Assembly: GCA_020060385.1 (NCBI GenBank)
Contig: JAGVAH010000048.1
Location: 645-64,644, forward strand
From: Syntrophobacterales bacterium
GTDB lineage: Bacteria > Desulfobacterota > Desulfobaccia > Desulfobaccales > 0-14-0-80-60-11
DNA length: 64,000 nucleotides
Direction of reading: 5' to 3'
This document shows, in pieces, positions 1-64,000 of this stretch (position 1 is its first letter; each line of letters begins with the position of its first letter). Position numbers and translations under genes: made by a program. The notes under the pieces were generated by a model. The model made no database searches. It worked only from the letters and a program-made list of their open reading frames with translations, and was not told the origin of the DNA.

Positions 1-828
1 CTCCTTCTTTGTCTGGCAATGTTGGCGGCCTTCGTCCTCATCGGCCTGGTCTCCTATGGCATCAACGGTCAGATCACCACGGCCATGGATCCCAAATACC
101 ACTCTTTGACGACCAAGGTCATGCTCCTGTGGTTTGCGCCCCTGGCCCTCCTTTGGGGCCCCTCTTCCCAGAAAATCCTGGGCACGCTCCTCATCGCCTT
201 GAGTTATCTCCTCTTTTTGTTTACCCAGTTGCGGTCGGCCATGGCCCTCCCCTTGATCCTGGGAGGGCTGGCGGTCCTTTTTGGGGGCATGCGCCTGAAA
301 TATTTTTTGGTGATTCTCCTGGCTCTGTCCGCCATCCTGGTCTACTGCATCCGCCATTTGCCCGTGGAAAGAACCGGCCTGCAATATGAGCCCGCTTACT
401 ACCGGGTGGAAAATATCATGTTTTCCTGGCACATCGCCCTGAAGCACCCCCTTTTGGGCATCGGCCTGCTGACGCCCCGGGAGGATTTTCTCCAGGATTA
501 TGCTATAAAGTACCCCTATGTGACCCGGGAGAAGTTCCGGGATTCCCTGGCGTCCATCAAGGTCGCGGACAACATGTTCCTGACTTTTATGGTGGGGGTG
601 GGTTTTCCTTTTCTGTTGCTCTATTCTTTTTCCCTGATCATGCTCCTGGCCAGATTATTGGGAACCGTGGGCGCCACCCCCCCGGTCGCTTTTATCCCCC
701 CCCTGGCCCTATTTTTGCCGCTGGCCGGGGCGTTTATGACCTTTTTTATCTATGATCTGCTGCTGCATCCCCAGGTCTGCTGGTTCTTTCACCTGCTGCT
801 GGGTCTGATCCCCTTAGACCGGAAATAG
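1..828 (+). CDS. O-antigen ligase/polymerase-family (Wzy_C-like) polytopic membrane protein, 5' end cut by the window edge
   Basis: The frame is open from base 1 to the stop at 826-828. The translation is strongly hydrophobic with many TM segments, and the loop NIMFSWHIALKHPLLGIGLL is typical of the O-antigen ligase/Wzy_C family. It sits at the head of a glycan-assembly cluster. Confidence 0.55.
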   Translation, partial: LLLCLAMLAAFVLIGLVSYGINGQITTAMDPKYHSLTTKVMLLWFAPLALLWGPSSQKILGTLLIALSYLLFLFTQLRSAMALPLILGGLAVLFGGMRLKYFLVILLALSAILVYCIRHLPVERTGLQYEPAYYRVENIMFSWHIALKHPLLGIGLLTPREDFLQDYAIKYPYVTREKFRDSLASIKVADNMFLTFMVGVGFPFLLLYSFSLIMLLARLLGTVGATPPVAFIPPLALFLPLAGAFMTFFIYDLLLHPQVCWFFHLLLGLIPLDRK

Positions 829-900
829 GAGTAATGCAGTTTTCTGTTTTTTGTTTTCCACGGTGAGGTGCACATCGTCAACTGAGCAGTTTAGTGGGTC

Positions 901-949
901 TTGAACTTTGAACTTTGAACTTTGAACCTTGAACCTTGAACCTTGAACC
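901..949. repeat. Tandem heptamer array (TTGAACY)x7 abutting the start codon of the GT2 gene
   Basis: Units start at 901, 908, 915, 922, 929, 936 and 943: TTGAACT x3, then TTGAACC x4. All are perfect and head to tail. The array ends 4 nt before the ATG at 954. Confidence 0.95.
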
Positions 950-953
950 CAAC

Positions 954-1757
954 ATGAGCGACCTGCCCCCCTTCTACGTCATCACGGTAAATTACCACAG
1001 CGCTTCCTATCTGCCGGACTTCATCGCTTCCCTGGCCCCGCTGCCGTTTCTCAACCGGATGATCATCATCAACCACTCTCCGGAAGAGAGCCTGGGGGCC
1101 TTAAGCGCGCCCTTTCCTCTAGAAATCATCGATCAGGAGAACGCCGGGTATGGCGCGGGACTGAACCGGGGGCTGCGGGAGATCCCCCAGCAGAACGCCA
1201 TTGCCCTCCTGTGCAATCCCGACCTGGTCCTGGCCACCCCTGCTAAGGTGGCGGAGGCCCTGGCCTTCATGGCCGGACAGCCCCGGGTGGGCTGCCTGAT
1301 CCCCCGGTCCGTGGATTTCCAGGGGCAACCCATACTGGCCTGCCGCACCTTTTACACCTGGAAGAGTCTTTTGGCTGCCCGCATCGGTCTTTTCCGCCGG
1401 GTCTTCGCCGGCCCTTACCGGGAACACCTGCTGCTGGACGCGCCGGGCGACCGGCCCCTGGAAGTGGACTGGGGCTATGGCGCGGCCATGTTTTACCGGG
1501 TGGCCGCGTTCGGGGGCGGCCCCGCGTTTGATGAGAACTTCTTTCTGTATATGGAGGACGTGGACCTGTGCGTGCGTCTGTGGCAGGCGGGCCTGGCCGT
1601 GGTCTCCTATCCCGAACTGCTTTTCCGGCACCACAGCCAGAAGGATAGTCATCGCCGCTGGCGTTTTCTCAGGTACCATCTGGTGAGCCTGGGGAAATTC
1701 ATCTGGAAATATCATGGCTTGCCCCAGCGGCGGCATCCCGGGACGAAAATTTTTTGA
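954..1757 (+). CDS. Family-2 (GT-A fold) glycosyltransferase
   Basis: ATG at 954. The ORF-track start at 936 lies inside the repeat array. Motifs: VITVNYHS, DQENAGYGAGLNRG and YMEDVDLCVR, typical of rhamnosyl/GT2 transferases. Confidence 0.75.
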   Translation: MSDLPPFYVITVNYHSASYLPDFIASLAPLPFLNRMIIINHSPEESLGALSAPFPLEIIDQENAGYGAGLNRGLREIPQQNAIALLCNPDLVLATPAKVAEALAFMAGQPRVGCLIPRSVDFQGQPILACRTFYTWKSLLAARIGLFRRVFAGPYREHLLLDAPGDRPLEVDWGYGAAMFYRVAAFGGGPAFDENFFLYMEDVDLCVRLWQAGLAVVSYPELLFRHHSQKDSHRRWRFLRYHLVSLGKFIWKYHGLPQRRHPGTKIF

Positions 1758-1997
1758 GCCCGGGGGCCCCGGGGGTGCGGGGCCTGACGACCAGGCAGGG
1801 GGGAGACGCCTGAAGCTCATGGTCTGTAGCTGCCGGGGCCTCCGGCTACTAGAGCGATAATCCCGGCCCCGGGGTCCCTGTTAGTTATCTCGTCCTTACT
1901 CTTAGCGCTGGGTTATCCGGAGTTGCCATCCCCCGCACCACCTTCCTCTCTGGGCCCTGGGGTGGTTGTCTGCCAGGTTTGCCGGTACGCCCGGAGC

Positions 1998-2025
1998 TTG
2001 ACAATCAGCCCCGTTCTTGTATAAA
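1998..2025 (+). promoter_or_regulatory. Candidate sigma-70 promoter for wzm-wzt (TTGACA-16 nt-TATAAA)
   Basis: TTGACA at 1998-2003, a 16-nt spacer, TATAAA at 2020-2025, with TG at 2018-2019. A consensus-grade match is unusual in this GC-rich background. It lies only about 14 nt upstream of the wzm ATG (2039). Confidence 0.45.
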
Positions 2026-2038
2026 TGGATTGGTGAAT

Positions 2039-2896
2039 ATGGTGGAAATCCCTGTCAATTTACAGCTTCCCCCCCCAAGAGAACCCATCATCATCTCTCC
2101 TGACCGCAGCTGGGCCCGCGTTAATTTCCGGGAGATTTGGGAATACCGGGAGCTGCTCTTTTTCTTGGCCTTGCGGGATATCAAGGTCCGCTACCGCCAA
2201 ACCGTATTCGGCATTGCCTGGGCCATTATCCAGCCCTTCTTCACCATGCTGGTCTTCAGCCTGTTCTTTGGGCGCCTGGCCAAAATACCCTCGGACGGCG
2301 TGCCCTATCCCATTTTCAGCTATGCGGCCATGGTGCCCTGGGCCTTTTTCGCCAATGCGGTCTCCCAATCTTCAGACAGCCTGGTGGGCAGCGCCAATTT
2401 GATATCCAAAGTCTATTTTCCCCGGGTGTTGATTCCCCTGGCCGTGATGCTCTCCGGCATCGTCGACTTTCTGGTGGCCTTTGTGCTGATGTTGTTCATG
2501 ATGGTCTATTTCCAGATTTTTCCCACCCTCCAGGTTATCTGGCTGCCCGGCTTGCTGCTCCTGGCCCTGATCACTGCTTTGGGCGCGGGCTTATGGCTTT
2601 CCGCACTGAACGTCCAATTTCGGGACGTGCGTTATGCCCTGCCCTTCGTGGTCCAGATCTGGCTCTTTGTGACGCCGGTGGCCTATCCCAGCAGTCTTTT
2701 GCCCGAACCCTGGCGCACCTTTTATGGGATCAACCCCATGGCCGGGGTGGTGGAAGGGTTCCGTTGGGCCCTCCTGGGCACCGCCACCGCGCCCGGTCCC
2801 ATCATTGCCGTTTCCGCCCTTTTCGCCCTGATTCTGTTGGTCAGCGGCCTCCTTTATTTCCATCGCATGGAAAGAAGCTTTGCCGATATCATCTGA
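2039..2896 (+). CDS. wzm: ABC-2 type polysaccharide/O-antigen export permease
   Basis: The N-terminal motif REIWEYRELLFFLALRDIKVRYRQTVFGIAWAIIQP is characteristic of Wzm/TagG/KpsM permeases. About 6 TM segments follow. The ATPase gene starts 13 nt downstream. Confidence 0.85.
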   Translation: MVEIPVNLQLPPPREPIIISPDRSWARVNFREIWEYRELLFFLALRDIKVRYRQTVFGIAWAIIQPFFTMLVFSLFFGRLAKIPSDGVPYPIFSYAAMVPWAFFANAVSQSSDSLVGSANLISKVYFPRVLIPLAVMLSGIVDFLVAFVLMLFMMVYFQIFPTLQVIWLPGLLLLALITALGAGLWLSALNVQFRDVRYALPFVVQIWLFVTPVAYPSSLLPEPWRTFYGINPMAGVVEGFRWALLGTATAPGPIIAVSALFALILLVSGLLYFHRMERSFADII

Positions 2897-2909
2897 GCGC
2901 CGGTAACTC

Positions 2910-4202
2910 ATGGACTCGCCAATTATCAAAGTCGAAAACCTGGGCAAGAAGTATCGCATCGAAGGGAGTTTCGACCGCTACAGCACCATCCGGGAAACCC
3001 TGAAGGAGGTTTTCCTGACCCCGGTGCGCCGCTTGCGGGCCCTGGCCCAGGGACAAGGCGTCAGCGATGCCCCGGAAACCTTTTGGGCCCTGCAAAATGT
3101 CTCCTTTGCAGTGCAGCCCGGGGAAGTGGTGGGGATCATCGGCCGGAACGGCGCGGGCAAAACCACGCTACTGAAGATTCTCTCCCGGGTCACCAACCCC
3201 ACCACCGGCCGGGTGGTCCTGGGGGGCCGGGTGGGGTCCCTGCTGGAAGTGGGAGTGGGCTTCCACCCCGAACTTTCCGGGCGGGACAACATCTACCTGA
3301 GCGGCGCCATCATGGGCATGAAGCGGGCGGAGATCGCCCGGAAATATGACGAAATCGCGGCGTTCTCGGGGGTGGAAGATTTTTTGAATACCCCGGTGAA
3401 GCGCTATTCCAGCGGCATGTACACCCGCCTGGCCTTTGCGGTGGCCGCCCACCTGGAGCCGGAAATCCTCATCGTCGACGAAGTGCTGGCGGTGGGGGAC
3501 CTGGGCTTCCAAAACAAGTGCCTGGGCAAGATGTCGGAAGTGGCCCGGAGCGGCCGCACGGTGCTCTTTGTCAGCCACAACCTCTCCGCCATCGCCACCC
3601 TCTGCACCCGGGGCCTGCTCCTGGAGAAAGGGGAAATCGTCTTCCAGGGCAACAGCAGCGAAGTCATTTCCCAGTATGTGAAGCTGACCCGGGCCATGGA
3701 ACCCCAGGACCTCAGCCACCGCCTGGACCGCAAGGGCACCGGGGCCTTGCGGGTGACCCGGTTTTATATGGAGGACGAGGCAGGGAGGATCCTGGAGGCG
3801 GCCCAATCCGGCGGCTGCGTCCGCTTCGTCCTGGAATACGAGGGCGCGGCCGACACCCCCCTGAAGGAGGTGGCGGGCCACATCATGGTGGCCGACGGCT
3901 CCCGCTACCGCCTCTTCTCTTTCCTGTCGGAGATCGTGGGAGAGCCTTTCTCCTCCTTGCCCCGCACGGGCCGGCTCATCTGCCGGGTCCCTGAGCTGCC
4001 GCTGCTCCCCGGCAATTACGATCTCCATTTTTCCTGCCTGGTGGGCCGGCAGCTGGCGGACAAGATGCACTTCGCCGCCTCCCTGGTGGTGGCGGAGGGG
4101 GACTTCTTCGGGACGGGCCGCCTGTTCACCGACCGGGATGCTTACGGCAACGTCCTGGTGCACCACACCTGGACGGTGGATACTGAGAACCGCACTTTTT
4201 AG
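2910..4202 (+). CDS. wzt: O-antigen/polysaccharide export ABC ATPase with a C-terminal extension (putative glycan-binding domain)
   Basis: Walker A GRNGAGKTT, ABC signature YSSGMYTRL, Walker B ILIVDEVL, H-loop VSHN. About 180 residues follow the NBD, as in Wzt proteins that carry a carbohydrate-binding domain. Confidence 0.85.
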   Translation: MDSPIIKVENLGKKYRIEGSFDRYSTIRETLKEVFLTPVRRLRALAQGQGVSDAPETFWALQNVSFAVQPGEVVGIIGRNGAGKTTLLKILSRVTNPTTGRVVLGGRVGSLLEVGVGFHPELSGRDNIYLSGAIMGMKRAEIARKYDEIAAFSGVEDFLNTPVKRYSSGMYTRLAFAVAAHLEPEILIVDEVLAVGDLGFQNKCLGKMSEVARSGRTVLFVSHNLSAIATLCTRGLLLEKGEIVFQGNSSEVISQYVKLTRAMEPQDLSHRLDRKGTGALRVTRFYMEDEAGRILEAAQSGGCVRFVLEYEGAADTPLKEVAGHIMVADGSRYRLFSFLSEIVGEPFSSLPRTGRLICRVPELPLLPGNYDLHFSCLVGRQLADKMHFAASLVVAEGDFFGTGRLFTDRDAYGNVLVHHTWTVDTENRTF

Positions 4203-4220
4203 GAAGGCAACCGCGCTCCC

Positions 4221-5450
4221 ATGGGCAGCCTACGATTTCTGCATCTGGCCAACTATCACAGCGACAACATCGGCAACGGCGCTCTCATTGCCGGCACGGA
4301 GCGGGTGCTCCGGGAGGACCTGGGCAGGGAACTGACCTTTATTCCCGAACCCTGGGCCGACTACACCGCGCTGGGGGCCAAGCCCTTTGATGCCGCCTTT
4401 GTGGAGCGGGTCAACCGGGAGGCGGACGTCCTCCTGGTGGGCGCGGCGGTGACCCTGGACGGCCGGGCCCAGTACGGGCACACCGGCATGCGCTTCAATC
4501 TGCCCCTGCCCCTCTGGGAGCGGATAGACAAGCCCATCATCTTCTACGCCATCTCCCACCGCCACTGGCCCCTCCAGACCTATCACCACGCCCACCGCCT
4601 GGCCGAGACCCTGCGGTACGTGGAGAGCCGCCCCCATATTTTGTTCAGCGTGCGCCATGACGGCACCAAGGAGTGGCTGGAAGGCTTGCTGGGCTTTGCT
4701 TCCCCGAAGGTGGCGGCCATTCCCGATCCGGCCCTGTTCGTGCCCACTGAAGAAGCTTGGCACCCCGAACTCCGGGAGGATGCCATCAATGTGGTCATCT
4801 CCTTGAACAACGAGGACCCGGTCTACCGTTACGGCGGCCCGATGCAGCGGCTGGCCTGGAGGGGGCTGGGCTTTCTGGACCAGATGCTCCTCACCCGGGC
4901 CTGGCGCCACTTCCCGGAATGGCGCTGGCGGCGCCGGCGGTTCCTCACGGCCCTGGCCCAGGCCCTGACCCAGGTGGCCCGGGACTGGGACCTGAACCTG
5001 ATCCTTTGCCCCCACTCCACCGACGACCTGGCCATCATGGAGGAGTTCATCCGCCGCCTGCCGCCCCGGCTGGCCATGTACCAGGTGACCTGCGCCGGGT
5101 TGCTGCCGGAGTCCCGGTCCGCCTATGTTTACGACCTTTACCGCCGGGCCGACCTGGCCCTGAGCATGCGCATCCATTCCATGAGCCCGGCCTTGGGCCT
5201 GTCCACCCCGGTGATTACCCTGGATAGCGACACCCGCATGACCCAGTTCATGAAGACTGCGGGCTTAGGGGATTTTGCCCTGCAAATTTTCGACCCTGAT
5301 CTGCCGGCCAAGGTCCAGCACTTGATGAAATTTATCCTGACTAACAAGAAAGAGTTAAAAAAGAAAATACAAAAAATCTGTACCAATATGCGGCAACAGA
5401 CCAAAGCCTTTAACCAAAACGTGGCCTCATTACTCAATGTCGCGACATAA
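4221..5450 (+). CDS. Polysaccharide pyruvyl transferase-family protein
   Basis: N-terminal LANYHSDNIGNGALI and C-terminal LSMRIHSMSPALGLSTPVITLDSDTRMTQFMKTAGL resemble the conserved blocks of PS_pyruv_trans proteins. The last ~50 codons are markedly AT-rich. Confidence 0.5.
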   Translation: MGSLRFLHLANYHSDNIGNGALIAGTERVLREDLGRELTFIPEPWADYTALGAKPFDAAFVERVNREADVLLVGAAVTLDGRAQYGHTGMRFNLPLPLWERIDKPIIFYAISHRHWPLQTYHHAHRLAETLRYVESRPHILFSVRHDGTKEWLEGLLGFASPKVAAIPDPALFVPTEEAWHPELREDAINVVISLNNEDPVYRYGGPMQRLAWRGLGFLDQMLLTRAWRHFPEWRWRRRRFLTALAQALTQVARDWDLNLILCPHSTDDLAIMEEFIRRLPPRLAMYQVTCAGLLPESRSAYVYDLYRRADLALSMRIHSMSPALGLSTPVITLDSDTRMTQFMKTAGLGDFALQIFDPDLPAKVQHLMKFILTNKKELKKKIQKICTNMRQQTKAFNQNVASLLNVAT

Positions 5451-5471
5451 TTGGTTTTTTCGAATTCATTT

Positions 5472-6830
5472 ATGAGTCGGTATCGCTTTTTATCAATACT
5501 TTTCATTGTATTTCTTATTGCCGTGGGCGCCGCCTTGAATTTCTTATATCCGAGCCTGCGGGGTGCGGATTTAAGCATTGGAACAAAGGTAATTATAAAT
5601 GTTTATTTATTGTTATTAATTGTACTGGCAACGATAGGTTTATTCTTAGAAAAATATTACAAGCAAATAATTCTAATATTCATCATATCATTCTGCACAC
5701 TTAGCATTATACTGGGCGGAAGTGAGTTATATTTATTTTTAAAAAAAGCTCACCCTGGGCCCCAACATAAATATGACCTAAAAGCCTTGTACAAATATTA
5801 TAATTCATTTTGCGTGCAACATCTGCATCCATATTATATCTTTTCCTTGCCTTACAATAATGCTTTAATAAATAAGATTAATAATCCCGTTTGTTCCATT
5901 GATAGTAATGGTTTTCGCGGCCCGGGCCCGGAAGAACGGGGAGAGAAAAAACTCGCTTTCCTCCTGGGAGGTTCGGCGGCTTTCGGCCTGGAAGCAACGA
6001 GCAATGCCACCACCATCACCGGATTTTTAAATGAGCAGCAATCCCGGTATTTTTTTGTCAATGCCGGGGTGCCGGGCTGGAACTCCATGCAGGAATTGTA
6101 TCGCCTCTTATTGCAGCTGCTGGCATACCACCCGGATTTGATTCTGGTGTATGATGGCCATAATGACGCCAGCATCAGCTATAAGCACGCCAAGAGCGGG
6201 CATGATTATTTGGAGGGCACGCCGGACTCCTATGGGGCCCTGGCCGCAAAGGTGGATGACATCCGCAGCCAGGGAAAAAATATCTTTAATCTAGATATTA
6301 ATTATGAAATGCTATGGTCCAAACTGAATTCCTTGTGTTTGCCGGAATTGAGAGCTTATCTGTCAAATATGAGGGGGAAAAATCCGCAAGTTGTGGTAAA
6401 TTTGCATCTCCAGGAGGAACTGGAAAAAAGCGGGAAGCTCGACGCCGCCTGGAAGAAAAAGGCAGAGGCCACCGCCGGTAATTATGTGAAGAACTTGTCC
6501 CTGATGCGGACGCTCACCCAGGAGAGGAATATTAAAATAATATTTATCTTTCAGCCGTACCTATTCGCCCACCAAAACAAGGGCCAATGTCTGCAAGAAT
6601 ATTTTCATAAATATAAATCCATTAATGCGGAAAAAATCAATTTCATAAATAAGTTTCATGAGATAGTAATTAATAAGGCCGCGACGCTCGGCCGCTTTTA
6701 CGATTTTTACACCTTATTTGACCAATATTATCAGGATATTCCCGGGGGGAAGATATTTGGTGATGAGGTGCACTTGTACGACCGGGGCAATGAAATAGTG
6801 GCCCGGGAAATCATCCCCCTTTTGCCTTGA
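5472..6830 (+). CDS. Membrane-anchored SGNH/GDSL-family hydrolase (possible glycan O-acyl esterase/transferase), low-GC gene
   Basis: ATG at 5472 (TTG at 5451 also possible). N-terminal TM helices, then the SGNH blocks: LLGGSAAFG (Ser), NAGVPGW (Gly), YDGHND (GxND), GDEVHL (DxxH). Visibly AT-rich compared with its neighbours. Confidence 0.6.
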   Translation: MSRYRFLSILFIVFLIAVGAALNFLYPSLRGADLSIGTKVIINVYLLLLIVLATIGLFLEKYYKQIILIFIISFCTLSIILGGSELYLFLKKAHPGPQHKYDLKALYKYYNSFCVQHLHPYYIFSLPYNNALINKINNPVCSIDSNGFRGPGPEERGEKKLAFLLGGSAAFGLEATSNATTITGFLNEQQSRYFFVNAGVPGWNSMQELYRLLLQLLAYHPDLILVYDGHNDASISYKHAKSGHDYLEGTPDSYGALAAKVDDIRSQGKNIFNLDINYEMLWSKLNSLCLPELRAYLSNMRGKNPQVVVNLHLQEELEKSGKLDAAWKKKAEATAGNYVKNLSLMRTLTQERNIKIIFIFQPYLFAHQNKGQCLQEYFHKYKSINAEKINFINKFHEIVINKAATLGRFYDFYTLFDQYYQDIPGGKIFGDEVHLYDRGNEIVAREIIPLLP

Positions 6831-6929
6831 GGGACCTGGAAAAACAGGATTTTCAACAAGTGGGACCTGGTCCCCGACTCCGGCAAGCAAGGACAATACA
6901 GAAAAAACACCTAGGGGCAAGGAGAACAA

Positions 6930-7799
6930 ATGCAACCCGTAAAAATCGGTAATCGTCTGGTGGGGCCCGATTCACCCACGTTTATTATCGCCGAGATCGG
7001 TATCAATCATAATGGGGACGTGGAAATCGCCAAAAAGCTGATCAGCGCGGCCGTGGGCGCGGGCTGTGACGCGGTGAAGTTCCAAAAACGCACGGTGGAG
7101 GTGGTCTATTCCCCGGAAGAGTTGGCCAAGCCCCGGGAAAACCCCTTCGGCCCCACCAACGGCGACCTGAAGCGGGGCCTGGAGTTCGGCCAGGGGGAGT
7201 TCGCCGAGATCGACCGCTTTTGCCGGAGCCTGGGCATCCTCTGGTTCGCCTCCTGTTGGGACGAAGGCTCGGTGGATTTCCTCGCCCGCTTTGATCCCCC
7301 CTGCTATAAAATCGCCTCCGCTTCCCTGACCGATGACGCCTTGCTCCGGCATCACCGCCGCCTAAACAAACCCATCATCCTCTCCACGGGCATGAGCACC
7401 CTGGAGCAGGTCGACCACGCGGTGGGGGTCCTGGGAAAAGAGGATCTGATCCTCATGCATACCACCAGCACCTATCCCTCCAAGATCGAAGAATTGAATT
7501 TGCGGGTCATCCCGGCCCTTAAAGCCCGCTATGGTATCCCGGTGGGTTACTCCGGACATGAAGTGGGCATTTACACCACCCTGGTGGCCATGGTTCTGGG
7601 GGCCTGCGCGGTGGAAAGGCATATCACCCTGGACCGGGCCATGTGGGGCAGCGACCAGGCGGCCTCCGTGGAGCCCCATGGCATTGCCCGCCTGGTGAAG
7701 GATATCCGGGCCGCGGAACTGGCCCTGGGGGACGGCCTCAAAAAGGTCTATGACAGCGAAAAACCGATTATCCAAAAATTGCGCCGGGTGGGCGCATGA
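6930..7799 (+). CDS. NeuB-family nonulosonic acid (sialic-acid-like) synthase, TIM-barrel only (no C-terminal SAF domain)
   Basis: SD AAGGAG lies upstream. Motifs FIIAEIGINHNGD, AVKFQKR, HTTSTYP, GYSGHE and VERHITLD match NeuB/LegI/PseI-type synthases. At 289 aa the protein ends right after the barrel. Confidence 0.75.
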   Translation: MQPVKIGNRLVGPDSPTFIIAEIGINHNGDVEIAKKLISAAVGAGCDAVKFQKRTVEVVYSPEELAKPRENPFGPTNGDLKRGLEFGQGEFAEIDRFCRSLGILWFASCWDEGSVDFLARFDPPCYKIASASLTDDALLRHHRRLNKPIILSTGMSTLEQVDHAVGVLGKEDLILMHTTSTYPSKIEELNLRVIPALKARYGIPVGYSGHEVGIYTTLVAMVLGACAVERHITLDRAMWGSDQAASVEPHGIARLVKDIRAAELALGDGLKKVYDSEKPIIQKLRRVGA

Positions 7800-8302
7800 T
7801 TCGGGTTCTGGCCCTGGATATCGATGGGGTCCTGACCGATGGCCGGGTGCTGCTGGATGAATCCGGCCGGGAATCCAAGTTTTTGTGCTTCCGGGACATC
7901 GACGCGGTCTTCCACGCCCGCCGGCAGGGGCTGGTGCTGGCCCTGGTCACCGGGGAAGACACCCCCATGGTGGAGGTTATTGCCCGGCGCCTGGAAATCA
8001 GCCATGTCTATCGTCATGCCAAGGACAAGCACGCGGCTATCAGGCAATTATCCCGGGATCTGCAGGTCCCTTTGGAGGAAATCGCCTACGTGGGCGACGC
8101 GCCGAAGGATGCGCCGGCCCTGGCGGCCGTGGCCTGGGGCCTGGCCCCCGCGGACGCGGATGAGAAGGCCCGGGCCGCGGCCCGCCTGGTGCTGCGCCAA
8201 GGCGGCGGCCAGGGCGCGGTGAGCGAAGCGGTACATCTGGTGCTGACAGAAAGGGAAAAGAAAACCGGGCCCCAAGGAATACCAGAGGACCACCTTATAT
8301 GA
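7796..8302 (+). CDS. HAD-IIIA phosphatase of the KdsC (KDO-8-P / KDN-9-P phosphatase) family
   Basis: Motif I LALDIDGVLTDG, and YVGDAPKDAPA near the C-terminus. About 168 aa. The start overlaps the NeuB-like stop (ATGA at 7796-7799). Confidence 0.65.
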   Translation: MIRVLALDIDGVLTDGRVLLDESGRESKFLCFRDIDAVFHARRQGLVLALVTGEDTPMVEVIARRLEISHVYRHAKDKHAAIRQLSRDLQVPLEEIAYVGDAPKDAPALAAVAWGLAPADADEKARAAARLVLRQGGGQGAVSEAVHLVLTEREKKTGPQGIPEDHLI

Positions 8303-9336
8303 AGATTTTGATCGCCGGGTTGGGCAGCATCGGCCAACGCCACGCCAGAAACCTGCGCCTCCTTTGCGGCCGGGATTTGGAACTCATCACCTATAGAACC
8401 CGGGGGCTGCCCCAGGTAATAACCCCCGATCTGAAAATCAAAACGGACGCGAGCATTGAATCGGAGTATGGTTTCCGATCCTATGCCAGTCTGGAGGAGG
8501 CCCTGGCCCAAAGGCCCGACGCGGTCTTTATCTGCAATCCCAACAGCATGCACCTGCCCCTGGCCTTAACCGCGGCCCGGGCCGGCTGCCACCTGTTCAT
8601 TGAGAAACCCCTGTCCCACAATCTGGAGGGGGTGGCGGAATTAATTGACCTCATCGAGGAAAAGGGCCTGGTCTGCCTGGTGGGCTATCAACTGCGATTT
8701 CACCCGGGGTTAAAGATCGTCAAGTCCCTGTTGGCCTCTGGGGTCATCGGCCATCTTATCTCCGTCAGGATGGCCTTCGGGGAGTATATCCCCCACTGGC
8801 ACAAGTATGAGGATTACCGGCAGTACCACGCCGCCCGCCAGGACCAGGGGGGCGGCGTCATTTTGTCCCAGATCCACGATCTCGATTTCATTTACGCCCT
8901 CTTCGGCCTGCCCCGCCGCGTCTTTGCCCTGGGGGGCAAGCTGAGCAGCCTGGAGGTGGACGTGGAGGACACCGCCAGCATCCTCATGGACTATCAAATT
9001 GCGGGCCGGCCGGTGCCCATTCATGTCAGCCAGGATTACGTGCAGAGGCCGCCGGTGCGCCGCTGCGACATCGTCGGGGATAGCGGCGCCATTACCTGGG
9101 ACTACTATAACCTCCTGGTCCAGGTGGAAAGGCCCGAGGAAGGGGTGTCCGAGACCCACAGGTTCGACCGCTTCGACCGGAATCAACTCTTTCTCGATGA
9201 ATTGACACACTTCCTCAATTGCCTCCAGGGCCTGGAGACCCCGGTGGTCAATATCCATGATGGGGCCAACAGCCTGAAGATGGCCCTGGCTGCCAAAGAA
9301 TCGCTGGCCACCGGCCAGATAGTGGCCCTGGCCTGA
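8299..9336 (+). CDS. Gfo/Idh/MocA-family NAD(P)-dependent oxidoreductase
   Basis: N-terminal Rossmann motif MKILIAGLGSIGQRHARNL, then EKPL. The start overlaps the upstream stop (ATGA at 8299-8302). Confidence 0.7.
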   Translation: MKILIAGLGSIGQRHARNLRLLCGRDLELITYRTRGLPQVITPDLKIKTDASIESEYGFRSYASLEEALAQRPDAVFICNPNSMHLPLALTAARAGCHLFIEKPLSHNLEGVAELIDLIEEKGLVCLVGYQLRFHPGLKIVKSLLASGVIGHLISVRMAFGEYIPHWHKYEDYRQYHAARQDQGGGVILSQIHDLDFIYALFGLPRRVFALGGKLSSLEVDVEDTASILMDYQIAGRPVPIHVSQDYVQRPPVRRCDIVGDSGAITWDYYNLLVQVERPEEGVSETHRFDRFDRNQLFLDELTHFLNCLQGLETPVVNIHDGANSLKMALAAKESLATGQIVALA

Positions 9337-9345
9337 GGTTAAGAG

Positions 9346-10095
9346 ATGGAAATCCTGGCCTTGATTCCGGCCCGGGGAGGTTCCAAGGGCGTGCCCCGCA
9401 AGAATATCCTGGTAGTCGCGGGCAAGCCGCTCATTGCTTACTCCATCGAACAGGCCCTGGCCTCCAAATACATTACCCGCACCCTGGTGTCCACGGACGA
9501 TGCGGAGATTGCCGGGATAGCCCGGCAGTGTGGCGCTGAAGCGCCGTTCCTGCGGCCGGCGGAATTCGCCCAGGACCTCTCCCCGGACATTGACGCCTTC
9601 CGCCATGCCCTCACCTGGCTGCAGGAAGAAGAAAATTATACCTGTGAATTGGTGGTGCAGCTGCGGCCCACGGGCCCGGTGCGGCGGGTGGAGCTGATCG
9701 ACGCAGCCATTGAGCTGATGTTGGCGCACCCGGAGGCCGACTCCCTGCGGGCGGTGAGCCTGGCCGACCAGACTCCTTATAAGATGTGGCGGCTGGAGGG
9801 AGAATTTATCATGCCCCTGTTAAGCCTGCCGGGGGTGCCGGAGCCCCACTCCCTGCCCCGGCAGCTTCTGCCCAAGGTCTACTGGCAGAACGGCTATGTG
9901 GACGTGGTGCGGTCCCGCACTGTCCTGGAATTGGGTTCCATGGCGGGCCAGAAAGTTTTGCCCTTCGTGATCCACGATCCCATCGTGGACCTGGACTATC
10001 CGGAGACCATCCCCCGGCTGGAGGAGGCCCTGCGTCTGCTGGCCCGGGGGGAGTGGGGCGGCTCCGGGCCAGACACGGAGCGGTATCCGGTCTAG
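9346..10095 (+). CDS. Acylneuraminate (CMP-nonulosonic acid) cytidylyltransferase family
   Basis: ALIPARGGSKGVPRKN is the signature of CMP-NeuAc/CMP-Kdo synthetase-like enzymes. About 249 aa. Confidence 0.8.
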   Translation: MEILALIPARGGSKGVPRKNILVVAGKPLIAYSIEQALASKYITRTLVSTDDAEIAGIARQCGAEAPFLRPAEFAQDLSPDIDAFRHALTWLQEEENYTCELVVQLRPTGPVRRVELIDAAIELMLAHPEADSLRAVSLADQTPYKMWRLEGEFIMPLLSLPGVPEPHSLPRQLLPKVYWQNGYVDVVRSRTVLELGSMAGQKVLPFVIHDPIVDLDYPETIPRLEEALRLLARGEWGGSGPDTERYPV

Positions 10096-10172
10096 AACAT
10101 ATTTTCAAACCTATTTTGAGGCTGCAGATAGGCAATCAACGCGCAAACGGGTGGAACAAGGAATTTTCAAGT

Positions 10173-10251
10173 CCCCCTTTTCCAAAGGGGGATTTAGGCG
10201 GATTATCAGGAGCTTATATAATCCCCCCCACCCCCCTTTAGGAAAGGGGGG
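10173..10251. repeat. Pair of related GC hairpins (CCCCCTTT-N3-AAAGGGGG type), REP-like intergenic element
   Basis: Hairpin 1: stem 10173-10180 / 10184-10191 (8 bp, 3-nt loop). Hairpin 2: stem 10231-10239 / 10243-10251 (9 bp, 3-nt loop). The stem sequences are nearly the same and sit about 50 bp apart between two genes. Confidence 0.8.
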
Positions 10252-10307
10252 GAAAACTTCCTGTATTCAGGCTCACAAGTTTTTTGCCGCCTGATAGAGA
10301 GGTGCTG

Positions 10308-11147
10308 ATGAGCGGCAGCGGCAAAGACCTCTTTGATCTCACCGGCCGGGTGGCGGTGATCACCGGCGGGGCCGGTCTCTTGGGCCAGAAGCATGCCCAG
10401 GTGGTGGCCGCGTATGGGGGCATCCCGGTGCTGGCGGACATCAATGGCCGGGGGGCCCAGGCCGCGGCCCGGGAAATCGCCCAACGTTACGGGGTTGACT
10501 GCCTGGGCGCGGCCACGGACATCACCCGCCGGGCCTCCGTGGAGCGCCTCCTGGAAATGCTTCTGGGACGCTATGGCCGGGTGGACATTCTCATCAACAA
10601 TGCCGCCAATAACCCCAAGGTGGAGGCAACCCCCACCTCGGGAGAGGAATGGTCCCGGTTTGAAAACTTCCCCCTGGCGGTGTGGAACCAGGATTTACAA
10701 GTGGGGCTAACGGGCGCGTTTTTGTGCTGTCAGGTGATCGGCACGGAGATGGCCGCCCGGGGCCGGGGGGTGATTTTGAACATCCTCTCGGATCTGGCCC
10801 TCATCGCCCCGGATCAGCGCCTTTACCGGACTCCCAACCTGCCGGAGCATTTGCAGCGGGTGAAGCCCGCCAGCTATTCCGCGGTGAAAGGGGCCCTGCT
10901 GATGCTCACCAAGTACCTGGCCACTTACTGGGCCGAGAAGAACGTGCGGGTGAACGCCCTCTCCCCCGGGGGCGTTTATGCCGGCCAGGACCAGGACTTT
11001 GTGGCCCGGCTCGCCAATCTCATCCCCCTGGGGCGCATGGCCCGGGCGGATGAATACCAGGGCGCGGTGCTCTTCCTGGTCTCCGATGCCTCCTCCTACA
11101 TGACCGGGGCCAACCTGGTGGTGGACGGGGGACGCACCGTCTGGTAA
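10308..11147 (+). CDS. Short-chain dehydrogenase/reductase (SDR)
   Basis: ATG at 10308, preceded by GAGAGG. Motifs VAVITGGAGLLG (TGxxxGxG), NNAA and YSAVKGAL (YxxxK). Confidence 0.8.
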   Translation: MSGSGKDLFDLTGRVAVITGGAGLLGQKHAQVVAAYGGIPVLADINGRGAQAAAREIAQRYGVDCLGAATDITRRASVERLLEMLLGRYGRVDILINNAANNPKVEATPTSGEEWSRFENFPLAVWNQDLQVGLTGAFLCCQVIGTEMAARGRGVILNILSDLALIAPDQRLYRTPNLPEHLQRVKPASYSAVKGALLMLTKYLATYWAEKNVRVNALSPGGVYAGQDQDFVARLANLIPLGRMARADEYQGAVLFLVSDASSYMTGANLVVDGGRTVW

Positions 11148-11157
11148 TCTGCACTGT

Positions 11158-12645
11158 ATGAAAACCGTGCTGCTGCTATCCGGCCACCTCCACGTCCGGG
11201 ACCTCACCCGGAGTCTGGCCGAAGACCTGGCCCGGGACCACCGGGTCATCGTTCTCATCAATACGGTCCTGCCCCAACCGGAGACGGAGTTCTGGCGCGA
11301 TTTCCGGGCCGGCACGGTGGTGGACTTCCGCCAGGCCGTGGAGCAGGCCAAGGGCCGGAGCGACCTCAAGACCCCTGAGTTTATGCACCGCCTGGAAAGG
11401 GAACTGGGCGTGCCCCTGTACAAGGCCACCAGCAATTTTCAACTCTATCGGCGCATCTTTAAATCCTATTTCGGCTGGTGGCCCCGGGACGGGTTCTATG
11501 AACAGGAAAACGACGTCCTCGCTGAGTTCCTGGGCTCCTATCTGGCCTTAGAGGATATTTTTGAGCGCTATGGACCGGACCTCATCTTCCAGGAGACGGT
11601 GGATCTCATCTCCACCTTTGTGGCCCTGGCCCTGGGATACCGCCGGGGCGTCTTCGCCCTGGGGTTCGACATGGCCCCCGGCTTTGATGATGCCAGGATG
11701 GTCATCTCCTACGGCATCCACCGGCAGAACATCATCCTCAACAAGCTTTTTACCCAGCCGGAACTCATCGCCCCTGCTTCCCGGGAAGGGGGGGCCAAAC
11801 TTCTGGAGCGCTTCGCCCGTCTGGCCGACCATGCACCCTGGTATGTGCGCCCATATGGCAAAAATCTGCAAGGCGTCCTGGGGGTGGCCCGGGAAAAACT
11901 GCAGGGGAAGCTCTTTGATAAAAACTTTTGGGGACATCCCCTCAAGTCCCTGGAGCGGCTGGAGAGCCTCCTCTGGCTGGAGAAGCATTGCCAGCGGACC
12001 CTGCCGGCAGAGCCCTATGTCGCCTTTTTCCTGCAGCACCAGCCGGAGGCCTCCTCCTGCACCTATGCCCCCCGCTGGGTCTACCAGGAGGCGATCATCG
12101 AGCAATTGGCCATCAACGCGCCCTACGGCCTGAAGATCGTCATCAAAGAGAATCCCCGCACCTACGGCATCCGGGGCAGGCGCTATTTCGGGCCCCTCCT
12201 GGAGATTCCCAACGTCCATATGCTGCACCCCTCAGTCAATTCCTACGGGGTGGCCCAGCGGGCCGAGGCCATCCTGGCCATCATCGGCTCCATCGGCCTG
12301 GAGGGCATCTTGATGGGGAAGCGGGTGGCGGTCCTGGGCCGGCCCTATTACTCCATTTACCCGGGAGTAAAAAAGCTCAATTACCCGGAGGAGATATTTG
12401 CCGCGCTTCAGGACCCCTCCTGGCAACCCGGGACCCTGACCCAGGAATTGCAGGATTTCGCCGCGGCCTTCTGGGAATCGGCCCAGGCCTTTGGGAAAGT
12501 GAACCCCGGGGAGGTCTGGCCCCCCCCGGCGGTGGCTGGCCCCCACTTGGGGCAGGCCCTGCGCCACACCCTGGGTTTCATCGAAGAGCATGGTTTACGC
12601 CCCCGGGATTACGACCCGGGCTTGCCGGTGGAGGCCAGGGATTAG
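11158..12645 (+). CDS. Capsule-polysaccharide-biosynthesis (KpsS/KpsC/LpsZ-like, Capsule_synth) family protein; candidate ulosonic-acid transferase
   Basis: The blocks FFLQHQPEASS, LKIVIKENPRTYG and IIGSIGLEGILMGKRVAVLGRPYYS resemble the conserved blocks of the Capsule_synth family as I recall them. Assigned by memory only. Confidence 0.45.
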   Translation: MKTVLLLSGHLHVRDLTRSLAEDLARDHRVIVLINTVLPQPETEFWRDFRAGTVVDFRQAVEQAKGRSDLKTPEFMHRLERELGVPLYKATSNFQLYRRIFKSYFGWWPRDGFYEQENDVLAEFLGSYLALEDIFERYGPDLIFQETVDLISTFVALALGYRRGVFALGFDMAPGFDDARMVISYGIHRQNIILNKLFTQPELIAPASREGGAKLLERFARLADHAPWYVRPYGKNLQGVLGVAREKLQGKLFDKNFWGHPLKSLERLESLLWLEKHCQRTLPAEPYVAFFLQHQPEASSCTYAPRWVYQEAIIEQLAINAPYGLKIVIKENPRTYGIRGRRYFGPLLEIPNVHMLHPSVNSYGVAQRAEAILAIIGSIGLEGILMGKRVAVLGRPYYSIYPGVKKLNYPEEIFAALQDPSWQPGTLTQELQDFAAAFWESAQAFGKVNPGEVWPPPAVAGPHLGQALRHTLGFIEEHGLRPRDYDPGLPVEARD

Positions 12646-12702
12646 GGGGGAAGCCATCCTGGGGGCCTCAAACCGGTCCCTTCCGGTTCCACTTGAGACA
12701 TC

Positions 12703-13956
12703 ATGAAAAACCTTCTGATAGTCAGCTATTGCTTTCCCCCCCAATTGACCCCGGAATCCCTCCTCCTCTTGCGCCGGGTGAAAGAACTGGCCCGGAGAGG
12801 CTGGGACCTCACCGTGCTCACCACCGATGCCGACGCCACCCTGGAGAGGCTGGACCCCCGCCTGGAAGAGTCTTTACCGCCTTCGCTACGGGTGGTGCGC
12901 ACGGGCCGGGCCCTCTATCCCCTGTTTGCCGTAAAAACGCTGGCCAAATTGATCCTCAAACCCCTCACCTTCCTGGGTCTGCCGGAGATGCAATTGCCCT
13001 GGTATTTCTTTGGCTTGCAAGCCGGCCGGCGTCTGCTCCGGGAGAAGAGATTTACGGCCATCTATTCCCATGCCTTTTATCACGTGGGCAGCCTGGTGGC
13101 CCTGGCGCTGAAGCGCCGCAGCGGCCTCCCCTGGCTGGCCTATTTCAGCGACCCCTGGGTGGACAATCCTTATCTGCGGCTGGCCCCTTTACAACACCGC
13201 CTGAGCCGGAGGATCGAGGCCGCCGTCATCCGGGAAGCGGACACGGTGGTCTTCGTAACCCGGCAGACGGCTGAGGTGGTGATGCGCAAATACCCCCGGG
13301 AATGGAGAAAGAAGGTCCATGTCATTCCCCACGGTTATGAGACCGACACCTGGGAGAAGCCGGACCCCAACCCGGCCCCCAGGGGGCGTTTGCGCCTGGT
13401 CTACACCGGCATGTTTTATAAGGGCAGGAGGACTCCCGAGGGCCTGTTCCGGGCTTTGCAGCGGCTGGGCCGGACCCGGCCCCTGGCGGAGCAGTTGGAA
13501 GTCCGCCTCATCGGCCCCCTGGTCCCCGATTACCAGCCCCTGGCCCGATCCCTGGGGGTGGACCAGGTGGTGAGCTGCTCCGGGCCCATCCCCTTTGCCG
13601 CCAGCCTGCAAGAAGCGGCCGGAGCGGACGTCATCCTGGTCATTGAGGCCGTCACCAGCCCCAGCCTGATTCTGCCCACCAAATTGGTGGATGCCCTGGC
13701 CTTCGGGAAACCCATCCTGGGCCTGGTGCCCCCGGAGGGGCCGCCCGCGGACCTGCTCCGGCAGTTGCAATGCCCCCTGGCCGAGCCGGATGACGTGGCG
13801 GGCATTGCCCGGGCCCTGGGAGAACTGCTCGACCTCTGGCACGAGGGCAAATTGACGGTTTCTCCCGGGTTTGCCGCGGTGGCCCGGCAGTATGATATCC
13901 GGGAGACGACCAAGGCCTTTGAACAGGTTTTAAACAAGTTGACGCCGGGGGATTAA
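12703..13956 (+). CDS. GT-B fold (family 4-like) glycosyltransferase
   Basis: Length and layout fit GT4. The C-terminal block VILVIEAVTSPSLILPTKLVDALAFGKPILGLV resembles the E-x7-E nucleotide-sugar-binding region. Confidence 0.6.
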   Translation: MKNLLIVSYCFPPQLTPESLLLLRRVKELARRGWDLTVLTTDADATLERLDPRLEESLPPSLRVVRTGRALYPLFAVKTLAKLILKPLTFLGLPEMQLPWYFFGLQAGRRLLREKRFTAIYSHAFYHVGSLVALALKRRSGLPWLAYFSDPWVDNPYLRLAPLQHRLSRRIEAAVIREADTVVFVTRQTAEVVMRKYPREWRKKVHVIPHGYETDTWEKPDPNPAPRGRLRLVYTGMFYKGRRTPEGLFRALQRLGRTRPLAEQLEVRLIGPLVPDYQPLARSLGVDQVVSCSGPIPFAASLQEAAGADVILVIEAVTSPSLILPTKLVDALAFGKPILGLVPPEGPPADLLRQLQCPLAEPDDVAGIARALGELLDLWHEGKLTVSPGFAAVARQYDIRETTKAFEQVLNKLTPGD

Positions 13957-14020
13957 GAAGCACAGAGCTCCTGAGCTTTTCCCCGTGAGGGCGCGGCACG
14001 CGCAGAATTTTTCTGCAGGC

Positions 14021-14043
14021 GTAGGGCGGGCGTCCCGCCCGCC
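14021..14043. repeat. GTAGGG-type GC hairpin element
   Basis: GTAGGGCGGGCGTCCCGCCCGCC: stem GGGCGGG (14024-14030) / CCCGCCC (14034-14040) with a 3-nt loop. Intergenic, after the GT4 gene. Confidence 0.7.
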
Positions 14044-14150
14044 TCAGTAATCCGCCCAGGCAGGAAAGCATGGGCCGCAAATTCTCAGGACAGTTCCTCA
14101 GGAGCTGTATGCTCACCCGTAAGTTATGCAAATTTCGTGGAATTATGCAC

Positions 14151-14184
14151 TTAACTTTGAACTTTGAACCTTGAACCTTGAACT
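14151..14184. repeat. Second tandem heptamer array (TTGAACY)x4 plus one degenerate unit
   Basis: TTAACT (degenerate, 14151-14156), TTGAACT (14157), TTGAACC (14164), TTGAACC (14171), TTGAACT (14178-14184). The array ends 30 nt upstream of the ATG at 14215. Confidence 0.9.
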
Positions 14185-14214
14185 TTTCAGGACAGGCAAT
14201 AATCTGGGTGGAAC

Positions 14215-15357
14215 ATGGAAAAAATCGAATTTTTCAAACACAATCTGACCGAGGCGGATCTGGACCTGGCCAACCAGGTGATGCGCTCCATCTTCCTTAC
14301 CACCGGGCCCATGGTGGCCCAATTCGAAAAGAAATTCGCCCAGTATCTGGGCAGCCCGGAAGCGGTGGGCCTCACCAGTTGCACCGGGGCCATGCACCTG
14401 GCCCTCCTGAAACAGGGCATCGGCCCGGGGGATGAAGTCATCACCACCCCCATGACCTTTGTGGCCACGGCCACCGCCATCCTGGAGACCGGGGCCACCC
14501 CGGTCCTGGTGGACGTCTGCCCGAAAAGCGGGCTGCTGCTCCCGGAGGCCGTGGACGCAGCCGTCTCTTCCAAAACCAGGGGCATCCTGCCGGTGCACCT
14601 CTATGGCCGCATGGCGGATATGCGGGGCCTGGCCCGGGTGGCGGCCAAACATGGCCTGGTCATCGTCGAAGATGCGGCCCACTGCCTGGAAGGCAGCCGG
14701 GACCAGGTGCGGCCGGGGGAGCTCAGCGCCGCGGCCTGCTTCTCCTTTTATCCCACCAAGAGCATGACCTGCGGAGAAGGGGGGGCCCTGGTGTGCCGCT
14801 TCCCGGAAGAAGCCGCCTGGTACCGCGCGGCCCGGCACCACGGGATTTCCAAGAACGCCTCCTCCCGCTATACCAAGAAATACGAACATTGGGACATGGA
14901 GATGATGGGCTGGAAGTACAATATGGATGACATCCAGGCGGCCCTGCTCCTCAATCAGATCGACCGTTTGGACGGTTACCGCCAACGGCGCCAGGACCTG
15001 GAAAACCTTTACCGGGAACTGCTGGCGGAGGTGGAGGGGCTCGACCTTCTGGAAGCTCCGGGTCCCGGGGAAGTGAGCGGCCACCATCTCTTCACCGTGC
15101 TGCTGCCGAATAAAGTGGACCGGGACGAAGTCATCAAGCTGGTGCAGGAGATGGGGGTAGGCTGCGCGGTCAATTACCGGGCCATCCACGTGCTCCGCTA
15201 TTTCCGGGAGACTTACGGCTACCGGCCCGGGGATTTCCCGGTAGCCTATGAGATCGGCCAGAGGACCATCAGCCTGCCCCTTTATCCCCAGTTGAGGGAA
15301 GAAGAAGTGGCCCGGGTCTGCGAGACCCTGAAGCAAGCAGTCTCCTCCCGGCTATAA
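14215..15357 (+). CDS. DegT/DnrJ/EryC1/StrS-family PLP-dependent sugar aminotransferase
   Basis: The N-terminus has the usual family layout, and FSFYPTKSMTCGEGGALV carries the PLP-lysine motif (PTK). Confidence 0.8.
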   Translation: MEKIEFFKHNLTEADLDLANQVMRSIFLTTGPMVAQFEKKFAQYLGSPEAVGLTSCTGAMHLALLKQGIGPGDEVITTPMTFVATATAILETGATPVLVDVCPKSGLLLPEAVDAAVSSKTRGILPVHLYGRMADMRGLARVAAKHGLVIVEDAAHCLEGSRDQVRPGELSAAACFSFYPTKSMTCGEGGALVCRFPEEAAWYRAARHHGISKNASSRYTKKYEHWDMEMMGWKYNMDDIQAALLLNQIDRLDGYRQRRQDLENLYRELLAEVEGLDLLEAPGPGEVSGHHLFTVLLPNKVDRDEVIKLVQEMGVGCAVNYRAIHVLRYFRETYGYRPGDFPVAYEIGQRTISLPLYPQLREEEVARVCETLKQAVSSRL

Positions 15358-15472
15358 AAAAGCCGGGAGCAATTTCATTCAGGGGGCATATTTCTCCGTC
15401 CTCAGCTCCACTTAGGGCGAGCTCTGGCAGGGGCCTGGGAACCCTGCCCTATCCCCCCATACCTTGGCATTT

Positions 15473-17434
15473 ATGTGCGGGATTACCGGATTTATCGATT
15501 TTCAGGCCAGGCGGACCCCAGAGGAACTGGAGGCACTGGCCCGGGCCATGGCTGCGACCCTGAGACATCGGGGACCGGACGACTCCGGGGTCTGGGTGGA
15601 GGCGCGCTTGGGCCTGGCCCTGGCTCACCGCCGCCTCTCCATCCTGGATCTATCGCCCCTGGGGCGGCAGCCCATGGTCTCCCCTGGAGGCCGCTATGTC
15701 ATTACCTATAACGGCGAGATCTACAATTTCCCCGCCTTGAAAAAGCTCCTGGAGAAGCAGGGAGCAGAATTTCGCAGCACCTCGGACACGGAAGTCCTGC
15801 TGGCCGCCATCGACTGCTGGGGCCTGGAAGAGACCCTGGGGCAGGCCATCGGCATGTTCGCCTTTGCCCTCTGGGACCGGGAGGAACGGGTCCTGTTCCT
15901 GGCCCGGGACCGCCTGGGGGAGAAGCCTCTCTATTACGGCTGGCAGGGACACACCTTTCTTTTCGCCTCGGAACTCAAGGCCCTCCGCGGCTGGCCGGAT
16001 TTCCCCGGGATTATTGACCGCCACGCCCTGGCCCTCTTCCTCCGCCTCAATAATGTGCCCGCGCCTTATTCCATCTATCAGGGGATTCACAAACTGCCCC
16101 CGGGAACTTTCCTCAAGCTGGCCTGGCAGGGACTGACACCAGGGGAAACGCCCGGGCCCCTCCCCTATTGGTCGGCCCGGACAGTGGCGGAACAGGGGCA
16201 GCAGGACCCCTTTGCCGGCAGCGACGGCCAGGCCCTGGAGGAATTGGACCGGCTGCTGAAAGACGCGGTAAAAAGCCAGATGATGGCCGACGTGCCCCTG
16301 GGCGCGCTCCTCTCCGGCGGCCTGGATTCCTCCACGGTGGTGGCCCTGATGCAGGCCCAGAGCAGCCGGCCGGTTAAGACCTTTACCATCGGCTTCCACG
16401 AAGACGCGTTCAATGAAGCCGTCCATGCCCAGGCGGTGGCCCGCCATTTGGGCACGGACCACACCGAGTTATATGTGACGGCCGCCGCGGCCCGGGCGGT
16501 AATCCCCCGGTTGCCGTCCCTCTATGATGAGCCCTTCGCCGATTCTTCCCAAATCCCCACGTTCCTGGTGTGTCAGATGGCCCGCAGCCAGGTGACCGTA
16601 GCCCTTTCCGGGGATGGGGGCGATGAGCTCTTCGGCGGCTATCCCCGCTACAGCCTGGTTCCGGCGATTTGGCGCCTGGTCAAATCCATCCCTTCCTGGG
16701 CGCGGCAGGGCACGGGCCGGCTCCTGACCGGATTGCCGCTATCCTTCTGGGACCGGCTCTTCTCCATGCTGGAGCCGGTCTTGCCCGGGCATCTCCATTA
16801 TCGACCCTATGGGGAAAAGGTCTATAAACTGGCGGCCTATCTCCAGGCCCGGAGCCCTGAAGAGGTCTATTACAACCTGATTTCCCAGTGGCGGCAGCCC
16901 CTGGAAGTGGTGCGCCAGGCGGAGGAATACCCCACCCTGGTGACGGACCGGAGCCGCTGGGCCGACTTGCCCGATTTGGGGCCGCGGCTGATGTACTTTG
17001 ATTTGGGATTGTATCTGCCGGATGATATCCTGGTGAAGGTGGACCGGGCGGCCATGGGCGTCAGCCTGGAGACCCGGGTGCCCCTTTTGGACCACCGGGT
17101 GGTGGAATTTGCCTGGAGATTGCCCCTGTCCCTGAAAATCAGGAATAAACAAGGTAAATGGCTGCTCCGGGAATTGCTCTGCCGCTATGTGCCCCGGGAA
17201 TTGGTGGAGCGCCCCAAGATGGGTTTTGCCGTGCCCATTGCCGCTTGGCTGGCGGGGCCTTTGCGGGATTGGGCGGAGGGCCTGCTGGCGGAGAATCGTC
17301 TGCGGCAGGAAGGCTTTTTCCACCCGGAACCCATCCGGCAAAAATGGCAGGAGCACCTGGCAGGCAGGCCCTGGTGGCATCACCATTTATGGAACGTCCT
17401 GATGTTCCAGGCCTGGCTGGAGTCGACCCGGTAA
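15473..17434 (+). CDS. asnB: Asparagine synthetase (glutamine-hydrolysing) family amidotransferase, WbpS-like context
   Basis: The start is taken at MCGITGF because an Ntn amidotransferase needs Cys2. Motifs RGPDD, YNGEIYN and the PP-loop LSGGLDSS. Confidence 0.85.
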   Translation: MCGITGFIDFQARRTPEELEALARAMAATLRHRGPDDSGVWVEARLGLALAHRRLSILDLSPLGRQPMVSPGGRYVITYNGEIYNFPALKKLLEKQGAEFRSTSDTEVLLAAIDCWGLEETLGQAIGMFAFALWDREERVLFLARDRLGEKPLYYGWQGHTFLFASELKALRGWPDFPGIIDRHALALFLRLNNVPAPYSIYQGIHKLPPGTFLKLAWQGLTPGETPGPLPYWSARTVAEQGQQDPFAGSDGQALEELDRLLKDAVKSQMMADVPLGALLSGGLDSSTVVALMQAQSSRPVKTFTIGFHEDAFNEAVHAQAVARHLGTDHTELYVTAAAARAVIPRLPSLYDEPFADSSQIPTFLVCQMARSQVTVALSGDGGDELFGGYPRYSLVPAIWRLVKSIPSWARQGTGRLLTGLPLSFWDRLFSMLEPVLPGHLHYRPYGEKVYKLAAYLQARSPEEVYYNLISQWRQPLEVVRQAEEYPTLVTDRSRWADLPDLGPRLMYFDLGLYLPDDILVKVDRAAMGVSLETRVPLLDHRVVEFAWRLPLSLKIRNKQGKWLLRELLCRYVPRELVERPKMGFAVPIAAWLAGPLRDWAEGLLAENRLRQEGFFHPEPIRQKWQEHLAGRPWWHHHLWNVLMFQAWLESTR

Positions 17435-17468
17435 TCCCTTAAATCCTGAAAGATGTTGCTGTAGATTT

Positions 17469-18626
17469 ATGGTCGGGAAGAAAATCAAAATCGTTCACCT
17501 CATACCCTCCTTCTGGACCGGCCACGGCCCCAGCAGCGGCATCATGGCCCAGATCCGCAGCCATGACCCCCGGGAATTCGCTTTCTCCATCTGGTCCCTC
17601 TATGCCCCGCCCCCGGCCCTGGACCCCGAATCGCTGCTCCGGGAGGCTGGCCTGGAATACCGGGTCTTCCCCATGGGGCGTTCCTTCCTGGATTTCCGGG
17701 TTCTCTGGCCCTTGGTGCGCCATTTGCGGCGCAAAGCGCCGGATATCCTCCACTGCCATCTGCTGCGGGCCAACCTTTACGGCCCCATTGCCGCCCGCCT
17801 GGCGGGGATCAAGGCGGTGATCTGCACCATCCGGGGCATCGATGAGTATGTCACCAGCCCCGGCCTGGTGCCCCGGGCGGTGCGGCTGGCGGAACGCCTC
17901 ACTGCCGGCTGGGTGGCCAGATACGCGGCGGTTTCCGAAGCTGCCCGGCGGGCGATAATTACCCACCTGGGTTTATCGCCCTTAAAAATCGTCACCATCT
18001 TAAACGCGGTGGATCTGGCTCCTTTTCAGCGACCCCGGGGAGATGGCGCCGCAGTCCGGGCCGCGTTGGGGCTGTCCCCGGAGGGGATCGTGGTGGGCTC
18101 CGTGGGGAACCTGTTGCCCCTGAAAAATTACGACAGTCTGGTGCTATGGTTCCGCGAGCTGGCGGCCCTTTGCCCCCAGGTGCAACTGCTCCTCGTTGGC
18201 GAAGGGCAAGAGCGCCAGGCCCTGGAGAGCCTGGTGGCCGAACTGGGCCTGGCCGACAAGGTGCGGTTGCCGGGATTCCGGGAGGATATTCCGGCAGTTT
18301 TGGAGGCCATGGATATCTTTGCCTTCCCATCCCTGTCGGAGGGGCTGCCCCGGGCCGTGATGGAGGCCATGGCTGCGGGCCTGCCCTGCGTGGCCCTGGA
18401 CGTGGGGGGCAATGGCGAAGCCGTGGTGGACGGGGAGACGGGCTATGTGGTCTCTCCCGGGGATGCCCCGGGTTTCACCGCCGGGCTCCTCCGGTTGGTT
18501 CAGGACCCGGAATTACGGAAAAAGTTGGGAGAGGCTGGAAAAAAACGCGCCTTTAAGCTATTTAATCCTAAACGTCTGGCCGCGCAATATGCCGAGCTGT
18601 ACCGCGCGGTCCTTAACCGGAGTTAG
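17469..18626 (+). CDS. Family-4 glycosyltransferase
   Basis: FPSLSEGLPRAVMEAMAAGLPCVALDVGGNGEAVVDGETGYVV is the canonical GT4 E-x7-E region. Confidence 0.75.
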   Translation: MVGKKIKIVHLIPSFWTGHGPSSGIMAQIRSHDPREFAFSIWSLYAPPPALDPESLLREAGLEYRVFPMGRSFLDFRVLWPLVRHLRRKAPDILHCHLLRANLYGPIAARLAGIKAVICTIRGIDEYVTSPGLVPRAVRLAERLTAGWVARYAAVSEAARRAIITHLGLSPLKIVTILNAVDLAPFQRPRGDGAAVRAALGLSPEGIVVGSVGNLLPLKNYDSLVLWFRELAALCPQVQLLLVGEGQERQALESLVAELGLADKVRLPGFREDIPAVLEAMDIFAFPSLSEGLPRAVMEAMAAGLPCVALDVGGNGEAVVDGETGYVVSPGDAPGFTAGLLRLVQDPELRKKLGEAGKKRAFKLFNPKRLAAQYAELYRAVLNRS

Positions 18627-18632
18627 ATCGTC

Positions 18633-20162
18633 GTGGCGGACCTGAACATGCCCCTGGGGGTGGCCGCTGGCCTGCTGGTCTTTGGCTTTGGGGCGACCTA
18701 TGCCATCATCCCCCAGGCCAAGAAATGGGGCCGGAACTGGGGCTTGGTCGCGCCCCCGGGGGGCCGGCGCCATCATCCCCAGGACACTCCCTTAACCGGA
18801 GGGATCGCCCTCTTCATTCCCCTGATGGCGGCCTTCCTGGCCTTTTTCGGCCTCACCTTATCGGGCAAGTTAACCATTCTGCTGCCGGAATGGCCCCGGA
18901 TGTTATCCCTCTTTCTGGGCACCACCTGGATCCTGATCCTGGGCACCATCGACGACCGGCTGATGCTCGGCTGGAAGCCGAAGCTGGCCGGCCAGTTCCT
19001 GGCGGGCCTGGTCCTGGTTCTGGGAGGCCATACCGTGTCCGTGGCCACCATTCCCTGGGTCGGGCCGGTGCATTTTGGCTGGTTGGGCATCCCCCTTTTC
19101 CTGTGCGCGGTAGTGACCATCACCAATGCCATCAACCTCATTGACGGCCTGGACGGCCTGGCCGGGGGCATCTGCTTTTTCGCGGCCCTCACCAACGCGG
19201 TCATCGCCTCGGTAAATGGCGATTTTTTCCCGGCCACCATCAGTTTCACCCTGGCCGGGAGCCTCCTGGGATTTCTCCGGTTTAACTTCCCCCCGGCCTC
19301 CATCTTCCTGGGAGACGGGGGCAGCATGATGCTGGGCTTCCTGTTGGGCACCCTGGCCATCAGTTCCACGGCCTTCTTTCCCGGCCAACGCCTGGGCACC
19401 AGCATCATGATCCTGGCGCCTTTCCTGCCCCTGGGCATCCCCCTCTTTGAAGTGGCCCTCTCCGTTCTCAGGAGATGGCTCACCGGCACCGCCCTCTTCC
19501 TGGGGGACGGCAACCATCTGCACCACCGCCTCCTGGGCAAGATCAAGTCCGCCCGCCCCACGGTGGCGATTTTTTACTTCTTCAGCGCCTCCCTGTGCGC
19601 CCTGACCCTGCTCCTGGTACTGGAAGTCCAGACTCCGGTGCTCCGGTTTTTGGCCGGCTTCCTCACCCTGGTCCTGATGCTGGCGGTCACCTGGTCCCTC
19701 AGGCTCTACGGGGAGCGGGGCCTCTTTCTCACCCTCCGTAACCGCCCTTATTTCAAGTTCTTGGGGGAATTCCTCCGCTTCATGAAACTGCGGATCGGCC
19801 GGGCCAGGTCGGCCGCGGATCTCCTGGCTTTACTGGAGTCGGGGGTCAGGGATCTGGAATTCGACCGCGTCGAGGTGGTCCATCAGGGCCGGATTCTTAA
19901 AAAATGGGCCAATCCCCAACCGGTGCACCCCGACAGCCCCCGCCTGGCTTTCGAAGAATCCCTGGCGGCCTGGGGCCTGCAAGTCAAATGGGTCCGCCCC
20001 CTCCATGGGGATGAGGACTATAACGAATATCTCCAGTTGACCTGGCACCGCTTCCTGGGGGCCGTGAAGGCGGCCTTGCCCCCACAGGACCCGGGCCTGG
20101 GGGAGGCCCCTGCCCGGGAGGAGGGGCAAGAGCCGGTGGCCCGGGCCTCACGGCGGCGGTAG
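18633..20162 (+). CDS. Polyprenyl-phosphate N-acetylhexosamine-1-phosphate transferase (MraY/WecA/WbpL family) with a ~140-aa C-terminal cytoplasmic extension
   Basis: NAINLIDGLDGLAGG and FLGDGGSMMLGF are family signatures, and there are about 10 TM segments. The start is ambiguous (GTG 18633 or ATG 18648). Confidence 0.8.
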   Translation: MADLNMPLGVAAGLLVFGFGATYAIIPQAKKWGRNWGLVAPPGGRRHHPQDTPLTGGIALFIPLMAAFLAFFGLTLSGKLTILLPEWPRMLSLFLGTTWILILGTIDDRLMLGWKPKLAGQFLAGLVLVLGGHTVSVATIPWVGPVHFGWLGIPLFLCAVVTITNAINLIDGLDGLAGGICFFAALTNAVIASVNGDFFPATISFTLAGSLLGFLRFNFPPASIFLGDGGSMMLGFLLGTLAISSTAFFPGQRLGTSIMILAPFLPLGIPLFEVALSVLRRWLTGTALFLGDGNHLHHRLLGKIKSARPTVAIFYFFSASLCALTLLLVLEVQTPVLRFLAGFLTLVLMLAVTWSLRLYGERGLFLTLRNRPYFKFLGEFLRFMKLRIGRARSAADLLALLESGVRDLEFDRVEVVHQGRILKKWANPQPVHPDSPRLAFEESLAAWGLQVKWVRPLHGDEDYNEYLQLTWHRFLGAVKAALPPQDPGLGEAPAREEGQEPVARASRRR

Positions 20163-20299
20163 CCCCTGGCCCCCTTGCGCCACGTGCCTCTCACAGGAAT
20201 CTCAAACCAGGTCTCCGGCAAATGGTGGCCCAGGCTGGAAAGCCTGGGCCGGCGCAGCTTAAAGCCTGCGGCCACCCAAGACAGATTGACCTCCGCCCC

Positions 20300-22015
20300 A
20301 TGTTAGCGATACTTAGCATCTGGTTTTATGTGTTCCTGATCTGTTTGATTTATGGGGGCGCGGCCGCCAGGCTGCTGCTGCACCTTTTGGGAGAAGCAAA
20401 CCCTGATCCGGGGCGGCTGCCCCTTTCCCTGCTCACCATCTTGGGATTATCTTTAGTAACCACCCTGGCCGGCTATCTTTCTCTTTTCATAAAAATCGCT
20501 TTGCTGGCCAATGCCCTGGTCTTCCTGGGTGCCTTGCTCCTGGCCGGCATCTATTATGAAGAACTCACCCATTGCCTCCAGGCTGGCCTGCGGCGGTTAT
20601 TTGCTCTCCATAAATATATCCTGGCCTTATTTTTTTTAATTTTTCTCTTTATCCTGGTCCGGTCCGCGGCCCCTCCTTCCGCCTTTGATACCGGCCTCTA
20701 TCACGCCCAGGCCATCCGCTGGATTGAAGAGTATCCGGTGATCCCGGGATTGGGCAATCTGCACGGCCGGCTGGCCTTCAATTCCATGTGGTTACCGGCC
20801 AACGCCCTCTTCGGCTTTTCTTTCCTGAAGGTCCAGCCCTGCCACGTGCTGAATGGCTTTTTCCTATTAGTTTTTCTCTTTATCTGCCTGCAAGGCTTAA
20901 GTAATTTAATCAACAGGCAATATCATTTCAGCAATATTCTGCGGGCCGGCATGGCCCTCCCCGGGCTCCTGGTTTTTAAGGACCAGTTGTCGTCGCCTAC
21001 TCCGGATGTACCGGTAGCTTTATTGATCTGCCTCCTTTTCGTTTATTATGTCCAATTGCGGGAAAACCATGGGGAGGTTCCGGGGCAGTTCTTCTCCCTC
21101 CTCATTTGCTTCCTGGCCGCCTGGGCCATAACCATCAAATTATCCGCCCTGCCCTTGGCCCTGTTGATAGTAGCGATCGCCGGCAAGGAGATCGCCCGGT
21201 GCCATACCCGCAACTTATGTCTCCTGGCCGGGGGCGCCGCCTTCCTGGTACTCCCCTACTTCCTCAGAAACATCTGGCTCTCCGGCTACCTGCTCTACCC
21301 TTTTCCCGCTCTCGACCTCTTTCACTTTGATTGGCAGGTGCCCCCAGCCGCGGCCCTGGCCGAAAAGCGGGCCGTGGAGGCCTTTGCCCGGGACCCCGGG
21401 TACGTCTTGACTCCGGCCGCCTTAAACAGCGCCTTTGCCTGGGCGCCCACCTGGTTCCAACAGACCCTGGCGGATTACGGCAGTAAATTGGCCCGCATTC
21501 TTCTCCCGGGCCTGGTCCTCCTGGTGGATTGCCTGGTAAACGCCATCACCCGCAAAACCTGGGAGATCGACCTGGGGGAAATCGGCAAAAATGCGGTGCT
21601 CTACCTCACTGCCGCCGGGGGCCTTCTTTTTTGGTTCTTTACTGCGCCGGACCCCCGCTTTGCCATGGGTTATCTGCTGGTGGCGGTCATCATCATCTTC
21701 ATCCCCCTTCTTAAAGCCTTTGATTATCAGGTGACCAGGATATTCCCCTGGTCCCTGGCCTTATTAATGCTTTACTTTGTGGCGGCTTTTCTGCCCCCGG
21801 ATCTTCCCACCCTGGGTCAACGCCTCTGGCTGCCGGCTCCTTATCCCCAGGAACGGCTGACCGTGGAGGAGATTCAGGGCCGCCAGGTCTATTTTCCCGG
21901 GAACCCGGGGGGGAAATGCTGGTATGCCCCTCTTCCTTGTACCTATCACCCCGTTAATTTTGTGTTTCGGGGGGCCGGCATGAAAGACGGTTTCCAGGCC
22001 CGGAGCGCCCCCTAA
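20300..22015 (+). CDS. Large polytopic membrane protein, possible glycan polymerase/transferase (function unassigned)
   Basis: ATG at 20300. There are at least 12 predicted hydrophobic helices and a ~100-aa C-terminal soluble tail. I recognise no catalytic motif. The only functional argument is its position in the glycan cluster. Confidence 0.4.
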   Translation: MLAILSIWFYVFLICLIYGGAAARLLLHLLGEANPDPGRLPLSLLTILGLSLVTTLAGYLSLFIKIALLANALVFLGALLLAGIYYEELTHCLQAGLRRLFALHKYILALFFLIFLFILVRSAAPPSAFDTGLYHAQAIRWIEEYPVIPGLGNLHGRLAFNSMWLPANALFGFSFLKVQPCHVLNGFFLLVFLFICLQGLSNLINRQYHFSNILRAGMALPGLLVFKDQLSSPTPDVPVALLICLLFVYYVQLRENHGEVPGQFFSLLICFLAAWAITIKLSALPLALLIVAIAGKEIARCHTRNLCLLAGGAAFLVLPYFLRNIWLSGYLLYPFPALDLFHFDWQVPPAAALAEKRAVEAFARDPGYVLTPAALNSAFAWAPTWFQQTLADYGSKLARILLPGLVLLVDCLVNAITRKTWEIDLGEIGKNAVLYLTAAGGLLFWFFTAPDPRFAMGYLLVAVIIIFIPLLKAFDYQVTRIFPWSLALLMLYFVAAFLPPDLPTLGQRLWLPAPYPQERLTVEEIQGRQVYFPGNPGGKCWYAPLPCTYHPVNFVFRGAGMKDGFQARSAP

Positions 22016-22153
22016 ACTTAGAAGAGGGGCCAGGGCGGCGGAAGAGGCCGGAGATTAGAAGGGGGGAAATCCCGGGTTGGTGAACCGCGGCAGGGACCAG
22101 GGCCGCCGTCCCTGTTTCCCCCCAAGCCCAGAAGTACTTGGAGGAGAGCCCAA

Positions 22154-23365
22154 GTGGAAAGTAAAAATAGTCCCCATCCTCAATCCTGGGCGCTTTTCCT
22201 GGGAAAATGCGCCCGGGGCTGCGGCCTTTTCCTCAAAACCTTATGGTTGATTATCGGCGCCACCCTCTTGCTGCTCCTCTTCCTGGAGGCAACCTGCGCC
22301 CTCATCTATCATTTGCTTCCCGGTAAAAGGGGCCCCGAGTATTTCCAGGAAAGCGCCAGTTATCAGAAATCTCCCTGGATTCATGATTACGATCAGGAAC
22401 TGTTCTCCAGCTACAATACTTCCTGGAGACCTTATAGATATTGGCGCCGCACCCCTTATAAAGGGAAGTATATTAATATAGACGAGCACGGCATCCGTTA
22501 CACCGTCCCCGGTAAGGTCAAGGCGGGTAATGCTTCCCAAAAGCTGAAGATCTTCATGTTCGGGGGCTCCACCCTCTGGGGGGAGGGAGTCCGGGACCAG
22601 TTTACCATTCCCTCCCTGCTGGCCCAGGATCTGGCCGACCGGGGCCTGAGAACGGAAATCACCAATTTCGGGGAAGTGGCCTACGTCAATACCCAGGAAC
22701 TGATCGAGTTGATATTGCAACTGGAGCGGGGGAATATTCCCGACATCATCATCTTCTATGACGGTTATAATGATGTTTATGCGGCCTTACAGAATCAGGC
22801 CGCGGGCTTCACCCAGTTTGAATGGAAGAGGGAGCTGGAATACAACATATCCACACGTTATAATAAACTTAAAAGGGTCTTTTTGTTAAACACCCTTGAT
22901 AGATTCTATTTGGGCAAATTGATAAAGTCATTATCCAATAAATTGAGTTACCAGAAACCTTTTTCCCAAAAGAGTAATACCTTGAAAAATGATGTAGTGG
23001 AGGTCTATTTAAATAATCTTAAGATCATTGCCGCGTTAGGTAAAGCTTATGGTTTCCTGCCGTTATTTTATTGGCAGCCGGTAATTTACACCAAAAAGAC
23101 CTTGACACTTTTTGAAAAAAGGTTTGCCACTGAACCCCTGGGAGATCTATACCGGCAGTCCCAGGCAGTGATGCAGGCCAGACAGCAAGAATTTGCGCCT
23201 TATCATTTTTTTGATATCAGCGGCTTATTTGCCGCCGCCCCCCATGAGGTCTACCTGGATTATTGCCATGTCAACGAGGATGCCAACCGGATTATCGCCC
23301 AGCGGCTGGCCGACGATTTGCTGCGGATTGCCAAGCCTTCTGTTCCAGCGCCGGCGGTGAAGTAA
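22154..23365 (+). CDS. Membrane-anchored SGNH/GDSL-family hydrolase, paralogue of 5472-6830
   Basis: GTG start with GGAGGAGAG upstream. One N-terminal TM helix, then MFGGSTLWGEG (Ser block), NFGEVAY, YDGYND (GxND), LDYCHVN (DxxH). The block order matches the first copy. Confidence 0.55.
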   Translation: MESKNSPHPQSWALFLGKCARGCGLFLKTLWLIIGATLLLLLFLEATCALIYHLLPGKRGPEYFQESASYQKSPWIHDYDQELFSSYNTSWRPYRYWRRTPYKGKYINIDEHGIRYTVPGKVKAGNASQKLKIFMFGGSTLWGEGVRDQFTIPSLLAQDLADRGLRTEITNFGEVAYVNTQELIELILQLERGNIPDIIIFYDGYNDVYAALQNQAAGFTQFEWKRELEYNISTRYNKLKRVFLLNTLDRFYLGKLIKSLSNKLSYQKPFSQKSNTLKNDVVEVYLNNLKIIAALGKAYGFLPLFYWQPVIYTKKTLTLFEKRFATEPLGDLYRQSQAVMQARQQEFAPYHFFDISGLFAAAPHEVYLDYCHVNEDANRIIAQRLADDLLRIAKPSVPAPAVK

Positions 23366-23553
23366 CTCAACGGCAGCCCGGCCGCCCCAGATAGCCCTCC
23401 CAGAAAAATATCGGCCCGGGCCCGCGCTCAGGCAAAGTTGACCGGGGATAGGACTTGGTCCCCTCTGGCGGGGGGCCAGGCGGCTTCTGGAGGCTTTATT
23501 CCATGTTCCCTTTGAAATGAAACAAACTGACAAGTTAACATATTGATATCTCT

Positions 23554-23582
23554 GGTAGGGGCGGGTATAAACCCCCCCTACC
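23554..23582. repeat. GTAGGGG...CCCCTAC hairpin element
   Basis: GGTAGGGG (23554-23561) pairs with CCCCTACC (23575-23582) around a 13-nt loop. Intergenic. Confidence 0.7.
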
Positions 23583-23654
23583 ATGCGAACATGGTGTTAA
23601 AGATGATTCCGCCATGGTGGCCGGGATTCGGAAAGCATACGACCATTTGCTAAA

Positions 23655-23669
23655 TGTTGCAAAATTGCA
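23655..23669. promoter_or_regulatory. Candidate regulator-binding motif TGTTGCAA-AA-TTGCA upstream of the sigma-54 activator gene
   Basis: Its reverse complement, TGCAATTTTGCAACA, matches 14/15 positions of 25346-25360 upstream of the nuoE-like operon. Confidence 0.35.
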
Positions 23670-23690
23670 TATGTTTCAAAAATAAAATGT

Positions 23691-23716
23691 TTGACTGGTA
23701 TAAAGATTGCTATAAT
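23691..23716 (+). promoter_or_regulatory. Candidate extended -10 promoter (TGCTATAAT) for the activator gene
   Basis: TGnTATAAT at 23708-23716 in an AT-rich island. TTGACT at 23691-23696 is only 14 nt away, too close for a canonical -35, so the call rests on the extended -10 alone. Confidence 0.3.
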
Positions 23717-23860
23717 ATATATAGGGAGAAAAGATTCCGACAGCGCATATCCTCTGTCTGCATTTTCAACTCCCCTGCTCCAGTGTGTCCATTAAGTTAG
23801 ATCCACACCCGGCGTGTGCAACCCCTCGAGGTCTGAGGGCCCAGAGGTAGGAGATGGGCC

Positions 23861-25261
23861 ATGTGTGCACTCACCTCTTTGGAAAATATTCACAACCCAG
23901 ATATTCTCCCCTCCCTGAAGTTCATGAACCTCGACTATGCCGACATTCTCGACCATTTTCCCGAAGGCGTCTTTCTCATCAACACCCGCTGGCAAGTGGG
24001 TTACTTCAACCAGATGGCCGAGGAAATCACCGGTTACACCCGGGAGGAGGTCATGGGCAAGTTCTGCTGGGACGTATTCCGGGCGGACATGTGCCAGAAA
24101 GACTGCCCCATGCGCATCTCCATGAGCACCGGGGAGGTCCTGGTGGACCAGGAGGTGGAAATCACCACCAAAGCCGGGATGAAAAGATTGATCCTGGTCA
24201 ATACCGCCCAGATCAAGAAGCCTGGCAACGTGGTGCTGGGGGGGGTGGAAACCTTTCACCACCTCACCTGTCCCGAAGCCGCGGCCAAGGCTGATGATCG
24301 GGGTTTTGCGGCCATTGCCGGGGTCAGCCCCCGGATGCAGGAGATTATTCAGAGCCTGCCGGTGATCGCGGCCTCCGATTCCAACGTGCTGATCCAGGGG
24401 GAATCCGGCACCGGCAAAGAACTGGTGGCCCGGGTCATCCACCAGCATAGCCCCCGGAGCAAAGGGCCCTTCGTGGCGGTAAACTGCTCGGCCATCCCCG
24501 AGACCTTGATCGAGTCGGAACTCTTCGGACATGAACGGGGGGCCTTCACCGGCGCGGTGAGCAGCAAGCCGGGCCGCTTCGAATTGGCCAAGGGCGGCAC
24601 CCTCTTACTGGACGAGATCGGCGACCTCAAGCCCGAACTCCAGGTGAAGCTGCTGCGCGTCCTGGAGGTCAAGGCCTTTATGCGGGTGGGGGGCACCCGC
24701 AAAATCCCCCTGGAAGCCAGGATCATGACCGCCACCAATGTGGACCTCATGGAAGCCATGCGCCAGGGCAAGTTCCGGGATGACCTTTATTACCGGCTGT
24801 TCACCGTGCCCATTGATCTGCCGCCTCTCCGGGAAAAACGGGAGGATATTCCCATCCTGGTGAAGTGCTTCCTGGAGCAGCTCAACCGCAAATTCAATAA
24901 AAAGGTGCGGGGGGTGGACCCCAAGGTCATGAAGATCCTCTGCCGCCATTCCTGGCCCGGCAATGTCCGGGAGCTGCAGCATGTCCTGGAATACTGCTTC
25001 GTCTTTGCCAAAGGCCCCCTGATCACCGAACGCCACCTGCCCCGCCTGGAATCATCCTGGGCCGGCCGGGAACTGGAGCTGCCCCTGGCCGATAAGGCCA
25101 TGAGCCCCCTGCAGTCGCTAGAAAAGAAAACCATTCTCATGGCCCTGCAGATGAGCCAGGGCAGCAAGCAGGACGCGGCCCGGATCCTGAAGATCAGCCG
25201 CAGCAAACTCTGGCGGAAGATGCGGCTCTACCATCTCGGCGACAAGGACTTTAAAAAATAA
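23861..25261 (+). CDS. Sigma-54-dependent transcriptional activator (PAS sensor - AAA+ - Fis-type HTH)
   Basis: PAS-like N-terminus with a Cys cluster [19 protein letters not shown]+ motifs [15 protein letters not shown] and ERGAFTGA (GAFTGA loop). C-terminal [22 protein letters not shown] 23861 follows GGAG; 23924 is an alternative start. Confidence 0.85.
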
Positions 25262-25342
25262 GACGTTTTTTAAATATGCGACAATTTCCCCGCTTATATA
25301 ACTACTAAATATTTAAAATAAAAATAAGCCATCCTTAATCTG

Positions 25343-25360
25343 TGTTGCAATTTTGTAACA
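25343..25360. promoter_or_regulatory. Dyad-symmetric site TGTTGCAA-TT-TTGTAACA (candidate UAS)
   Basis: The two 8-nt half-sites are inverted repeats (7/8). The site lies about 270 bp upstream of the sigma-54 promoter and is related to 23655-23669. Confidence 0.4.
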
Positions 25361-25615
25361 AACCTTCCCTATCAATAATTTTTCTAGAAAATATTTGGTT
25401 GATAAGTAAATCCAGAAATCATCGGTCTCCGGTGAAATCAAAACACCCTTTCATTTACGCGACATTGTTTGGAAATAATTAACTCCTTGAAATACTTAAT
25501 ATTTACTAAGTGCCTCCAAAAAACGTTTTAATTCCGCTCATTTCCAACCCCGGTAAATCCCTCGGGCTCCCCCCCCACCTTCATAATTATTATTAGTTTC
25601 AACTAATTATCCGTT

Positions 25616-25631
25616 TGGCCCCGTCCTTGCT
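25616..25631 (+). promoter_or_regulatory. Sigma-54 (-24/-12) promoter TGGCCCCGTCCTTGCT
   Basis: GG at 25617-25618 and GC at 25629-25630, matching the spacing of the consensus TGGCACG-N4-TTGCW. It lies 47 nt upstream of the nuoE-like ATG, directly downstream of a sigma-54 activator gene. Confidence 0.7.
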
Positions 25632-25677
25632 CTGTTTGCCGTTGAGAGCAAATCCCCGAACAGAGGAGGAAAGGTCT

Positions 25678-26145
25678 ATGAGTGTCACATTTAAGGTCCT
25701 GGAAACTATCCTGGAGCGCTATCCCCCCAGTTCGGAGCACCTCATCAGCGCCCTACAGGATGTACAGGCCCGGTTCAATTACATTCCCCCGGAGGCGATG
25801 ACCGCGGTCTGCGACCATCTGGGGGTGCCGCTGTCCCGGGGTTGGGCGGTGGCCACCTTCTATAAATCCTTTAGCCTGGAGCCCAAAGGCGAACACGATG
25901 TGGCGGTGTGCCTGGGCACGGCCTGTCACGTCAGGGGCGGCCGCAACGTCTATGACAAGTTCCGGCGGGATCTGGGCATTGCCGCTCAAGAAGGGACCAC
26001 CCGGGACCTCAAGTTCTCCCTGCGCCAGGTGCGGTGCCTGGGTTGTTGCTCCATGGCGCCGGTGGCCCAGGTGGACGAGGAGATTCACGGCAATCTCAGC
26101 CAGCGGAAAGCGGGGCATCTGCTCCGGATGTACCGCAAGAGGTGA
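25678..26145 (+). CDS. NuoE/HoxE-like [2Fe-2S] thioredoxin-fold subunit
   Basis: SD GAGGAGGA upstream. Cys pattern CLGTACHVRG ... CLGCCSMAP is typical of NuoE/HydC. Confidence 0.8.
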   Translation: MSVTFKVLETILERYPPSSEHLISALQDVQARFNYIPPEAMTAVCDHLGVPLSRGWAVATFYKSFSLEPKGEHDVAVCLGTACHVRGGRNVYDKFRRDLGIAAQEGTTRDLKFSLRQVRCLGCCSMAPVAQVDEEIHGNLSQRKAGHLLRMYRKR

Positions 26146-26150
26146 GGGTC

Positions 26151-28061
26151 ATGCAGATAACCAGCATCGACGATTTGCAAAAGGCAAAGGTCGGGGGCCT
26201 GGCCCAGCTTTATCCCCCCAAACCCAAGATTCTGGTGGGCATGGCCACCTGCGGGCTGGCGGCCGGGGCCCAGCGGGTCTACGACCTGCTCCACAAGAAG
26301 GCCCAGCAAGAACATTGGGAAGGGGTGGTGGAAAAGACCGGCTGCATCGGCATCTGTTACCAGGAACCCCTGGTGGACCTCATTATTCCGGGCAAGCCCC
26401 GGGTAACGTATGCGGAGATGTCGCCGGAGAAGGCAGAAGCCCTCTGGGAGGAGCTGGCCGCGGGCCGCGTGCCGGAAAAACAGGTTCTGGCCCGGATGGA
26501 CGTGGACGGCATGATCCTGGATGGCGGCCCCCGGAAACTCTATCAGGGCAAACTGAAAGGTTTTCTGGCCAAAGTGCCACGTTATGAAGACCTGGACTTC
26601 TTCAAGCTGCAGCGCCACATCGCCATGCGCAACTGCGGCTTCATCGATCCGGACAACCTGCTGCAATACATCGCCCGGGGCGGCTATTTCGCCCTCTATA
26701 CCGCGCTGACGACCATGACCCCGGACCAGGTCATCCAGGCCGTGACCACCGCGGGCCTCCGGGGCCGAGGGGGCGGCGGCTTCCCCACCGGGGTCAAGTG
26801 GGCCTCCTGCCGCAAGGCCAAGGGCTGGCCCAAGTACGTGCTGTGCAACGCGGATGAAGGGGATCCGGGCGCCTACATGGACCGGAGCCTCATTGAGGGC
26901 GACCCCCACTCCATCCTGGAAGGCATGCTCATCGGCGCTTATGCCATCGGCTCCAGCGAAGGCTACATCTACGTGCGGGCCGAATACCCCCTGGCGGTCA
27001 AGACCTTGCAGCGGGCCATCCTGGCGGCCAGGGAAGCGGGGCTCCTGGGGACCAACATCCTGGGCAGCGGTTTTTCCTTTGACCTCAAGCTCAACCTGGG
27101 AGGCGGGGCCTTCGTCTGCGGGGAATCCACCGCGTTGATGGCCTCCATTGAGGGCAAACCCGGCGAGCCCCGGGCCAAGTACGTCCATACCGCGGATAAG
27201 GGCTTGTGGAACCGCCCTTCCAATCTCAACAATGTGGAAACCTGGGCCAACGTGCCGGTGATCATCGCCAAGGGCGCGGACTGGTACCGGGACATCGGCA
27301 CCGAGGGCAGCAAGGGCACCAAGATCTTTTCCCTGGTGGGCCAGGTGAAAAACGTGGGCCTGGTGGAAGTTCCCATGGGCGTCAGCATCAAGCAGATGGT
27401 CCAGGATATCGGCGGCGGCGTGCCGGAGGACCGGGAGTTCAAGGCCCTGCAGATCGGCGGCCCCTCGGGAGGCTGCATCCCCAGGGAGCAATGGGACCTG
27501 CCCATCGACTTTGACTCCCTCTGGGACGCGGGGGCCATGATGGGCTCCGGCGGCATGATCGTCATGGACAACTCCACCTGCATGGTGGATGTGGCCAAGT
27601 TTTTCCTGGACTTTCTCATCGACGAATCCTGCGGCAAATGCATCCCCTGCCGCCTGGGCCTGAAACGCATGCGGGAGCTGTTGGAGGAGTTTTCCTCCGG
27701 CAAGGGCTCCCTGGAGGATCTGGAAGAACTGCAGTCTCTCTCGGAAGCGGTGAAGGACGGCTCCCTTTGCGCCCTGGGAGGCTCGGCCCCCAACCCGGTG
27801 CTCACCACCCTCCGCTATTTCCGGGAGGAATACGAAGCCCACATCCTGCACCATAAATGCCCGGCGGCAGTCTGCAAGGAGTTGATCACCTACACCATCA
27901 CCCCGGAGCTGTGCAACGGCTGCACCGCCTGTGTCCAGGAGTGCCCCCAGGGGGCCATCACCGGGACCAAGAAGGAACCCCACACCCTGAACTCGGCCCT
28001 GTGCATCAAGTGCGGCGCCTGCTTTGAGGTCTGCAAGTTCGGGGCGGTGGCGGTGGCCTGA
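26151..28061 (+). CDS. NuoF/HydB-like NAD(P)H-binding FMN/FeS subunit with an N-terminal [2Fe-2S] domain and a C-terminal 2x[4Fe-4S] ferredoxin domain
   Basis: GRGGGGFPTGVKW (FMN site), CNADEGDPGAYMDR (NADH site), ESCGKCIPCRLG (N3 cluster), CNGCTACVQECP and CIKCGACFEVC. ATG at 26151 after GAGGTGAGGG. Confidence 0.85.
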   Translation: MQITSIDDLQKAKVGGLAQLYPPKPKILVGMATCGLAAGAQRVYDLLHKKAQQEHWEGVVEKTGCIGICYQEPLVDLIIPGKPRVTYAEMSPEKAEALWEELAAGRVPEKQVLARMDVDGMILDGGPRKLYQGKLKGFLAKVPRYEDLDFFKLQRHIAMRNCGFIDPDNLLQYIARGGYFALYTALTTMTPDQVIQAVTTAGLRGRGGGGFPTGVKWASCRKAKGWPKYVLCNADEGDPGAYMDRSLIEGDPHSILEGMLIGAYAIGSSEGYIYVRAEYPLAVKTLQRAILAAREAGLLGTNILGSGFSFDLKLNLGGGAFVCGESTALMASIEGKPGEPRAKYVHTADKGLWNRPSNLNNVETWANVPVIIAKGADWYRDIGTEGSKGTKIFSLVGQVKNVGLVEVPMGVSIKQMVQDIGGGVPEDREFKALQIGGPSGGCIPREQWDLPIDFDSLWDAGAMMGSGGMIVMDNSTCMVDVAKFFLDFLIDESCGKCIPCRLGLKRMRELLEEFSSGKGSLEDLEELQSLSEAVKDGSLCALGGSAPNPVLTTLRYFREEYEAHILHHKCPAAVCKELITYTITPELCNGCTACVQECPQGAITGTKKEPHTLNSALCIKCGACFEVCKFGAVAVA

Positions 28062-28072
28062 AAGGAGGGAAC

Positions 28073-28648
28073 ATGATCACCTTTTCCATCAACGGCCAAG
28101 AAGTCGGGGGAGAGGAAGGCTGGACCGTCCTGGATGTGGCCAGGTGGCACGGCATCGAGATCCCCACTCTCTGCCACCACGAGGCGATGGAGCCTTTCGG
28201 GGCTTGCCGCCTGTGCGCGGTGGAGGTGGATGACGGCAGGCGCACCCGGGTGGTGATCTCCTGCATGTATCCCATTCGGGAGGGCATCAAGGTGCAGACC
28301 GAGACCCCCCGGGTGGCCAACGTGCGCCGCTGGATCGCCCAGTTGCTATTGGACGAAAGCCCCCAGGCGCCGAATATCCAGGAGTTGGCCAAATCTTTCG
28401 GGGTGACCCCTTCCCGGTTCAAAAAGACGGGAGTGGAGTCCGCCTGCCACCTCTGCGGCCTCTGCATCAGGGCCTGCCAGGAGGTGGTGGGGGTGCAGGC
28501 TCTCACCTTCGGCAACCGGGGGGTCCTCAAAGAGGTCACCTCGCCTTACCATCGCCGGAGCCAGGATTGCATACGCTGTGGAACCTGTCTTTACGTCTGC
28601 CCCACCGGGGCCATGGAACAAATCTTTCCCCTGGTCAGCAGCGAGTAA
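28073..28648 (+). CDS. NuoG-N-terminal-like [2Fe-2S]/[4Fe-4S] ferredoxin subunit
   Basis: CHHEAMEPFGACRLCAVEV (2Fe-2S), CHLCGLCIRAC, CIRCGTCLYVCPTGA. Only the electron-wire part is present, with no molybdopterin or hydrogenase domain. Confidence 0.7.
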   Translation: MITFSINGQEVGGEEGWTVLDVARWHGIEIPTLCHHEAMEPFGACRLCAVEVDDGRRTRVVISCMYPIREGIKVQTETPRVANVRRWIAQLLLDESPQAPNIQELAKSFGVTPSRFKKTGVESACHLCGLCIRACQEVVGVQALTFGNRGVLKEVTSPYHRRSQDCIRCGTCLYVCPTGAMEQIFPLVSSE

Positions 28649-28691
28649 GCCATTGCGGCCCTATAGACGCAGGCAGAAGAAGGAGATCTCC

Positions 28692-31115
28692 ATGAAAACC
28701 GAAAGCAAAATAGGCGTTTTCCTGTGCGAGTGCGGGGGCAAGATCAGCGGCCGCATAGATTTGCAGGAGGTACGCGAGTTGACCCGATATGAACCCTGGG
28801 CCCATTTCGAAACCTCCCCCTACCCTTGTCTGGCCCCCGGTCTGGAAACCATCCGCAAGCAAGTCCAGGATAAGGGGTTGGACCGCATCATGGTGGCCGG
28901 CTGCTCCTCCCGGATCATGAAAAAGAGGTTCACCAATGGTCTGGCCGCGGTGGGCATCCAGAGGCATCAAATAGAGATGGTCAACCTCAAGGACCACGTG
29001 GCCCTGGTGCACGAAGCCGGCCCCCAGGAACTGGCCCGCAAGGCTGCGGCCCTGATCAGCGGCGGCCTGGCCAGCCTCAGGCTCCTGGAGCCTTATGAAC
29101 CCGTGTCCCTGCCCTTCGAGGGACCCGCGCTCATCTTGGGAGGCGGCGTCTCCGGCTTCGCTGCGGCCCGGGAACTGGCCCGCCATGGTTTGGAGAGCGT
29201 GGTCTTTTCTAAGGCCTTAGAGGCTGAGCGGGTTCTGGAGGAGCTGCATTGGACCTTCCCCGGCTGCCGTATCTTCTGCGGCGACTTGGGGGAATTTCTC
29301 CGGGAGGTGTTCACCAGCCCTAAAATCAAAATAATGCCTGATCAGCCCATAGATTATATCGTCGGCGGCGTGGGCGACTATCATGTGGGGCTGCGGCAGC
29401 CTGACAACACGATCACCGAAGTTAACGGCGCGGCCATCATTGTCGCCCTGGACCGGGAATTCGCCCCCCCGGAAATCGCCCATATCGGCGGCGGTGAGCG
29501 GGTGCTCGATCTGCTGGACCTGGAAGAGCAACTGGTGGAAGGGGAATTTAAACCCGGCAAGGTCCTCTTCTGGGTGAACAGCCCCCAGCACGGCAAAGAC
29601 GCACAAGAGTTGGCGACCATGGCCGCGTGGCGGGATAGCCTGTTGTTGGCCCGGGAGCATCCCCAGGTCCAACCCACGGTGCTCTATCCGGCCAACATCG
29701 CCCTGCCCCTGGCCGGAGCCGACCTGGTGGAGGCCCGGGCCCACGGCATCGGGCTGATGTCTTACGCGCCGGAGGTGCATCCGGTGGTCCAGTCCGGCTA
29801 CTTGAGCTTTGTGAGTCCTGCGGACAACCTGGAACATGAAGTGGAGTGGGACACCCTGGTAGTTCCGGGGGTGCCAGGAGACCCGGGGGCCAAGGCCCAG
29901 GAACTGCTGCGGTGGCTGCCCATTTATCCGGAAAACGGGGGCCGCCTCCAAAAGAGCCACATCAAATTCTGGCCGGATCAGGTCCCGGACGAGTCCCTCT
30001 TTTTTACCGGCTCCGCCGGGGGTCTCTGCGACCTGAATGATGTGTTGCAACAGGGGAAGAATGCGGCCCGGGGAGTGTTGCGGCTCCGGGAAAAAGCCCT
30101 GGAAGGCAAATTGGTGAGTCCGGTGGTGGTGCATGTGGATAAGGACCTCTGCGAGGGTTGCGGCCTGTGCACCGAGATCTGTCCCTGCGGCGGCGTGGAA
30201 CACGTCAAACCAGGGAGCGGCCCGGTCCCCCGGGAGGTGGACAACCACCTCTGCAGCGGCGGCGGCACCTGTGCGGCCACCTGCCCTTATGAAGCCGTGA
30301 AGATCCTCAATAACACCGCGCAGCAGTTGGAAGCCCGCCTCAAGGCCATGATGGCCCGGATGCAGGAAAACGATATCCTGGGCTTTGTTTGCGGCTGGGG
30401 CGGCTTGGCTTCCGCGGAACAAGCCGCGATCAAGGGGGTCGCCTACCCCAGCGGCATTTATCTGGTGCCGGTGAACTGCCTGGGCTCCATTGACCCCTTC
30501 ATTCTCTCCATGGCCTTTCTGAACGGGGTCAAGGGCATCATGCTGGCCGGCTGCACGCCCAAACATTCCTGCCATTACCACTTCGGAGTAGACCACTGCT
30601 GGTATCGGGTCAACGCCATGAAAAAACTCCTTTCCCTGGCCGGTCTGGAGCGGCGGCGGATCTCCATCGGCTACGTGGAGGTCAATGAGCCGAATTCCTT
30701 TGCCCGCATGGTGGAGTCCCACATGGAAAGCCTGGGAAAGCTGCCGCCCCTGCCCCAGGATGAGAAGAGCAAGGCCAAACTCTGGGCCATTCACGCCACC
30801 CTGCACCGGCCCCGGGTGCGTTGGGTCCTGGGGACCAGCCTGAGGCGGCCGGCGGAGAAAGAATTCCCCGGCTCCCAGTTCAACGCCGTGGAAGCGGACG
30901 AGACCATGTTGGATGTGCTCAAGGAAGAATTTCTGGCCTCCAGAATTCTCAAGGCCTTGAGCGACCAGCCCCTCAATCCGCCGGGAATCGCCCGGCTTAT
31001 GGACGAGCCGGTGAAAAACATTACCCCTCTGTTGCCGGATATGGCCAACGAGGGCCGCATCGCCCTCCAGGGCTGGGAGGGAGGCTACCCGGTTTATGCC
31101 GTGGGCAAGGCGTGA
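28692..31115 (+). CDS. HdrA-like FAD/FeS oxidoreductase fused to an MvhD (FlpD) domain
   Basis: SD AAGGAG. Dinucleotide fold ALILGGGVSGFAAARELARHG, inserted ferredoxin CEGCGLCTEICPCG, and the C-terminal MvhD-type block ILGFVCGWGGLASAE...VNCLGSIDP...MLAGCTPKHSCHY. Confidence 0.7.
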   Translation: MKTESKIGVFLCECGGKISGRIDLQEVRELTRYEPWAHFETSPYPCLAPGLETIRKQVQDKGLDRIMVAGCSSRIMKKRFTNGLAAVGIQRHQIEMVNLKDHVALVHEAGPQELARKAAALISGGLASLRLLEPYEPVSLPFEGPALILGGGVSGFAAARELARHGLESVVFSKALEAERVLEELHWTFPGCRIFCGDLGEFLREVFTSPKIKIMPDQPIDYIVGGVGDYHVGLRQPDNTITEVNGAAIIVALDREFAPPEIAHIGGGERVLDLLDLEEQLVEGEFKPGKVLFWVNSPQHGKDAQELATMAAWRDSLLLAREHPQVQPTVLYPANIALPLAGADLVEARAHGIGLMSYAPEVHPVVQSGYLSFVSPADNLEHEVEWDTLVVPGVPGDPGAKAQELLRWLPIYPENGGRLQKSHIKFWPDQVPDESLFFTGSAGGLCDLNDVLQQGKNAARGVLRLREKALEGKLVSPVVVHVDKDLCEGCGLCTEICPCGGVEHVKPGSGPVPREVDNHLCSGGGTCAATCPYEAVKILNNTAQQLEARLKAMMARMQENDILGFVCGWGGLASAEQAAIKGVAYPSGIYLVPVNCLGSIDPFILSMAFLNGVKGIMLAGCTPKHSCHYHFGVDHCWYRVNAMKKLLSLAGLERRRISIGYVEVNEPNSFARMVESHMESLGKLPPLPQDEKSKAKLWAIHATLHRPRVRWVLGTSLRRPAEKEFPGSQFNAVEADETMLDVLKEEFLASRILKALSDQPLNPPGIARLMDEPVKNITPLLPDMANEGRIALQGWEGGYPVYAVGKA

Positions 31116-31241
31116 GTAGCCAGAAAGATAAAATAATGTCAAGTCCCGGACCCAAGTTCCTGCTCCTGGAGTGTTAAGGCCGCTTTAAGAAGCCAGTTCA
31201 CCTAGGGGCCGGAACTTGGATTGACCGGGCAGGAGGCCCCC

Positions 31242-32348
31242 ATGAAAACTTTTGCCGATTTGATCCAGGAGGTCCAAGAACCAGGCCTCTGTCACCAATG
31301 CGGTGGTTGTGTAGCGTTTTGTAACGCCATCAATTATGGGGCCTTGGAGTTGGGACCTGACGGCCGGCCGCGCTTCAGCAATAAGGAAAAATGCATCGAG
31401 TGCGGCATCTGCTATTCCATCTGTCCGGTGATCCATGAGCTGGACGAAGACACCAAAGAACTGGTATCCTGGAGCGCGCCTTTGGGCCGTGTCATGGGCA
31501 GCGCCGTGGCCCGGGCCGCTGCCCCCCAGGTGCGGGCCCAGGCCACCGACGGCGGGGTGATCACCGCGCTTTTACTCCACCTCTTTGACCGGGGCCGTAT
31601 CGATGCGGCCATCGTCAGCAAGACGGTGGGCCCCTTCCAGCGTCGGCCCTGGCTGGCCCTCACCCGGGAAGACATCGCCGCCGCGGCCGGGTTCCACTTC
31701 GACACGCTCCCCAGCATTAAGCATTTCTCCGATTTTTACACCACCTATTCCCCCTCCATCGTGGGACTGGGGGCCGCGGCCCGGAAATCCTTGAAAAGGG
31801 TGGCCTTTGTGGGTACGCCTTGCCAGATCAAAGCCTTGCGGCGCATGGAGGTTCTGGGGGTGGTGCCCGCCGATGCCATCAAATTCCATTTCGGCCTGTT
31901 CTGCGCCGGCAATTTCCAGTTCGGCCCGGAACAGCGGCAGCGTCTGGAACAGATGGGCAATTTTACCTGGGGCGAGGTCCAGAAAGTCAACCTCAAAGAA
32001 GACCTGTTAATCCACTTGAATAACGGGGAAATCCGCGCCCTGCCCCTAAAGCAGCTTGATTTTATGAAACGGCACGCCTGCCGCTTCTGCGACGATTATG
32101 CCGCGGAGTTTGCCGACCTTTCCTTCGGAGGCATTGGCGCGCCTCAGGGCTGGACCACCGTCATCATTCGCTCCTCCATTGGGTCGACGGTCTGGGCCGA
32201 GGCCCGGGGAGTGGATATTGAAATGTACAATTACCGGGAAAATCCCGCCTTGACCTCCCAGGTCATGGCCAAGGTGGAGGAATGGTCCGATAAGAAAAAG
32301 AAATCGGCCCTGGAATATTTCCAGGACCTGGAGAAGAAAGCCATCTAA
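31242..32348 (+). CDS. FrhB/FdhB-family (coenzyme F420 hydrogenase/dehydrogenase beta-like) flavo-FeS protein
   Basis: SD AGGAGG. N-terminal 2x[4Fe-4S] (CHQCGGCVAFC, CIECGICYSICP), then FrhB-like blocks DGGVITALL, FVGTPCQIKALRR and RFCDDYAAEFADLSFGG. Confidence 0.7.
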   Translation: MKTFADLIQEVQEPGLCHQCGGCVAFCNAINYGALELGPDGRPRFSNKEKCIECGICYSICPVIHELDEDTKELVSWSAPLGRVMGSAVARAAAPQVRAQATDGGVITALLLHLFDRGRIDAAIVSKTVGPFQRRPWLALTREDIAAAAGFHFDTLPSIKHFSDFYTTYSPSIVGLGAAARKSLKRVAFVGTPCQIKALRRMEVLGVVPADAIKFHFGLFCAGNFQFGPEQRQRLEQMGNFTWGEVQKVNLKEDLLIHLNNGEIRALPLKQLDFMKRHACRFCDDYAAEFADLSFGGIGAPQGWTTVIIRSSIGSTVWAEARGVDIEMYNYRENPALTSQVMAKVEEWSDKKKKSALEYFQDLEKKAI

Positions 32349-32451
32349 GGTAAGGCCGCAGAAGGGGCTTTTTGCATGGAAAGCGCCTGAGGAAATGACT
32401 TGCACCCGGGGATCATCCCAAAACTTAAGTTAGACTGGGGGCCAAGTCAGC

Positions 32452-32492
32452 CCAGAGATCCTGGCGGCGCCTGGCGCAGCCAGGATCTCTGG
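32452..32492. repeat. Perfect 14-bp inverted repeat (CCAGAGATCCTGGC / GCCAGGATCTCTGG) with a 13-nt loop
   Basis: Arms at 32452-32465 and 32479-32492, about 100 nt after the frhB-like stop. No T-tract follows, so it is not a canonical intrinsic terminator. Confidence 0.85.
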
Positions 32493-32804
32493 CAGGCGCG
32501 ACGGCGGCGGGTGCCGATGGTCGATAATCAAGAGCCCTAGGGGGCCTGATCGTCTGTTATCCCTGTGGCCGGCGCCCTGTCAGGACCTGGGCCGCGGTCT
32601 AGCCGGGCCAGGCCCCCTCTGCTACCCGCAACTTTCCGATAATCCCTTCCGCCGCGTACCGCTGCCTGTGCATCTCCCTGCCTCCCTGCAATCCACCTCT
32701 CTAATTTACCCTAGGGATCAGTTTTCAGGGGTGAGGTTATACCATTTTATCTTTCTAATGCATCAAATATGAACATTGACAAAGGTCCTTTAATACCATT
32801 TTCT

Positions 32805-32889
32805 TGTAGGGGGGCACCCATATGTGCCCCCAAACCGTGCGGACATGCCGAGGCTCTAAGGGCGGACACGCGGGTCCGCCCCTACAGAG
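32805..32889. repeat. GC-rich composite palindromic element (GTAGGGG...CCCCTAC family), left copy flanking the NRPS block
   Basis: Contains hairpins GGGGCAC-N6-GTGCCCC and GGCGGAC-N6-GTCCGCC. It shares the 18-mer CGGACACGCGGGTCCGCC (32863-32880) and a 16/18 match of GCACCCATATGTGCCCCC with the copy at 62341-62395. Confidence 0.8.
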
Positions 32890-33107
32890 AAATTGCCGTT
32901 AGATTGCGACTTGGCATGATAAGATTAATCACCCGATCCACGGGTTGGGACCGTGAGCCTCGGCAGATGTCCTTGAACTTCCTGATCAGTTCCGGACCTT
33001 TCCTGAGTATGGGCGGGTAAGGCGGCCGCCACCCCCCGTTGAGGCTCCGCACTACTCATGGGAAAAAAAAATTACCGACCCGGGAACCCTTGCCCAGACA
33101 CGCAACC

Positions 33108-33833
33108 CTAATTCTTCTTCCTCAGGACGTAGATGACCCACGGCGCTATCGAGGTTTCGTTTAGCCAATCGTAGGGTTCATCTTCACGTCCGAGGGGTGT
33201 GTGATGCAGGACCAGATCGATTTCGCAGGTGGCAAATAGATGCAGGTAGTCTGCGTGCAACCAGAGAAGGTCCACCACGGGGCGCTGGTCCGCGACATCT
33301 TTCATCACGATCTTGACTGGGTCCCCACTTTGAGCATTATGGTTTTCCGGAAAATCCTTCGTCGTGAAAGATGCCCACTCGTGGGTGTAGATCTCGGGGG
33401 TCGAGCCCAGGATAATAATGTGCCCTGCACTATTCAGCAGGTCACGCAGACCACCTAAAAGCTCTCTGCGCTTGCCGACGCCGGGAATATTGTCAAACGT
33501 GAAGGCAGCCAGAACCAGGTCGAAGTGGCCGGGCTGGAACGAACTGAAATCCCCATCATCTATCAACCGATAGATGCCGCTTGGGTCGGCGTTCTGGGCC
33601 AGATCTATCATGCTGCTCGAAATGTCGATGCCAATTGCCTCAAAGCCAAGCCTTTTCAGAAACCTCGTAGAGCGTCCGGCCCCGCAACCGAAATCGAGAG
33701 CTACGCGTCCCTTGATGTGTTTGGCGATGATCCCGGGCAAGTCGCGGTACGCCAAATAGTAGGTGCCGGGGAACTCAAGAGTCGAATAAGCTTTCGCCCT
33801 CTGAGTGTCATCATAGACATTGAAAAATGACAT
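33108..33833 (-). CDS. Class I SAM-dependent methyltransferase
   Basis: ATG at 33833. The longer ORF-track start would overlap the kamA-like gene. Motif I VALDFGCGAGRSTRFL. Confidence 0.7.
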   Translation of the reverse strand: MSFFNVYDDTQRAKAYSTLEFPGTYYLAYRDLPGIIAKHIKGRVALDFGCGAGRSTRFLKRLGFEAIGIDISSSMIDLAQNADPSGIYRLIDDGDFSSFQPGHFDLVLAAFTFDNIPGVGKRRELLGGLRDLLNSAGHIIILGSTPEIYTHEWASFTTKDFPENHNAQSGDPVKIVMKDVADQRPVVDLLWLHADYLHLFATCEIDLVLHHTPLGREDEPYDWLNETSIAPWVIYVLRKKN

Positions 33834-33885
33834 GGTTTCTCCGCATCCCTTGACGCGCAAAGTGAAGGAGGTTCGATTGCAAAAA

Positions 33886-35316
33886 TCAGTGCAGCAAACA
33901 CTCGGTAACAGAGTAGCTGGGAAGGATCCGTTCACGATCCCCCTCGTCTGCAAACGGGAACCTTTCCCTGGCAAAGGCAGGCCGTAGCTGGTCAAACCAA
34001 GTGACATGGGGGTCCAATGCTGCGAAGAACACGGTCTTCACCAAGGCAGGATCCCGAGCCTGGGTGAAGTCGCAGATCAGGACCGGTTCATCCGCATGGA
34101 TCGCCGGGACACCCCCGTGGGCCCGGGAAAACGTTTCAATCATTCTGTCGTCCATTATGTCCCGTAGCGTGATCACGCCCATGATCCTCACTTTTCCGGG
34201 AAAAGCCGACATCGTCGGCCCTTGCACAGGCCGGGAAAGACCGGAGACGCTCGCATAAGCCTGCCTATATATCTCGTAGGCCCTTACGAGGGGGACCTCG
34301 AAGTAGTTTCTCGCGCCTGTGTCCCGTTCCACAAACATGTAGTAGGGGATAAGCCCCAGCCGGACTCCGGTTCGCCAGATAGAGGCCCAGACCTCGGGAT
34401 CGTCATTAACATGCCTGATGATCGGTGCCTGCATGCGGATTTGGGCGCCCGTATTGCGTATTCGCTGGATTGCCGCCCTCGCTATTTCAGGTTCGAGTTC
34501 CACTGGATGGGAGAAGTGGCCCATGATCGCCAAATGCCGATTGGCGGCGATTACCTCCTCAAAAAGTCTCAAGCAGTCGTCTGCATCTGGCTCCGAGACA
34601 AAGCGATAAGGCCAGGACGCGATGGCTTTTGTGCCGATGCGAATGTTCTGCACATGGTCTAGTTCGGGGATCAACAGGGGCTCTAGATATTTGCGCAGCA
34701 GTGTTGTCCGCATGATCATCGGGTCACCCCCGGTGATCAGCACATCCGTGACGTCTGGATGGGCCTTCAGATAGGCAACCAAGTCCACCGTGTCCTTGCT
34801 GGCAAACTTCACTCCTTCCATGTTAATAAACTGGGCCCAGCGGAAACAGTAGGTGCAGTAAGCATGGCACGACTGTCCATGGAAAGGGAAAAAGAGCACC
34901 GTTTCCCGATACTTGTGCTGCAGTCCCCAAAGAGGTCGCCCTTCGAATATAGGCACATTGTGAGTCAACTGCCCGGCCGGGTACGGATTCAAATCGAGCC
35001 GGATCCGCTGGATCACCCGGGCCAGGGAGTCTTGCGCATGGCCCTTGCGCAAGAGTGTCTCCACATCATGGTACTGCTCGGGGTCAAGCATTTCCCGTTG
35101 GGGGAACACAAGCTGGAAAACCGGATCGTTCGGCACCTTGGACCAGTCGATGAGGTTCTCCATGAGATAGCGGTTCGTTCGGAAGGGAAGAACTTGAGAT
35201 ACGACTTCCACAGCCGCCCGCAGATCGGGCTTCAGCCTCCTCCATTCGGGCGTTGCTGCCACGTTATGGATGCCAACCGCCTGATAGCGGATAGGTGTTG
35301 TCGCAGCTGGTTTCAA
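33886..35316 (-). CDS. KamA-family radical SAM aminomutase (lysine/glutamate 2,3-aminomutase-like)
   Basis: CHAYCTYCFRW (CxxxCxxC), GLQHKYRETVLF, ITGGDPM, and a C-terminal Lys-containing block (FPGKV). TTG start preceded by AAGGGAG. Confidence 0.8.
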   Translation of the reverse strand: MKPAATTPIRYQAVGIHNVAATPEWRRLKPDLRAAVEVVSQVLPFRTNRYLMENLIDWSKVPNDPVFQLVFPQREMLDPEQYHDVETLLRKGHAQDSLARVIQRIRLDLNPYPAGQLTHNVPIFEGRPLWGLQHKYRETVLFFPFHGQSCHAYCTYCFRWAQFINMEGVKFASKDTVDLVAYLKAHPDVTDVLITGGDPMIMRTTLLRKYLEPLLIPELDHVQNIRIGTKAIASWPYRFVSEPDADDCLRLFEEVIAANRHLAIMGHFSHPVELEPEIARAAIQRIRNTGAQIRMQAPIIRHVNDDPEVWASIWRTGVRLGLIPYYMFVERDTGARNYFEVPLVRAYEIYRQAYASVSGLSRPVQGPTMSAFPGKVRIMGVITLRDIMDDRMIETFSRAHGGVPAIHADEPVLICDFTQARDPALVKTVFFAALDPHVTWFDQLRPAFARERFPFADEGDRERILPSYSVTECLLH

Positions 35317-35367
35317 CCCGCTCCCTTTCCGGATGTCTCTCGAATTTCCGAATCACTCCGCCATGAG

Positions 35368-36141
35368 TCAGGACAGCCTCTGGCCGATAAACGCCGCGCC
35401 GATTGCGCCCCTGACTTGCGGATTGTCAGCCACAAAGACCTTCATTCCCAGCGCTTCCTCAAGCGCCCTGACCACGCCGCGGTTCAAGGCAACTCCTCCA
35501 CTCATTCCCAGAGGGCCGCTGATGCCCACAGTCCTGAGCAGCGAGATAGCCCGTGTGGCTATCGAGTTGTGGACCGCCTTGACGATATCCGGAATCGGCG
35601 TCCCCACGGCCACCAGTGACACCACCTCCGTCTCGGCAAACACCGTGCAGGTGCTGCTGATACGCACGGTGTTCTGGGAAAGCGCGGACACCTCCCCGAG
35701 GTCCGTAAGCTCCAGCCCCATAGCCTTCGCCGTAACCTCCAGAAATCTGCCGCAACCCGCGGCGCACTTGTCATTCATGGCGAAGGATTCCACATTCCCA
35801 GCCTCATCGATCCGAATAGCCTTGCTGTCCTGGCCGCCAATTTCCAGGATGGTTCTTATCTCCGGATTCAGGAGGTGCATCCCTATTGCATGGCAGGTAA
35901 TCTCGGAGATGTGTTTGTCGGCAAAGGGAACGTTCTCCCTCCCGTAGCCGGTGGTCACCACAAAGCCTATGTCATTGCGCGTCAGCCCTGCCTTGCCGAG
36001 CACATTCTCATAGGTCAATTCCGTGGCGGTCCGATTGCTGCCGCCGGTCAAAACGAGATCGAAGCCGATAACCTCCCAAGTCTCGTTCATGAGAGCAGCT
36101 TTTGTTGACAAAGAACCGACGTCAATACCTGCAGTGATCAC
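35368..36141 (-). CDS. BcrAD/BadFG-family ATPase: activator (archerase) of 2-hydroxyacyl-CoA dehydratase (HgdC/HadI/FldI type)
   Basis: MITAGIDVGSLSTKAALM (ASKHA phosphate-1). Bridging-cluster cysteines in CAAGCGRFLE and ISSTCTVFAE. GTG start after AAGGAGAG. Confidence 0.85.
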   Translation of the reverse strand: MITAGIDVGSLSTKAALMNETWEVIGFDLVLTGGSNRTATELTYENVLGKAGLTRNDIGFVVTTGYGRENVPFADKHISEITCHAIGMHLLNPEIRTILEIGGQDSKAIRIDEAGNVESFAMNDKCAAGCGRFLEVTAKAMGLELTDLGEVSALSQNTVRISSTCTVFAETEVVSLVAVGTPIPDIVKAVHNSIATRAISLLRTVGISGPLGMSGGVALNRGVVRALEEALGMKVFVADNPQVRGAIGAAFIGQRLS

Positions 36142-36164
36142 CTCACGACTCTCCTTCCTCAGGC

Positions 36165-37382
36165 TTATTGCATGAGTTCCAAGAACGCGTCGACGCGGTT
36201 CTTGATATGGTTGAACGTATAGTTGTTCCTATCAACCAGGTCGATATTGATGGTCAGATACTTCAGCTTCCTGCTCGCCGCCAGATCCCTGAGCATAGGG
36301 TTGATTCCCATCATGTTCCTGCATCCCCACACGTTCGAGATCACAAACCCCTCAATGCCAAACGTTTCGCACATCCGTAACGTGTCCACCCGCATCCTCT
36401 CGGCATTCCAATGGTAGAGTATCGCTCTATGGGCCATGCTCCGCAGCGGCTCGTCCTCATCGAGAACCAATGCGTTCGCCTCCCATAGTGGTGCCCAATA
36501 GACGATGTCGACCACGCGGTTCATATATTGCAGCAGTTCGTGGGACTCCTCCGGTGCTTGACCTATCCACATTACCCGCTTGCCTTTTTTCTCCTCGCCT
36601 TTTGCCAGCTCCAGGGCCTCCTCGAACAACACTTTGCATATCTGCGCATTCTGCTTGGCGCCGAAGTAATTCATCCCAAATATCTCATGCAGTTCTCGAG
36701 AGACTCCAGCAAGCTTGTGGGTTTCCAGAAGTCGAATAGTCTCCGAGAAGTATTCCCGCGCCTGGTTGGAGTGTTCTACCGCGGCGCGCAATGAATCCGG
36801 GGCGAGTTCCACCCCGAACTCACCTTCCAGCTGCGATATCAAATATTGCATCTGCTTGACGAGATACCTCAGGGAGTCTTCATCGATCGTATCCGGCGTA
36901 TGCAATGGCAAAATCGGCACGCTATAGCGCTTCCCTGATATATAAATCAGCTTCGACAGCCCCTCGCAGGGTTGGTTGTTGGTCAAGACGACGTTGGGGC
37001 GCGGATAGCAATTTGCCAGCATCATGCCGTAAGGTCCCCGCAGGAAAGAACATATGTCCCTCGATAGATTCTGCTCTTCGGTCAGTTGCAGGATCCGGTT
37101 CACATCCGCAGATTGGGCCAGCATGTTCGACATCGACTCAATGTTCCAAGGGATGGCCTCAAAGGCAAAGGCAATCTCTGTGGGAAATTGCTCGGAGACA
37201 TACGCCACCCGCGACCGCTCCTTATAAGCCTCCACCAGTCGATGACAGTTGACGATGGAACGCATCCGCGAGGCCCTGAGTTGGGGGCCGTCTATCTCGG
37301 CATCGGGGCGAAGATCGCCGATCAGCCTAAGAAGGTTCTGATACTGAACGCTGCGCCTCTGTCCGTTTCTCTCTTGTTCCAA
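36165..37382 (-). CDS. 2-hydroxyacyl-CoA dehydratase D-component subunit (HgdA/HadB/FldB-like)
   Basis: The HGD-D family architecture is recognisable (AYVSEQFPTEIAFAFEAIPWNI, DICSFLRG, VWGCRNMMG). It lies adjacent to the second subunit and the activator. TTG start after GAGGTGGA. Confidence 0.65.
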   Translation of the reverse strand: MEQERNGQRRSVQYQNLLRLIGDLRPDAEIDGPQLRASRMRSIVNCHRLVEAYKERSRVAYVSEQFPTEIAFAFEAIPWNIESMSNMLAQSADVNRILQLTEEQNLSRDICSFLRGPYGMMLANCYPRPNVVLTNNQPCEGLSKLIYISGKRYSVPILPLHTPDTIDEDSLRYLVKQMQYLISQLEGEFGVELAPDSLRAAVEHSNQAREYFSETIRLLETHKLAGVSRELHEIFGMNYFGAKQNAQICKVLFEEALELAKGEEKKGKRVMWIGQAPEESHELLQYMNRVVDIVYWAPLWEANALVLDEDEPLRSMAHRAILYHWNAERMRVDTLRMCETFGIEGFVISNVWGCRNMMGINPMLRDLAASRKLKYLTINIDLVDRNNYTFNHIKNRVDAFLELMQ

Positions 37383-37391
37383 GTGTCCACC

Positions 37392-38525
37392 TCAAAACAT
37401 CCGGGATTCCAGAAATGTCTGTATCCGGGTCCTGATGCTGGCAAGGTTCGTGACGTTGCGCTCCGATTCGATAGACAAGACCGGGATTTTCGCCTCCCGC
37501 AGTCGCTCCAATACATAAGGGTAGTCGTGCAGGTTTGTGTCGCAGAATTTAATGGAGTAATAGATGACCGAATCGACCTGGTACTCTTGCACCAGATCTA
37601 GGATGTGCTGAATTCTGACATCAATCTCCAGCCTGCGGGCGCTGGTATACTTCTCCAGATAGTAATCGGCGATGGCGGTGACGGGCTCCGCGTCCGGATC
37701 GATCTGTCCTTCGAAATACTTGACTCCGTTGCTGATGTCCTCGCAGACCAGAGCGGCGCCCCCATTCTCAATGGCGTCGATGATGCCCTGTTGATCGAAG
37801 TAACTGCCGCAGATCATCACCCGGTGACCCTTCCGGGGGGCGGGCGGCGGCTCCGCCGCCGCCAGCGCCTCGAGCAGCGCCGACATTTTCCTGTTGAAAT
37901 GCTCCTTCAATCCCGTGGTGGCAGCCTTGACCACCTGTATCGACTCCCCCCCGGTCAGAACCTGTCGTCCTCCCTTCTTGTACCGGTAGAGCCGTTGCAT
38001 GAGCGTCCTCGACCGGTTGCAGATGTCGATGGCCTCTCGCAGCGCCTCCTCGGAGATCTTGCGCCCATACCGGTGTTCCATTTCGGTGATCAACTTTCGC
38101 AGCCGCTGGGCGAAATACTCCTTGGAGATGGCGCTCACATAGCAAGGAAGATCCAGAAAATAGGTCGTCATGGACGGGATATCCCGGGTCCATGCCTCCC
38201 AGAGCTTCTTTCTCATGTCGCAGGCGTCGGCGAAGATGACCCCATCGGCGAAATCGTAGACGCCGGCCAGCCCTTCGCTAAAGCAACTCAGCAGGTAGGA
38301 ACAATAGTTATTGCCGAGACGGGCGCAGGCATCGGTGGCGCTCGACTCCAATTCGCCCGTGATTCGCAAAGGGATCAGGCCCGCGGCCAGGAAGATCTCC
38401 TCTGGTGTTTGGATCGACACCCAACCGATCTTCGGGCTGTCCGCCGCTTTCCAAAGATCGAAGCGGTTCCGGTACAGATCCACAATACCTCGGATCGCCT
38501 GCCGTATCGTGTCTTCCCCCCTCAT
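37392..38525 (-). CDS. 2-hydroxyacyl-CoA dehydratase D-component subunit (HgdB/HadC/FldC-like)
   Basis: True start ATG at 38525 (MRGEDTIRQ...), overlapping the NRPS stop as ATGA. Motifs KIGWVSIQTPEEIFLAAGLIPLRI, NYCSYLLSCF and YYSIKFCDTNLHDYP. Confidence 0.65.
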   Translation of the reverse strand: MRGEDTIRQAIRGIVDLYRNRFDLWKAADSPKIGWVSIQTPEEIFLAAGLIPLRITGELESSATDACARLGNNYCSYLLSCFSEGLAGVYDFADGVIFADACDMRKKLWEAWTRDIPSMTTYFLDLPCYVSAISKEYFAQRLRKLITEMEHRYGRKISEEALREAIDICNRSRTLMQRLYRYKKGGRQVLTGGESIQVVKAATTGLKEHFNRKMSALLEALAAAEPPPAPRKGHRVMICGSYFDQQGIIDAIENGGAALVCEDISNGVKYFEGQIDPDAEPVTAIADYYLEKYTSARRLEIDVRIQHILDLVQEYQVDSVIYYSIKFCDTNLHDYPYVLERLREAKIPVLSIESERNVTNLASIRTRIQTFLESRMF

Positions 38526-41500
38526 GCAACCTCCGGGGCCATTTCCACCGAGGTGAGAGGCCGGAATTGGCCCCACAGAGTCTCGGACAGGTAATGGGAA
38601 ATGCTCGATATCGTCGGCGCCATGGACACCAAGCAAACGCTCGGCGCGATGCCAAAGGCGCTGTTGATTTGGACCATCAGATTCGCCGCCCCCAAGGAGG
38701 TCAGGCCGAGATCGAAGAGGTTGGCCTCCATCCCTACGGGCCCTACGCCCAACAGCTCCTCGACCATCGATGCCACCTTCTTGGCGATGGCCGCTGGCGG
38801 CACCGCGATTTCCTCGCGGTCCGCCGGCCTCTCGGGCATCGGCAGCCACTCGTATTGCACTGGGCCCCCCGCTGCCCGCGGTATCATGCCCACCTGTATG
38901 TAGTTGTCCGGGATCATATAGCCCGGCAACCATCGCCCCAGATGCAGCTTCACCTCTTCCACGAATAACTGCGGCACCGCAGGTACGCCGCCCCCCAGAA
39001 CCAGGAAGGCGACGAGGCGCTCCCGGTGCTGGACCTCATCGTCGAAGACGACTACCGCGTCCTCGATGCCGGGGTGGGATCTGAGACGCCCCTCGATCTC
39101 GGCAAGGCTGACTCGGTGGCCATCGATGCTCACCTCGTCGGGGCGACCCGTCAACTCGATACGGCCGTCAGGGAGCCACCGGGCCCAAACCCCTGTCCGG
39201 TACATCCTGCTGCCGGCAGCATACGGATTCATGGTGAATCCAGGCGCGGTTTCGTCCCCGCGGTCCCAATACCCCCTGGCCAGGCCGGCGCCGCCCACGC
39301 ACAGCTCCCCCGTGACGCCGATGGGCAGTAGGCCGCCGTCGTGGCCGAGGATGTAGACTTCCGAGTTCGTTATCGGTTTGCCGATAATGCCCCCCGCACC
39401 ATCCCCATTCACGGGGCAGCAGGTCGTTACTTCCGTATTTTCCGCGTGACCAAAGCATTTAACGAATTCGTATGAGCCCTTGCGCGCAGGGCTAACGTTG
39501 CGTCCGGAGGTAATCAACACCCGGAGCGCGGTATTCTCTGCTGGGGCCAAGTGATGGCAAAGGGGAGCAGGCAACCAGGCAATGGTCACGCGGCTCTGCG
39601 CCAAATACTGGTCAAGCGACTTGGCGTCGCGCCCGGCGCCTTCGGTAAGGATGCCAATGGACGCGCCCGCGGCCAGGAACGGAAATACCTCAAAGATGGT
39701 GGCGTTCGCGGTAAGATCTCCGTACTTGGCGCTGCGATCGTCGGGACTCACCGCGAAGCGTTCGGTATGCCACCGGCAGCGGTCGAACAAGGACCTGTGC
39801 TCGATCATCACCCCTTTCCAGGCGCCTGTGGGCTTGGCAACATAACTCACGTAAGCTAGCCCTCCAGCGTCTCGGAGAGGCTCGAGGTTCGAGCCATTGG
39901 GGTCGTAGTTCTTCTCATCTCCCAGGTCCACGAATGGTGTGGTGAAAGGAGTTATTTCGGCGGCGGCATGGCCCAGGACGAGCCTGGCGCCGCTTGCCGC
40001 CAAAAGCCGCTCGATACGCGGCCAGGGATAGCCCTGGCTCAACGGCAGGTATGCGGCCCCCGTTTTTAAAACCGCGAGGAGCCCCATGATCATCTCGAAG
40101 GAGGGCCGCACCATGACGCCAACGATGTCCCCTGCTCCGATCCCCTGCCTGCGCAGATACCGCGCCAACTGGTTGGCGCGCCGGTTCAGCTCACCATACG
40201 TCATGCTCTTATCGTCTAAGACCAGGGCCACCCGGTCGGGAGACTGCTCCGCTTGCCCCTCGAAGGCCGAAACCACATTTTCGCCACCGGCGCGCTCCAC
40301 CACCCCGCCGTTGAACCCGCAGAGAATCCTCTCCTTTTCGGGCTTGGTCAGGACTTCAATCTGACCCAACTCCCTGCCCGGCTCTGTTATCACTTGTTTG
40401 AGAACCTGAAGGTAATTTGCAGCCAGGCGTTTGGCGGTGCTCCGCCGGAAGAGGTCGGTGTTGTATTCCATTTCGAACTCAAGCTTTCCGTCCGTCTCCA
40501 CCGCCCCCAAGGCCAAGTCGAACTTCGCTACCGGGTAGCCTACGTCCATCTCCCGGACGGTCAACCCGGGCATCTCCAGGGCGCTGAAGGATTGATCCTG
40601 CACGACAAACACCGTGTTGAAGAGAGGCTGGCCACCGCTTCTCAGCATGTGGCCCAGCATCATCCCCCACAGCTGGTACTCCTGGCATTCCAAGGCCCCG
40701 CGGACGGCCGTCCTCACCTGCGCCAGGTACTGGTCGAAACGGAGCCGGGACTGCGGCCGACTCCTGACCAGGTGCGTGCTCACGAACATACCCACCACCT
40801 TCTGGACCTCAGCGATGTACCTGCCGGCGGTGGGCACGGCGACGATTATGTCCTCCTGGCGGCTATATTTCGATAACAGCACCCCGTACGCCGCCAGGAG
40901 GGCCATGAACAGCGTTACCTCGTGCTCGGCACAGAAAGTCTTCAGTGCACTTTGCACCCATGGCTCCGTCTCGAAGGTAATCCTGGTGCCGGCAGACGAG
41001 AAGTTCTGGGGACGCGGAAAGTCCGTATCCAGTCGCGGCAAAGGAGGCGGGTCCTCGAGGACGCTCAGCCAGTATTTCTCCTTCTCGCGAAACGGTTCGC
41101 TCTGCAGATGCTCACCAATCCACTCCGCAAAATCCTTAAAGGTCACCCCGGGCTCCGGCAGCTCTTCGCCCGCATAGAGCGCGGCCATCTCCTCAAACAA
41201 GATCCCCATGGAGGTGCCGTCGCTTACCAGGTGGTGCATGTCCATCAACAGCACCTGGCGGCCGGGTCCCAGGGGCACCAGGGCCGCCCGCAGCAGCGGC
41301 GCCACTCCCAGATCAAAGGGGCGAATGAAATCGCGAGCCACTTCCTCGATCTCGTCTTCGCCGCATCCCTCCAGGACACTGATGGCGAAATCGACCCTGG
41401 GGCTCACCCATTGCCTGGGCTGACCGCCCACCGTCCTGAACGACGTCCTCAACGTCTCATGGCGATGGATCAGTTGCCGAAAGGCGTTTTCCAACCTGGG

Positions 41501-44500
41501 GACGTCCAGATCGCCGTGGAGTTCGAAGGCCGTGGGCAGGTTATATTCCACACCCTTTCTGGAGGAGCAAAGGGCATACAATAAGGCCTGGGTCGGGGTG
41601 ACCGAGTAGTGCACCCGGCTTTCTGCGGCCTGGAGCACCATAGATTCGTGTTTGGTGACGTTTTCAAAGCAGCGGGCCAGCAAGGCGAGGGATTGGTTAT
41701 CGAACACGGCCCCTAAAGGGACACTCGCGTCAAACTCCCTGTTCGCCTTGGCCAGCATTATCGTGGCCCGCAGGGAATCGCCTCCGATTTCAAAGAAGCG
41801 ATCGTGGATGCCGATTTTTTTCCGGTCCAACACACTGCGCCAGATCTCGGCCAGTCTTTTCTCCGTGTCACTTCGAGGCGCTACATAACCTTGCCCCACC
41901 CCCAGGCTTGCTTCCGGGTTCGGTAACCTTGTGGTGTCGATCTTGCCCCGGGGGTTCAGAGGAATTGCATCGACGGTGAGCAGGAAGGCCGGTACCATGT
42001 AATCGGGGAGATGCCTGGCGAGGTGGGCTCTGAGCTCGGCCAGCTGCGCCGCCTCCCGCCAGACAATATAGGCGCAGAGGAACTTATTGTTCTCTTTATC
42101 CTCCCGGGGAACCACCACCGCATCCTGCACCGCTTCATGAGCGAGGATCGCCCCTTCGATCTCCCGCAACTCCGTCCGGCATCCCCGGATCTTGACCTGA
42201 TTGTCCGTCCGCCCGATGAACTCGAGGCTGCCGTCCGGAAGCCACTTGGCCACGTCGCCGGTGCGGTACATTCTCTCGCCCGGCACAAAGGGATCGGCCG
42301 CGAACTTCTCCGCCGTCCGCAGGGCGTCATTAAGATAACCGCGGGCCAAGCCCACACCGGCAATGCATAGCTCGCCCGGGGCCCCAATGGGCACCACTTC
42401 ATTGGCTTTCCCCAGCAGGTACACCCGCGTATTGGCCACCGGCTTGCCGATGGGTATCCTCTCCTCCTCGATTCGCACCGTGCAGCTGGTGGCGACGACC
42501 GTATCCTCCGTGGGCCCATAGTTATTCACCACCTGGTAACTCTTTGGCCTGAGGCGACGCAGGCGGTCACCGCCGGTCAGCAGCGTGCGCAAAGACTTGT
42601 TGTCCAACTCCATAAACAATTCGCACACCTGCGTCGGCAGGAAACAGATGGTGATGCCCTTCTCTTCGAAATAGCGATTGAGCCGGGGCAGGTCCAGCCG
42701 CATCGCCTCTTTGATCACATGGAGAGCGGCTCCTGCCTGCAGATAAGGGAAAATTTCCCAAACAGAGGCGTCGAAACTAAAGAGGGCGTACTTCGTGGCC
42801 CGATCGGCGGCGGTTACCCCGAAGGTGTTGATATGCCAGGCGCACAGGTTGTTCACGGAGTGATGCTCGATCATGACCCCTTTCGGCGCTCCGGTCGTCC
42901 CCGAGGTGTAAATCACATACGCCAGATCCCGGCCATATACTGCGTGTGCGAGATTCGAGTCGTCACCCCCATAGAGTCCGGGGTCGCCCAGGTCCAGAAC
43001 GAGCCGTGATGCATCTCTCCACTTGGCGCCGCCAGCCTCGAGGACGATCTGCGCGCCACTATCCTTAAGCATGGTCCGCACTCTATCTTCGGGACAATCG
43101 GGATCGATGGGCAGGAAGGCACACCCCGCTTTCAGAATAGCCAGTATGCCGACGATCATCTCGAGCGACGGTCCGGCGATGATGCCCACGACTTCTTCCC
43201 GGGCAACTCCCTTGCTCACCAGGGCGCGCGCGACCTGATTGGCGCGTCCATTGATCTCCAGGTAGGAGAGGGACAAATTTCCGTAAACAACGGCAACGTT
43301 GTCAGGGTTCTTGTCGACTTGCTCTTCGAAGATCTCGTGAATGCTCCGCTGGGCCGGGTAGCCGCTGGCGGAGGGATTGAAGCCGATGAGAATCTCCCGC
43401 CGCTCCTCCTCGGTGAGCGGATCGAGGTCGGCTATTTTACGGTCGGGGTGATGGACGATCTGCTCCAGGATATTTCTGTAGTGCAGGCTGAGCCGCTCCA
43501 TGGTGTCCTTACGGAATAGCTTGGCGCAGTATTCCAGTTCGAAATCAAGTCTCTCTTCCCCCTCGGCGGCCAACAGGGTCAGGTCGAACTTCGAGATCTT
43601 CCACTCGAAGTTGAGCCGCTTGACGGTCAGCCCATCTATTTCGAACTTCTCGCTGCCCTCGTCCAGGGAGGCGAACACCGTGTCGAAGAGCGGATTCCTG
43701 CTGAGATTTCTGTCCAGCATCAGCTTATCCACGAGTTCCTCGAACTGGTATTCCTGATTGGCGTAGGCATCGAGCGCATTGCTCCTCACCAGGCGGAGGA
43801 ACTCCCGGAAGGTGAGCTCGCCCCTCGGCTGATTGCGCATCGCCAGGGTATTGACGAACATGCCCACGACTCTTTCCAGCGACGGCTCATTCCGTCCCAC
43901 CACTGGCGTGCCCACGATAATGTCTTCCTGGCCTGCGTATTTCGACAAGAGAACCGTGTAGGCAGCCAACAAAATCATATGCATGGTCGCCCCGCAGTCC
44001 CGGCAGATCGCTCGAAGACCCTCCACGGTCGGGGTGTCGGCCTGGAAGGTCACCAGGCCGCCCTCGAAGGACTGCACCGCCTGGCGCGGGTAGTCTGTGG
44101 CCAGGTTGAGAACCGGCAGTTCACCTGCGAATAACTCTGTCCAGTAGGCTCCCTGCGCCAGCACCGCTTCGCTTTGGGAGCGGGCCCGTTGCCAGGCCGC
44201 GTAGTCCTTGTATTGGATCGCCGGCGGTTCGAGGGTTTGCCTCCGGTAGAGCGAGCAGAGTTCATCGAGTATGATCTCCACGGAAATCCCGTCCGAGACG
44301 ATATGGTGCATATCGACGATGAGCGAGTGCACCGACTCTCCGGACTTGACGATCGCAGCCCTTATGAGCGGTGCTTTACTCAAGTCGAAGGGGCGCACGA
44401 ACCGCTCGATTTCCTGCTGAATCGCCGCCTCACCAGTCGAGGAAATGTACTCGAAGGCAAAGTCCGGACACTGATGCACCTTCTGGACGATCCTTTCGTC

Positions 44501-47500
44501 AACCAGGGCGAAGGACGTTCTGAGAGGCTCGTGTCTCGCTATAAGTGCGCCAAATGCTTGCTCCCACCGCTCAGCGTCAAAGGGCCCCGTGATCTCCATC
44601 GCCCAGGGGACGTTATACTGGACATCCGCGGGCGCCAGTTGATTCAGGATGTAGAGCCGTTCCTGAGCCGACGACACCGGGTAGTACTCCCGCTCGCCCA
44701 CCGGCTCTATCAGAACCGGCGAATCCTCCCCGGTGAGTTCGACCCGGGCCGCCAGTTTCCGAATAGTTGGCTGCGCGAATACGTCCCGCAAGGAGATGCT
44801 CGCCTTAAGCTCCCGGTTGGCCCTCCCGGTCATGAAAATCGCCTTCAGGGACTGCCCGCCGAGCTCGAAAAAGTTGTCGTCGATGCCCACTCTCCCGACT
44901 CCCAGAACCTGTTCCCAGATCCGGGCCATCACAGTCTCTGTCTTGGACCTGGGAGCCGTGTATGTATGAGAACTGACGATGAGCGCCAGCGGGTCCGGCA
45001 ACTCCTTCTTATCGAGCTTCCCCCCCCGGGCGATGGCAAAGCGCCGCAGCGGCACGAACCAGGCCGGGATCATGTATGGCGGGAGATACTCTGCCAGCCC
45101 AGCCCGCAACTCCGTGGCCGGGATTTCACCATCTGCGACGAAGTAGGCGCAGAGACAGGTATCCCCGGCGGCGTCCACCCTAGTGGTCACGAGGGCTTCT
45201 TTGATCTGCGGAAAGCGGAGCAAACTGGCTTCGATCTCCCCCAGTTCGATCCGGAAGCCCCGGATTTTTACCTGATCGTCGTTCCGTCCCAGATACTCGA
45301 TGTTTCCATCCGGCAGCGTTCGGGCCAGGTCGCCGGTTTTGTACATGCGCAGAGGCGTTGGCCCTATGCGGTTCATGACAAAGCGCTCATCCGTAAGGAG
45401 GGGATTGTTCAGATAGCCTCTTGCCAGGCAGACCCCGGCGACGCACAGCTCTCCCGTCACTCCCTCGGGCACCGGGTGGCCGTATTGGTCCAGCAAGTAG
45501 ATGCCGGTATTGTCAATGGCCTGGCCGATGGGGACGGACAGGGCTGTATCGGTCCGGGGCTCGTACTTATGAATCATGCAGCCAACAGTGGCTTCTGTAG
45601 GCCCGTATTCGTTGAATATCTCAATCCGGCCCCCGAAACTCGCGTGAATCTTGGCGGCCAGACTCGTTTTCAGGTCCTCCCCGCCCACAATGATCTTTCG
45701 AAGCCTGCTCCCGTTCCGGTCAAGTTCTCCATCCACTGCGCCCAAAAGACTCAGATGCGTCGGCGTGAGCTTGATCAACTCCACCTGGTTGTCCCTGATG
45801 ATGTCCTCGATCAGGGCCACGGCATCGTCGAGCCGATAGATGACGATGCGGTTGCCCGACACCAAGGGCACGAAGATCGACGTCACCGTGAGATCCACCG
45901 ACAAGGGTGAATGCAGCGCAAAGGAGATTTTCTCCTGGCCCACGTAAGTCTTCGTGGCCCAGGTAATATAATTGGCAAGAGCGCCGTGGGACACCATCAC
46001 TCCCTTCGGGGTGCCGGTGGAGCCGGAGGTATAGATGACGTAAGCCAAGTCCTGGGAGTCGATGGCTGGCAGCGCCGGCAACTCCTCCACTGCGGACCAC
46101 GCCTCTTTATCCAGCTGCATGATTGCCAGGCCAGGCCAGGCGAAGGGTCCCGGGTCGCCTGCTATTAATAACGCGGCCATGCGTGCATCCGCGGCGATCT
46201 TTCGAAACCTCTCCCCGGGAGTCGTCGGATCCAGGGGCAGGTACGCCGCGCCGAGCTTGAGCACCCCCAGAATGGCGATAATCATCTCGAATGACGGCGG
46301 GGCCACCAGACCCACAAGATCGCCCCGGTCTACCCCCTGCTCCCGGAGTCTTTGAACCAGGGCGTTCGATCGCCTGTCCAGCTCGCCGTAGCTCAGGGTC
46401 TCTCCCCTGGACGAGAGTGCCGGTGCGGCCGGGGCTTTCCGAGCCTGGGCCCGGAAGAGATCCGCGACGTTGTTGGGGCTCGCCGCGTTAGGGACTGGCG
46501 GAAGGACCAGACGCTGTCTCTCCCGGGCGGTCAAGATGTTGATATCAGATAGTTTGACGCGGGGATCGGCGGCAATTTCTTCGAGAATGTTCAGATAGTG
46601 ACCAGACAGTCTCTCAATCGTCTGCCGTCGGAAAAGGTCCGTGCGGTACTCGAATTCCAGCACGAATCGTTGATCTGGCCCCTCGATCTGCGTCAGACTG
46701 AGCTCGAACTTGGAAATCTGATAGTCGAGTTCGTAAAGGCTGAAGTCGACTCCTCCGTGGCGGCTAACTCCCCCATCGTAGGAGAGTGCGCCGAACATCG
46801 TGTCAAACAGGGGGTTCCGGCCCAGGTCCCGGGGCGGGTTGATCCTGTCCACCAAGTCTTCGAATTGGTAGTCCTGGTGTTCAAAGGCGTTCAGGCATTC
46901 CCCCCGCACCTGCTTGAGGTACTCCACAAACTCCAACTCGCCTTGGGGTTGACTCCTCAAGAGTAGCGTGTTGACGAATAAGCCGACCACTCCTTGAAAT
47001 TCCTCGGCTCGCCTCCCGGCCACCAAAGTGCCGACAATGATGTCCTCCTGACCGGCATACTTCGACAGTAAAATGTTGTAGGCCGAGAGCAAGAGCATAA
47101 ACATCGAGGTGCGGTTCTTCACTGCCAGGGATCGCAGGGCGGCAGTGAGCTCCTTGCCGGGACGCACAAACACGCGGTCTCCTGCCTGGGATTGATCCCG
47201 TTTCCGGAGATAGTCCGTCGGCAGGTTCAACACGTGCCTTCCGTCCAGCAGCTGCAGCCAGTAATCCTCTTGTTTCCTGGCCTCCGCCGTCTTGGCGAAG
47301 CGTCTCTGCCAGAGCGCAAAATCCTGGTACTGGCGCTGCAACTCTGGCAGACTCTGCCCCCCGTAGAGCCGGCCCAGCTCGTCAAGCAGGATGTCGACGG
47401 AGACAGCGTCGCAAATGATGTGGTGCAGGTCCAGCAAGAGAACGTGTTCAGCCTTCTCCAGCCGGACCAGGCAGGTACGCAATAGCGGCGCGCGGTGCAG

Positions 47501-47827
47501 ATCGAAAGGCCGGACAAAGCTCTGGTTGATCTCTTCGATCTCCCCCTTACTCTTGGCGTCCCGCAGGGGCAGGGGCAGGGAAACCCGTTCTTTGATCCTT
47601 TGCACGACCTCCTCCCCGGCAATCCCGAAGGAGGTCCTCAGGCCGGAGTGCCGCGCCACGAGAGCCGACAGGGCCTGCCGCAGCCGGCGCACATCCAGTT
47701 TCCCCTCCAGCCGCAGGGCAACCGGCACATTGTACTCGGTGCTTTCCGGGGATAAGCGGTTGAGTATGTACATGCGCTTCTGGTTAGCGGACGCCGGGAA
47801 GCACAGTAGTTTAGGGGGCGATGCCAT
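38522..47827 (-). CDS. Non-ribosomal peptide synthetase, three modules C-A-T / C-A-T / C-A*-T (third A domain degenerate, no TE)
   Basis: ATG at 47827 after AAGGAGG. C motifs HHIICDAVS, HHIVSDGIS, HHLVSDGTS. A3 motifs IYTSGSTGTPKGV and IYTSGTTGAPKGV, against the degenerate VSYVAKPTGAWKGV. T motifs LGGQSL, IGGDSL, LGLTSL. Confidence 0.95.
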   Translation of the reverse strand: MASPPKLLCFPASANQKRMYILNRLSPESTEYNVPVALRLEGKLDVRRLRQALSALVARHSGLRTSFGIAGEEVVQRIKERVSLPLPLRDAKSKGEIEEINQSFVRPFDLHRAPLLRTCLVRLEKAEHVLLLDLHHIICDAVSVDILLDELGRLYGGQSLPELQRQYQDFALWQRRFAKTAEARKQEDYWLQLLDGRHVLNLPTDYLRKRDQSQAGDRVFVRPGKELTAALRSLAVKNRTSMFMLLLSAYNILLSKYAGQEDIIVGTLVAGRRAEEFQGVVGLFVNTLLLRSQPQGELEFVEYLKQVRGECLNAFEHQDYQFEDLVDRINPPRDLGRNPLFDTMFGALSYDGGVSRHGGVDFSLYELDYQISKFELSLTQIEGPDQRFVLEFEYRTDLFRRQTIERLSGHYLNILEEIAADPRVKLSDINILTARERQRLVLPPVPNAASPNNVADLFRAQARKAPAAPALSSRGETLSYGELDRRSNALVQRLREQGVDRGDLVGLVAPPSFEMIIAILGVLKLGAAYLPLDPTTPGERFRKIAADARMAALLIAGDPGPFAWPGLAIMQLDKEAWSAVEELPALPAIDSQDLAYVIYTSGSTGTPKGVMVSHGALANYITWATKTYVGQEKISFALHSPLSVDLTVTSIFVPLVSGNRIVIYRLDDAVALIEDIIRDNQVELIKLTPTHLSLLGAVDGELDRNGSRLRKIIVGGEDLKTSLAAKIHASFGGRIEIFNEYGPTEATVGCMIHKYEPRTDTALSVPIGQAIDNTGIYLLDQYGHPVPEGVTGELCVAGVCLARGYLNNPLLTDERFVMNRIGPTPLRMYKTGDLARTLPDGNIEYLGRNDDQVKIRGFRIELGEIEASLLRFPQIKEALVTTRVDAAGDTCLCAYFVADGEIPATELRAGLAEYLPPYMIPAWFVPLRRFAIARGGKLDKKELPDPLALIVSSHTYTAPRSKTETVMARIWEQVLGVGRVGIDDNFFELGGQSLKAIFMTGRANRELKASISLRDVFAQPTIRKLAARVELTGEDSPVLIEPVGEREYYPVSSAQERLYILNQLAPADVQYNVPWAMEITGPFDAERWEQAFGALIARHEPLRTSFALVDERIVQKVHQCPDFAFEYISSTGEAAIQQEIERFVRPFDLSKAPLIRAAIVKSGESVHSLIVDMHHIVSDGISVEIILDELCSLYRRQTLEPPAIQYKDYAAWQRARSQSEAVLAQGAYWTELFAGELPVLNLATDYPRQAVQSFEGGLVTFQADTPTVEGLRAICRDCGATMHMILLAAYTVLLSKYAGQEDIIVGTPVVGRNEPSLERVVGMFVNTLAMRNQPRGELTFREFLRLVRSNALDAYANQEYQFEELVDKLMLDRNLSRNPLFDTVFASLDEGSEKFEIDGLTVKRLNFEWKISKFDLTLLAAEGEERLDFELEYCAKLFRKDTMERLSLHYRNILEQIVHHPDRKIADLDPLTEEERREILIGFNPSASGYPAQRSIHEIFEEQVDKNPDNVAVVYGNLSLSYLEINGRANQVARALVSKGVAREEVVGIIAGPSLEMIVGILAILKAGCAFLPIDPDCPEDRVRTMLKDSGAQIVLEAGGAKWRDASRLVLDLGDPGLYGGDDSNLAHAVYGRDLAYVIYTSGTTGAPKGVMIEHHSVNNLCAWHINTFGVTAADRATKYALFSFDASVWEIFPYLQAGAALHVIKEAMRLDLPRLNRYFEEKGITICFLPTQVCELFMELDNKSLRTLLTGGDRLRRLRPKSYQVVNNYGPTEDTVVATSCTVRIEEERIPIGKPVANTRVYLLGKANEVVPIGAPGELCIAGVGLARGYLNDALRTAEKFAADPFVPGERMYRTGDVAKWLPDGSLEFIGRTDNQVKIRGCRTELREIEGAILAHEAVQDAVVVPREDKENNKFLCAYIVWREAAQLAELRAHLARHLPDYMVPAFLLTVDAIPLNPRGKIDTTRLPNPEASLGVGQGYVAPRSDTEKRLAEIWRSVLDRKKIGIHDRFFEIGGDSLRATIMLAKANREFDASVPLGAVFDNQSLALLARCFENVTKHESMVLQAAESRVHYSVTPTQALLYALCSSRKGVEYNLPTAFELHGDLDVPRLENAFRQLIHRHETLRTSFRTVGGQPRQWVSPRVDFAISVLEGCGEDEIEEVARDFIRPFDLGVAPLLRAALVPLGPGRQVLLMDMHHLVSDGTSMGILFEEMAALYAGEELPEPGVTFKDFAEWIGEHLQSEPFREKEKYWLSVLEDPPPLPRLDTDFPRPQNFSSAGTRITFETEPWVQSALKTFCAEHEVTLFMALLAAYGVLLSKYSRQEDIIVAVPTAGRYIAEVQKVVGMFVSTHLVRSRPQSRLRFDQYLAQVRTAVRGALECQEYQLWGMMLGHMLRSGGQPLFNTVFVVQDQSFSALEMPGLTVREMDVGYPVAKFDLALGAVETDGKLEFEMEYNTDLFRRSTAKRLAANYLQVLKQVITEPGRELGQIEVLTKPEKERILCGFNGGVVERAGGENVVSAFEGQAEQSPDRVALVLDDKSMTYGELNRRANQLARYLRRQGIGAGDIVGVMVRPSFEMIMGLLAVLKTGAAYLPLSQGYPWPRIERLLAASGARLVLGHAAAEITPFTTPFVDLGDEKNYDPNGSNLEPLRDAGGLAYVSYVAKPTGAWKGVMIEHRSLFDRCRWHTERFAVSPDDRSAKYGDLTANATIFEVFPFLAAGASIGILTEGAGRDAKSLDQYLAQSRVTIAWLPAPLCHHLAPAENTALRVLITSGRNVSPARKGSYEFVKCFGHAENTEVTTCCPVNGDGAGGIIGKPITNSEVYILGHDGGLLPIGVTGELCVGGAGLARGYWDRGDETAPGFTMNPYAAGSRMYRTGVWARWLPDGRIELTGRPDEVSIDGHRVSLAEIEGRLRSHPGIEDAVVVFDDEVQHRERLVAFLVLGGGVPAVPQLFVEEVKLHLGRWLPGYMIPDNYIQVGMIPRAAGGPVQYEWLPMPERPADREEIAVPPAAIAKKVASMVEELLGVGPVGMEANLFDLGLTSLGAANLMVQINSAFGIAPSVCLVSMAPTISSISHYLSETLWGQFRPLTSVEMAPEVA

Positions 47828-50800
47828 CGCGGCCCTCCTTTTCCATGCCGTTGGCCACCACCATTGCCAACTCCGCCACTGTCGGCGAATCAAACACCGT
47901 CCTGAGTGTTACCTCCACGCCGAACTCAGCGCTCAACCGGGAGGCCAATAGGCTCGCCTTCAACGAATGTCCGCCCATCTCGAAGAAGTTGTCGAAGGGA
48001 CCGATGTTCGAGGTCCCCAGCAACTCCCCCCATATTTGGGCGACGCTTATCTCCAGGGGGCTTCGCAGCGGGGTGCCCTTATCCTCCGCCTCCGGACGCG
48101 GCCGCGGCGCCGGGAGCGCCCGCAGGTCGATCTTGCCGCTCTCCGTCAACGGCAGCCGCTCCACTTGGCAAAAGTGGGAAGGCAGCATGTAGGGGGGCAG
48201 CAAGCCGGTGAGATGCTGGCGCAGATCCGCAGCAGAGGCAGGCGGCTGCGCCACATAATACGCACAGAGGCGCCTGGTTCCATCCTCACCGGCCGCCGCC
48301 GTGACGACGGCTTCCTTCACCTGGGCGTGCTCGATCAGCCTGTTTTCGATCTCACCCAGCTCGATCCGGAAGCCCCTGATCTTGACCTGCCGATCGGCTC
48401 GCCCCACGAACTCGATGATCCCGTCGGCACGCTGTTTCACGAGATCTCCAGTCTTGTAGATTCTTTCTCCGGGAACGAAGGGGTTAGGGATGAAGCGCTC
48501 AGCGGTCAGCTGGGCCCGGTTCAGATAGCCCCGCGCCAGGCCGTCCCCACCCACGTACAACTCACCGATGGCGCCGGGGGGCGAAAACGACATCTCCCGG
48601 TCGAAGATATATGCCTGCGAGTTCGGCACCGGCCTGCCGATGGGGATCGTCCTGGGTTCCGGTTGCGTAATCGGGTGGTAGGTGGAAAAAACGGTGTTCT
48701 CTGTGGGCCCATAGGCATTGACCACGGTGAGTGAGGGATTTGCCCTCCAGACCCTCTCGACGTGATTTATCGAGAGCACGTCTCCCCCCGTGATCAAGGT
48801 CTTCAAGGGCCGAAACAGCGTCGCATCCGCATCTGCCAATTGATTAAGCAGGGGGGGGATCAAGAACATGATACTGATGCGGTTCTCCGCCAGGAATTGA
48901 CCGAGTGCCCTGGCATTCAGCAGGACATCATCGCCTGCAAAATAGAGCGTCAGTCCGTTGAGAAGCGAACCCCAGATCTCGAAGGTCGTGGCGTCGAAGG
49001 AGGGAGCGCTGGTCTGCAGTAACCGGTCACCCGCGCCCATTCCCAGATAGTTCAAATTCATGGCCAGGTTGACCACGCCCCGGTGCTCCACCATGACACC
49101 CTTGGGCGCGCCCGTCGATCCCGAAGTGTAGATAACGTATGCCAGGTTCGACGGTCTTGCCGCGGGGCGCGGATGGCACTCATCAGCCTCGTTGGCGCCG
49201 CAGTCCCTGAGTCGGACCACCGGACCCTCGAATTCCACCGCCTCCCGGAAAGCGTCCGGCAGGATCAACACCCGTGGCCCTGCGTCACGCAGTATCTCCT
49301 GAATTCGTTTCCCCGGGCTATTCTCGGCAATGGGCAGATATGCGCCTCCGGCTTTCAGGATGCCGAGGTATCCCAACACCGTCTCGAAGGAGCGCCCGCC
49401 GACGATGGCCACGATGCTCTCAGGCCCGACGCCGTGATCCCGGAGGACCATCGCCAGGCGATCTGCTTTTTGGTTGGCTTCCCCGTAGGTAAGCGCGGTG
49501 TCGCCGTCCACAATCCCCAGAGCATCGGGTCTTTGGCCCGCTTGTGCCTCGAACAACTCGTGCACGCATTTATTCCGGGCATAGGGAGTATGCGTCAGGT
49601 TCCAGCTCTCGAGGAGCTGCCGCTTCTCTTCTGCATCCACCAGCTCAAGTTTGTTCAAGCCCACGTCCCAGCCCGAACAGAGTTGGCTGAGGAGCGTGGT
49701 GTAGTATTTCGCCAGCCGCACCACCGTGCTCGTCTGGAAGAGGTCCGTATTGTGCTCGATGCGGATCTCCGCGCCCTTGGCGCCCCAATGCATGTCGAAG
49801 ATCAAGTCCACCTGGACGGCATTCGTTTGGGTGGCCACATCGATCCATTGTTCCCGTTCCACCCCCTTAAACCGATTCTCGTCATGCGTGTGCGGCACCA
49901 TGTTGAACATCGTCCGGACCAAGGGTACCCGGCTGTCACCCCGAGCCGGCGCCAGCTTCTGCACGAGCCTCTCAAAGGGATAATCCTGCATGTAATACGC
50001 GGCCTCTACCTGTTCCTGCACCAGGTCCACGAGCTGGCTGAAGGTGTATCCCCAGCGGACCCGGACCCGAATCGCCGTCATGTTCACGAAGTAACCGGTG
50101 AGGTCCTGCAGCTCCGGGCAGTAATGCCGCCCGGAGAAAAAAACGCCCACCGCAATGTCCTCTTGCTGACAATACTTCTGCAGCAGCACATAAAAGGCAG
50201 CGAGGAAACTGGAAAAGGGCAGGACACCTTTCTCCCAACTGAGCCTCTGTAATTTGTCGACCAGGTCCTGGGGGATATCGACAATCGTCAGCCCGCCTTT
50301 GAAAGAAATAGAGGGGGAAGGCGCGAAATCAGTGGGCAAATCGAGGGCCGGCATCTCCTCGTGGAATTGGGAGAGCCAATATTCCTCTTGTTCCCGGGTC
50401 TGCTCCTCAGAAAAATGACGGCGCTGCCAGATGGCGTAGTCCGCATACTGGATCGCTTTCGCCGGGAGCGAACCCCTTCCGCCTCGCGCCAGATCGTTAT
50501 AGAGAAGCGTGAGATCCCGCCACAGGAGATCCACCGACGCGGCATCAGAGATGATGTGATGCACGCGCAGCAACAGGACATGGTCTCCGGCGCCCAGCTT
50601 GAGCAATACCACTCCGAACAGCAAATCGTCATAAGTCCACTTCGAGATCGGTTTTTGACAGATCTGGGAAATCCCCGAGGAAAGTGCCCCCTCGACGTCA
50701 CCCTGCGCCTCCTTCGACATGTCGATATACCTAAACGCCTTGCCGGTATCTTGGTCGAAGGATTGCCCCGGGCCGTCGATACCCCGGGAAATCTTCGTTC

Positions 50801-51023
50801 GCAAAACCTGGTGGTGTTCCATCAGTTGCCCGGTCGCCCGCTGCAGCAGGGGCACATCAAGATCACCCGTGAGCCGCTTGCAGGTATTGATATCCCAGAT
50901 GGAACTGTCCGGATTGAGCTCACAGAAGTAGAGCACTCTTTCCTGCTGGAACGTCAGCGGGCAGGAGGCGATTACCCCGCCGGCCGGTATCGGCGGGTAT
51001 CTGCGAATGCCGGCCAGCTTCAA
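47811..51023 (-). CDS. Non-ribosomal peptide synthetase, one module C-A-T
   Basis: HHIISDAAS (C), IYTSGSTGAPKGV / NAYGPTE / YKTGDL / GRADRQVKIRGFRIELGEIE (A), MGGHSLKA (T). The TTG start overlaps the upstream stop (TTGA at 51020-51023). Confidence 0.95.
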   Translation of the reverse strand: MKLAGIRRYPPIPAGGVIASCPLTFQQERVLYFCELNPDSSIWDINTCKRLTGDLDVPLLQRATGQLMEHHQVLRTKISRGIDGPGQSFDQDTGKAFRYIDMSKEAQGDVEGALSSGISQICQKPISKWTYDDLLFGVVLLKLGAGDHVLLLRVHHIISDAASVDLLWRDLTLLYNDLARGGRGSLPAKAIQYADYAIWQRRHFSEEQTREQEEYWLSQFHEEMPALDLPTDFAPSPSISFKGGLTIVDIPQDLVDKLQRLSWEKGVLPFSSFLAAFYVLLQKYCQQEDIAVGVFFSGRHYCPELQDLTGYFVNMTAIRVRVRWGYTFSQLVDLVQEQVEAAYYMQDYPFERLVQKLAPARGDSRVPLVRTMFNMVPHTHDENRFKGVEREQWIDVATQTNAVQVDLIFDMHWGAKGAEIRIEHNTDLFQTSTVVRLAKYYTTLLSQLCSGWDVGLNKLELVDAEEKRQLLESWNLTHTPYARNKCVHELFEAQAGQRPDALGIVDGDTALTYGEANQKADRLAMVLRDHGVGPESIVAIVGGRSFETVLGYLGILKAGGAYLPIAENSPGKRIQEILRDAGPRVLILPDAFREAVEFEGPVVRLRDCGANEADECHPRPAARPSNLAYVIYTSGSTGAPKGVMVEHRGVVNLAMNLNYLGMGAGDRLLQTSAPSFDATTFEIWGSLLNGLTLYFAGDDVLLNARALGQFLAENRISIMFLIPPLLNQLADADATLFRPLKTLITGGDVLSINHVERVWRANPSLTVVNAYGPTENTVFSTYHPITQPEPRTIPIGRPVPNSQAYIFDREMSFSPPGAIGELYVGGDGLARGYLNRAQLTAERFIPNPFVPGERIYKTGDLVKQRADGIIEFVGRADRQVKIRGFRIELGEIENRLIEHAQVKEAVVTAAAGEDGTRRLCAYYVAQPPASAADLRQHLTGLLPPYMLPSHFCQVERLPLTESGKIDLRALPAPRPRPEAEDKGTPLRSPLEISVAQIWGELLGTSNIGPFDNFFEMGGHSLKASLLASRLSAEFGVEVTLRTVFDSPTVAELAMVVANGMEKEGRDGIAP

Positions 51024-54000
51024 GCCCTCGCCTCCTTCATCTGCGAAAGCGACCTCGAGGCTTCGACAAGCCTGGCGATTTCCGAAATCGTCGGCAGTTC
51101 AAGAAAGTCCAGGATTGCCAGGTTCGCGCCCAAGTTGCTGTTGAGCGCGGCGACGAAGCGGAGGGTCAAAAGGGAGTTTCCCCCCAACCGGAAGAAATTG
51201 CTGCTCGGATCGAGCCCGGCGGTATTCAGCAGTCCTTCCGCGATCCCGATAATCTCCTGCTCCAACGCCGTTGCCGGTTGCCGGCTCTCCGGCGAGGGGG
51301 GGACCACCCGTTGCGGTTCCGGCAGTCTCTGCAAATCGACCTTGCCGCTGGCAAGTCGCGGCAGCCCATCCACTTTCACGAAGAAATCCGGAATCATGTA
51401 GTTGGGCAGCCAGGCAGCCAGCTCCTGGCGCAGACCCTCCAGCGAACCATCCCCCTCGCCCTCCTTCAGGGAAACATAGGCAACGAGTCCTTTCTGGTCG
51501 AATTGTTCTGTGGTCGCCTTCACCACCGCCTCCGCCACCGCGCGGCAGGAGAGGAGCCGCCGCTCGATCTCCCCGATCTCCACTCGAAAACCTCGTATCT
51601 TCACCTGCCCGTCTCTGCGGCCAAAGAATTGGATCAGGCCGTCGTCGCCCCACCTGGCCAAGTCCCCCGTCCGGTAGATTCTCTCCCCTTCCCGGTACGG
51701 ATCCGGGCAAAACTTCTCCTTTGTCAGCTCAGGCCGGTTCAGGTACCCACGCGCCAGCCCCACCCCGGACAGGCATAGCTCCCCGGTCACGCCCACCGGA
51801 GCCAGCTTCAGATTCTCATCCAGAATGTACGCCATGGTGTTGGTGATGGGCGTGCCGATGGGAACCCGAGGGGATTCCTCCCCCCGGGGTAGAGAGTGCC
51901 ACGTCGCATAGATGGCGGCCTCGGTGGGGCCGTACAAGTTCTCGAGCTTCACCCCGGGGACCATACGGTGGAAGCGGTTGACCAGATCCCCTTTGAGGGC
52001 CTCACCGGCCACGAAGAGATAGCGCAGTTTCTCGAGGGTCGGAATATCGCCCTCCTCAAGCCCTGACAAGAAGGCGTCCAGCATCGAGGGGACGAAGTTG
52101 ATGTGGGTCACTTGGTATTTCTCTATGGCCTCCAGCAGCTGCCTGGGATCCTTTTCCGCGCCTTTGTCGAGCACTGCCAGCTTGCCGTCGCCGAAAACCC
52201 AACCGAATAGCTCCGTGGCGGAGACGTCGAAGGTGAAGTTTGTCTTGAACAGGAACGTGTTGCCGTTGATGGGGTATTGGGCCTCCAGGAACTCCAGGGT
52301 ATTCATTAACGCCCGGTGTTCCACCAAGACCCCCTTCGGCCTGCCAGTGGACCCGGAGGTGTAAAGGACATAGGCCGCGCTCCCAGGACCCCCCTTGCGG
52401 CCCGGATTGCTGCCATCGCCGCTGGCTGATGCCTCGCTGTCAACCGGAATCCAATTGAGAGAGCCAATGCTGGGCATCAGCTCAGGGGGGGCGTCGCGCG
52501 GCATCAGAATAATGCCGGCGCCGCTGTCTTCCAGGATGTATTCGACCCGGCGCCGGGGAAAGGCCGGATCGATGGGAAGATACGCCGCACCGGCCTTCAG
52601 AATGGCGAAGACCCCGACCACCATCTCCGGTGCACGGTCAAGCATGATCGCCACCGTGTCGCCCTCACCAACGCCGGCCTCCATCAGCCTGGCGGCCAGA
52701 TGGTTCACTCTCCGGTTGAATTCGCCATTGGTGATCACCCCGGCCCCATGCAGGATGGCCGCCTGCGCCGGCGCCCGGGCGGCCCGTTCCTCCAGTAACT
52801 CCACGATGCTGCGCGTGAAAGGGGCCGGCGCGGCTTCACATTTGCCCAGGGATAAGACCAGTTTCTCCTCCGCCGCGTCGAGCATCCCCAACCCCCGGGC
52901 GTTAGCGCTGGGAGAGTCCATGATCTTCTCCAAAAGCGTGAGGTAATGTCGCAACATGCGTTGAATAGTCGCCGGGGAGAAGATGTCCGTGTTGTACTCC
53001 AGACGCAGCTCCGGCTCCTCTGGATGCAGGTGGCAATCGAGGAAAAGATCCACCTGGGTGGCGGTGATGGTGGGTTCCACCCACTCCTCCCGGTTAATCC
53101 CCTGAAAGGTGCGGCTCTCCTGGCGCCCCGGAATCATGTTGAAGAGCGCGCGAAACAGTGGATTCCGCTGATGCTGGCGGTCGGGGGAGAGTCTGCTCAC
53201 GAGCCGTTCGAAGGGGTAATCCTGCATCTCGTAGGCATCGGCGACCTGCCCATGGACATACTTGAGGAACCCCTCCACCGTCTGCCCCGGGTCGAGGCGC
53301 GCCCGCAAAGCGACGGTGTTGGCGAAGAGGCCGGCGAGCAGCTTGATCTTGGCGCTGTAATGACGTCCCGAAAAGATGGTGCCAATAACGATGTCGTCTT
53401 GCCGGCAGTAATTGTGGAGTAAAAGATAGTAGGCGCTCAGCAGGGTGGCAAAGGGAATGACTCGCCTCTCAAAGCTGAATGACTGCAGGCGTTTGATCAG
53501 TGATTGGGGGAGCCGCCGCCTCTCCAGGGCGCCCCTGAAGGTCAACGTCGGGGAATCCGGAAAATCTGTGGGCAAATCGAGCTGCGGCAACTCGCCCGCA
53601 AATTGCTGGAGCCAATAGGACTCCTGCTCCCTGACCTGGTCCTCGCCAAATTGCTGGCGCAGCCACCTGGCATAGTCGAAATACTCGAACTCAAGTTCAG
53701 GAACCGTCCCGGCTCCCTCGAGCCGGGAATTGTACAAGACCTTCAGGTCGTTCCATAAGATCTCCAGGGTGGTGGCGTCGCAAATGATATGATGCAGCTT
53801 CAAGATGACCCAGACCTCGTTCTCCCTTAATCGAACCACCACAGTCTTAAAGAGTTCTCCTCCTTCCAGAGGCATCGGCTTTTCATATTCCCGGTTCAAG
53901 ACCGCTTTGGCTTGCGCCTCCAGGCCACTTTCCACCTGGGAGGAAAGGTCGAGGTACTGGAAAGCACCCTTTACCTTCAGGTGTTGCGACTGGAAGGGTA

Positions 54001-54244
54001 CGCCGTCGACGAGGCCAATCCGGGTTCTCAGGGCCGCATGCCTCTCGATCAGAGCCGCGACTGCTTGCTCAAGGAGATGGACGTCCAGATTCCCCAACAA
54101 CCGTTTGCAGGAAATACGGTTCCATAAGTTGCCCTCTGCTGACAGCTGGTTGAGATACAGCACTCTCTCCTGCTGGAAGGAAAGGGCCGAGCGGGTTTCG
54201 GGGTAATGCTCGATATCGGGATAACGCACTCTGCTCTTCTGCAT
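51020..54244 (-). CDS. Non-ribosomal peptide synthetase, one module C-A-T (first NRPS gene of the operon, possible starter C)
   Basis: The preferred start is ATG 54244, preceded by AGGAGAGAGG. The ORF is open up to TTG 54325. Motifs HHIICDATT (C), LYTSGSTGRPKGV / NLYGPTE / YRTGDL (A), LGGNSLL (T). Confidence 0.9.
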   Translation of the reverse strand: MQKSRVRYPDIEHYPETRSALSFQQERVLYLNQLSAEGNLWNRISCKRLLGNLDVHLLEQAVAALIERHAALRTRIGLVDGVPFQSQHLKVKGAFQYLDLSSQVESGLEAQAKAVLNREYEKPMPLEGGELFKTVVVRLRENEVWVILKLHHIICDATTLEILWNDLKVLYNSRLEGAGTVPELEFEYFDYARWLRQQFGEDQVREQESYWLQQFAGELPQLDLPTDFPDSPTLTFRGALERRRLPQSLIKRLQSFSFERRVIPFATLLSAYYLLLHNYCRQDDIVIGTIFSGRHYSAKIKLLAGLFANTVALRARLDPGQTVEGFLKYVHGQVADAYEMQDYPFERLVSRLSPDRQHQRNPLFRALFNMIPGRQESRTFQGINREEWVEPTITATQVDLFLDCHLHPEEPELRLEYNTDIFSPATIQRMLRHYLTLLEKIMDSPSANARGLGMLDAAEEKLVLSLGKCEAAPAPFTRSIVELLEERAARAPAQAAILHGAGVITNGEFNRRVNHLAARLMEAGVGEGDTVAIMLDRAPEMVVGVFAILKAGAAYLPIDPAFPRRRVEYILEDSGAGIILMPRDAPPELMPSIGSLNWIPVDSEASASGDGSNPGRKGGPGSAAYVLYTSGSTGRPKGVLVEHRALMNTLEFLEAQYPINGNTFLFKTNFTFDVSATELFGWVFGDGKLAVLDKGAEKDPRQLLEAIEKYQVTHINFVPSMLDAFLSGLEEGDIPTLEKLRYLFVAGEALKGDLVNRFHRMVPGVKLENLYGPTEAAIYATWHSLPRGEESPRVPIGTPITNTMAYILDENLKLAPVGVTGELCLSGVGLARGYLNRPELTKEKFCPDPYREGERIYRTGDLARWGDDGLIQFFGRRDGQVKIRGFRVEIGEIERRLLSCRAVAEAVVKATTEQFDQKGLVAYVSLKEGEGDGSLEGLRQELAAWLPNYMIPDFFVKVDGLPRLASGKVDLQRLPEPQRVVPPSPESRQPATALEQEIIGIAEGLLNTAGLDPSSNFFRLGGNSLLTLRFVAALNSNLGANLAILDFLELPTISEIARLVEASRSLSQMKEARA

Positions 54245-54413
54245 ATCCTCTCTCCTGACCGCCTGTCCGCCATGAGAATGCGTCATAAAAGTCCAAGGCA
54301 GACAACTTGGATGACGATCTGACAAACTGCTTAAGGTACCCTAGCGATTGGAGGAAAGTGGTCAAATCGCTGGCTTGCCGCCTGGTAGCCCAATGACCTC
54401 TTTCGACATGCTC

Positions 54414-55604
54414 TTAGATTCCGGAGCCTCGGGACGCCACCCGTGCCGCCGCTCCGGCAGGAGGAGCCGTCCGCCCCTTGATCAGCTCGTCGGCGATGAT
54501 CAGCCGTTGAATCTCCGATGTCCCGTCGCCGATCTCCGTCAGCTTCGCATCCCGGTAGAACCTCTCCAGGGGAAGATCCCGGGAATAACCATACGCCCCA
54601 TGGATCTGAATGGCGTCCCTGGTGACCGCGACCGCCATCTCCGAAGCAAAAAGTTTCGCCTCTGCAGCCTCTTTCAGGAAGCTCTTGCCCTGATCTCTCA
54701 ACCTCAGGCCCTTTCTCAGCAGCAAGTCTGCGGCGCTGATCCGCATTTCCATGTTGGCCAGCATGGCCTTCACCAGTTGAAAGCGATACAGTGGAGTCCC
54801 GAACTGCCTCCTTTGCACCACATAATCGAGGCACAGGTCGCGCGCTTCTTCGGAGATGCCGAGGGCAATGGCCGCCATATCCAACCGGGCAGCCGGCAGG
54901 GTGCGTTGCAAGACTTCGAAGCCCCTGTCCTGGCGGCCGATGAGGTTCTCCTTGGGCACTCGTACGTCCATGAAGACCAGTTCGCCGGTGTCGGAGGCCC
55001 GCATGCCGAGTTTCCGTTCCTTCCTGCCGGTCGCGGCAAAGCCGGGAGTTCCCTTCTCGACGACCAGGAGGCTCAGTCCCAGCAGTCCTGCCTGCGGTGA
55101 GGTCTTGGCCACGACCACGGCCAGGTCCGCCACGTTGGCATTGGTGATGAAAAGCTTCGAGCCATTGAGGAGATAATAGTCGCCCGCAGCCTCCGCGCGG
55201 GTCTGTATGGAGGCGATGTCCGAGCCGCTCCCCGCTTCGGTCATCGCGAAGGCGCCGATTTTTTCGCCACTGATCATCGGCTGTAGAAACTTGTCTTTGA
55301 GGTAGTCCGAACCCGCGGTGAATATGGGATCGCAGGTCAGGGTGGCATGCGATACCGCGGTCATGGCCGTGGCGGCGCAGACCTTCGCCACTTCCCGGAT
55401 GAGGGTCGCGTAGGCCGTGTAGTCCGTCTCCGCCCCGCCATACCGCTCCGGATATGGCGCCCCAAAGAGGCCGAACCTCCCCATTTCCCGGAAAGCCTGC
55501 AGCGGAAACTCCTCTCCCTCGTCCGCGTCGGCGGCGATCGGCGCAATCACCTTCCGGGCAAACTGACGCCCGCTGTCCTGAACGCTGCTGTCGTAATCAG
55601 TCAT
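54414..55604 (-). CDS. Acyl-CoA dehydrogenase family flavoprotein
   Basis: About 396 aa with family blocks GAFAMTEAGSGSD, YYLLNGSKLFITN and IHGAYGYSRDLPLERFYRDAKLTEIGDGTSEIQR. The start overlaps the AsnB-like stop (ATGA at 55601-55604). Confidence 0.85.
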   Translation of the reverse strand: MTDYDSSVQDSGRQFARKVIAPIAADADEGEEFPLQAFREMGRFGLFGAPYPERYGGAETDYTAYATLIREVAKVCAATAMTAVSHATLTCDPIFTAGSDYLKDKFLQPMISGEKIGAFAMTEAGSGSDIASIQTRAEAAGDYYLLNGSKLFITNANVADLAVVVAKTSPQAGLLGLSLLVVEKGTPGFAATGRKERKLGMRASDTGELVFMDVRVPKENLIGRQDRGFEVLQRTLPAARLDMAAIALGISEEARDLCLDYVVQRRQFGTPLYRFQLVKAMLANMEMRISAADLLLRKGLRLRDQGKSFLKEAAEAKLFASEMAVAVTRDAIQIHGAYGYSRDLPLERFYRDAKLTEIGDGTSEIQRLIIADELIKGRTAPPAGAAARVASRGSGI

Positions 55605-57382
55605 GACACCACCCCGAAAGCACTATGCCAGGAATCGAGAGAGATCAAGGCGTGCGAGGTCCTGTAGATGGCCAGATTATCAGTGGCCGCGAATTGGCCC
55701 CTCTTGCGGAAGAAATCATCCACCTTCCTTTTGTTGAAGTAGTGACCGATCCTGGAGCCCGCCGCCTGCACCAATTCGTTGGCTTGATTCCGTTCGTTGA
55801 AAACCGTTTTGGGATCGACGGGGATGGGGACGGGCCGTTTTTTCCTCTCGACCACAGGCGCGGGCAGCATGTCTGTCCCAATGCTCTTCAGAAGGACCTT
55901 TTCGGAGTCCGCCGTAGACTTATAGGCAGACGGCATGTCAATGACAAACTCCACCAAACGGTGATCCAGGAAGGGGACCCTCGACTCGACCCCCCAGGCC
56001 ATGCTGGTCTTGTCCAGACGCTCCAGCAGGTCCACGAGGTAGTACTTGAGAAAGAGATAGAGCAGCTTATTGGTACCGTCCCCGGTCTCCAACGCGACCA
56101 TCTCGCCGGCCAAAATGGCGCGCACCTTTTCCCTGTATCCGGTCTCCTTCTCGAGGTCCGGATGCAGCAGCCCGGAGACTTCCTCAAGATAGGGGGCCCA
56201 GGGGAATTCCTTTTGCCCCTCCGGATTACAGCGTTCGAGAAAGAAATAGTAGCCCGCAAACAACTCGTCCGCTCCCTCCCCCGACATCACCACCGTTACT
56301 TTCGGCTTTACTCCCCGATAGAGGAGAAACAGCGAGGGAGACGTTAATTCCACGGGCTTTTCCACATGCCAGGCGACTCTCCTCATGACCTCGAAGTATT
56401 CCTCCGGCTGAAAAATGAACTCCGTGTGGTCCGTACCATAGGCCTCCGCCACCAGACGGGCATAGTGCAGATCAGTATCATCCGGCCTCTGCGTCCTGTT
56501 CTTGTGGTAGCCCATGGAGAAGGTTTTTAGGCGCCCGCCGATATGCTTGGTGGCCATTGCCGACACCAGACTCGAGTCCAGCCCCCCGCTCAGGAGCGTC
56601 CCCAACGGTACGTCGCTCACAGATTCCATCTTGATGGCCGAATTCAAGAGGCATTGGACCTCCTCCCGGCAGTCCCCGAAGGAGTTGCCGTTGTGCCGGA
56701 CCCCGTCACGTTCCAGGGCCCAGTATCGATGGCTGGTGACGGCCCCGTTCTCGATAACGATCGTCGTGCCGGGCGGCACGGACCGGATGCCCTTGAACAT
56801 CGTTTTGGAATCCAGGAGCGTTGTGCAGAGGAGATATTCAGGGATGGCATGGATATCCACCTCGGCCCGCATTTGGGGATGCTTTAGAATGGCCTTGATC
56901 TCCGAGGCGAAGATGAATAACGAGCCGGTAATTGCATAATAGAGAGGCTTGATACCCAAGCGGTCCCTCGCCAGGAAGAGAAGCTCCTTTTCCTCGTCCC
57001 ACAGCGCAAAGGCGAACATGCCGTTGAATTTTGAGACGCACTTCCAGCCGTACTCCTCGTACCCGTGCACGATGACTTCGGTATCGGCATCGGTGGCGAA
57101 GCGGTGGCCAGTGCGCAATAGCTCCTGTCTCAATTCCTTGTAGTTGTAAATTTCACCGTTGTAAGTGACCCATACCCTACCGTCTTCGTTGCTCATCGGC
57201 TGCCTGCCCCCGGCAAGATCGATCACCGAGAGCCTGCGGTGTCCAAAGCCGAGGAAGCGGTCAATGTATGCGCCCCAATCGTCCGGGCCGCGATGAGCAA
57301 GCATTGCCGTCATCTTAAGCAGCACGGCTTCCGAAACGGGTGCGTTCTTCTGCATGTCGAAGACCCCGCAAATCCCGCACAT
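55601..57382 (-). CDS. Asparagine-synthetase-family (Ntn glutaminase + PP-loop synthetase) amidotransferase
   Basis: MCGICGVF (Cys2 nucleophile), HRGPDD, YNGEIYN, LSGGLDSS. It is a divergent paralogue of 15473-17434, about 40% identical by eye over the N-terminal domain. Confidence 0.85.
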   Translation of the reverse strand: MCGICGVFDMQKNAPVSEAVLLKMTAMLAHRGPDDWGAYIDRFLGFGHRRLSVIDLAGGRQPMSNEDGRVWVTYNGEIYNYKELRQELLRTGHRFATDADTEVIVHGYEEYGWKCVSKFNGMFAFALWDEEKELLFLARDRLGIKPLYYAITGSLFIFASEIKAILKHPQMRAEVDIHAIPEYLLCTTLLDSKTMFKGIRSVPPGTTIVIENGAVTSHRYWALERDGVRHNGNSFGDCREEVQCLLNSAIKMESVSDVPLGTLLSGGLDSSLVSAMATKHIGGRLKTFSMGYHKNRTQRPDDTDLHYARLVAEAYGTDHTEFIFQPEEYFEVMRRVAWHVEKPVELTSPSLFLLYRGVKPKVTVVMSGEGADELFAGYYFFLERCNPEGQKEFPWAPYLEEVSGLLHPDLEKETGYREKVRAILAGEMVALETGDGTNKLLYLFLKYYLVDLLERLDKTSMAWGVESRVPFLDHRLVEFVIDMPSAYKSTADSEKVLLKSIGTDMLPAPVVERKKRPVPIPVDPKTVFNERNQANELVQAAGSRIGHYFNKRKVDDFFRKRGQFAATDNLAIYRTSHALISLDSWHSAFGVVS

Positions 57383-57385
57383 CTT

Positions 57386-58420
57386 CTACCGTCCCCCCCA
57401 TTGCGCGCCGCCCGCTGCGCCCAGGAGATCCCTCTCGACCTGGGCCGCGATGGCCATCCCCTTGCCGTCATGGTCTGCCAACCTCTCCAAAGCCGCGTCC
57501 CTGCTAATTAAACCCTGGCGAACCAACTGGCCCATTTCGTACTCGTAGGGATGGAATTGGTGGAGGTTCTGATGCTTGACAATGCCGAAGGCATTCAACC
57601 GGCAATTGGTGGAGTTTGGATCGACGTCCTTTGGTTTTGACCAGCCAAGCCCGGCTATGGTCCTGTAAATCTTCGTTTCGTCATAGCCAAGGACCGGCAG
57701 GGGACTGACGACGTAGGGGAAGGGCCGCGTCCGGTGTTCCTCCGCGGTCAGCATCAGGTAGTCGTAAACCCAAGGCCCCGTTCTGTCAGCCAATTTATCG
57801 AAAAGCTGCCGCCTAAGGGCATAGGGAATTCTGTTGTCCTGATATATGAGTTCGTCCGGGGATCGCATAACCTGCCCCGGACTGTTGCCCAGCATGACCA
57901 TGGGCACCTGCTTTTCAATGGCTGTGCGCAGAGCGGCGGTCATGACCATGCGGATACAGGAAATGCAGACACCGCTGCCGAACTTTGTCAGATGCTCGGG
58001 ATAAAGGGGGGATTGCCCGCTGGCCAGAAAAATTTCGTTCAAGCGATCCTGGCGATATCTGATGATAATATGGTCTACGTTCAACCGCGCCGTGACTATC
58101 CGCAGGTTGGCTGAGCACGCCTCCGAGAGGAAGCCATTGTCGAAAGTCACGGCCAGCAGCCGCAAATGATACTTCTCCTGAAGCAGGTGGAGCAGGAAGG
58201 TGCTGTCTTTCCCGCCGCTGCAGGACACCACGGCGTCGTACCGCGGCCCTTTCGATTTGGAGGCGTCGATGATCTTCGACAAAATACCGCCAAAGTCCCG
58301 GGGCGAGGCCACCGTCTTTTGCCGTTCGCTGAACTCCTGGCAGATCGAGCAGACGCCATCCTCTCCGAATATGATTCCCGGAAAGTGCGGGCCCAGGACG
58401 CATTTGGTGCAACGCTTCAT
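57386..58420 (-). CDS. PP-loop (adenine nucleotide alpha-hydrolase) ATPase with an N-terminal Cys4 ribbon, WbpG / N-acetyl-sugar-amidotransferase-like
   Basis: CTKC...CSIC zinc-ribbon-like N-terminus and the PP-loop VSCSGGKDST. The start overlaps the ligase stop (ATGA at 58417-58420). Confidence 0.65.
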   Translation of the reverse strand: MKRCTKCVLGPHFPGIIFGEDGVCSICQEFSERQKTVASPRDFGGILSKIIDASKSKGPRYDAVVSCSGGKDSTFLLHLLQEKYHLRLLAVTFDNGFLSEACSANLRIVTARLNVDHIIIRYRQDRLNEIFLASGQSPLYPEHLTKFGSGVCISCIRMVMTAALRTAIEKQVPMVMLGNSPGQVMRSPDELIYQDNRIPYALRRQLFDKLADRTGPWVYDYLMLTAEEHRTRPFPYVVSPLPVLGYDETKIYRTIAGLGWSKPKDVDPNSTNCRLNAFGIVKHQNLHQFHPYEYEMGQLVRQGLISRDAALERLADHDGKGMAIAAQVERDLLGAAGGAQWGGR

Positions 58421-59952
58421 ATTCTCTTCGCCATCGATAACTCGGCACGATCCAGCTTGCCCGTGCCCGTGGTGGGCATCTCCACACGAAAGGTGATCTC
58501 GTCGGGCATCATGTAGTGGGGCAGAAGGCGCTTACAGTGACCGGCTACCTCCTCTGCCGCGAGGTCCGCGCCCTGGCTTCGAACCAGTATGGCATGTATG
58601 CGGGGACCGCTATCCGTCTCCGGCGTACAGACCACCGCCGCCATGGCCACGCCGTCCAGGCGTTCCAGGCAGGCCTCGATCTCTTCTGGATATACCTGGT
58701 ACCCCAGACGCTTGATCATGTTGTCTTTGCGGCCGACGAAATATAAATAGCCCTCCTCGTCCAACATGCCCAGGTCACCGGTGTGCACGCCGTCTTCCCG
58801 GAAGGTCTCGCCGCCGTTGCGTTTCCAGTAGCCAGGGGAGATAAACGCTCCCCGGTGCACAATCTCCCCCACTTCCCCCGGTGCCCGCGGCTTTCCTGCC
58901 GCATCGACGATGACTATTTCCACCCCCGGTAGAGGCTTTCCCACCGACCCGGGCTTCCTGTGGAAATCGGCGGGAACGAGACAGGTGGAGCGGAACGCTT
59001 CCGTGGTCCCATACATCATGAAGAAGTCCGTATTTTTGAGGATGCCCTTCAGTCTTGCCAGATACCCTTCCGGAAAGACCTCGCCAATCAGCGATAGATA
59101 GCGCAGGTGCGGGAACTCGCAGTCCGCCAAAGCCGGGTAGCGCGCCAGCATCATGCGCCAGAACGACGGGACTGCATGGAATCCGGTGATCTTCTCCGTG
59201 AGAAGGGTAGTCACCACGTCCTTGGGAAAGTGCGAGTCCTGCAGGACCAGCGCGCCGCCGACGAGGACCGCGGTAAATAGCTGGCTCAGGGCGCCGTCAA
59301 AGGAAAACGGCGTCAAACTGATAAGCCGGTCCGTGGAGACGTTCTCGAGCACTTGCGCCGAAACCAGCGTGGACGCGGACAGAATCCCATGCGTCACCAT
59401 GATGCCCTTGGCCCTCGCAGTCGTTCCCGAGGTATAGATAATCGCGGCGAGATCTTCCTCATGGGGGGGTGGGTAGGAGGCCGACTGGGCCCTGCCACTT
59501 GAGCCCCCCAGAGCAGTATCCAGTCTGAGAGTGGAAGCCGGGTGGCCTCGGCTGGTCTCCGGTCCCATGGCGATCAGCAGGCTCGGCAGGATGCCTTTTT
59601 CTCCGGCTCGTTCGATGGCCGCGCCTTTGCTTTCGTGAAAAAAAAGAGCGGCAGGTTGACATTCTTCAATTACGTGGCCTAGCTTGTCGTCCCGGAAGGA
59701 GGGATTGAGGTGGACCATAACCCCGCCGGCCTTTGCTATGGCAAAAATCACCACTACCTCATCGGCGCACTTCGGCGCAAAGACCCCCACCCGCATACCC
59801 TTTTCCACGCCCTTGGAGCGCAGGAAGGCCGCAAGCCGCGACGATCTTTCATCCAGATCCGCAAACGACAGCCGTTGCCCTCGAAAGGCGATCGCCTCTT
59901 TGTCGGGGCGGTCCCGGGCACTCCTGCGCAGCATTTCAGGAACTGGCAGCAT
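58417..59952 (-). CDS. Stand-alone adenylate-forming enzyme (ANL superfamily acyl/aminoacyl ligase)
   Basis: IIYTSGTTARAKGIMVTHG (P-loop), MMYGTTEAF, HTGDLG, GRKDNMIKRLGYQVYPEEIE, and the catalytic Lys in TGTGKLDR. Confidence 0.85.
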   Translation of the reverse strand: MLPVPEMLRRSARDRPDKEAIAFRGQRLSFADLDERSSRLAAFLRSKGVEKGMRVGVFAPKCADEVVVIFAIAKAGGVMVHLNPSFRDDKLGHVIEECQPAALFFHESKGAAIERAGEKGILPSLLIAMGPETSRGHPASTLRLDTALGGSSGRAQSASYPPPHEEDLAAIIYTSGTTARAKGIMVTHGILSASTLVSAQVLENVSTDRLISLTPFSFDGALSQLFTAVLVGGALVLQDSHFPKDVVTTLLTEKITGFHAVPSFWRMMLARYPALADCEFPHLRYLSLIGEVFPEGYLARLKGILKNTDFFMMYGTTEAFRSTCLVPADFHRKPGSVGKPLPGVEIVIVDAAGKPRAPGEVGEIVHRGAFISPGYWKRNGGETFREDGVHTGDLGMLDEEGYLYFVGRKDNMIKRLGYQVYPEEIEACLERLDGVAMAAVVCTPETDSGPRIHAILVRSQGADLAAEEVAGHCKRLLPHYMMPDEITFRVEMPTTGTGKLDRAELSMAKRI

Positions 59953-60205
59953 CGCTTCTACCTGTAGTCTTTTGCTCCTGCTTGGTGATGATCAAGCTGA
60001 CCAGTCCATCGACTGTGCCGAAACTGGCCATGTCGATGTCATCCCCGCTGATCTCCAGATGGAATGTCTCCTCGATGAAGACCACCAGTGACAAAACGTC
60101 CAACGACGTCAGCAGCCCGCGTTCGAACAGGTTGATCGAATGGTCGAAGCCTCTCTCATTGGAGATTCCTTCGATATAACCGACGATCATGTCTCGTATG
60201 CTCAT
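59936..60205 (-). CDS. Free-standing acyl/peptidyl carrier protein
   Basis: 89 aa from ATG 60205. LFERGLLTSLDVLSLVVFIEETF has the carrier-protein helix II pattern with the Ser attachment site (DltC/ACP-like). It overlaps the ligase start by 17 nt. Confidence 0.65.
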   Translation of the reverse strand: MSIRDMIVGYIEGISNERGFDHSINLFERGLLTSLDVLSLVVFIEETFHLEISGDDIDMASFGTVDGLVSLIITKQEQKTTGRSDAASS

Positions 60206-60366
60206 ATGATACTTCCCTGGTGCAAGGTTCGAGGGGGAGCATGGCGCGCACTTCACCTCTTTTTCGCAGGCCAACAACTATTATGGCCTGGGAAAAAATC
60301 TCCGTTCGTCAACCGGACTTCTTCTCTGCTCTGACGCGCGTCGAAGCTTCGGGCTGCCGGCTCTAG

Positions 60367-60765
60367 CTAAGGCGCCGTGGGAGCATCGGGGACGACTTGC
60401 ACCCATGTGCCTAGAGCAGCGACCAAAGAAGCCGGCACGGCAATACGCCGCTCCAGGACTGCATTGCTTTTGAGCTTGATCAGTACTAGTCGGGGGCCCG
60501 CTTTCTCTGCAGCTTCGGTTGTTTCCCCTTTTTTCTCGGCAACTTCTTCGGATTGCGCGGGGACAAGGTCGCTAATGTCGATCACATCTCCAGCCGCAAT
60601 CTCGTACTGGGCGCCATTAATGTCGATACAGCAAAGCTCTTTGGTGGTGGTTAGAATCGTGGCGGCGATAATCACCTCGCCCGTTGGATTCCCGTAAAGT
60701 ATTTCACCACGGAGTGAACTTTCCTCTGGGTTCTGAAAACCGGCGATAAATTGCTCGAAGTTCAT
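60367..60765 (-). CDS. Hypothetical 132-aa protein (no recognisable family)
   Basis: ATG 60765 is preceded by a strong SD (GAGGAGG, 5-nt spacer). Two small predicted beta-rich segments are joined by an acidic E/A/K linker. Lies between the PPTase gene and the carrier-protein gene. Confidence 0.5.
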   Translation of the reverse strand: MNFEQFIAGFQNPEESSLRGEILYGNPTGEVIIAATILTTTKELCCIDINGAQYEIAAGDVIDISDLVPAQSEEVAEKKGETTEAAEKAGPRLVLIKLKSNAVLERRIAVPASLVAALGTWVQVVPDAPTAP

Positions 60766-60859
60766 ATTTCCTCCTCATATTAATTAGTTACATCGACTGC
60801 CATCTTCTGCTGCTCCATAATCCAGGGTAAATAGCAAATTAGAGGGATCAAGAAGTCTT

Positions 60860-61618
60860 TCACCAGTCAGCCAGCAAGAAACCTGCGGCGGCGACTTTCT
60901 TAAGTGGTACCGCGACTGTCCCCACAACATCATCGAGCGGCTCTAAGTGGATGAGGCTCCAGTCCCGAAAAGGTATTAAGGCAGGCTCCCCGGAGACTAG
61001 CCTTGCTGGCTTGTCAGCACTGAGCGTCACCTCAAACGAGTGGAGCGGCATTGTAAGTCCGCAGCCCAAGGCTTTGATAACGGCCTCCTTCCTGGTCCAG
61101 CACCGAAAGAAGGCCTTGTACGCTTCCGTCTCGGGTAGTGCCGTTAGCTTAGCGTATTCCTGTTTAGTGAAGTATCTCTTGGCAATATCTAAAAAATCCG
61201 GAAGGGGACGAACCGTTTCGACATCGGCTCCCACACTTAATTGGGATGTCACCGCGACCAACGCCAAGCGTTCGCAGTGCGACAGGTTGAACTCTAGCTG
61301 GGAAGACCTCAGATGGTCCGCGATTCTGGGTTTGCCTTGAACTCCATAGGTGAACTCAATTGCCGCTGCACCTACCCCTAGGTAGCGCGCCAAAACCCGG
61401 CGCAAAAAAGCATGACTCCGAATAAATCGCCACCGGTCGGCAGCGAAAACAAAACTGCAGGCTCTTTGCACCTCTGTTTCTGAGAGGGAGGAAATGAGAT
61501 GGGAACTTTCTCTTGCATCCAGGCGCATAGCCCAAACGTGGGCACAACCAGGGTGAACCTCTTTGGGTAAAGCCATATTCCAAGTGAACTCGCGGAAAAT
61601 AGCCGTATCGCCGATCAT
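60860..61618 (-). CDS. Sfp-type 4'-phosphopantetheinyl transferase
   Basis: HVWAMRLD, FVFAADRWRFIRSHAFLRRVLARYLG, FNLSHCERLALVAV, VGADVE, FFRCWTRKEAVIKALG. Start at ATG 61618 (TTG 61702 possible). Confidence 0.8.
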   Translation of the reverse strand: MIGDTAIFREFTWNMALPKEVHPGCAHVWAMRLDARESSHLISSLSETEVQRACSFVFAADRWRFIRSHAFLRRVLARYLGVGAAAIEFTYGVQGKPRIADHLRSSQLEFNLSHCERLALVAVTSQLSVGADVETVRPLPDFLDIAKRYFTKQEYAKLTALPETEAYKAFFRCWTRKEAVIKALGCGLTMPLHSFEVTLSADKPARLVSGEPALIPFRDWSLIHLEPLDDVVGTVAVPLKKVAAAGFLLADW

Positions 61619-62340
61619 CTTGCACTCGCCCGAGGCACCCGACTGGGTTTCATGGACAAAAAGTCCATTTGGGGGAACCAACATCCTGAAAGTGCAGCGC
61701 AACCTCTCAGAATACGAGAACGGTGCTAAAGTGAAATCAGGAACTTGAGGTCCAGTGATTCGATCAGGCGCAGATCCGACCCCTTTGGTAAGGGAGTCCT
61801 GCTGTTATGAAACACAATGCCTGCGGTCAACGCAACCTGGCAACCACAGGATTTGCAATAACCTTGATGGCGGGGTGTCGAGTACGGTGGTAATAGGCTT
61901 CAGTGGAATCACCGATGAGGGCGCTTGAAATTTAGGGGCCACAGCATCGGCAACGATTGTTCTTATCCAGCCTTTTTAAGCCCAACCTTTTTCTGAAATT
62001 GCAGCAGATTAAGAGGGTTCTGTGATTTAATTCCACCCCAATTTGCCTGTCGATTCTCAACAAATAGAGCAAATTTGGCGGAGTCAAGGCGCTAAGCCTG
62101 GTTTCCATTTCGTGAGTAGCCCCCAACTGCCACCATTCCTGTTTTTTACATGGTTGCTACCCACAGGCCCGCTGAGCCAGCATCTATCGAGCAGATGGCT
62201 TGGTGGTCCCAAAAGACCCACCAGGAACTATCCATCCTTTGACTTCAACCATCTACTGAATGTTTACAACATTCCATCAAATCGTGTAAAAGTCAAGAAA
62301 TTTATAACTCTTCCCCAAAGCTTTTTCCCCCTTCCATTTT

Positions 62341-62395
62341 ATAGGCGCGCACCCATGTGTGCACCCACCCCTGGACGGACACGCGGGTCCGCCAC
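62341..62395. repeat. GC-rich palindromic element, right copy flanking the NRPS block
   Basis: GCACCCATGTGTGCACCC plus CGGACACGCGGGTCCGCC (62376-62393). It is in the same orientation as the copy at 32805-32889 but lacks ~28 nt of the internal segment. Confidence 0.8.
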
Positions 62396-62425
62396 AAAAC
62401 ATTGCTTTTACGTTGAGAAAAAATC

Positions 62426-63319
62426 CTAATTGATTTGCTGCCATTGTCCTCCCATAAATTTATAATTGTTACCTTCTTTATCTTCCAGAAACCATTTTCC
62501 CGAATTGCGATCTTGAAAGATATAGCCGTTTAATCCTTGGGCTATTTTGGCTTTTTTTACTGTTGCATAAGTGGATGGTGAGAGATCGGCTTCTCCGGTC
62601 TGTTCAGTAACTTTTTCTTGAACTTGCCCCTTAGTATCGGCTCTTTCCGGTTGCCCTGGCCCCCCAAGTTTAACCCATTGGTCCCCCTCGAATTTATATG
62701 AGTTGCCGTCGCTATCCTCTAAGAAGAATTTTTTGGAATTGCGATCTTGAAAAATATAGCCTTGCAACCCCTGGGCCTTTTTGGCCTTTCTGACGGTGGC
62801 CATGGTGGGCGGCGCAGCCTCGGCTTCCTTGGACGGGGCTGGGGACCGCCCTATCACTTTCGCTTTTAAGGCCTGTTCGGCCGGGGGCTGCGTTTTGTCC
62901 ACGCCGACTTCCTGCATCTGCTGATTAATAATGTCCATGGCCTGCTTGCCGGCGGCGACCATCTTCCCCTGGGGGTCCAGGAGCACCAGGTACGGCACCA
63001 TTTTAAGCCCGAACTGCCGGGCCACGGGTGACTTCCAATCAGTCCCCTGTAAGCCGGGACGGTTGATGTCCACCCTTTTGACGATCACATTGGTCTTTGC
63101 CGCCAGTCGCTCCAGACGTGGCGCTAATTCGAGGCAAGCAGGGCAAAACGTGCTGTAAAAATCAACCACCACGGGACTCCCGGGAACTGTTAAGGATCTC
63201 AGGTCTATGGCCTGTCCCTCCCTGCCAAGGTTCACCTGCAACACTTCGCCCGCAATCACTACTGACGACAAGGCGATAAGCAGCATTGATGTGAGCAATA
63301 ATTTAATGATGAGCTTCAT
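62426..63319 (-). CDS. Secreted/lipid-anchored thioredoxin-fold (TlpA-like) protein with a duplicated C-terminal module
   Basis: N-terminal signal-like MKLIIKLLLTSMLLIALSSVVIA and the redox motif FYSTFCPACLE (CxxC). Two ~46-aa repeats (aa 173-218 and 251-296) contain GYIFQDRNS..FLED..GN.YKF.G.QW. Confidence 0.6.
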   Translation of the reverse strand: MKLIIKLLLTSMLLIALSSVVIAGEVLQVNLGREGQAIDLRSLTVPGSPVVVDFYSTFCPACLELAPRLERLAAKTNVIVKRVDINRPGLQGTDWKSPVARQFGLKMVPYLVLLDPQGKMVAAGKQAMDIINQQMQEVGVDKTQPPAEQALKAKVIGRSPAPSKEAEAAPPTMATVRKAKKAQGLQGYIFQDRNSKKFFLEDSDGNSYKFEGDQWVKLGGPGQPERADTKGQVQEKVTEQTGEADLSPSTYATVKKAKIAQGLNGYIFQDRNSGKWFLEDKEGNNYKFMGGQWQQIN

Positions 63320-63510
63320 TTCTTCCCCCCATGAAAACCCAGATGAAAATTATCTGATGCGATTATTAAAAGAAAGCCTGTTTATAGCACCATCGCCATC
63401 ATTGTCCAGGCTGGTAACATCTTGTTAAATATAAAGCGCCACTGTTTAATAGCGGTGTTCGGGCCATTCTTGTCTGAATAATTAACCCCAAGGATCAATT
63501 GTTAACGTAA

Positions 63511-64000
63511 TCAATTATTTAATTGAATGCCATTGACGCTCACGAGGCACATCTCTCTCTGGTTAGAAGCCGCCTTCGTGGCCACAATAAATTCACAAGT
63601 CTTTTCGTCCATCGCCTTGGCCGTTTTGACCCTGGTTACCAGGGCGTAGGTCCCTGGCTGGACCTTGGCGGGGATCTTGGTGGAGTAGGAAACTCCATAG
63701 CTGCCACTTTTGCGGCTGCCCTTATCCTCGAAGGGCTTATCCACAGGTTTTCCCTGGCTGGTAATGGTCTGGGTAATCACCATATCCACAGGTTGGTCAT
63801 TGCCGGTCAACACGGTAAAGTTAGTGTTTAGGGCCACCTCGTCACCATTGGTGACCATGCTGGGAGCAACCTCTAGTTCCTCAATAACCACCTTTTCTCC
63901 CTGTTCCGGTTGATAGCTGTACTTGGCCTCCGCAGCCTGGCGGTCTCGTAATACTTTCTCCTGGTGTTTGGCGTAGGCGAATCCCGCCAAGGCCCCCGCC
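63511..64000 (-). CDS. Hypothetical protein, 5' end beyond the window edge
   Basis: The frame is open to base 64000. The beta-rich translation has no motif I recognise, and coding is supported only by ORF length and codon pattern. Confidence 0.4.
   Translation of the reverse strand, partial: AGALAGFAYAKHQEKVLRDRQAAEAKYSYQPEQGEKVVIEELEVAPSMVTNGDEVALNTNFTVLTGNDQPVDMVITQTITSQGKPVDKPFEDKGSRKSGSYGVSYSTKIPAKVQPGTYALVTRVKTAKAMDEKTCEFIVATKAASNQREMCLVSVNGIQLNN

Follow-up and report, generated by a model that had tools for sequence, protein, structure and literature searches.

A conserved, putatively dead adenylation domain in the last module of a bacterial NRPS without a thioesterase

Acyl-initiation cassettes of lipopeptides are known from daptomycin (DptE/DptF) and friulimicin (LipA/LipB/LipD), and in the yersiniabactin system an in-line A domain of HMWP2 acts across modules. 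In cystobactamid biosynthesis, module 3 of CysK has an inactive A3 domain and is accompanied by the stand-alone CysH and the shuttle CysB, while in albicidin biosynthesis the inactive in-line A domain of NRPS-2* is complemented by a trans module of the form A-(PP-loop-like)-T (PMC7966384, PMC8949500). In the fungal enzymes SidD, which has a degenerate A domain (dA) in module 2, and SidC, whose modules 4 and 5 are A-less, loading is inter-modular, by an upstream A domain (PMC10192304). An uncharacterised cluster of Paenibacillus ehimensis (GCA_000612225.1, JFHX01000040.1, loci L091 and L093) served as a further point of comparison.

The last module of the synthetase described here, NRPS-3, with its putatively dead A domain (A3*), belongs to this known kind of NRPS exception to colinearity. 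As genome-mining tools would call a sixth residue from the non-loading A3*, documented cases improve product prediction. A3* is a full-length domain that selection has maintained in distant hosts (a sulfate-reducer relative, Bradyrhizobium and a Rhodospirillales MAG), Paenibacillus offers a natural variant in which it is missing, and the family is without any thioesterase. These properties make the cluster family a clean system for asking what purpose a dead A domain serves and how a bacterial NRPS can release its chain when TE, R and terminal C domains are all missing. Cultured hosts exist in Bradyrhizobium japonicum, B. jicamae, Paenibacillus ehimensis and Blastochloris viridis.

Layout of NRPS-3 and the motifs of A3*

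The window, i.e. the whole stretch of 64,000 nucleotides that was analysed (contig JAGVAH010000048.1 of the Syntrophobacterales assembly GCA_020060385.1), carries the cluster on its minus (-) strand, to which all coordinates below refer. NRPS-1 (C-A-T, 51020-54325) starts with a C domain, and NRPS-3 (38522-47827) is built as (C-A-T)x2 followed by C-A*-T. The longest open reading frame of NRPS-3 covers 38522-47893, and its true start is M23, orthologues beginning at the equivalent Met; the length of 3101 residues given in an earlier reading of the sequence alone (the sequence-only reading) agrees with this start. The frame is open throughout, with neither frameshift nor stop, and Pfam recognised C, A, T and AMP-binding_C domains and no others. 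The last module (module 5) begins with C3 (40304-41611), an LCL-like condensation domain with an intact HHLVSDG motif whose closest solved structure is the C domain of TycC6 (296 bits). It is followed by A3* (38834-40276), called dead on motif loss, profile scores and orthologue comparison, by the carrier domain T3 (38588-38791; PF00550, 45.5 bits against a cut-off of 20.8), and by a domain-free tail of 21 residues beyond the Pfam envelope (38525-38587). An Sfp-type PPTase (60860-61702) is a conserved member of the cluster.

The sequence-only reading had claimed that A3* lost its A3, A4, A5, A7 and A8 motifs and the A10 lysine. All the motifs quoted there were found in the translation of 38522-47893, and the losses were borne out column by column when A3* was aligned to the free ligase and to the cluster's four intact A domains. 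The A1 (MTYGELN, 40184-40204), A6 (GELCVGGAGLARGY, 39269-39310) and A9 (LPGYMIP, 38909-38929) motifs were located in the same translation. The P-loop of A3 is degenerate (39809-39859), reading LAYVSYVAKPTGAWKGV where the paralogue A2 reads LAYVIYTSGTTGAPKGV; its core is YVAKPTGAWKG as against YTSGTTGAPKG in A2, where (T/S)SG(T/S)TGxPKG is expected. A4 is LTAN (39704-39715), the position of Asp235, which binds the alpha-amino group of the substrate, being Asn in the window and S, G, V or R in orthologues. A5 is CFGHAENTE (39431-39457), with KCFGHAE in place of the expected NxYGPTE, and A7 is YRTGVWA (39182-39202), in which the aspartate of Y(R/K)TGD is lost (YRTGV) at a position that varies as V/N/D/I/E/Y/L/Q across the family. 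The A8 block is lost (GRPDEVSIDGHRVSLAEIE, 39092-39148), and A10 reads AAGGPVQYEW (38846-38875), the Lys517 position being Pro here and R, S, V or H in orthologues.

Profile scoring, proposed in the sequence-only reading as a check, ranked A3* below its four siblings on both models: 291.8 bits on TIGR01733, under the cut-off of 317.4, versus 394.8-426.3 for the other A domains, and 199 bits on PF00501 versus 257-280. A3* nevertheless retains the homology and architecture of an A domain, core plus C-terminal subdomain (PF00501, 199 bits; PF13193, 33 bits), and the profile of its family matched the A domains of LgrA with 427 and 356 bits. As AlphaFold2 modelling of A*-T3 from a 6-sequence alignment gave a mean pLDDT of 50 (pTM 0.38), retention of the fold is argued from sequence homology only. 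On these motifs A3* is almost certainly catalytically dead and would neither bind ATP productively nor form an aminoacyl-adenylate.

Conservation of A3* and T3 across the cluster family

The same lesions of A3* were present in 15 orthologues from Bradyrhizobium, a Rhodospirillales MAG and metagenomes. The A3 P-loop is degenerate in 16/16 family members, part of the stretch being deleted in two (P0043 and P0075), residues 235, 413 and 517 are free to vary among the orthologues, and identity within the family is 48-61% in the A3* region. In the unsaturated Bradyrhizobium pair, dN/dS was 0.30 for A3* versus 0.21-0.25 for the active A domains, with 0.17-0.25 across the other C and A domains (C3, 0.19) and 0.34 for T3. 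By these comparisons, the lesions are ancestral to the family and the domain is under purifying selection. The description of A3* as 'decayed' holds in that the catalytic motifs are gone, but not as a recent loss; recent pseudogenisation was rejected on the shared lesions and the dN/dS of 0.30.

A profile search of 1.84 billion representatives returned no intermediate with an intact A3 among the listed matches, which were mostly giant multi-A NRPSs, and P0017 was the only family representative among them. Similarly, Bradyrhizobium jicamae was the only true family member among the matches listed in a scan of genome contigs with one generic A-domain pattern. The cluster was not described in the literature searched on 2-hydroxyacyl-CoA dehydratase, HgdC or benzoyl-CoA reductase with NRPS, or on Bradyrhizobium NRPS with aminomutase. 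The cluster family is uncharacterised and has spread horizontally.

T3 keeps its carrier serine (codon 38696-38698) within LGLTSL (38693-38710); this Ser is invariant in 16/16 sequences, and so is the LG..S core across the family. Its best solved relatives are PCPs, and an ACP-like nature, which the LGLTSL motif had brought up, was rejected on these nearest structures and on the distance of T3 from the free carrier protein. As T3 is a maintained carrier and A3* cannot adenylate, T3 must be charged by another enzyme, and we consider it probable, from these sequence features, that T3 is functional and so charged.

By similarity, A3* pairs with A2 (41864-43357; 40% identity, 353 bits) and C3 with C2; a recent duplication of module 2 was rejected, the identity of A3* and A2 being merely 40%. 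Among all the carriers compared, the best match of T3 was the A-less terminal T domain of the Paenibacillus relative, which is itself nearest to the NRPS-1-type T domain. Within the family of the window, T3 is equidistant from N1_T, T1 and N2_T and furthest from T2 (hhalign scores 54-68). Since no preference for N1_T shows in these scores, the argument from carrier similarity rests on this one Paenibacillus intermediate.

Loading of T3 and release of the chain

For the loader and the release route we infer, tentatively, the following, which is our leading explanation. Module 5 may be a working module in which C3-A3*-T3 acts in elongation or termination, A3* being an ancestrally dead but selectively kept scaffold that, by sequence architecture, would link C3 to T3. 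T3 would be phosphopantetheinylated by the PPTase of the cluster and charged across modules by one of the four in-line A domains, the marginally preferred loader. The candidates are the A domain of NRPS-1, to which carrier-domain ancestry points, and A2, to which the ancestry of A3* and C3 and its proximity point; the specificity code of A2, DAWFLGNVVK, predicts Leu. The free carrier protein and the ligase would more probably form a starter module that feeds the first C domain of NRPS-1, and the chain would sit on T3, with no release domain in cis, until off-loaded spontaneously or by a trans factor. Of the possible loaders we would name an in-line A domain first, with reserve; the ligase or its carrier protein is about as likely, and something else altogether is less likely.

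The stand-alone ANL ligase (58417-59952), proposed earlier as the obvious loader of T3 in trans, has intact motifs (specificity positions D-G-S-H-S-I-M-R-S-K), with FDG (the Asp235 equivalent), Arg at position 330 and the A10 Lys invariant across its relatives. The need of T3 for another enzyme stands, but the ligase is not the obvious one: its gene is overlapped at the start by 17 nt by that of a free-standing carrier protein of 89 residues (59936-60205, Ser in GLLTSLD), and the carrier-ligase-ACAD trio also occurs in a locus without NRPS (L100). In L003, L092, L091, L099 and L100 the gene immediately upstream of the ligase encodes an orthologue of the carrier protein. Blastochloris viridis has at least the front half of the cluster.

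It is nonetheless possible, if doubtful, that the ligase supplies T3 directly or via the 89-residue carrier protein by the logic of albicidin and cystobactamid (PMC7966384, PMC8949500), the neighbouring PP-loop, AsnB and ACAD enzymes perhaps tailoring the building block on the carrier first. The ligase with its three invariant residues is the sole stand-alone adenylating enzyme, and no version of the cluster lacks it, not even the Paenibacillus one with its A-less terminal module. A PP-loop enzyme is its neighbour, as in the trans modules of albicidin and cystobactamid, and here the two genes are translationally coupled. In both window-type and Paenibacillus-type clusters carriers outnumber adenylating enzymes by exactly one, a surplus that a ligase acting on T3 as well as on its own carrier protein would account for equally well. 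Loading by the ligase would also explain the HGD-type trio beside the terminal carrier in both families. The profile of the carrier protein detects, weakly, N1_T and T3 only; this likeness favours the ligase, but it is faint and T3 is PCP-derived. Against loading by the ligase are its possession of a cognate carrier and the operation of the trio elsewhere without an NRPS. Carrier protein, ligase and ACAD upstream of an NRPS starting with a C domain, moreover, are the usual grammar of acyl initiation. As NRPS-1 begins with a C domain, it needs a carrier-bound donor, of which this model would deprive it. That first C domain shares its subtype with the elongation C domain of NRPS-2 and scored 196 bits to the LCL domain of TycC6 versus 54-72 bits to starter-C structures, so that a classical starter C was not supported. 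No shuttle of the SyrC/CmaE/CysB type (alpha/beta-hydrolase fold) was found among the cluster genes (Pfam, NCBIfam) or in five orthologous loci, which also counts against the ligase.

Regarding release, the sequence-only reading was right that no TE, R or terminal C domain follows T3, as judged from Pfam domains of NRPS-3 (PF00975, PF07993) and the little room past T3. The protein ends 21 residues after the Pfam envelope, 57 after the carrier Ser, in place of the approximately 30 stated, and this tail differs in length and sequence between orthologues. The proposed genome search returned 0 matches to PF00975 anywhere in this genome (99.95% complete), a trans thioesterase was absent from the window cluster and five orthologous loci, and no homologue of the free-standing TE of the Paenibacillus relative was found. 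The claim that no release enzyme is recognisable was upheld in cis, in the cluster and, for PF00975, in the genome; the PF00144 proteins of this genome are confined to other contigs. The family of the window is entirely without a TE, and the Paenibacillus relative still has one.

Directly after NRPS-3 lie an HGD-D family subunit (HgdA/BzdN/double-cubane-like, 37392-38525), a second HGD-D subunit (36165-37382) and an HgdC-type activase (35368-36141). The ATG of the first overlaps the NRPS stop (GCATGA), and this 4 bp ATGA overlap was found in 6/6 loci (the window, L001, L002, L007, L008 and L009). Apart from this HgdAB/double-cubane-type radical trio, no conserved genes are in physical coupling with T3. 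It is conceivable, but improbable in our judgement, that the terminal A-dead or A-less carrier and this ATP-driven radical trio form one functional unit acting on the T3 thioester, in which case the radical enzyme would process the residue on the carrier or off-load the chain without a thioesterase. A conserved orphan protein of 132 residues, considered as a candidate hidden hydrolase, had no Pfam match and an AlphaFold2 pLDDT of 45.

That some 480 residues without adenylating capacity are under purifying selection could also signify a non-canonical catalytic or binding role of A3*, e.g. as a docking platform for the radical trio or a trans loader, or some non-adenylation activity. The ATGA coupling of the downstream HGD-D gene would fit such a role, and so would blocks conserved specifically in the family, such as EVSIDGHRV, RC.G.AE (whose Cys at position 322 is invariant) and DRSAKYGD. 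Several of these blocks (DR..KY and LP...C) are, however, common to A3* and its paralogue A2, the Paenibacillus relative manages without the A domain, and no novel motif that would mark a different class of enzyme was found in A3*; we hold this role to be unlikely.

Slightly less probable still is that module 5 is vestigial or skipped, the chain leaving from T2, e.g. by way of a C3 that works as a terminal C domain and cyclises the chain or caps it with an amine, which would make relics of A3*-T3. A3* and T3 are the fastest-evolving domains, with a mean pairwise identity of 0.56 and 0.47 versus 0.64-0.71 in the other domains and invariant columns of 16% and 9% versus 26-36%, and neither a loader nor a release enzyme can be named. 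But the frame is open in 16/16 sequences, the dN/dS of 0.30-0.34 is well under 1, the carrier Ser and its core are invariant, T3 passes its Pfam model, and the Paenibacillus relative dropped the A domain yet kept the terminal T. A sequencing or assembly error, named in the sequence-only reading as a possible refutation, or a strain-specific pseudogenisation is close to impossible, as the same substitutions recur in 15 independent assemblies of different taxa and metagenomes and the frame is open, which excludes error.

Comparison with known systems

As in cystobactamid and albicidin, an in-line C-A*-T module has an A domain without the A10 lysine, and the same cluster encodes an adenylating enzyme and a carrier that both stand alone, together with a PP-loop or amide-activating function. 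Unlike those systems, six core motifs are degenerate here and not one, the dead-A module is the last one, and three separate proteins provide the A, T and PP-loop functions. Besides, the CysB/SyrC/CmaE-type shuttle is absent, the main line is without a TE, and the stand-alone pair resembles a starter module.

SidD and SidC share with this locus a downstream degenerate or missing A domain with the T domain retained, and the paralogy of A3* with A2 and of C3 with C2 is consistent with a module duplication after which one A domain was lost. The dA of SidD, in contrast, is an N-terminal truncation whereas A3* is full length with point-degenerate motifs; moreover, the present system is bacterial and multi-protein, and T3 shows no particular similarity to the T domain of the module next to it. 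The daptomycin and friulimicin cassettes likewise place a carrier protein, an ANL ligase and an acyl-CoA dehydrogenase directly upstream of a C-starting NRPS, but here AsnB and PP-loop enzymes are inserted and the first C domain is nearer to LCL than to starter-C structures.

The Paenibacillus ehimensis cluster differs in having three modules only, in ending C-A-T-C-T, its terminal C-T being without any A remnant, in a free-standing PF00975 thioesterase between the NRPS and HGD-D genes, and in ETF genes and an extra radical SAM gene. It has the same front cassette (carrier protein, ligase with 50% identity, PP-loop, AsnB and ACAD), NRPSs starting with C domains, a last module that has no working A domain, and the trio of two HGD-D subunits and activase after the NRPS. 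Its C-T terminus is a natural 'deletion variant' of the dead A domain.

The degenerate adenylation domain of module 3

The 3101-aa synthetase NRPS-3 (C-A-T-C-A-T-C-A*-T; 38522-47827, minus strand) bears in its third module an adenylation domain, A3*, that the sequence-only reading had described as decayed, and all the motif strings quoted in that reading were recovered at the positions it had assigned them or no more than a few bases away. The domain was placed in an alignment alongside the cluster's four intact A domains and its stand-alone ANL ligase. Compared with its closest paralogue, A2 of module 2 (40% identity, 353 bits), it reads YVAKPTGAWKG for YTSGTTGAPKG (A3), TANA for FDAS (A4), KCFGHAE for NNYGPTE (A5), YRTGV for YRTGD (A7), GRPD-EVSIDGHRVSLAEIE for GRTDNQVKIRGCRTELREIE (A8) and GGPVQ for RGKID (A10). 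Profile-HMM scoring agreed with the loss, as A3* reached 291.8 bits with TIGR01733, below the curated cut-off of 317.4, and 199 bits with PF00501, against 394.8-426.3 and 257-280 bits, respectively, for the other four A domains. Despite these lesions A3* is plainly an A-domain homologue, and the profile of its family matched both A domains of LgrA (427 and 356 bits). The condensation domain of the same module (C3) is closest to C2.

The search with the module-3 region returned 15 proteins of 2933-3137 aa sharing 48-61% identity across the region; among their sources are Bradyrhizobium japonicum, B. jicamae, many metagenome contigs and a MAG of the Rhodospirillales. The lesions are common to all 15 orthologues, which rules out both an artefact and decay in the present genome. 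Residue 235 is N/S/G/V/R across the family, the Lys517 position is P/R/S/V/H, the Asp position of A7 varies freely and five P-loop residues are deleted in two members. No other domains evolve as fast as A3* and the carrier domain that follows it, T3 (mean pairwise identity 0.56 and 0.47 vs 0.64-0.71 elsewhere; invariant columns 16% and 9% vs 26-36%). Notwithstanding this fast evolution both are under purifying selection: the B. japonicum/B. jicamae pair, which is not saturated (dS 0.16-0.30), gives dN/dS values of 0.30 for A3* and 0.34 for T3, where A1 and A2 give 0.21-0.25 and the C domains 0.17-0.25. T3 retains its Ser and scores 45.5 bits with PF00550, and this Ser and the HHxxxDG motif of C3 are intact in every family member. 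Taken together, the family-wide lesions, the purifying selection and the intact T3 and C3 motifs indicate that A3* died long ago and has been retained within a module that is apparently in use.

Organization and spread of the gene cluster

The NRPS-3 gene is ninth in a long minus-strand operon that begins, in transcription order, with a 132-aa orphan gene (60367-60765), followed by a free carrier protein of 89 aa, CP (59936-60205; starting MSIRDM, with its Ser in GLLTSLD), the ANL ligase (58417-59952), a PP-loop protein of 344 aa (57386-58420; weak similarity to N-acetyl-sugar amidotransferases), an AsnB-type amidotransferase (55601-57382), an acyl-CoA dehydrogenase, ACAD (54414-55604), and the C-A-T synthetases NRPS-1 (51020-54325) and NRPS-2 (47811-51023). 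After NRPS-3 come two HGD-D family subunits (37392-38525 and 36165-37382), an HgdC-type activase (35368-36141), a KamA-family radical SAM protein (33886-35316) and, last, a methyltransferase (33108-34007). The gene of an Sfp-type PPTase occupies 60860-61702.

The whole genome holds five C domains, all in these three synthetases. Those of NRPS-1 and NRPS-2 (47811-54325, minus strand) form a separate subgroup with the N-terminal motif L(S/T)FQQERVLY, sharing 42% identity with each other and 28-34% with the three of NRPS-3; HHxxxDA occurs in both and in C1, and HHxxxDG in C2 and C3. The orphan protein, in which an acidic low-complexity linker separates two conserved beta-rich blocks, is kept in the Rhodospirillales MAG (L003, 746-1180) and in Blastochloris viridis (L092, 9093-9566; 39% identity); the Pfam search gave no match for it and its AF2 model gave no information.

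The gene order from the PP-loop protein through AsnB, ACAD, the three synthetases and the HGD-D pair to the activase is kept in all five orthologous loci compared (L001 from B. japonicum, L002 from the Rhodospirillales MAG, L007, L008 and L009), as is the 4-bp overlap of the NRPS-3 stop with the HGD-D start, which reads GCATGA in the window. The metagenomic L009 (19156-22715) has three HGD-D genes in place of two. A KamA-like gene comes next in every locus but L002, which lacks it; the methyltransferase was found in L001, L007 and L009 (the L008 contig stops short of that position) and the PPTase in L001, L002 and L009. A ligase orthologue stands directly upstream in the Rhodospirillales MAG (65% identity) and in B. 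viridis, and public data hold about 45 more at 60% identity or above. In B. viridis, a cultured phototroph, the front half (AP014854.2, 1840322-1861890) comprises PPTase, orphan, CP, ligase, PP-loop, AsnB, ACAD, NRPS-1 and NRPS-2 beside MobA/TraD, transposase and integrase genes, the back half falling outside the stretch taken. None of 40 relatives of the genome, eight of them of the same genus, yielded the A3*-T3 region, and transposase, integrase or conjugation genes adjoin other copies of the cluster; it is thus patchily distributed and probably horizontally transferred. The cluster family is uncharacterised and widely dispersed, and our literature search found no publication describing it.

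A related cluster in Paenibacillus ehimensis (JFHX01000040.1, 30443-53661) runs ETF-beta/alpha, CP, ligase, PP-loop, radical SAM, AsnB, ACAD, NRPS C-A-T, NRPS C-A-T-C-T, thioesterase, two HGD-D genes, activase and MATE exporter; its ETF alpha subunit has a ferredoxin domain and its radical SAM protein has 608 aa. The A domain is wholly absent from its last module, so that an A-less terminal carrier is a design feature of the wider cluster family, of which this is a natural variant with a thioesterase in addition.

Loading of the terminal carrier

As A3* appears inactive, T3 would have to be charged by another enzyme, and we tentatively favour an in-line A domain, a reading that is plausible and falls a little short of probable. 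One possible loader is the A domain of NRPS-1 (hand-extracted code DVTNFALIYK). Of all the carriers compared, the P. ehimensis terminal T matches T3 best (score 100). That T is itself closest to NRPS-1-type T domains (160 and 153) and not to the T immediately upstream (75), which speaks for the A domain of NRPS-1. The other candidate is A2, with a hand-extracted code, DAWFLGNVVK, identical to that quoted for Leu. The fungal SidD and SidC have been shown to load across modules, past a degenerate A domain that is still retained (PMC10192304).

The sequence-only reading had named the ligase as the obvious loader. Loading by the ligase or CP is somewhat doubtful, though only slightly less likely than loading by an in-line A domain, and the ligase is still a candidate but not an obvious one. 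The cluster has six carriers including CP and five adenylating enzymes, and the P. ehimensis relative is likewise one over (four and three). The equivalents of Asp235 and Arg330 and the A10 Lys are present in the ligase and do not vary even in relatives at 50% identity; Asp235 with Arg330 would fit a substrate of the amino-dicarboxylate type. Among solved structures the ligase comes closest to an NRPS A domain (LgrA A2, 265 bits), and CP is profile-detectable against only T3 and the T domain of NRPS-1. The specificity positions of the ligase (D-G-S-H-S-I-M-R-S-K, hand alignment) are the same throughout, from the family of the window to its relatives in Paenibacillus and Desulfobacteraceae (47-50% identity). 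Against this loading, the ligase has its own carrier gene, CP, left out of account in the sequence-only reading, which overlaps the ligase start by 17 nt in an arrangement kept in five other genomes (Rhodospirillales MAG, B. viridis, P. ehimensis, Paramaledivibacter and a Gemmatimonadota genome). CP itself scores just under the Pfam cut-off (20.5 vs 20.8 bits) and its orthologues reach 29-30 bits. In the Gemmatimonadota genome (CP070666.1, 1855483-1877009) CP, ligase and ACAD stand alone, without NRPS, in a glycosyltransferase-rich locus, so the ligase possesses its own cognate acceptor, and the three are an independent evolutionary unit; that locus also has an epimerase and an acetyltransferase-like gene, its ligase being 47% identical. 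Moreover, the starting C domain of NRPS-1 (42% identical to the NRPS-2 elongation C; 196 bits with the TycC6 LCL domain vs 54-72 bits with starter-C structures) requires a carrier-bound donor, for which CP is the sole candidate. T3 is PCP-derived and far from CP, and the cluster encodes no shuttle of the SyrC/CmaE/CysB type, such as cystobactamid synthesis requires for passing the residue on from CysH to the module with the inactive A domain (PMC7966384). A loader other than an in-line A domain, the ligase or CP is unlikely.

Chain release and comparison with known systems

NRPSs lacking a thioesterase are known. Only 21 residues separate T3 from the C-terminus of NRPS-3, in which the Pfam scan found no domain besides those of its modules and hence no TE, R or terminal C domain after T3. 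The 99.95%-complete genome gave no PF00975 match and no homologue of the P. ehimensis thioesterase; PF07993 matched weakly on other contigs, none adjoining the cluster, and PF00144 proteins occur on other contigs only. The five orthologous loci encode no hydrolase, weak TE-like matches lying only on other MAG contigs. The earlier conclusion, of release by an unrecognised mechanism or by an enzyme encoded elsewhere, is therefore upheld.

In P. ehimensis the free-standing PF00975 thioesterase lies exactly between the NRPS and HGD-D genes, whereas in the family of the window HGD-D starts inside the NRPS stop codon. As thioesterase and the HGD-D/activase genes occur together in P. ehimensis, the latter are not simply a substitute for the former. 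Their products may tailor a carrier-bound residue. That they act at the terminal thioester, off-loading included, seems quite improbable. The first HGD-D subunit (37392-38525, minus strand) scored higher with double-cubane reductases (184.6 bits) than with BzdN (155) or HadC (144), and the system may be a reductase rather than a dehydratase. The 2-hydroxyacyl-CoA dehydratase subunits gave 143.8 bits beside the 184.6 of the double-cubane-cluster reductase model.

Inactive A domains are complemented in trans in albicidin, cystobactamid, ramoplanin and enduracidin (PMC8949500, PMC7966384) and in cis in SidD and SidC (PMC10192304). The A3* module is a real and well-supported further case of this known type, and its interest lies in the combination of a full-length dead domain kept over the long term, a natural A-less variant and the complete lack of a thioesterase.
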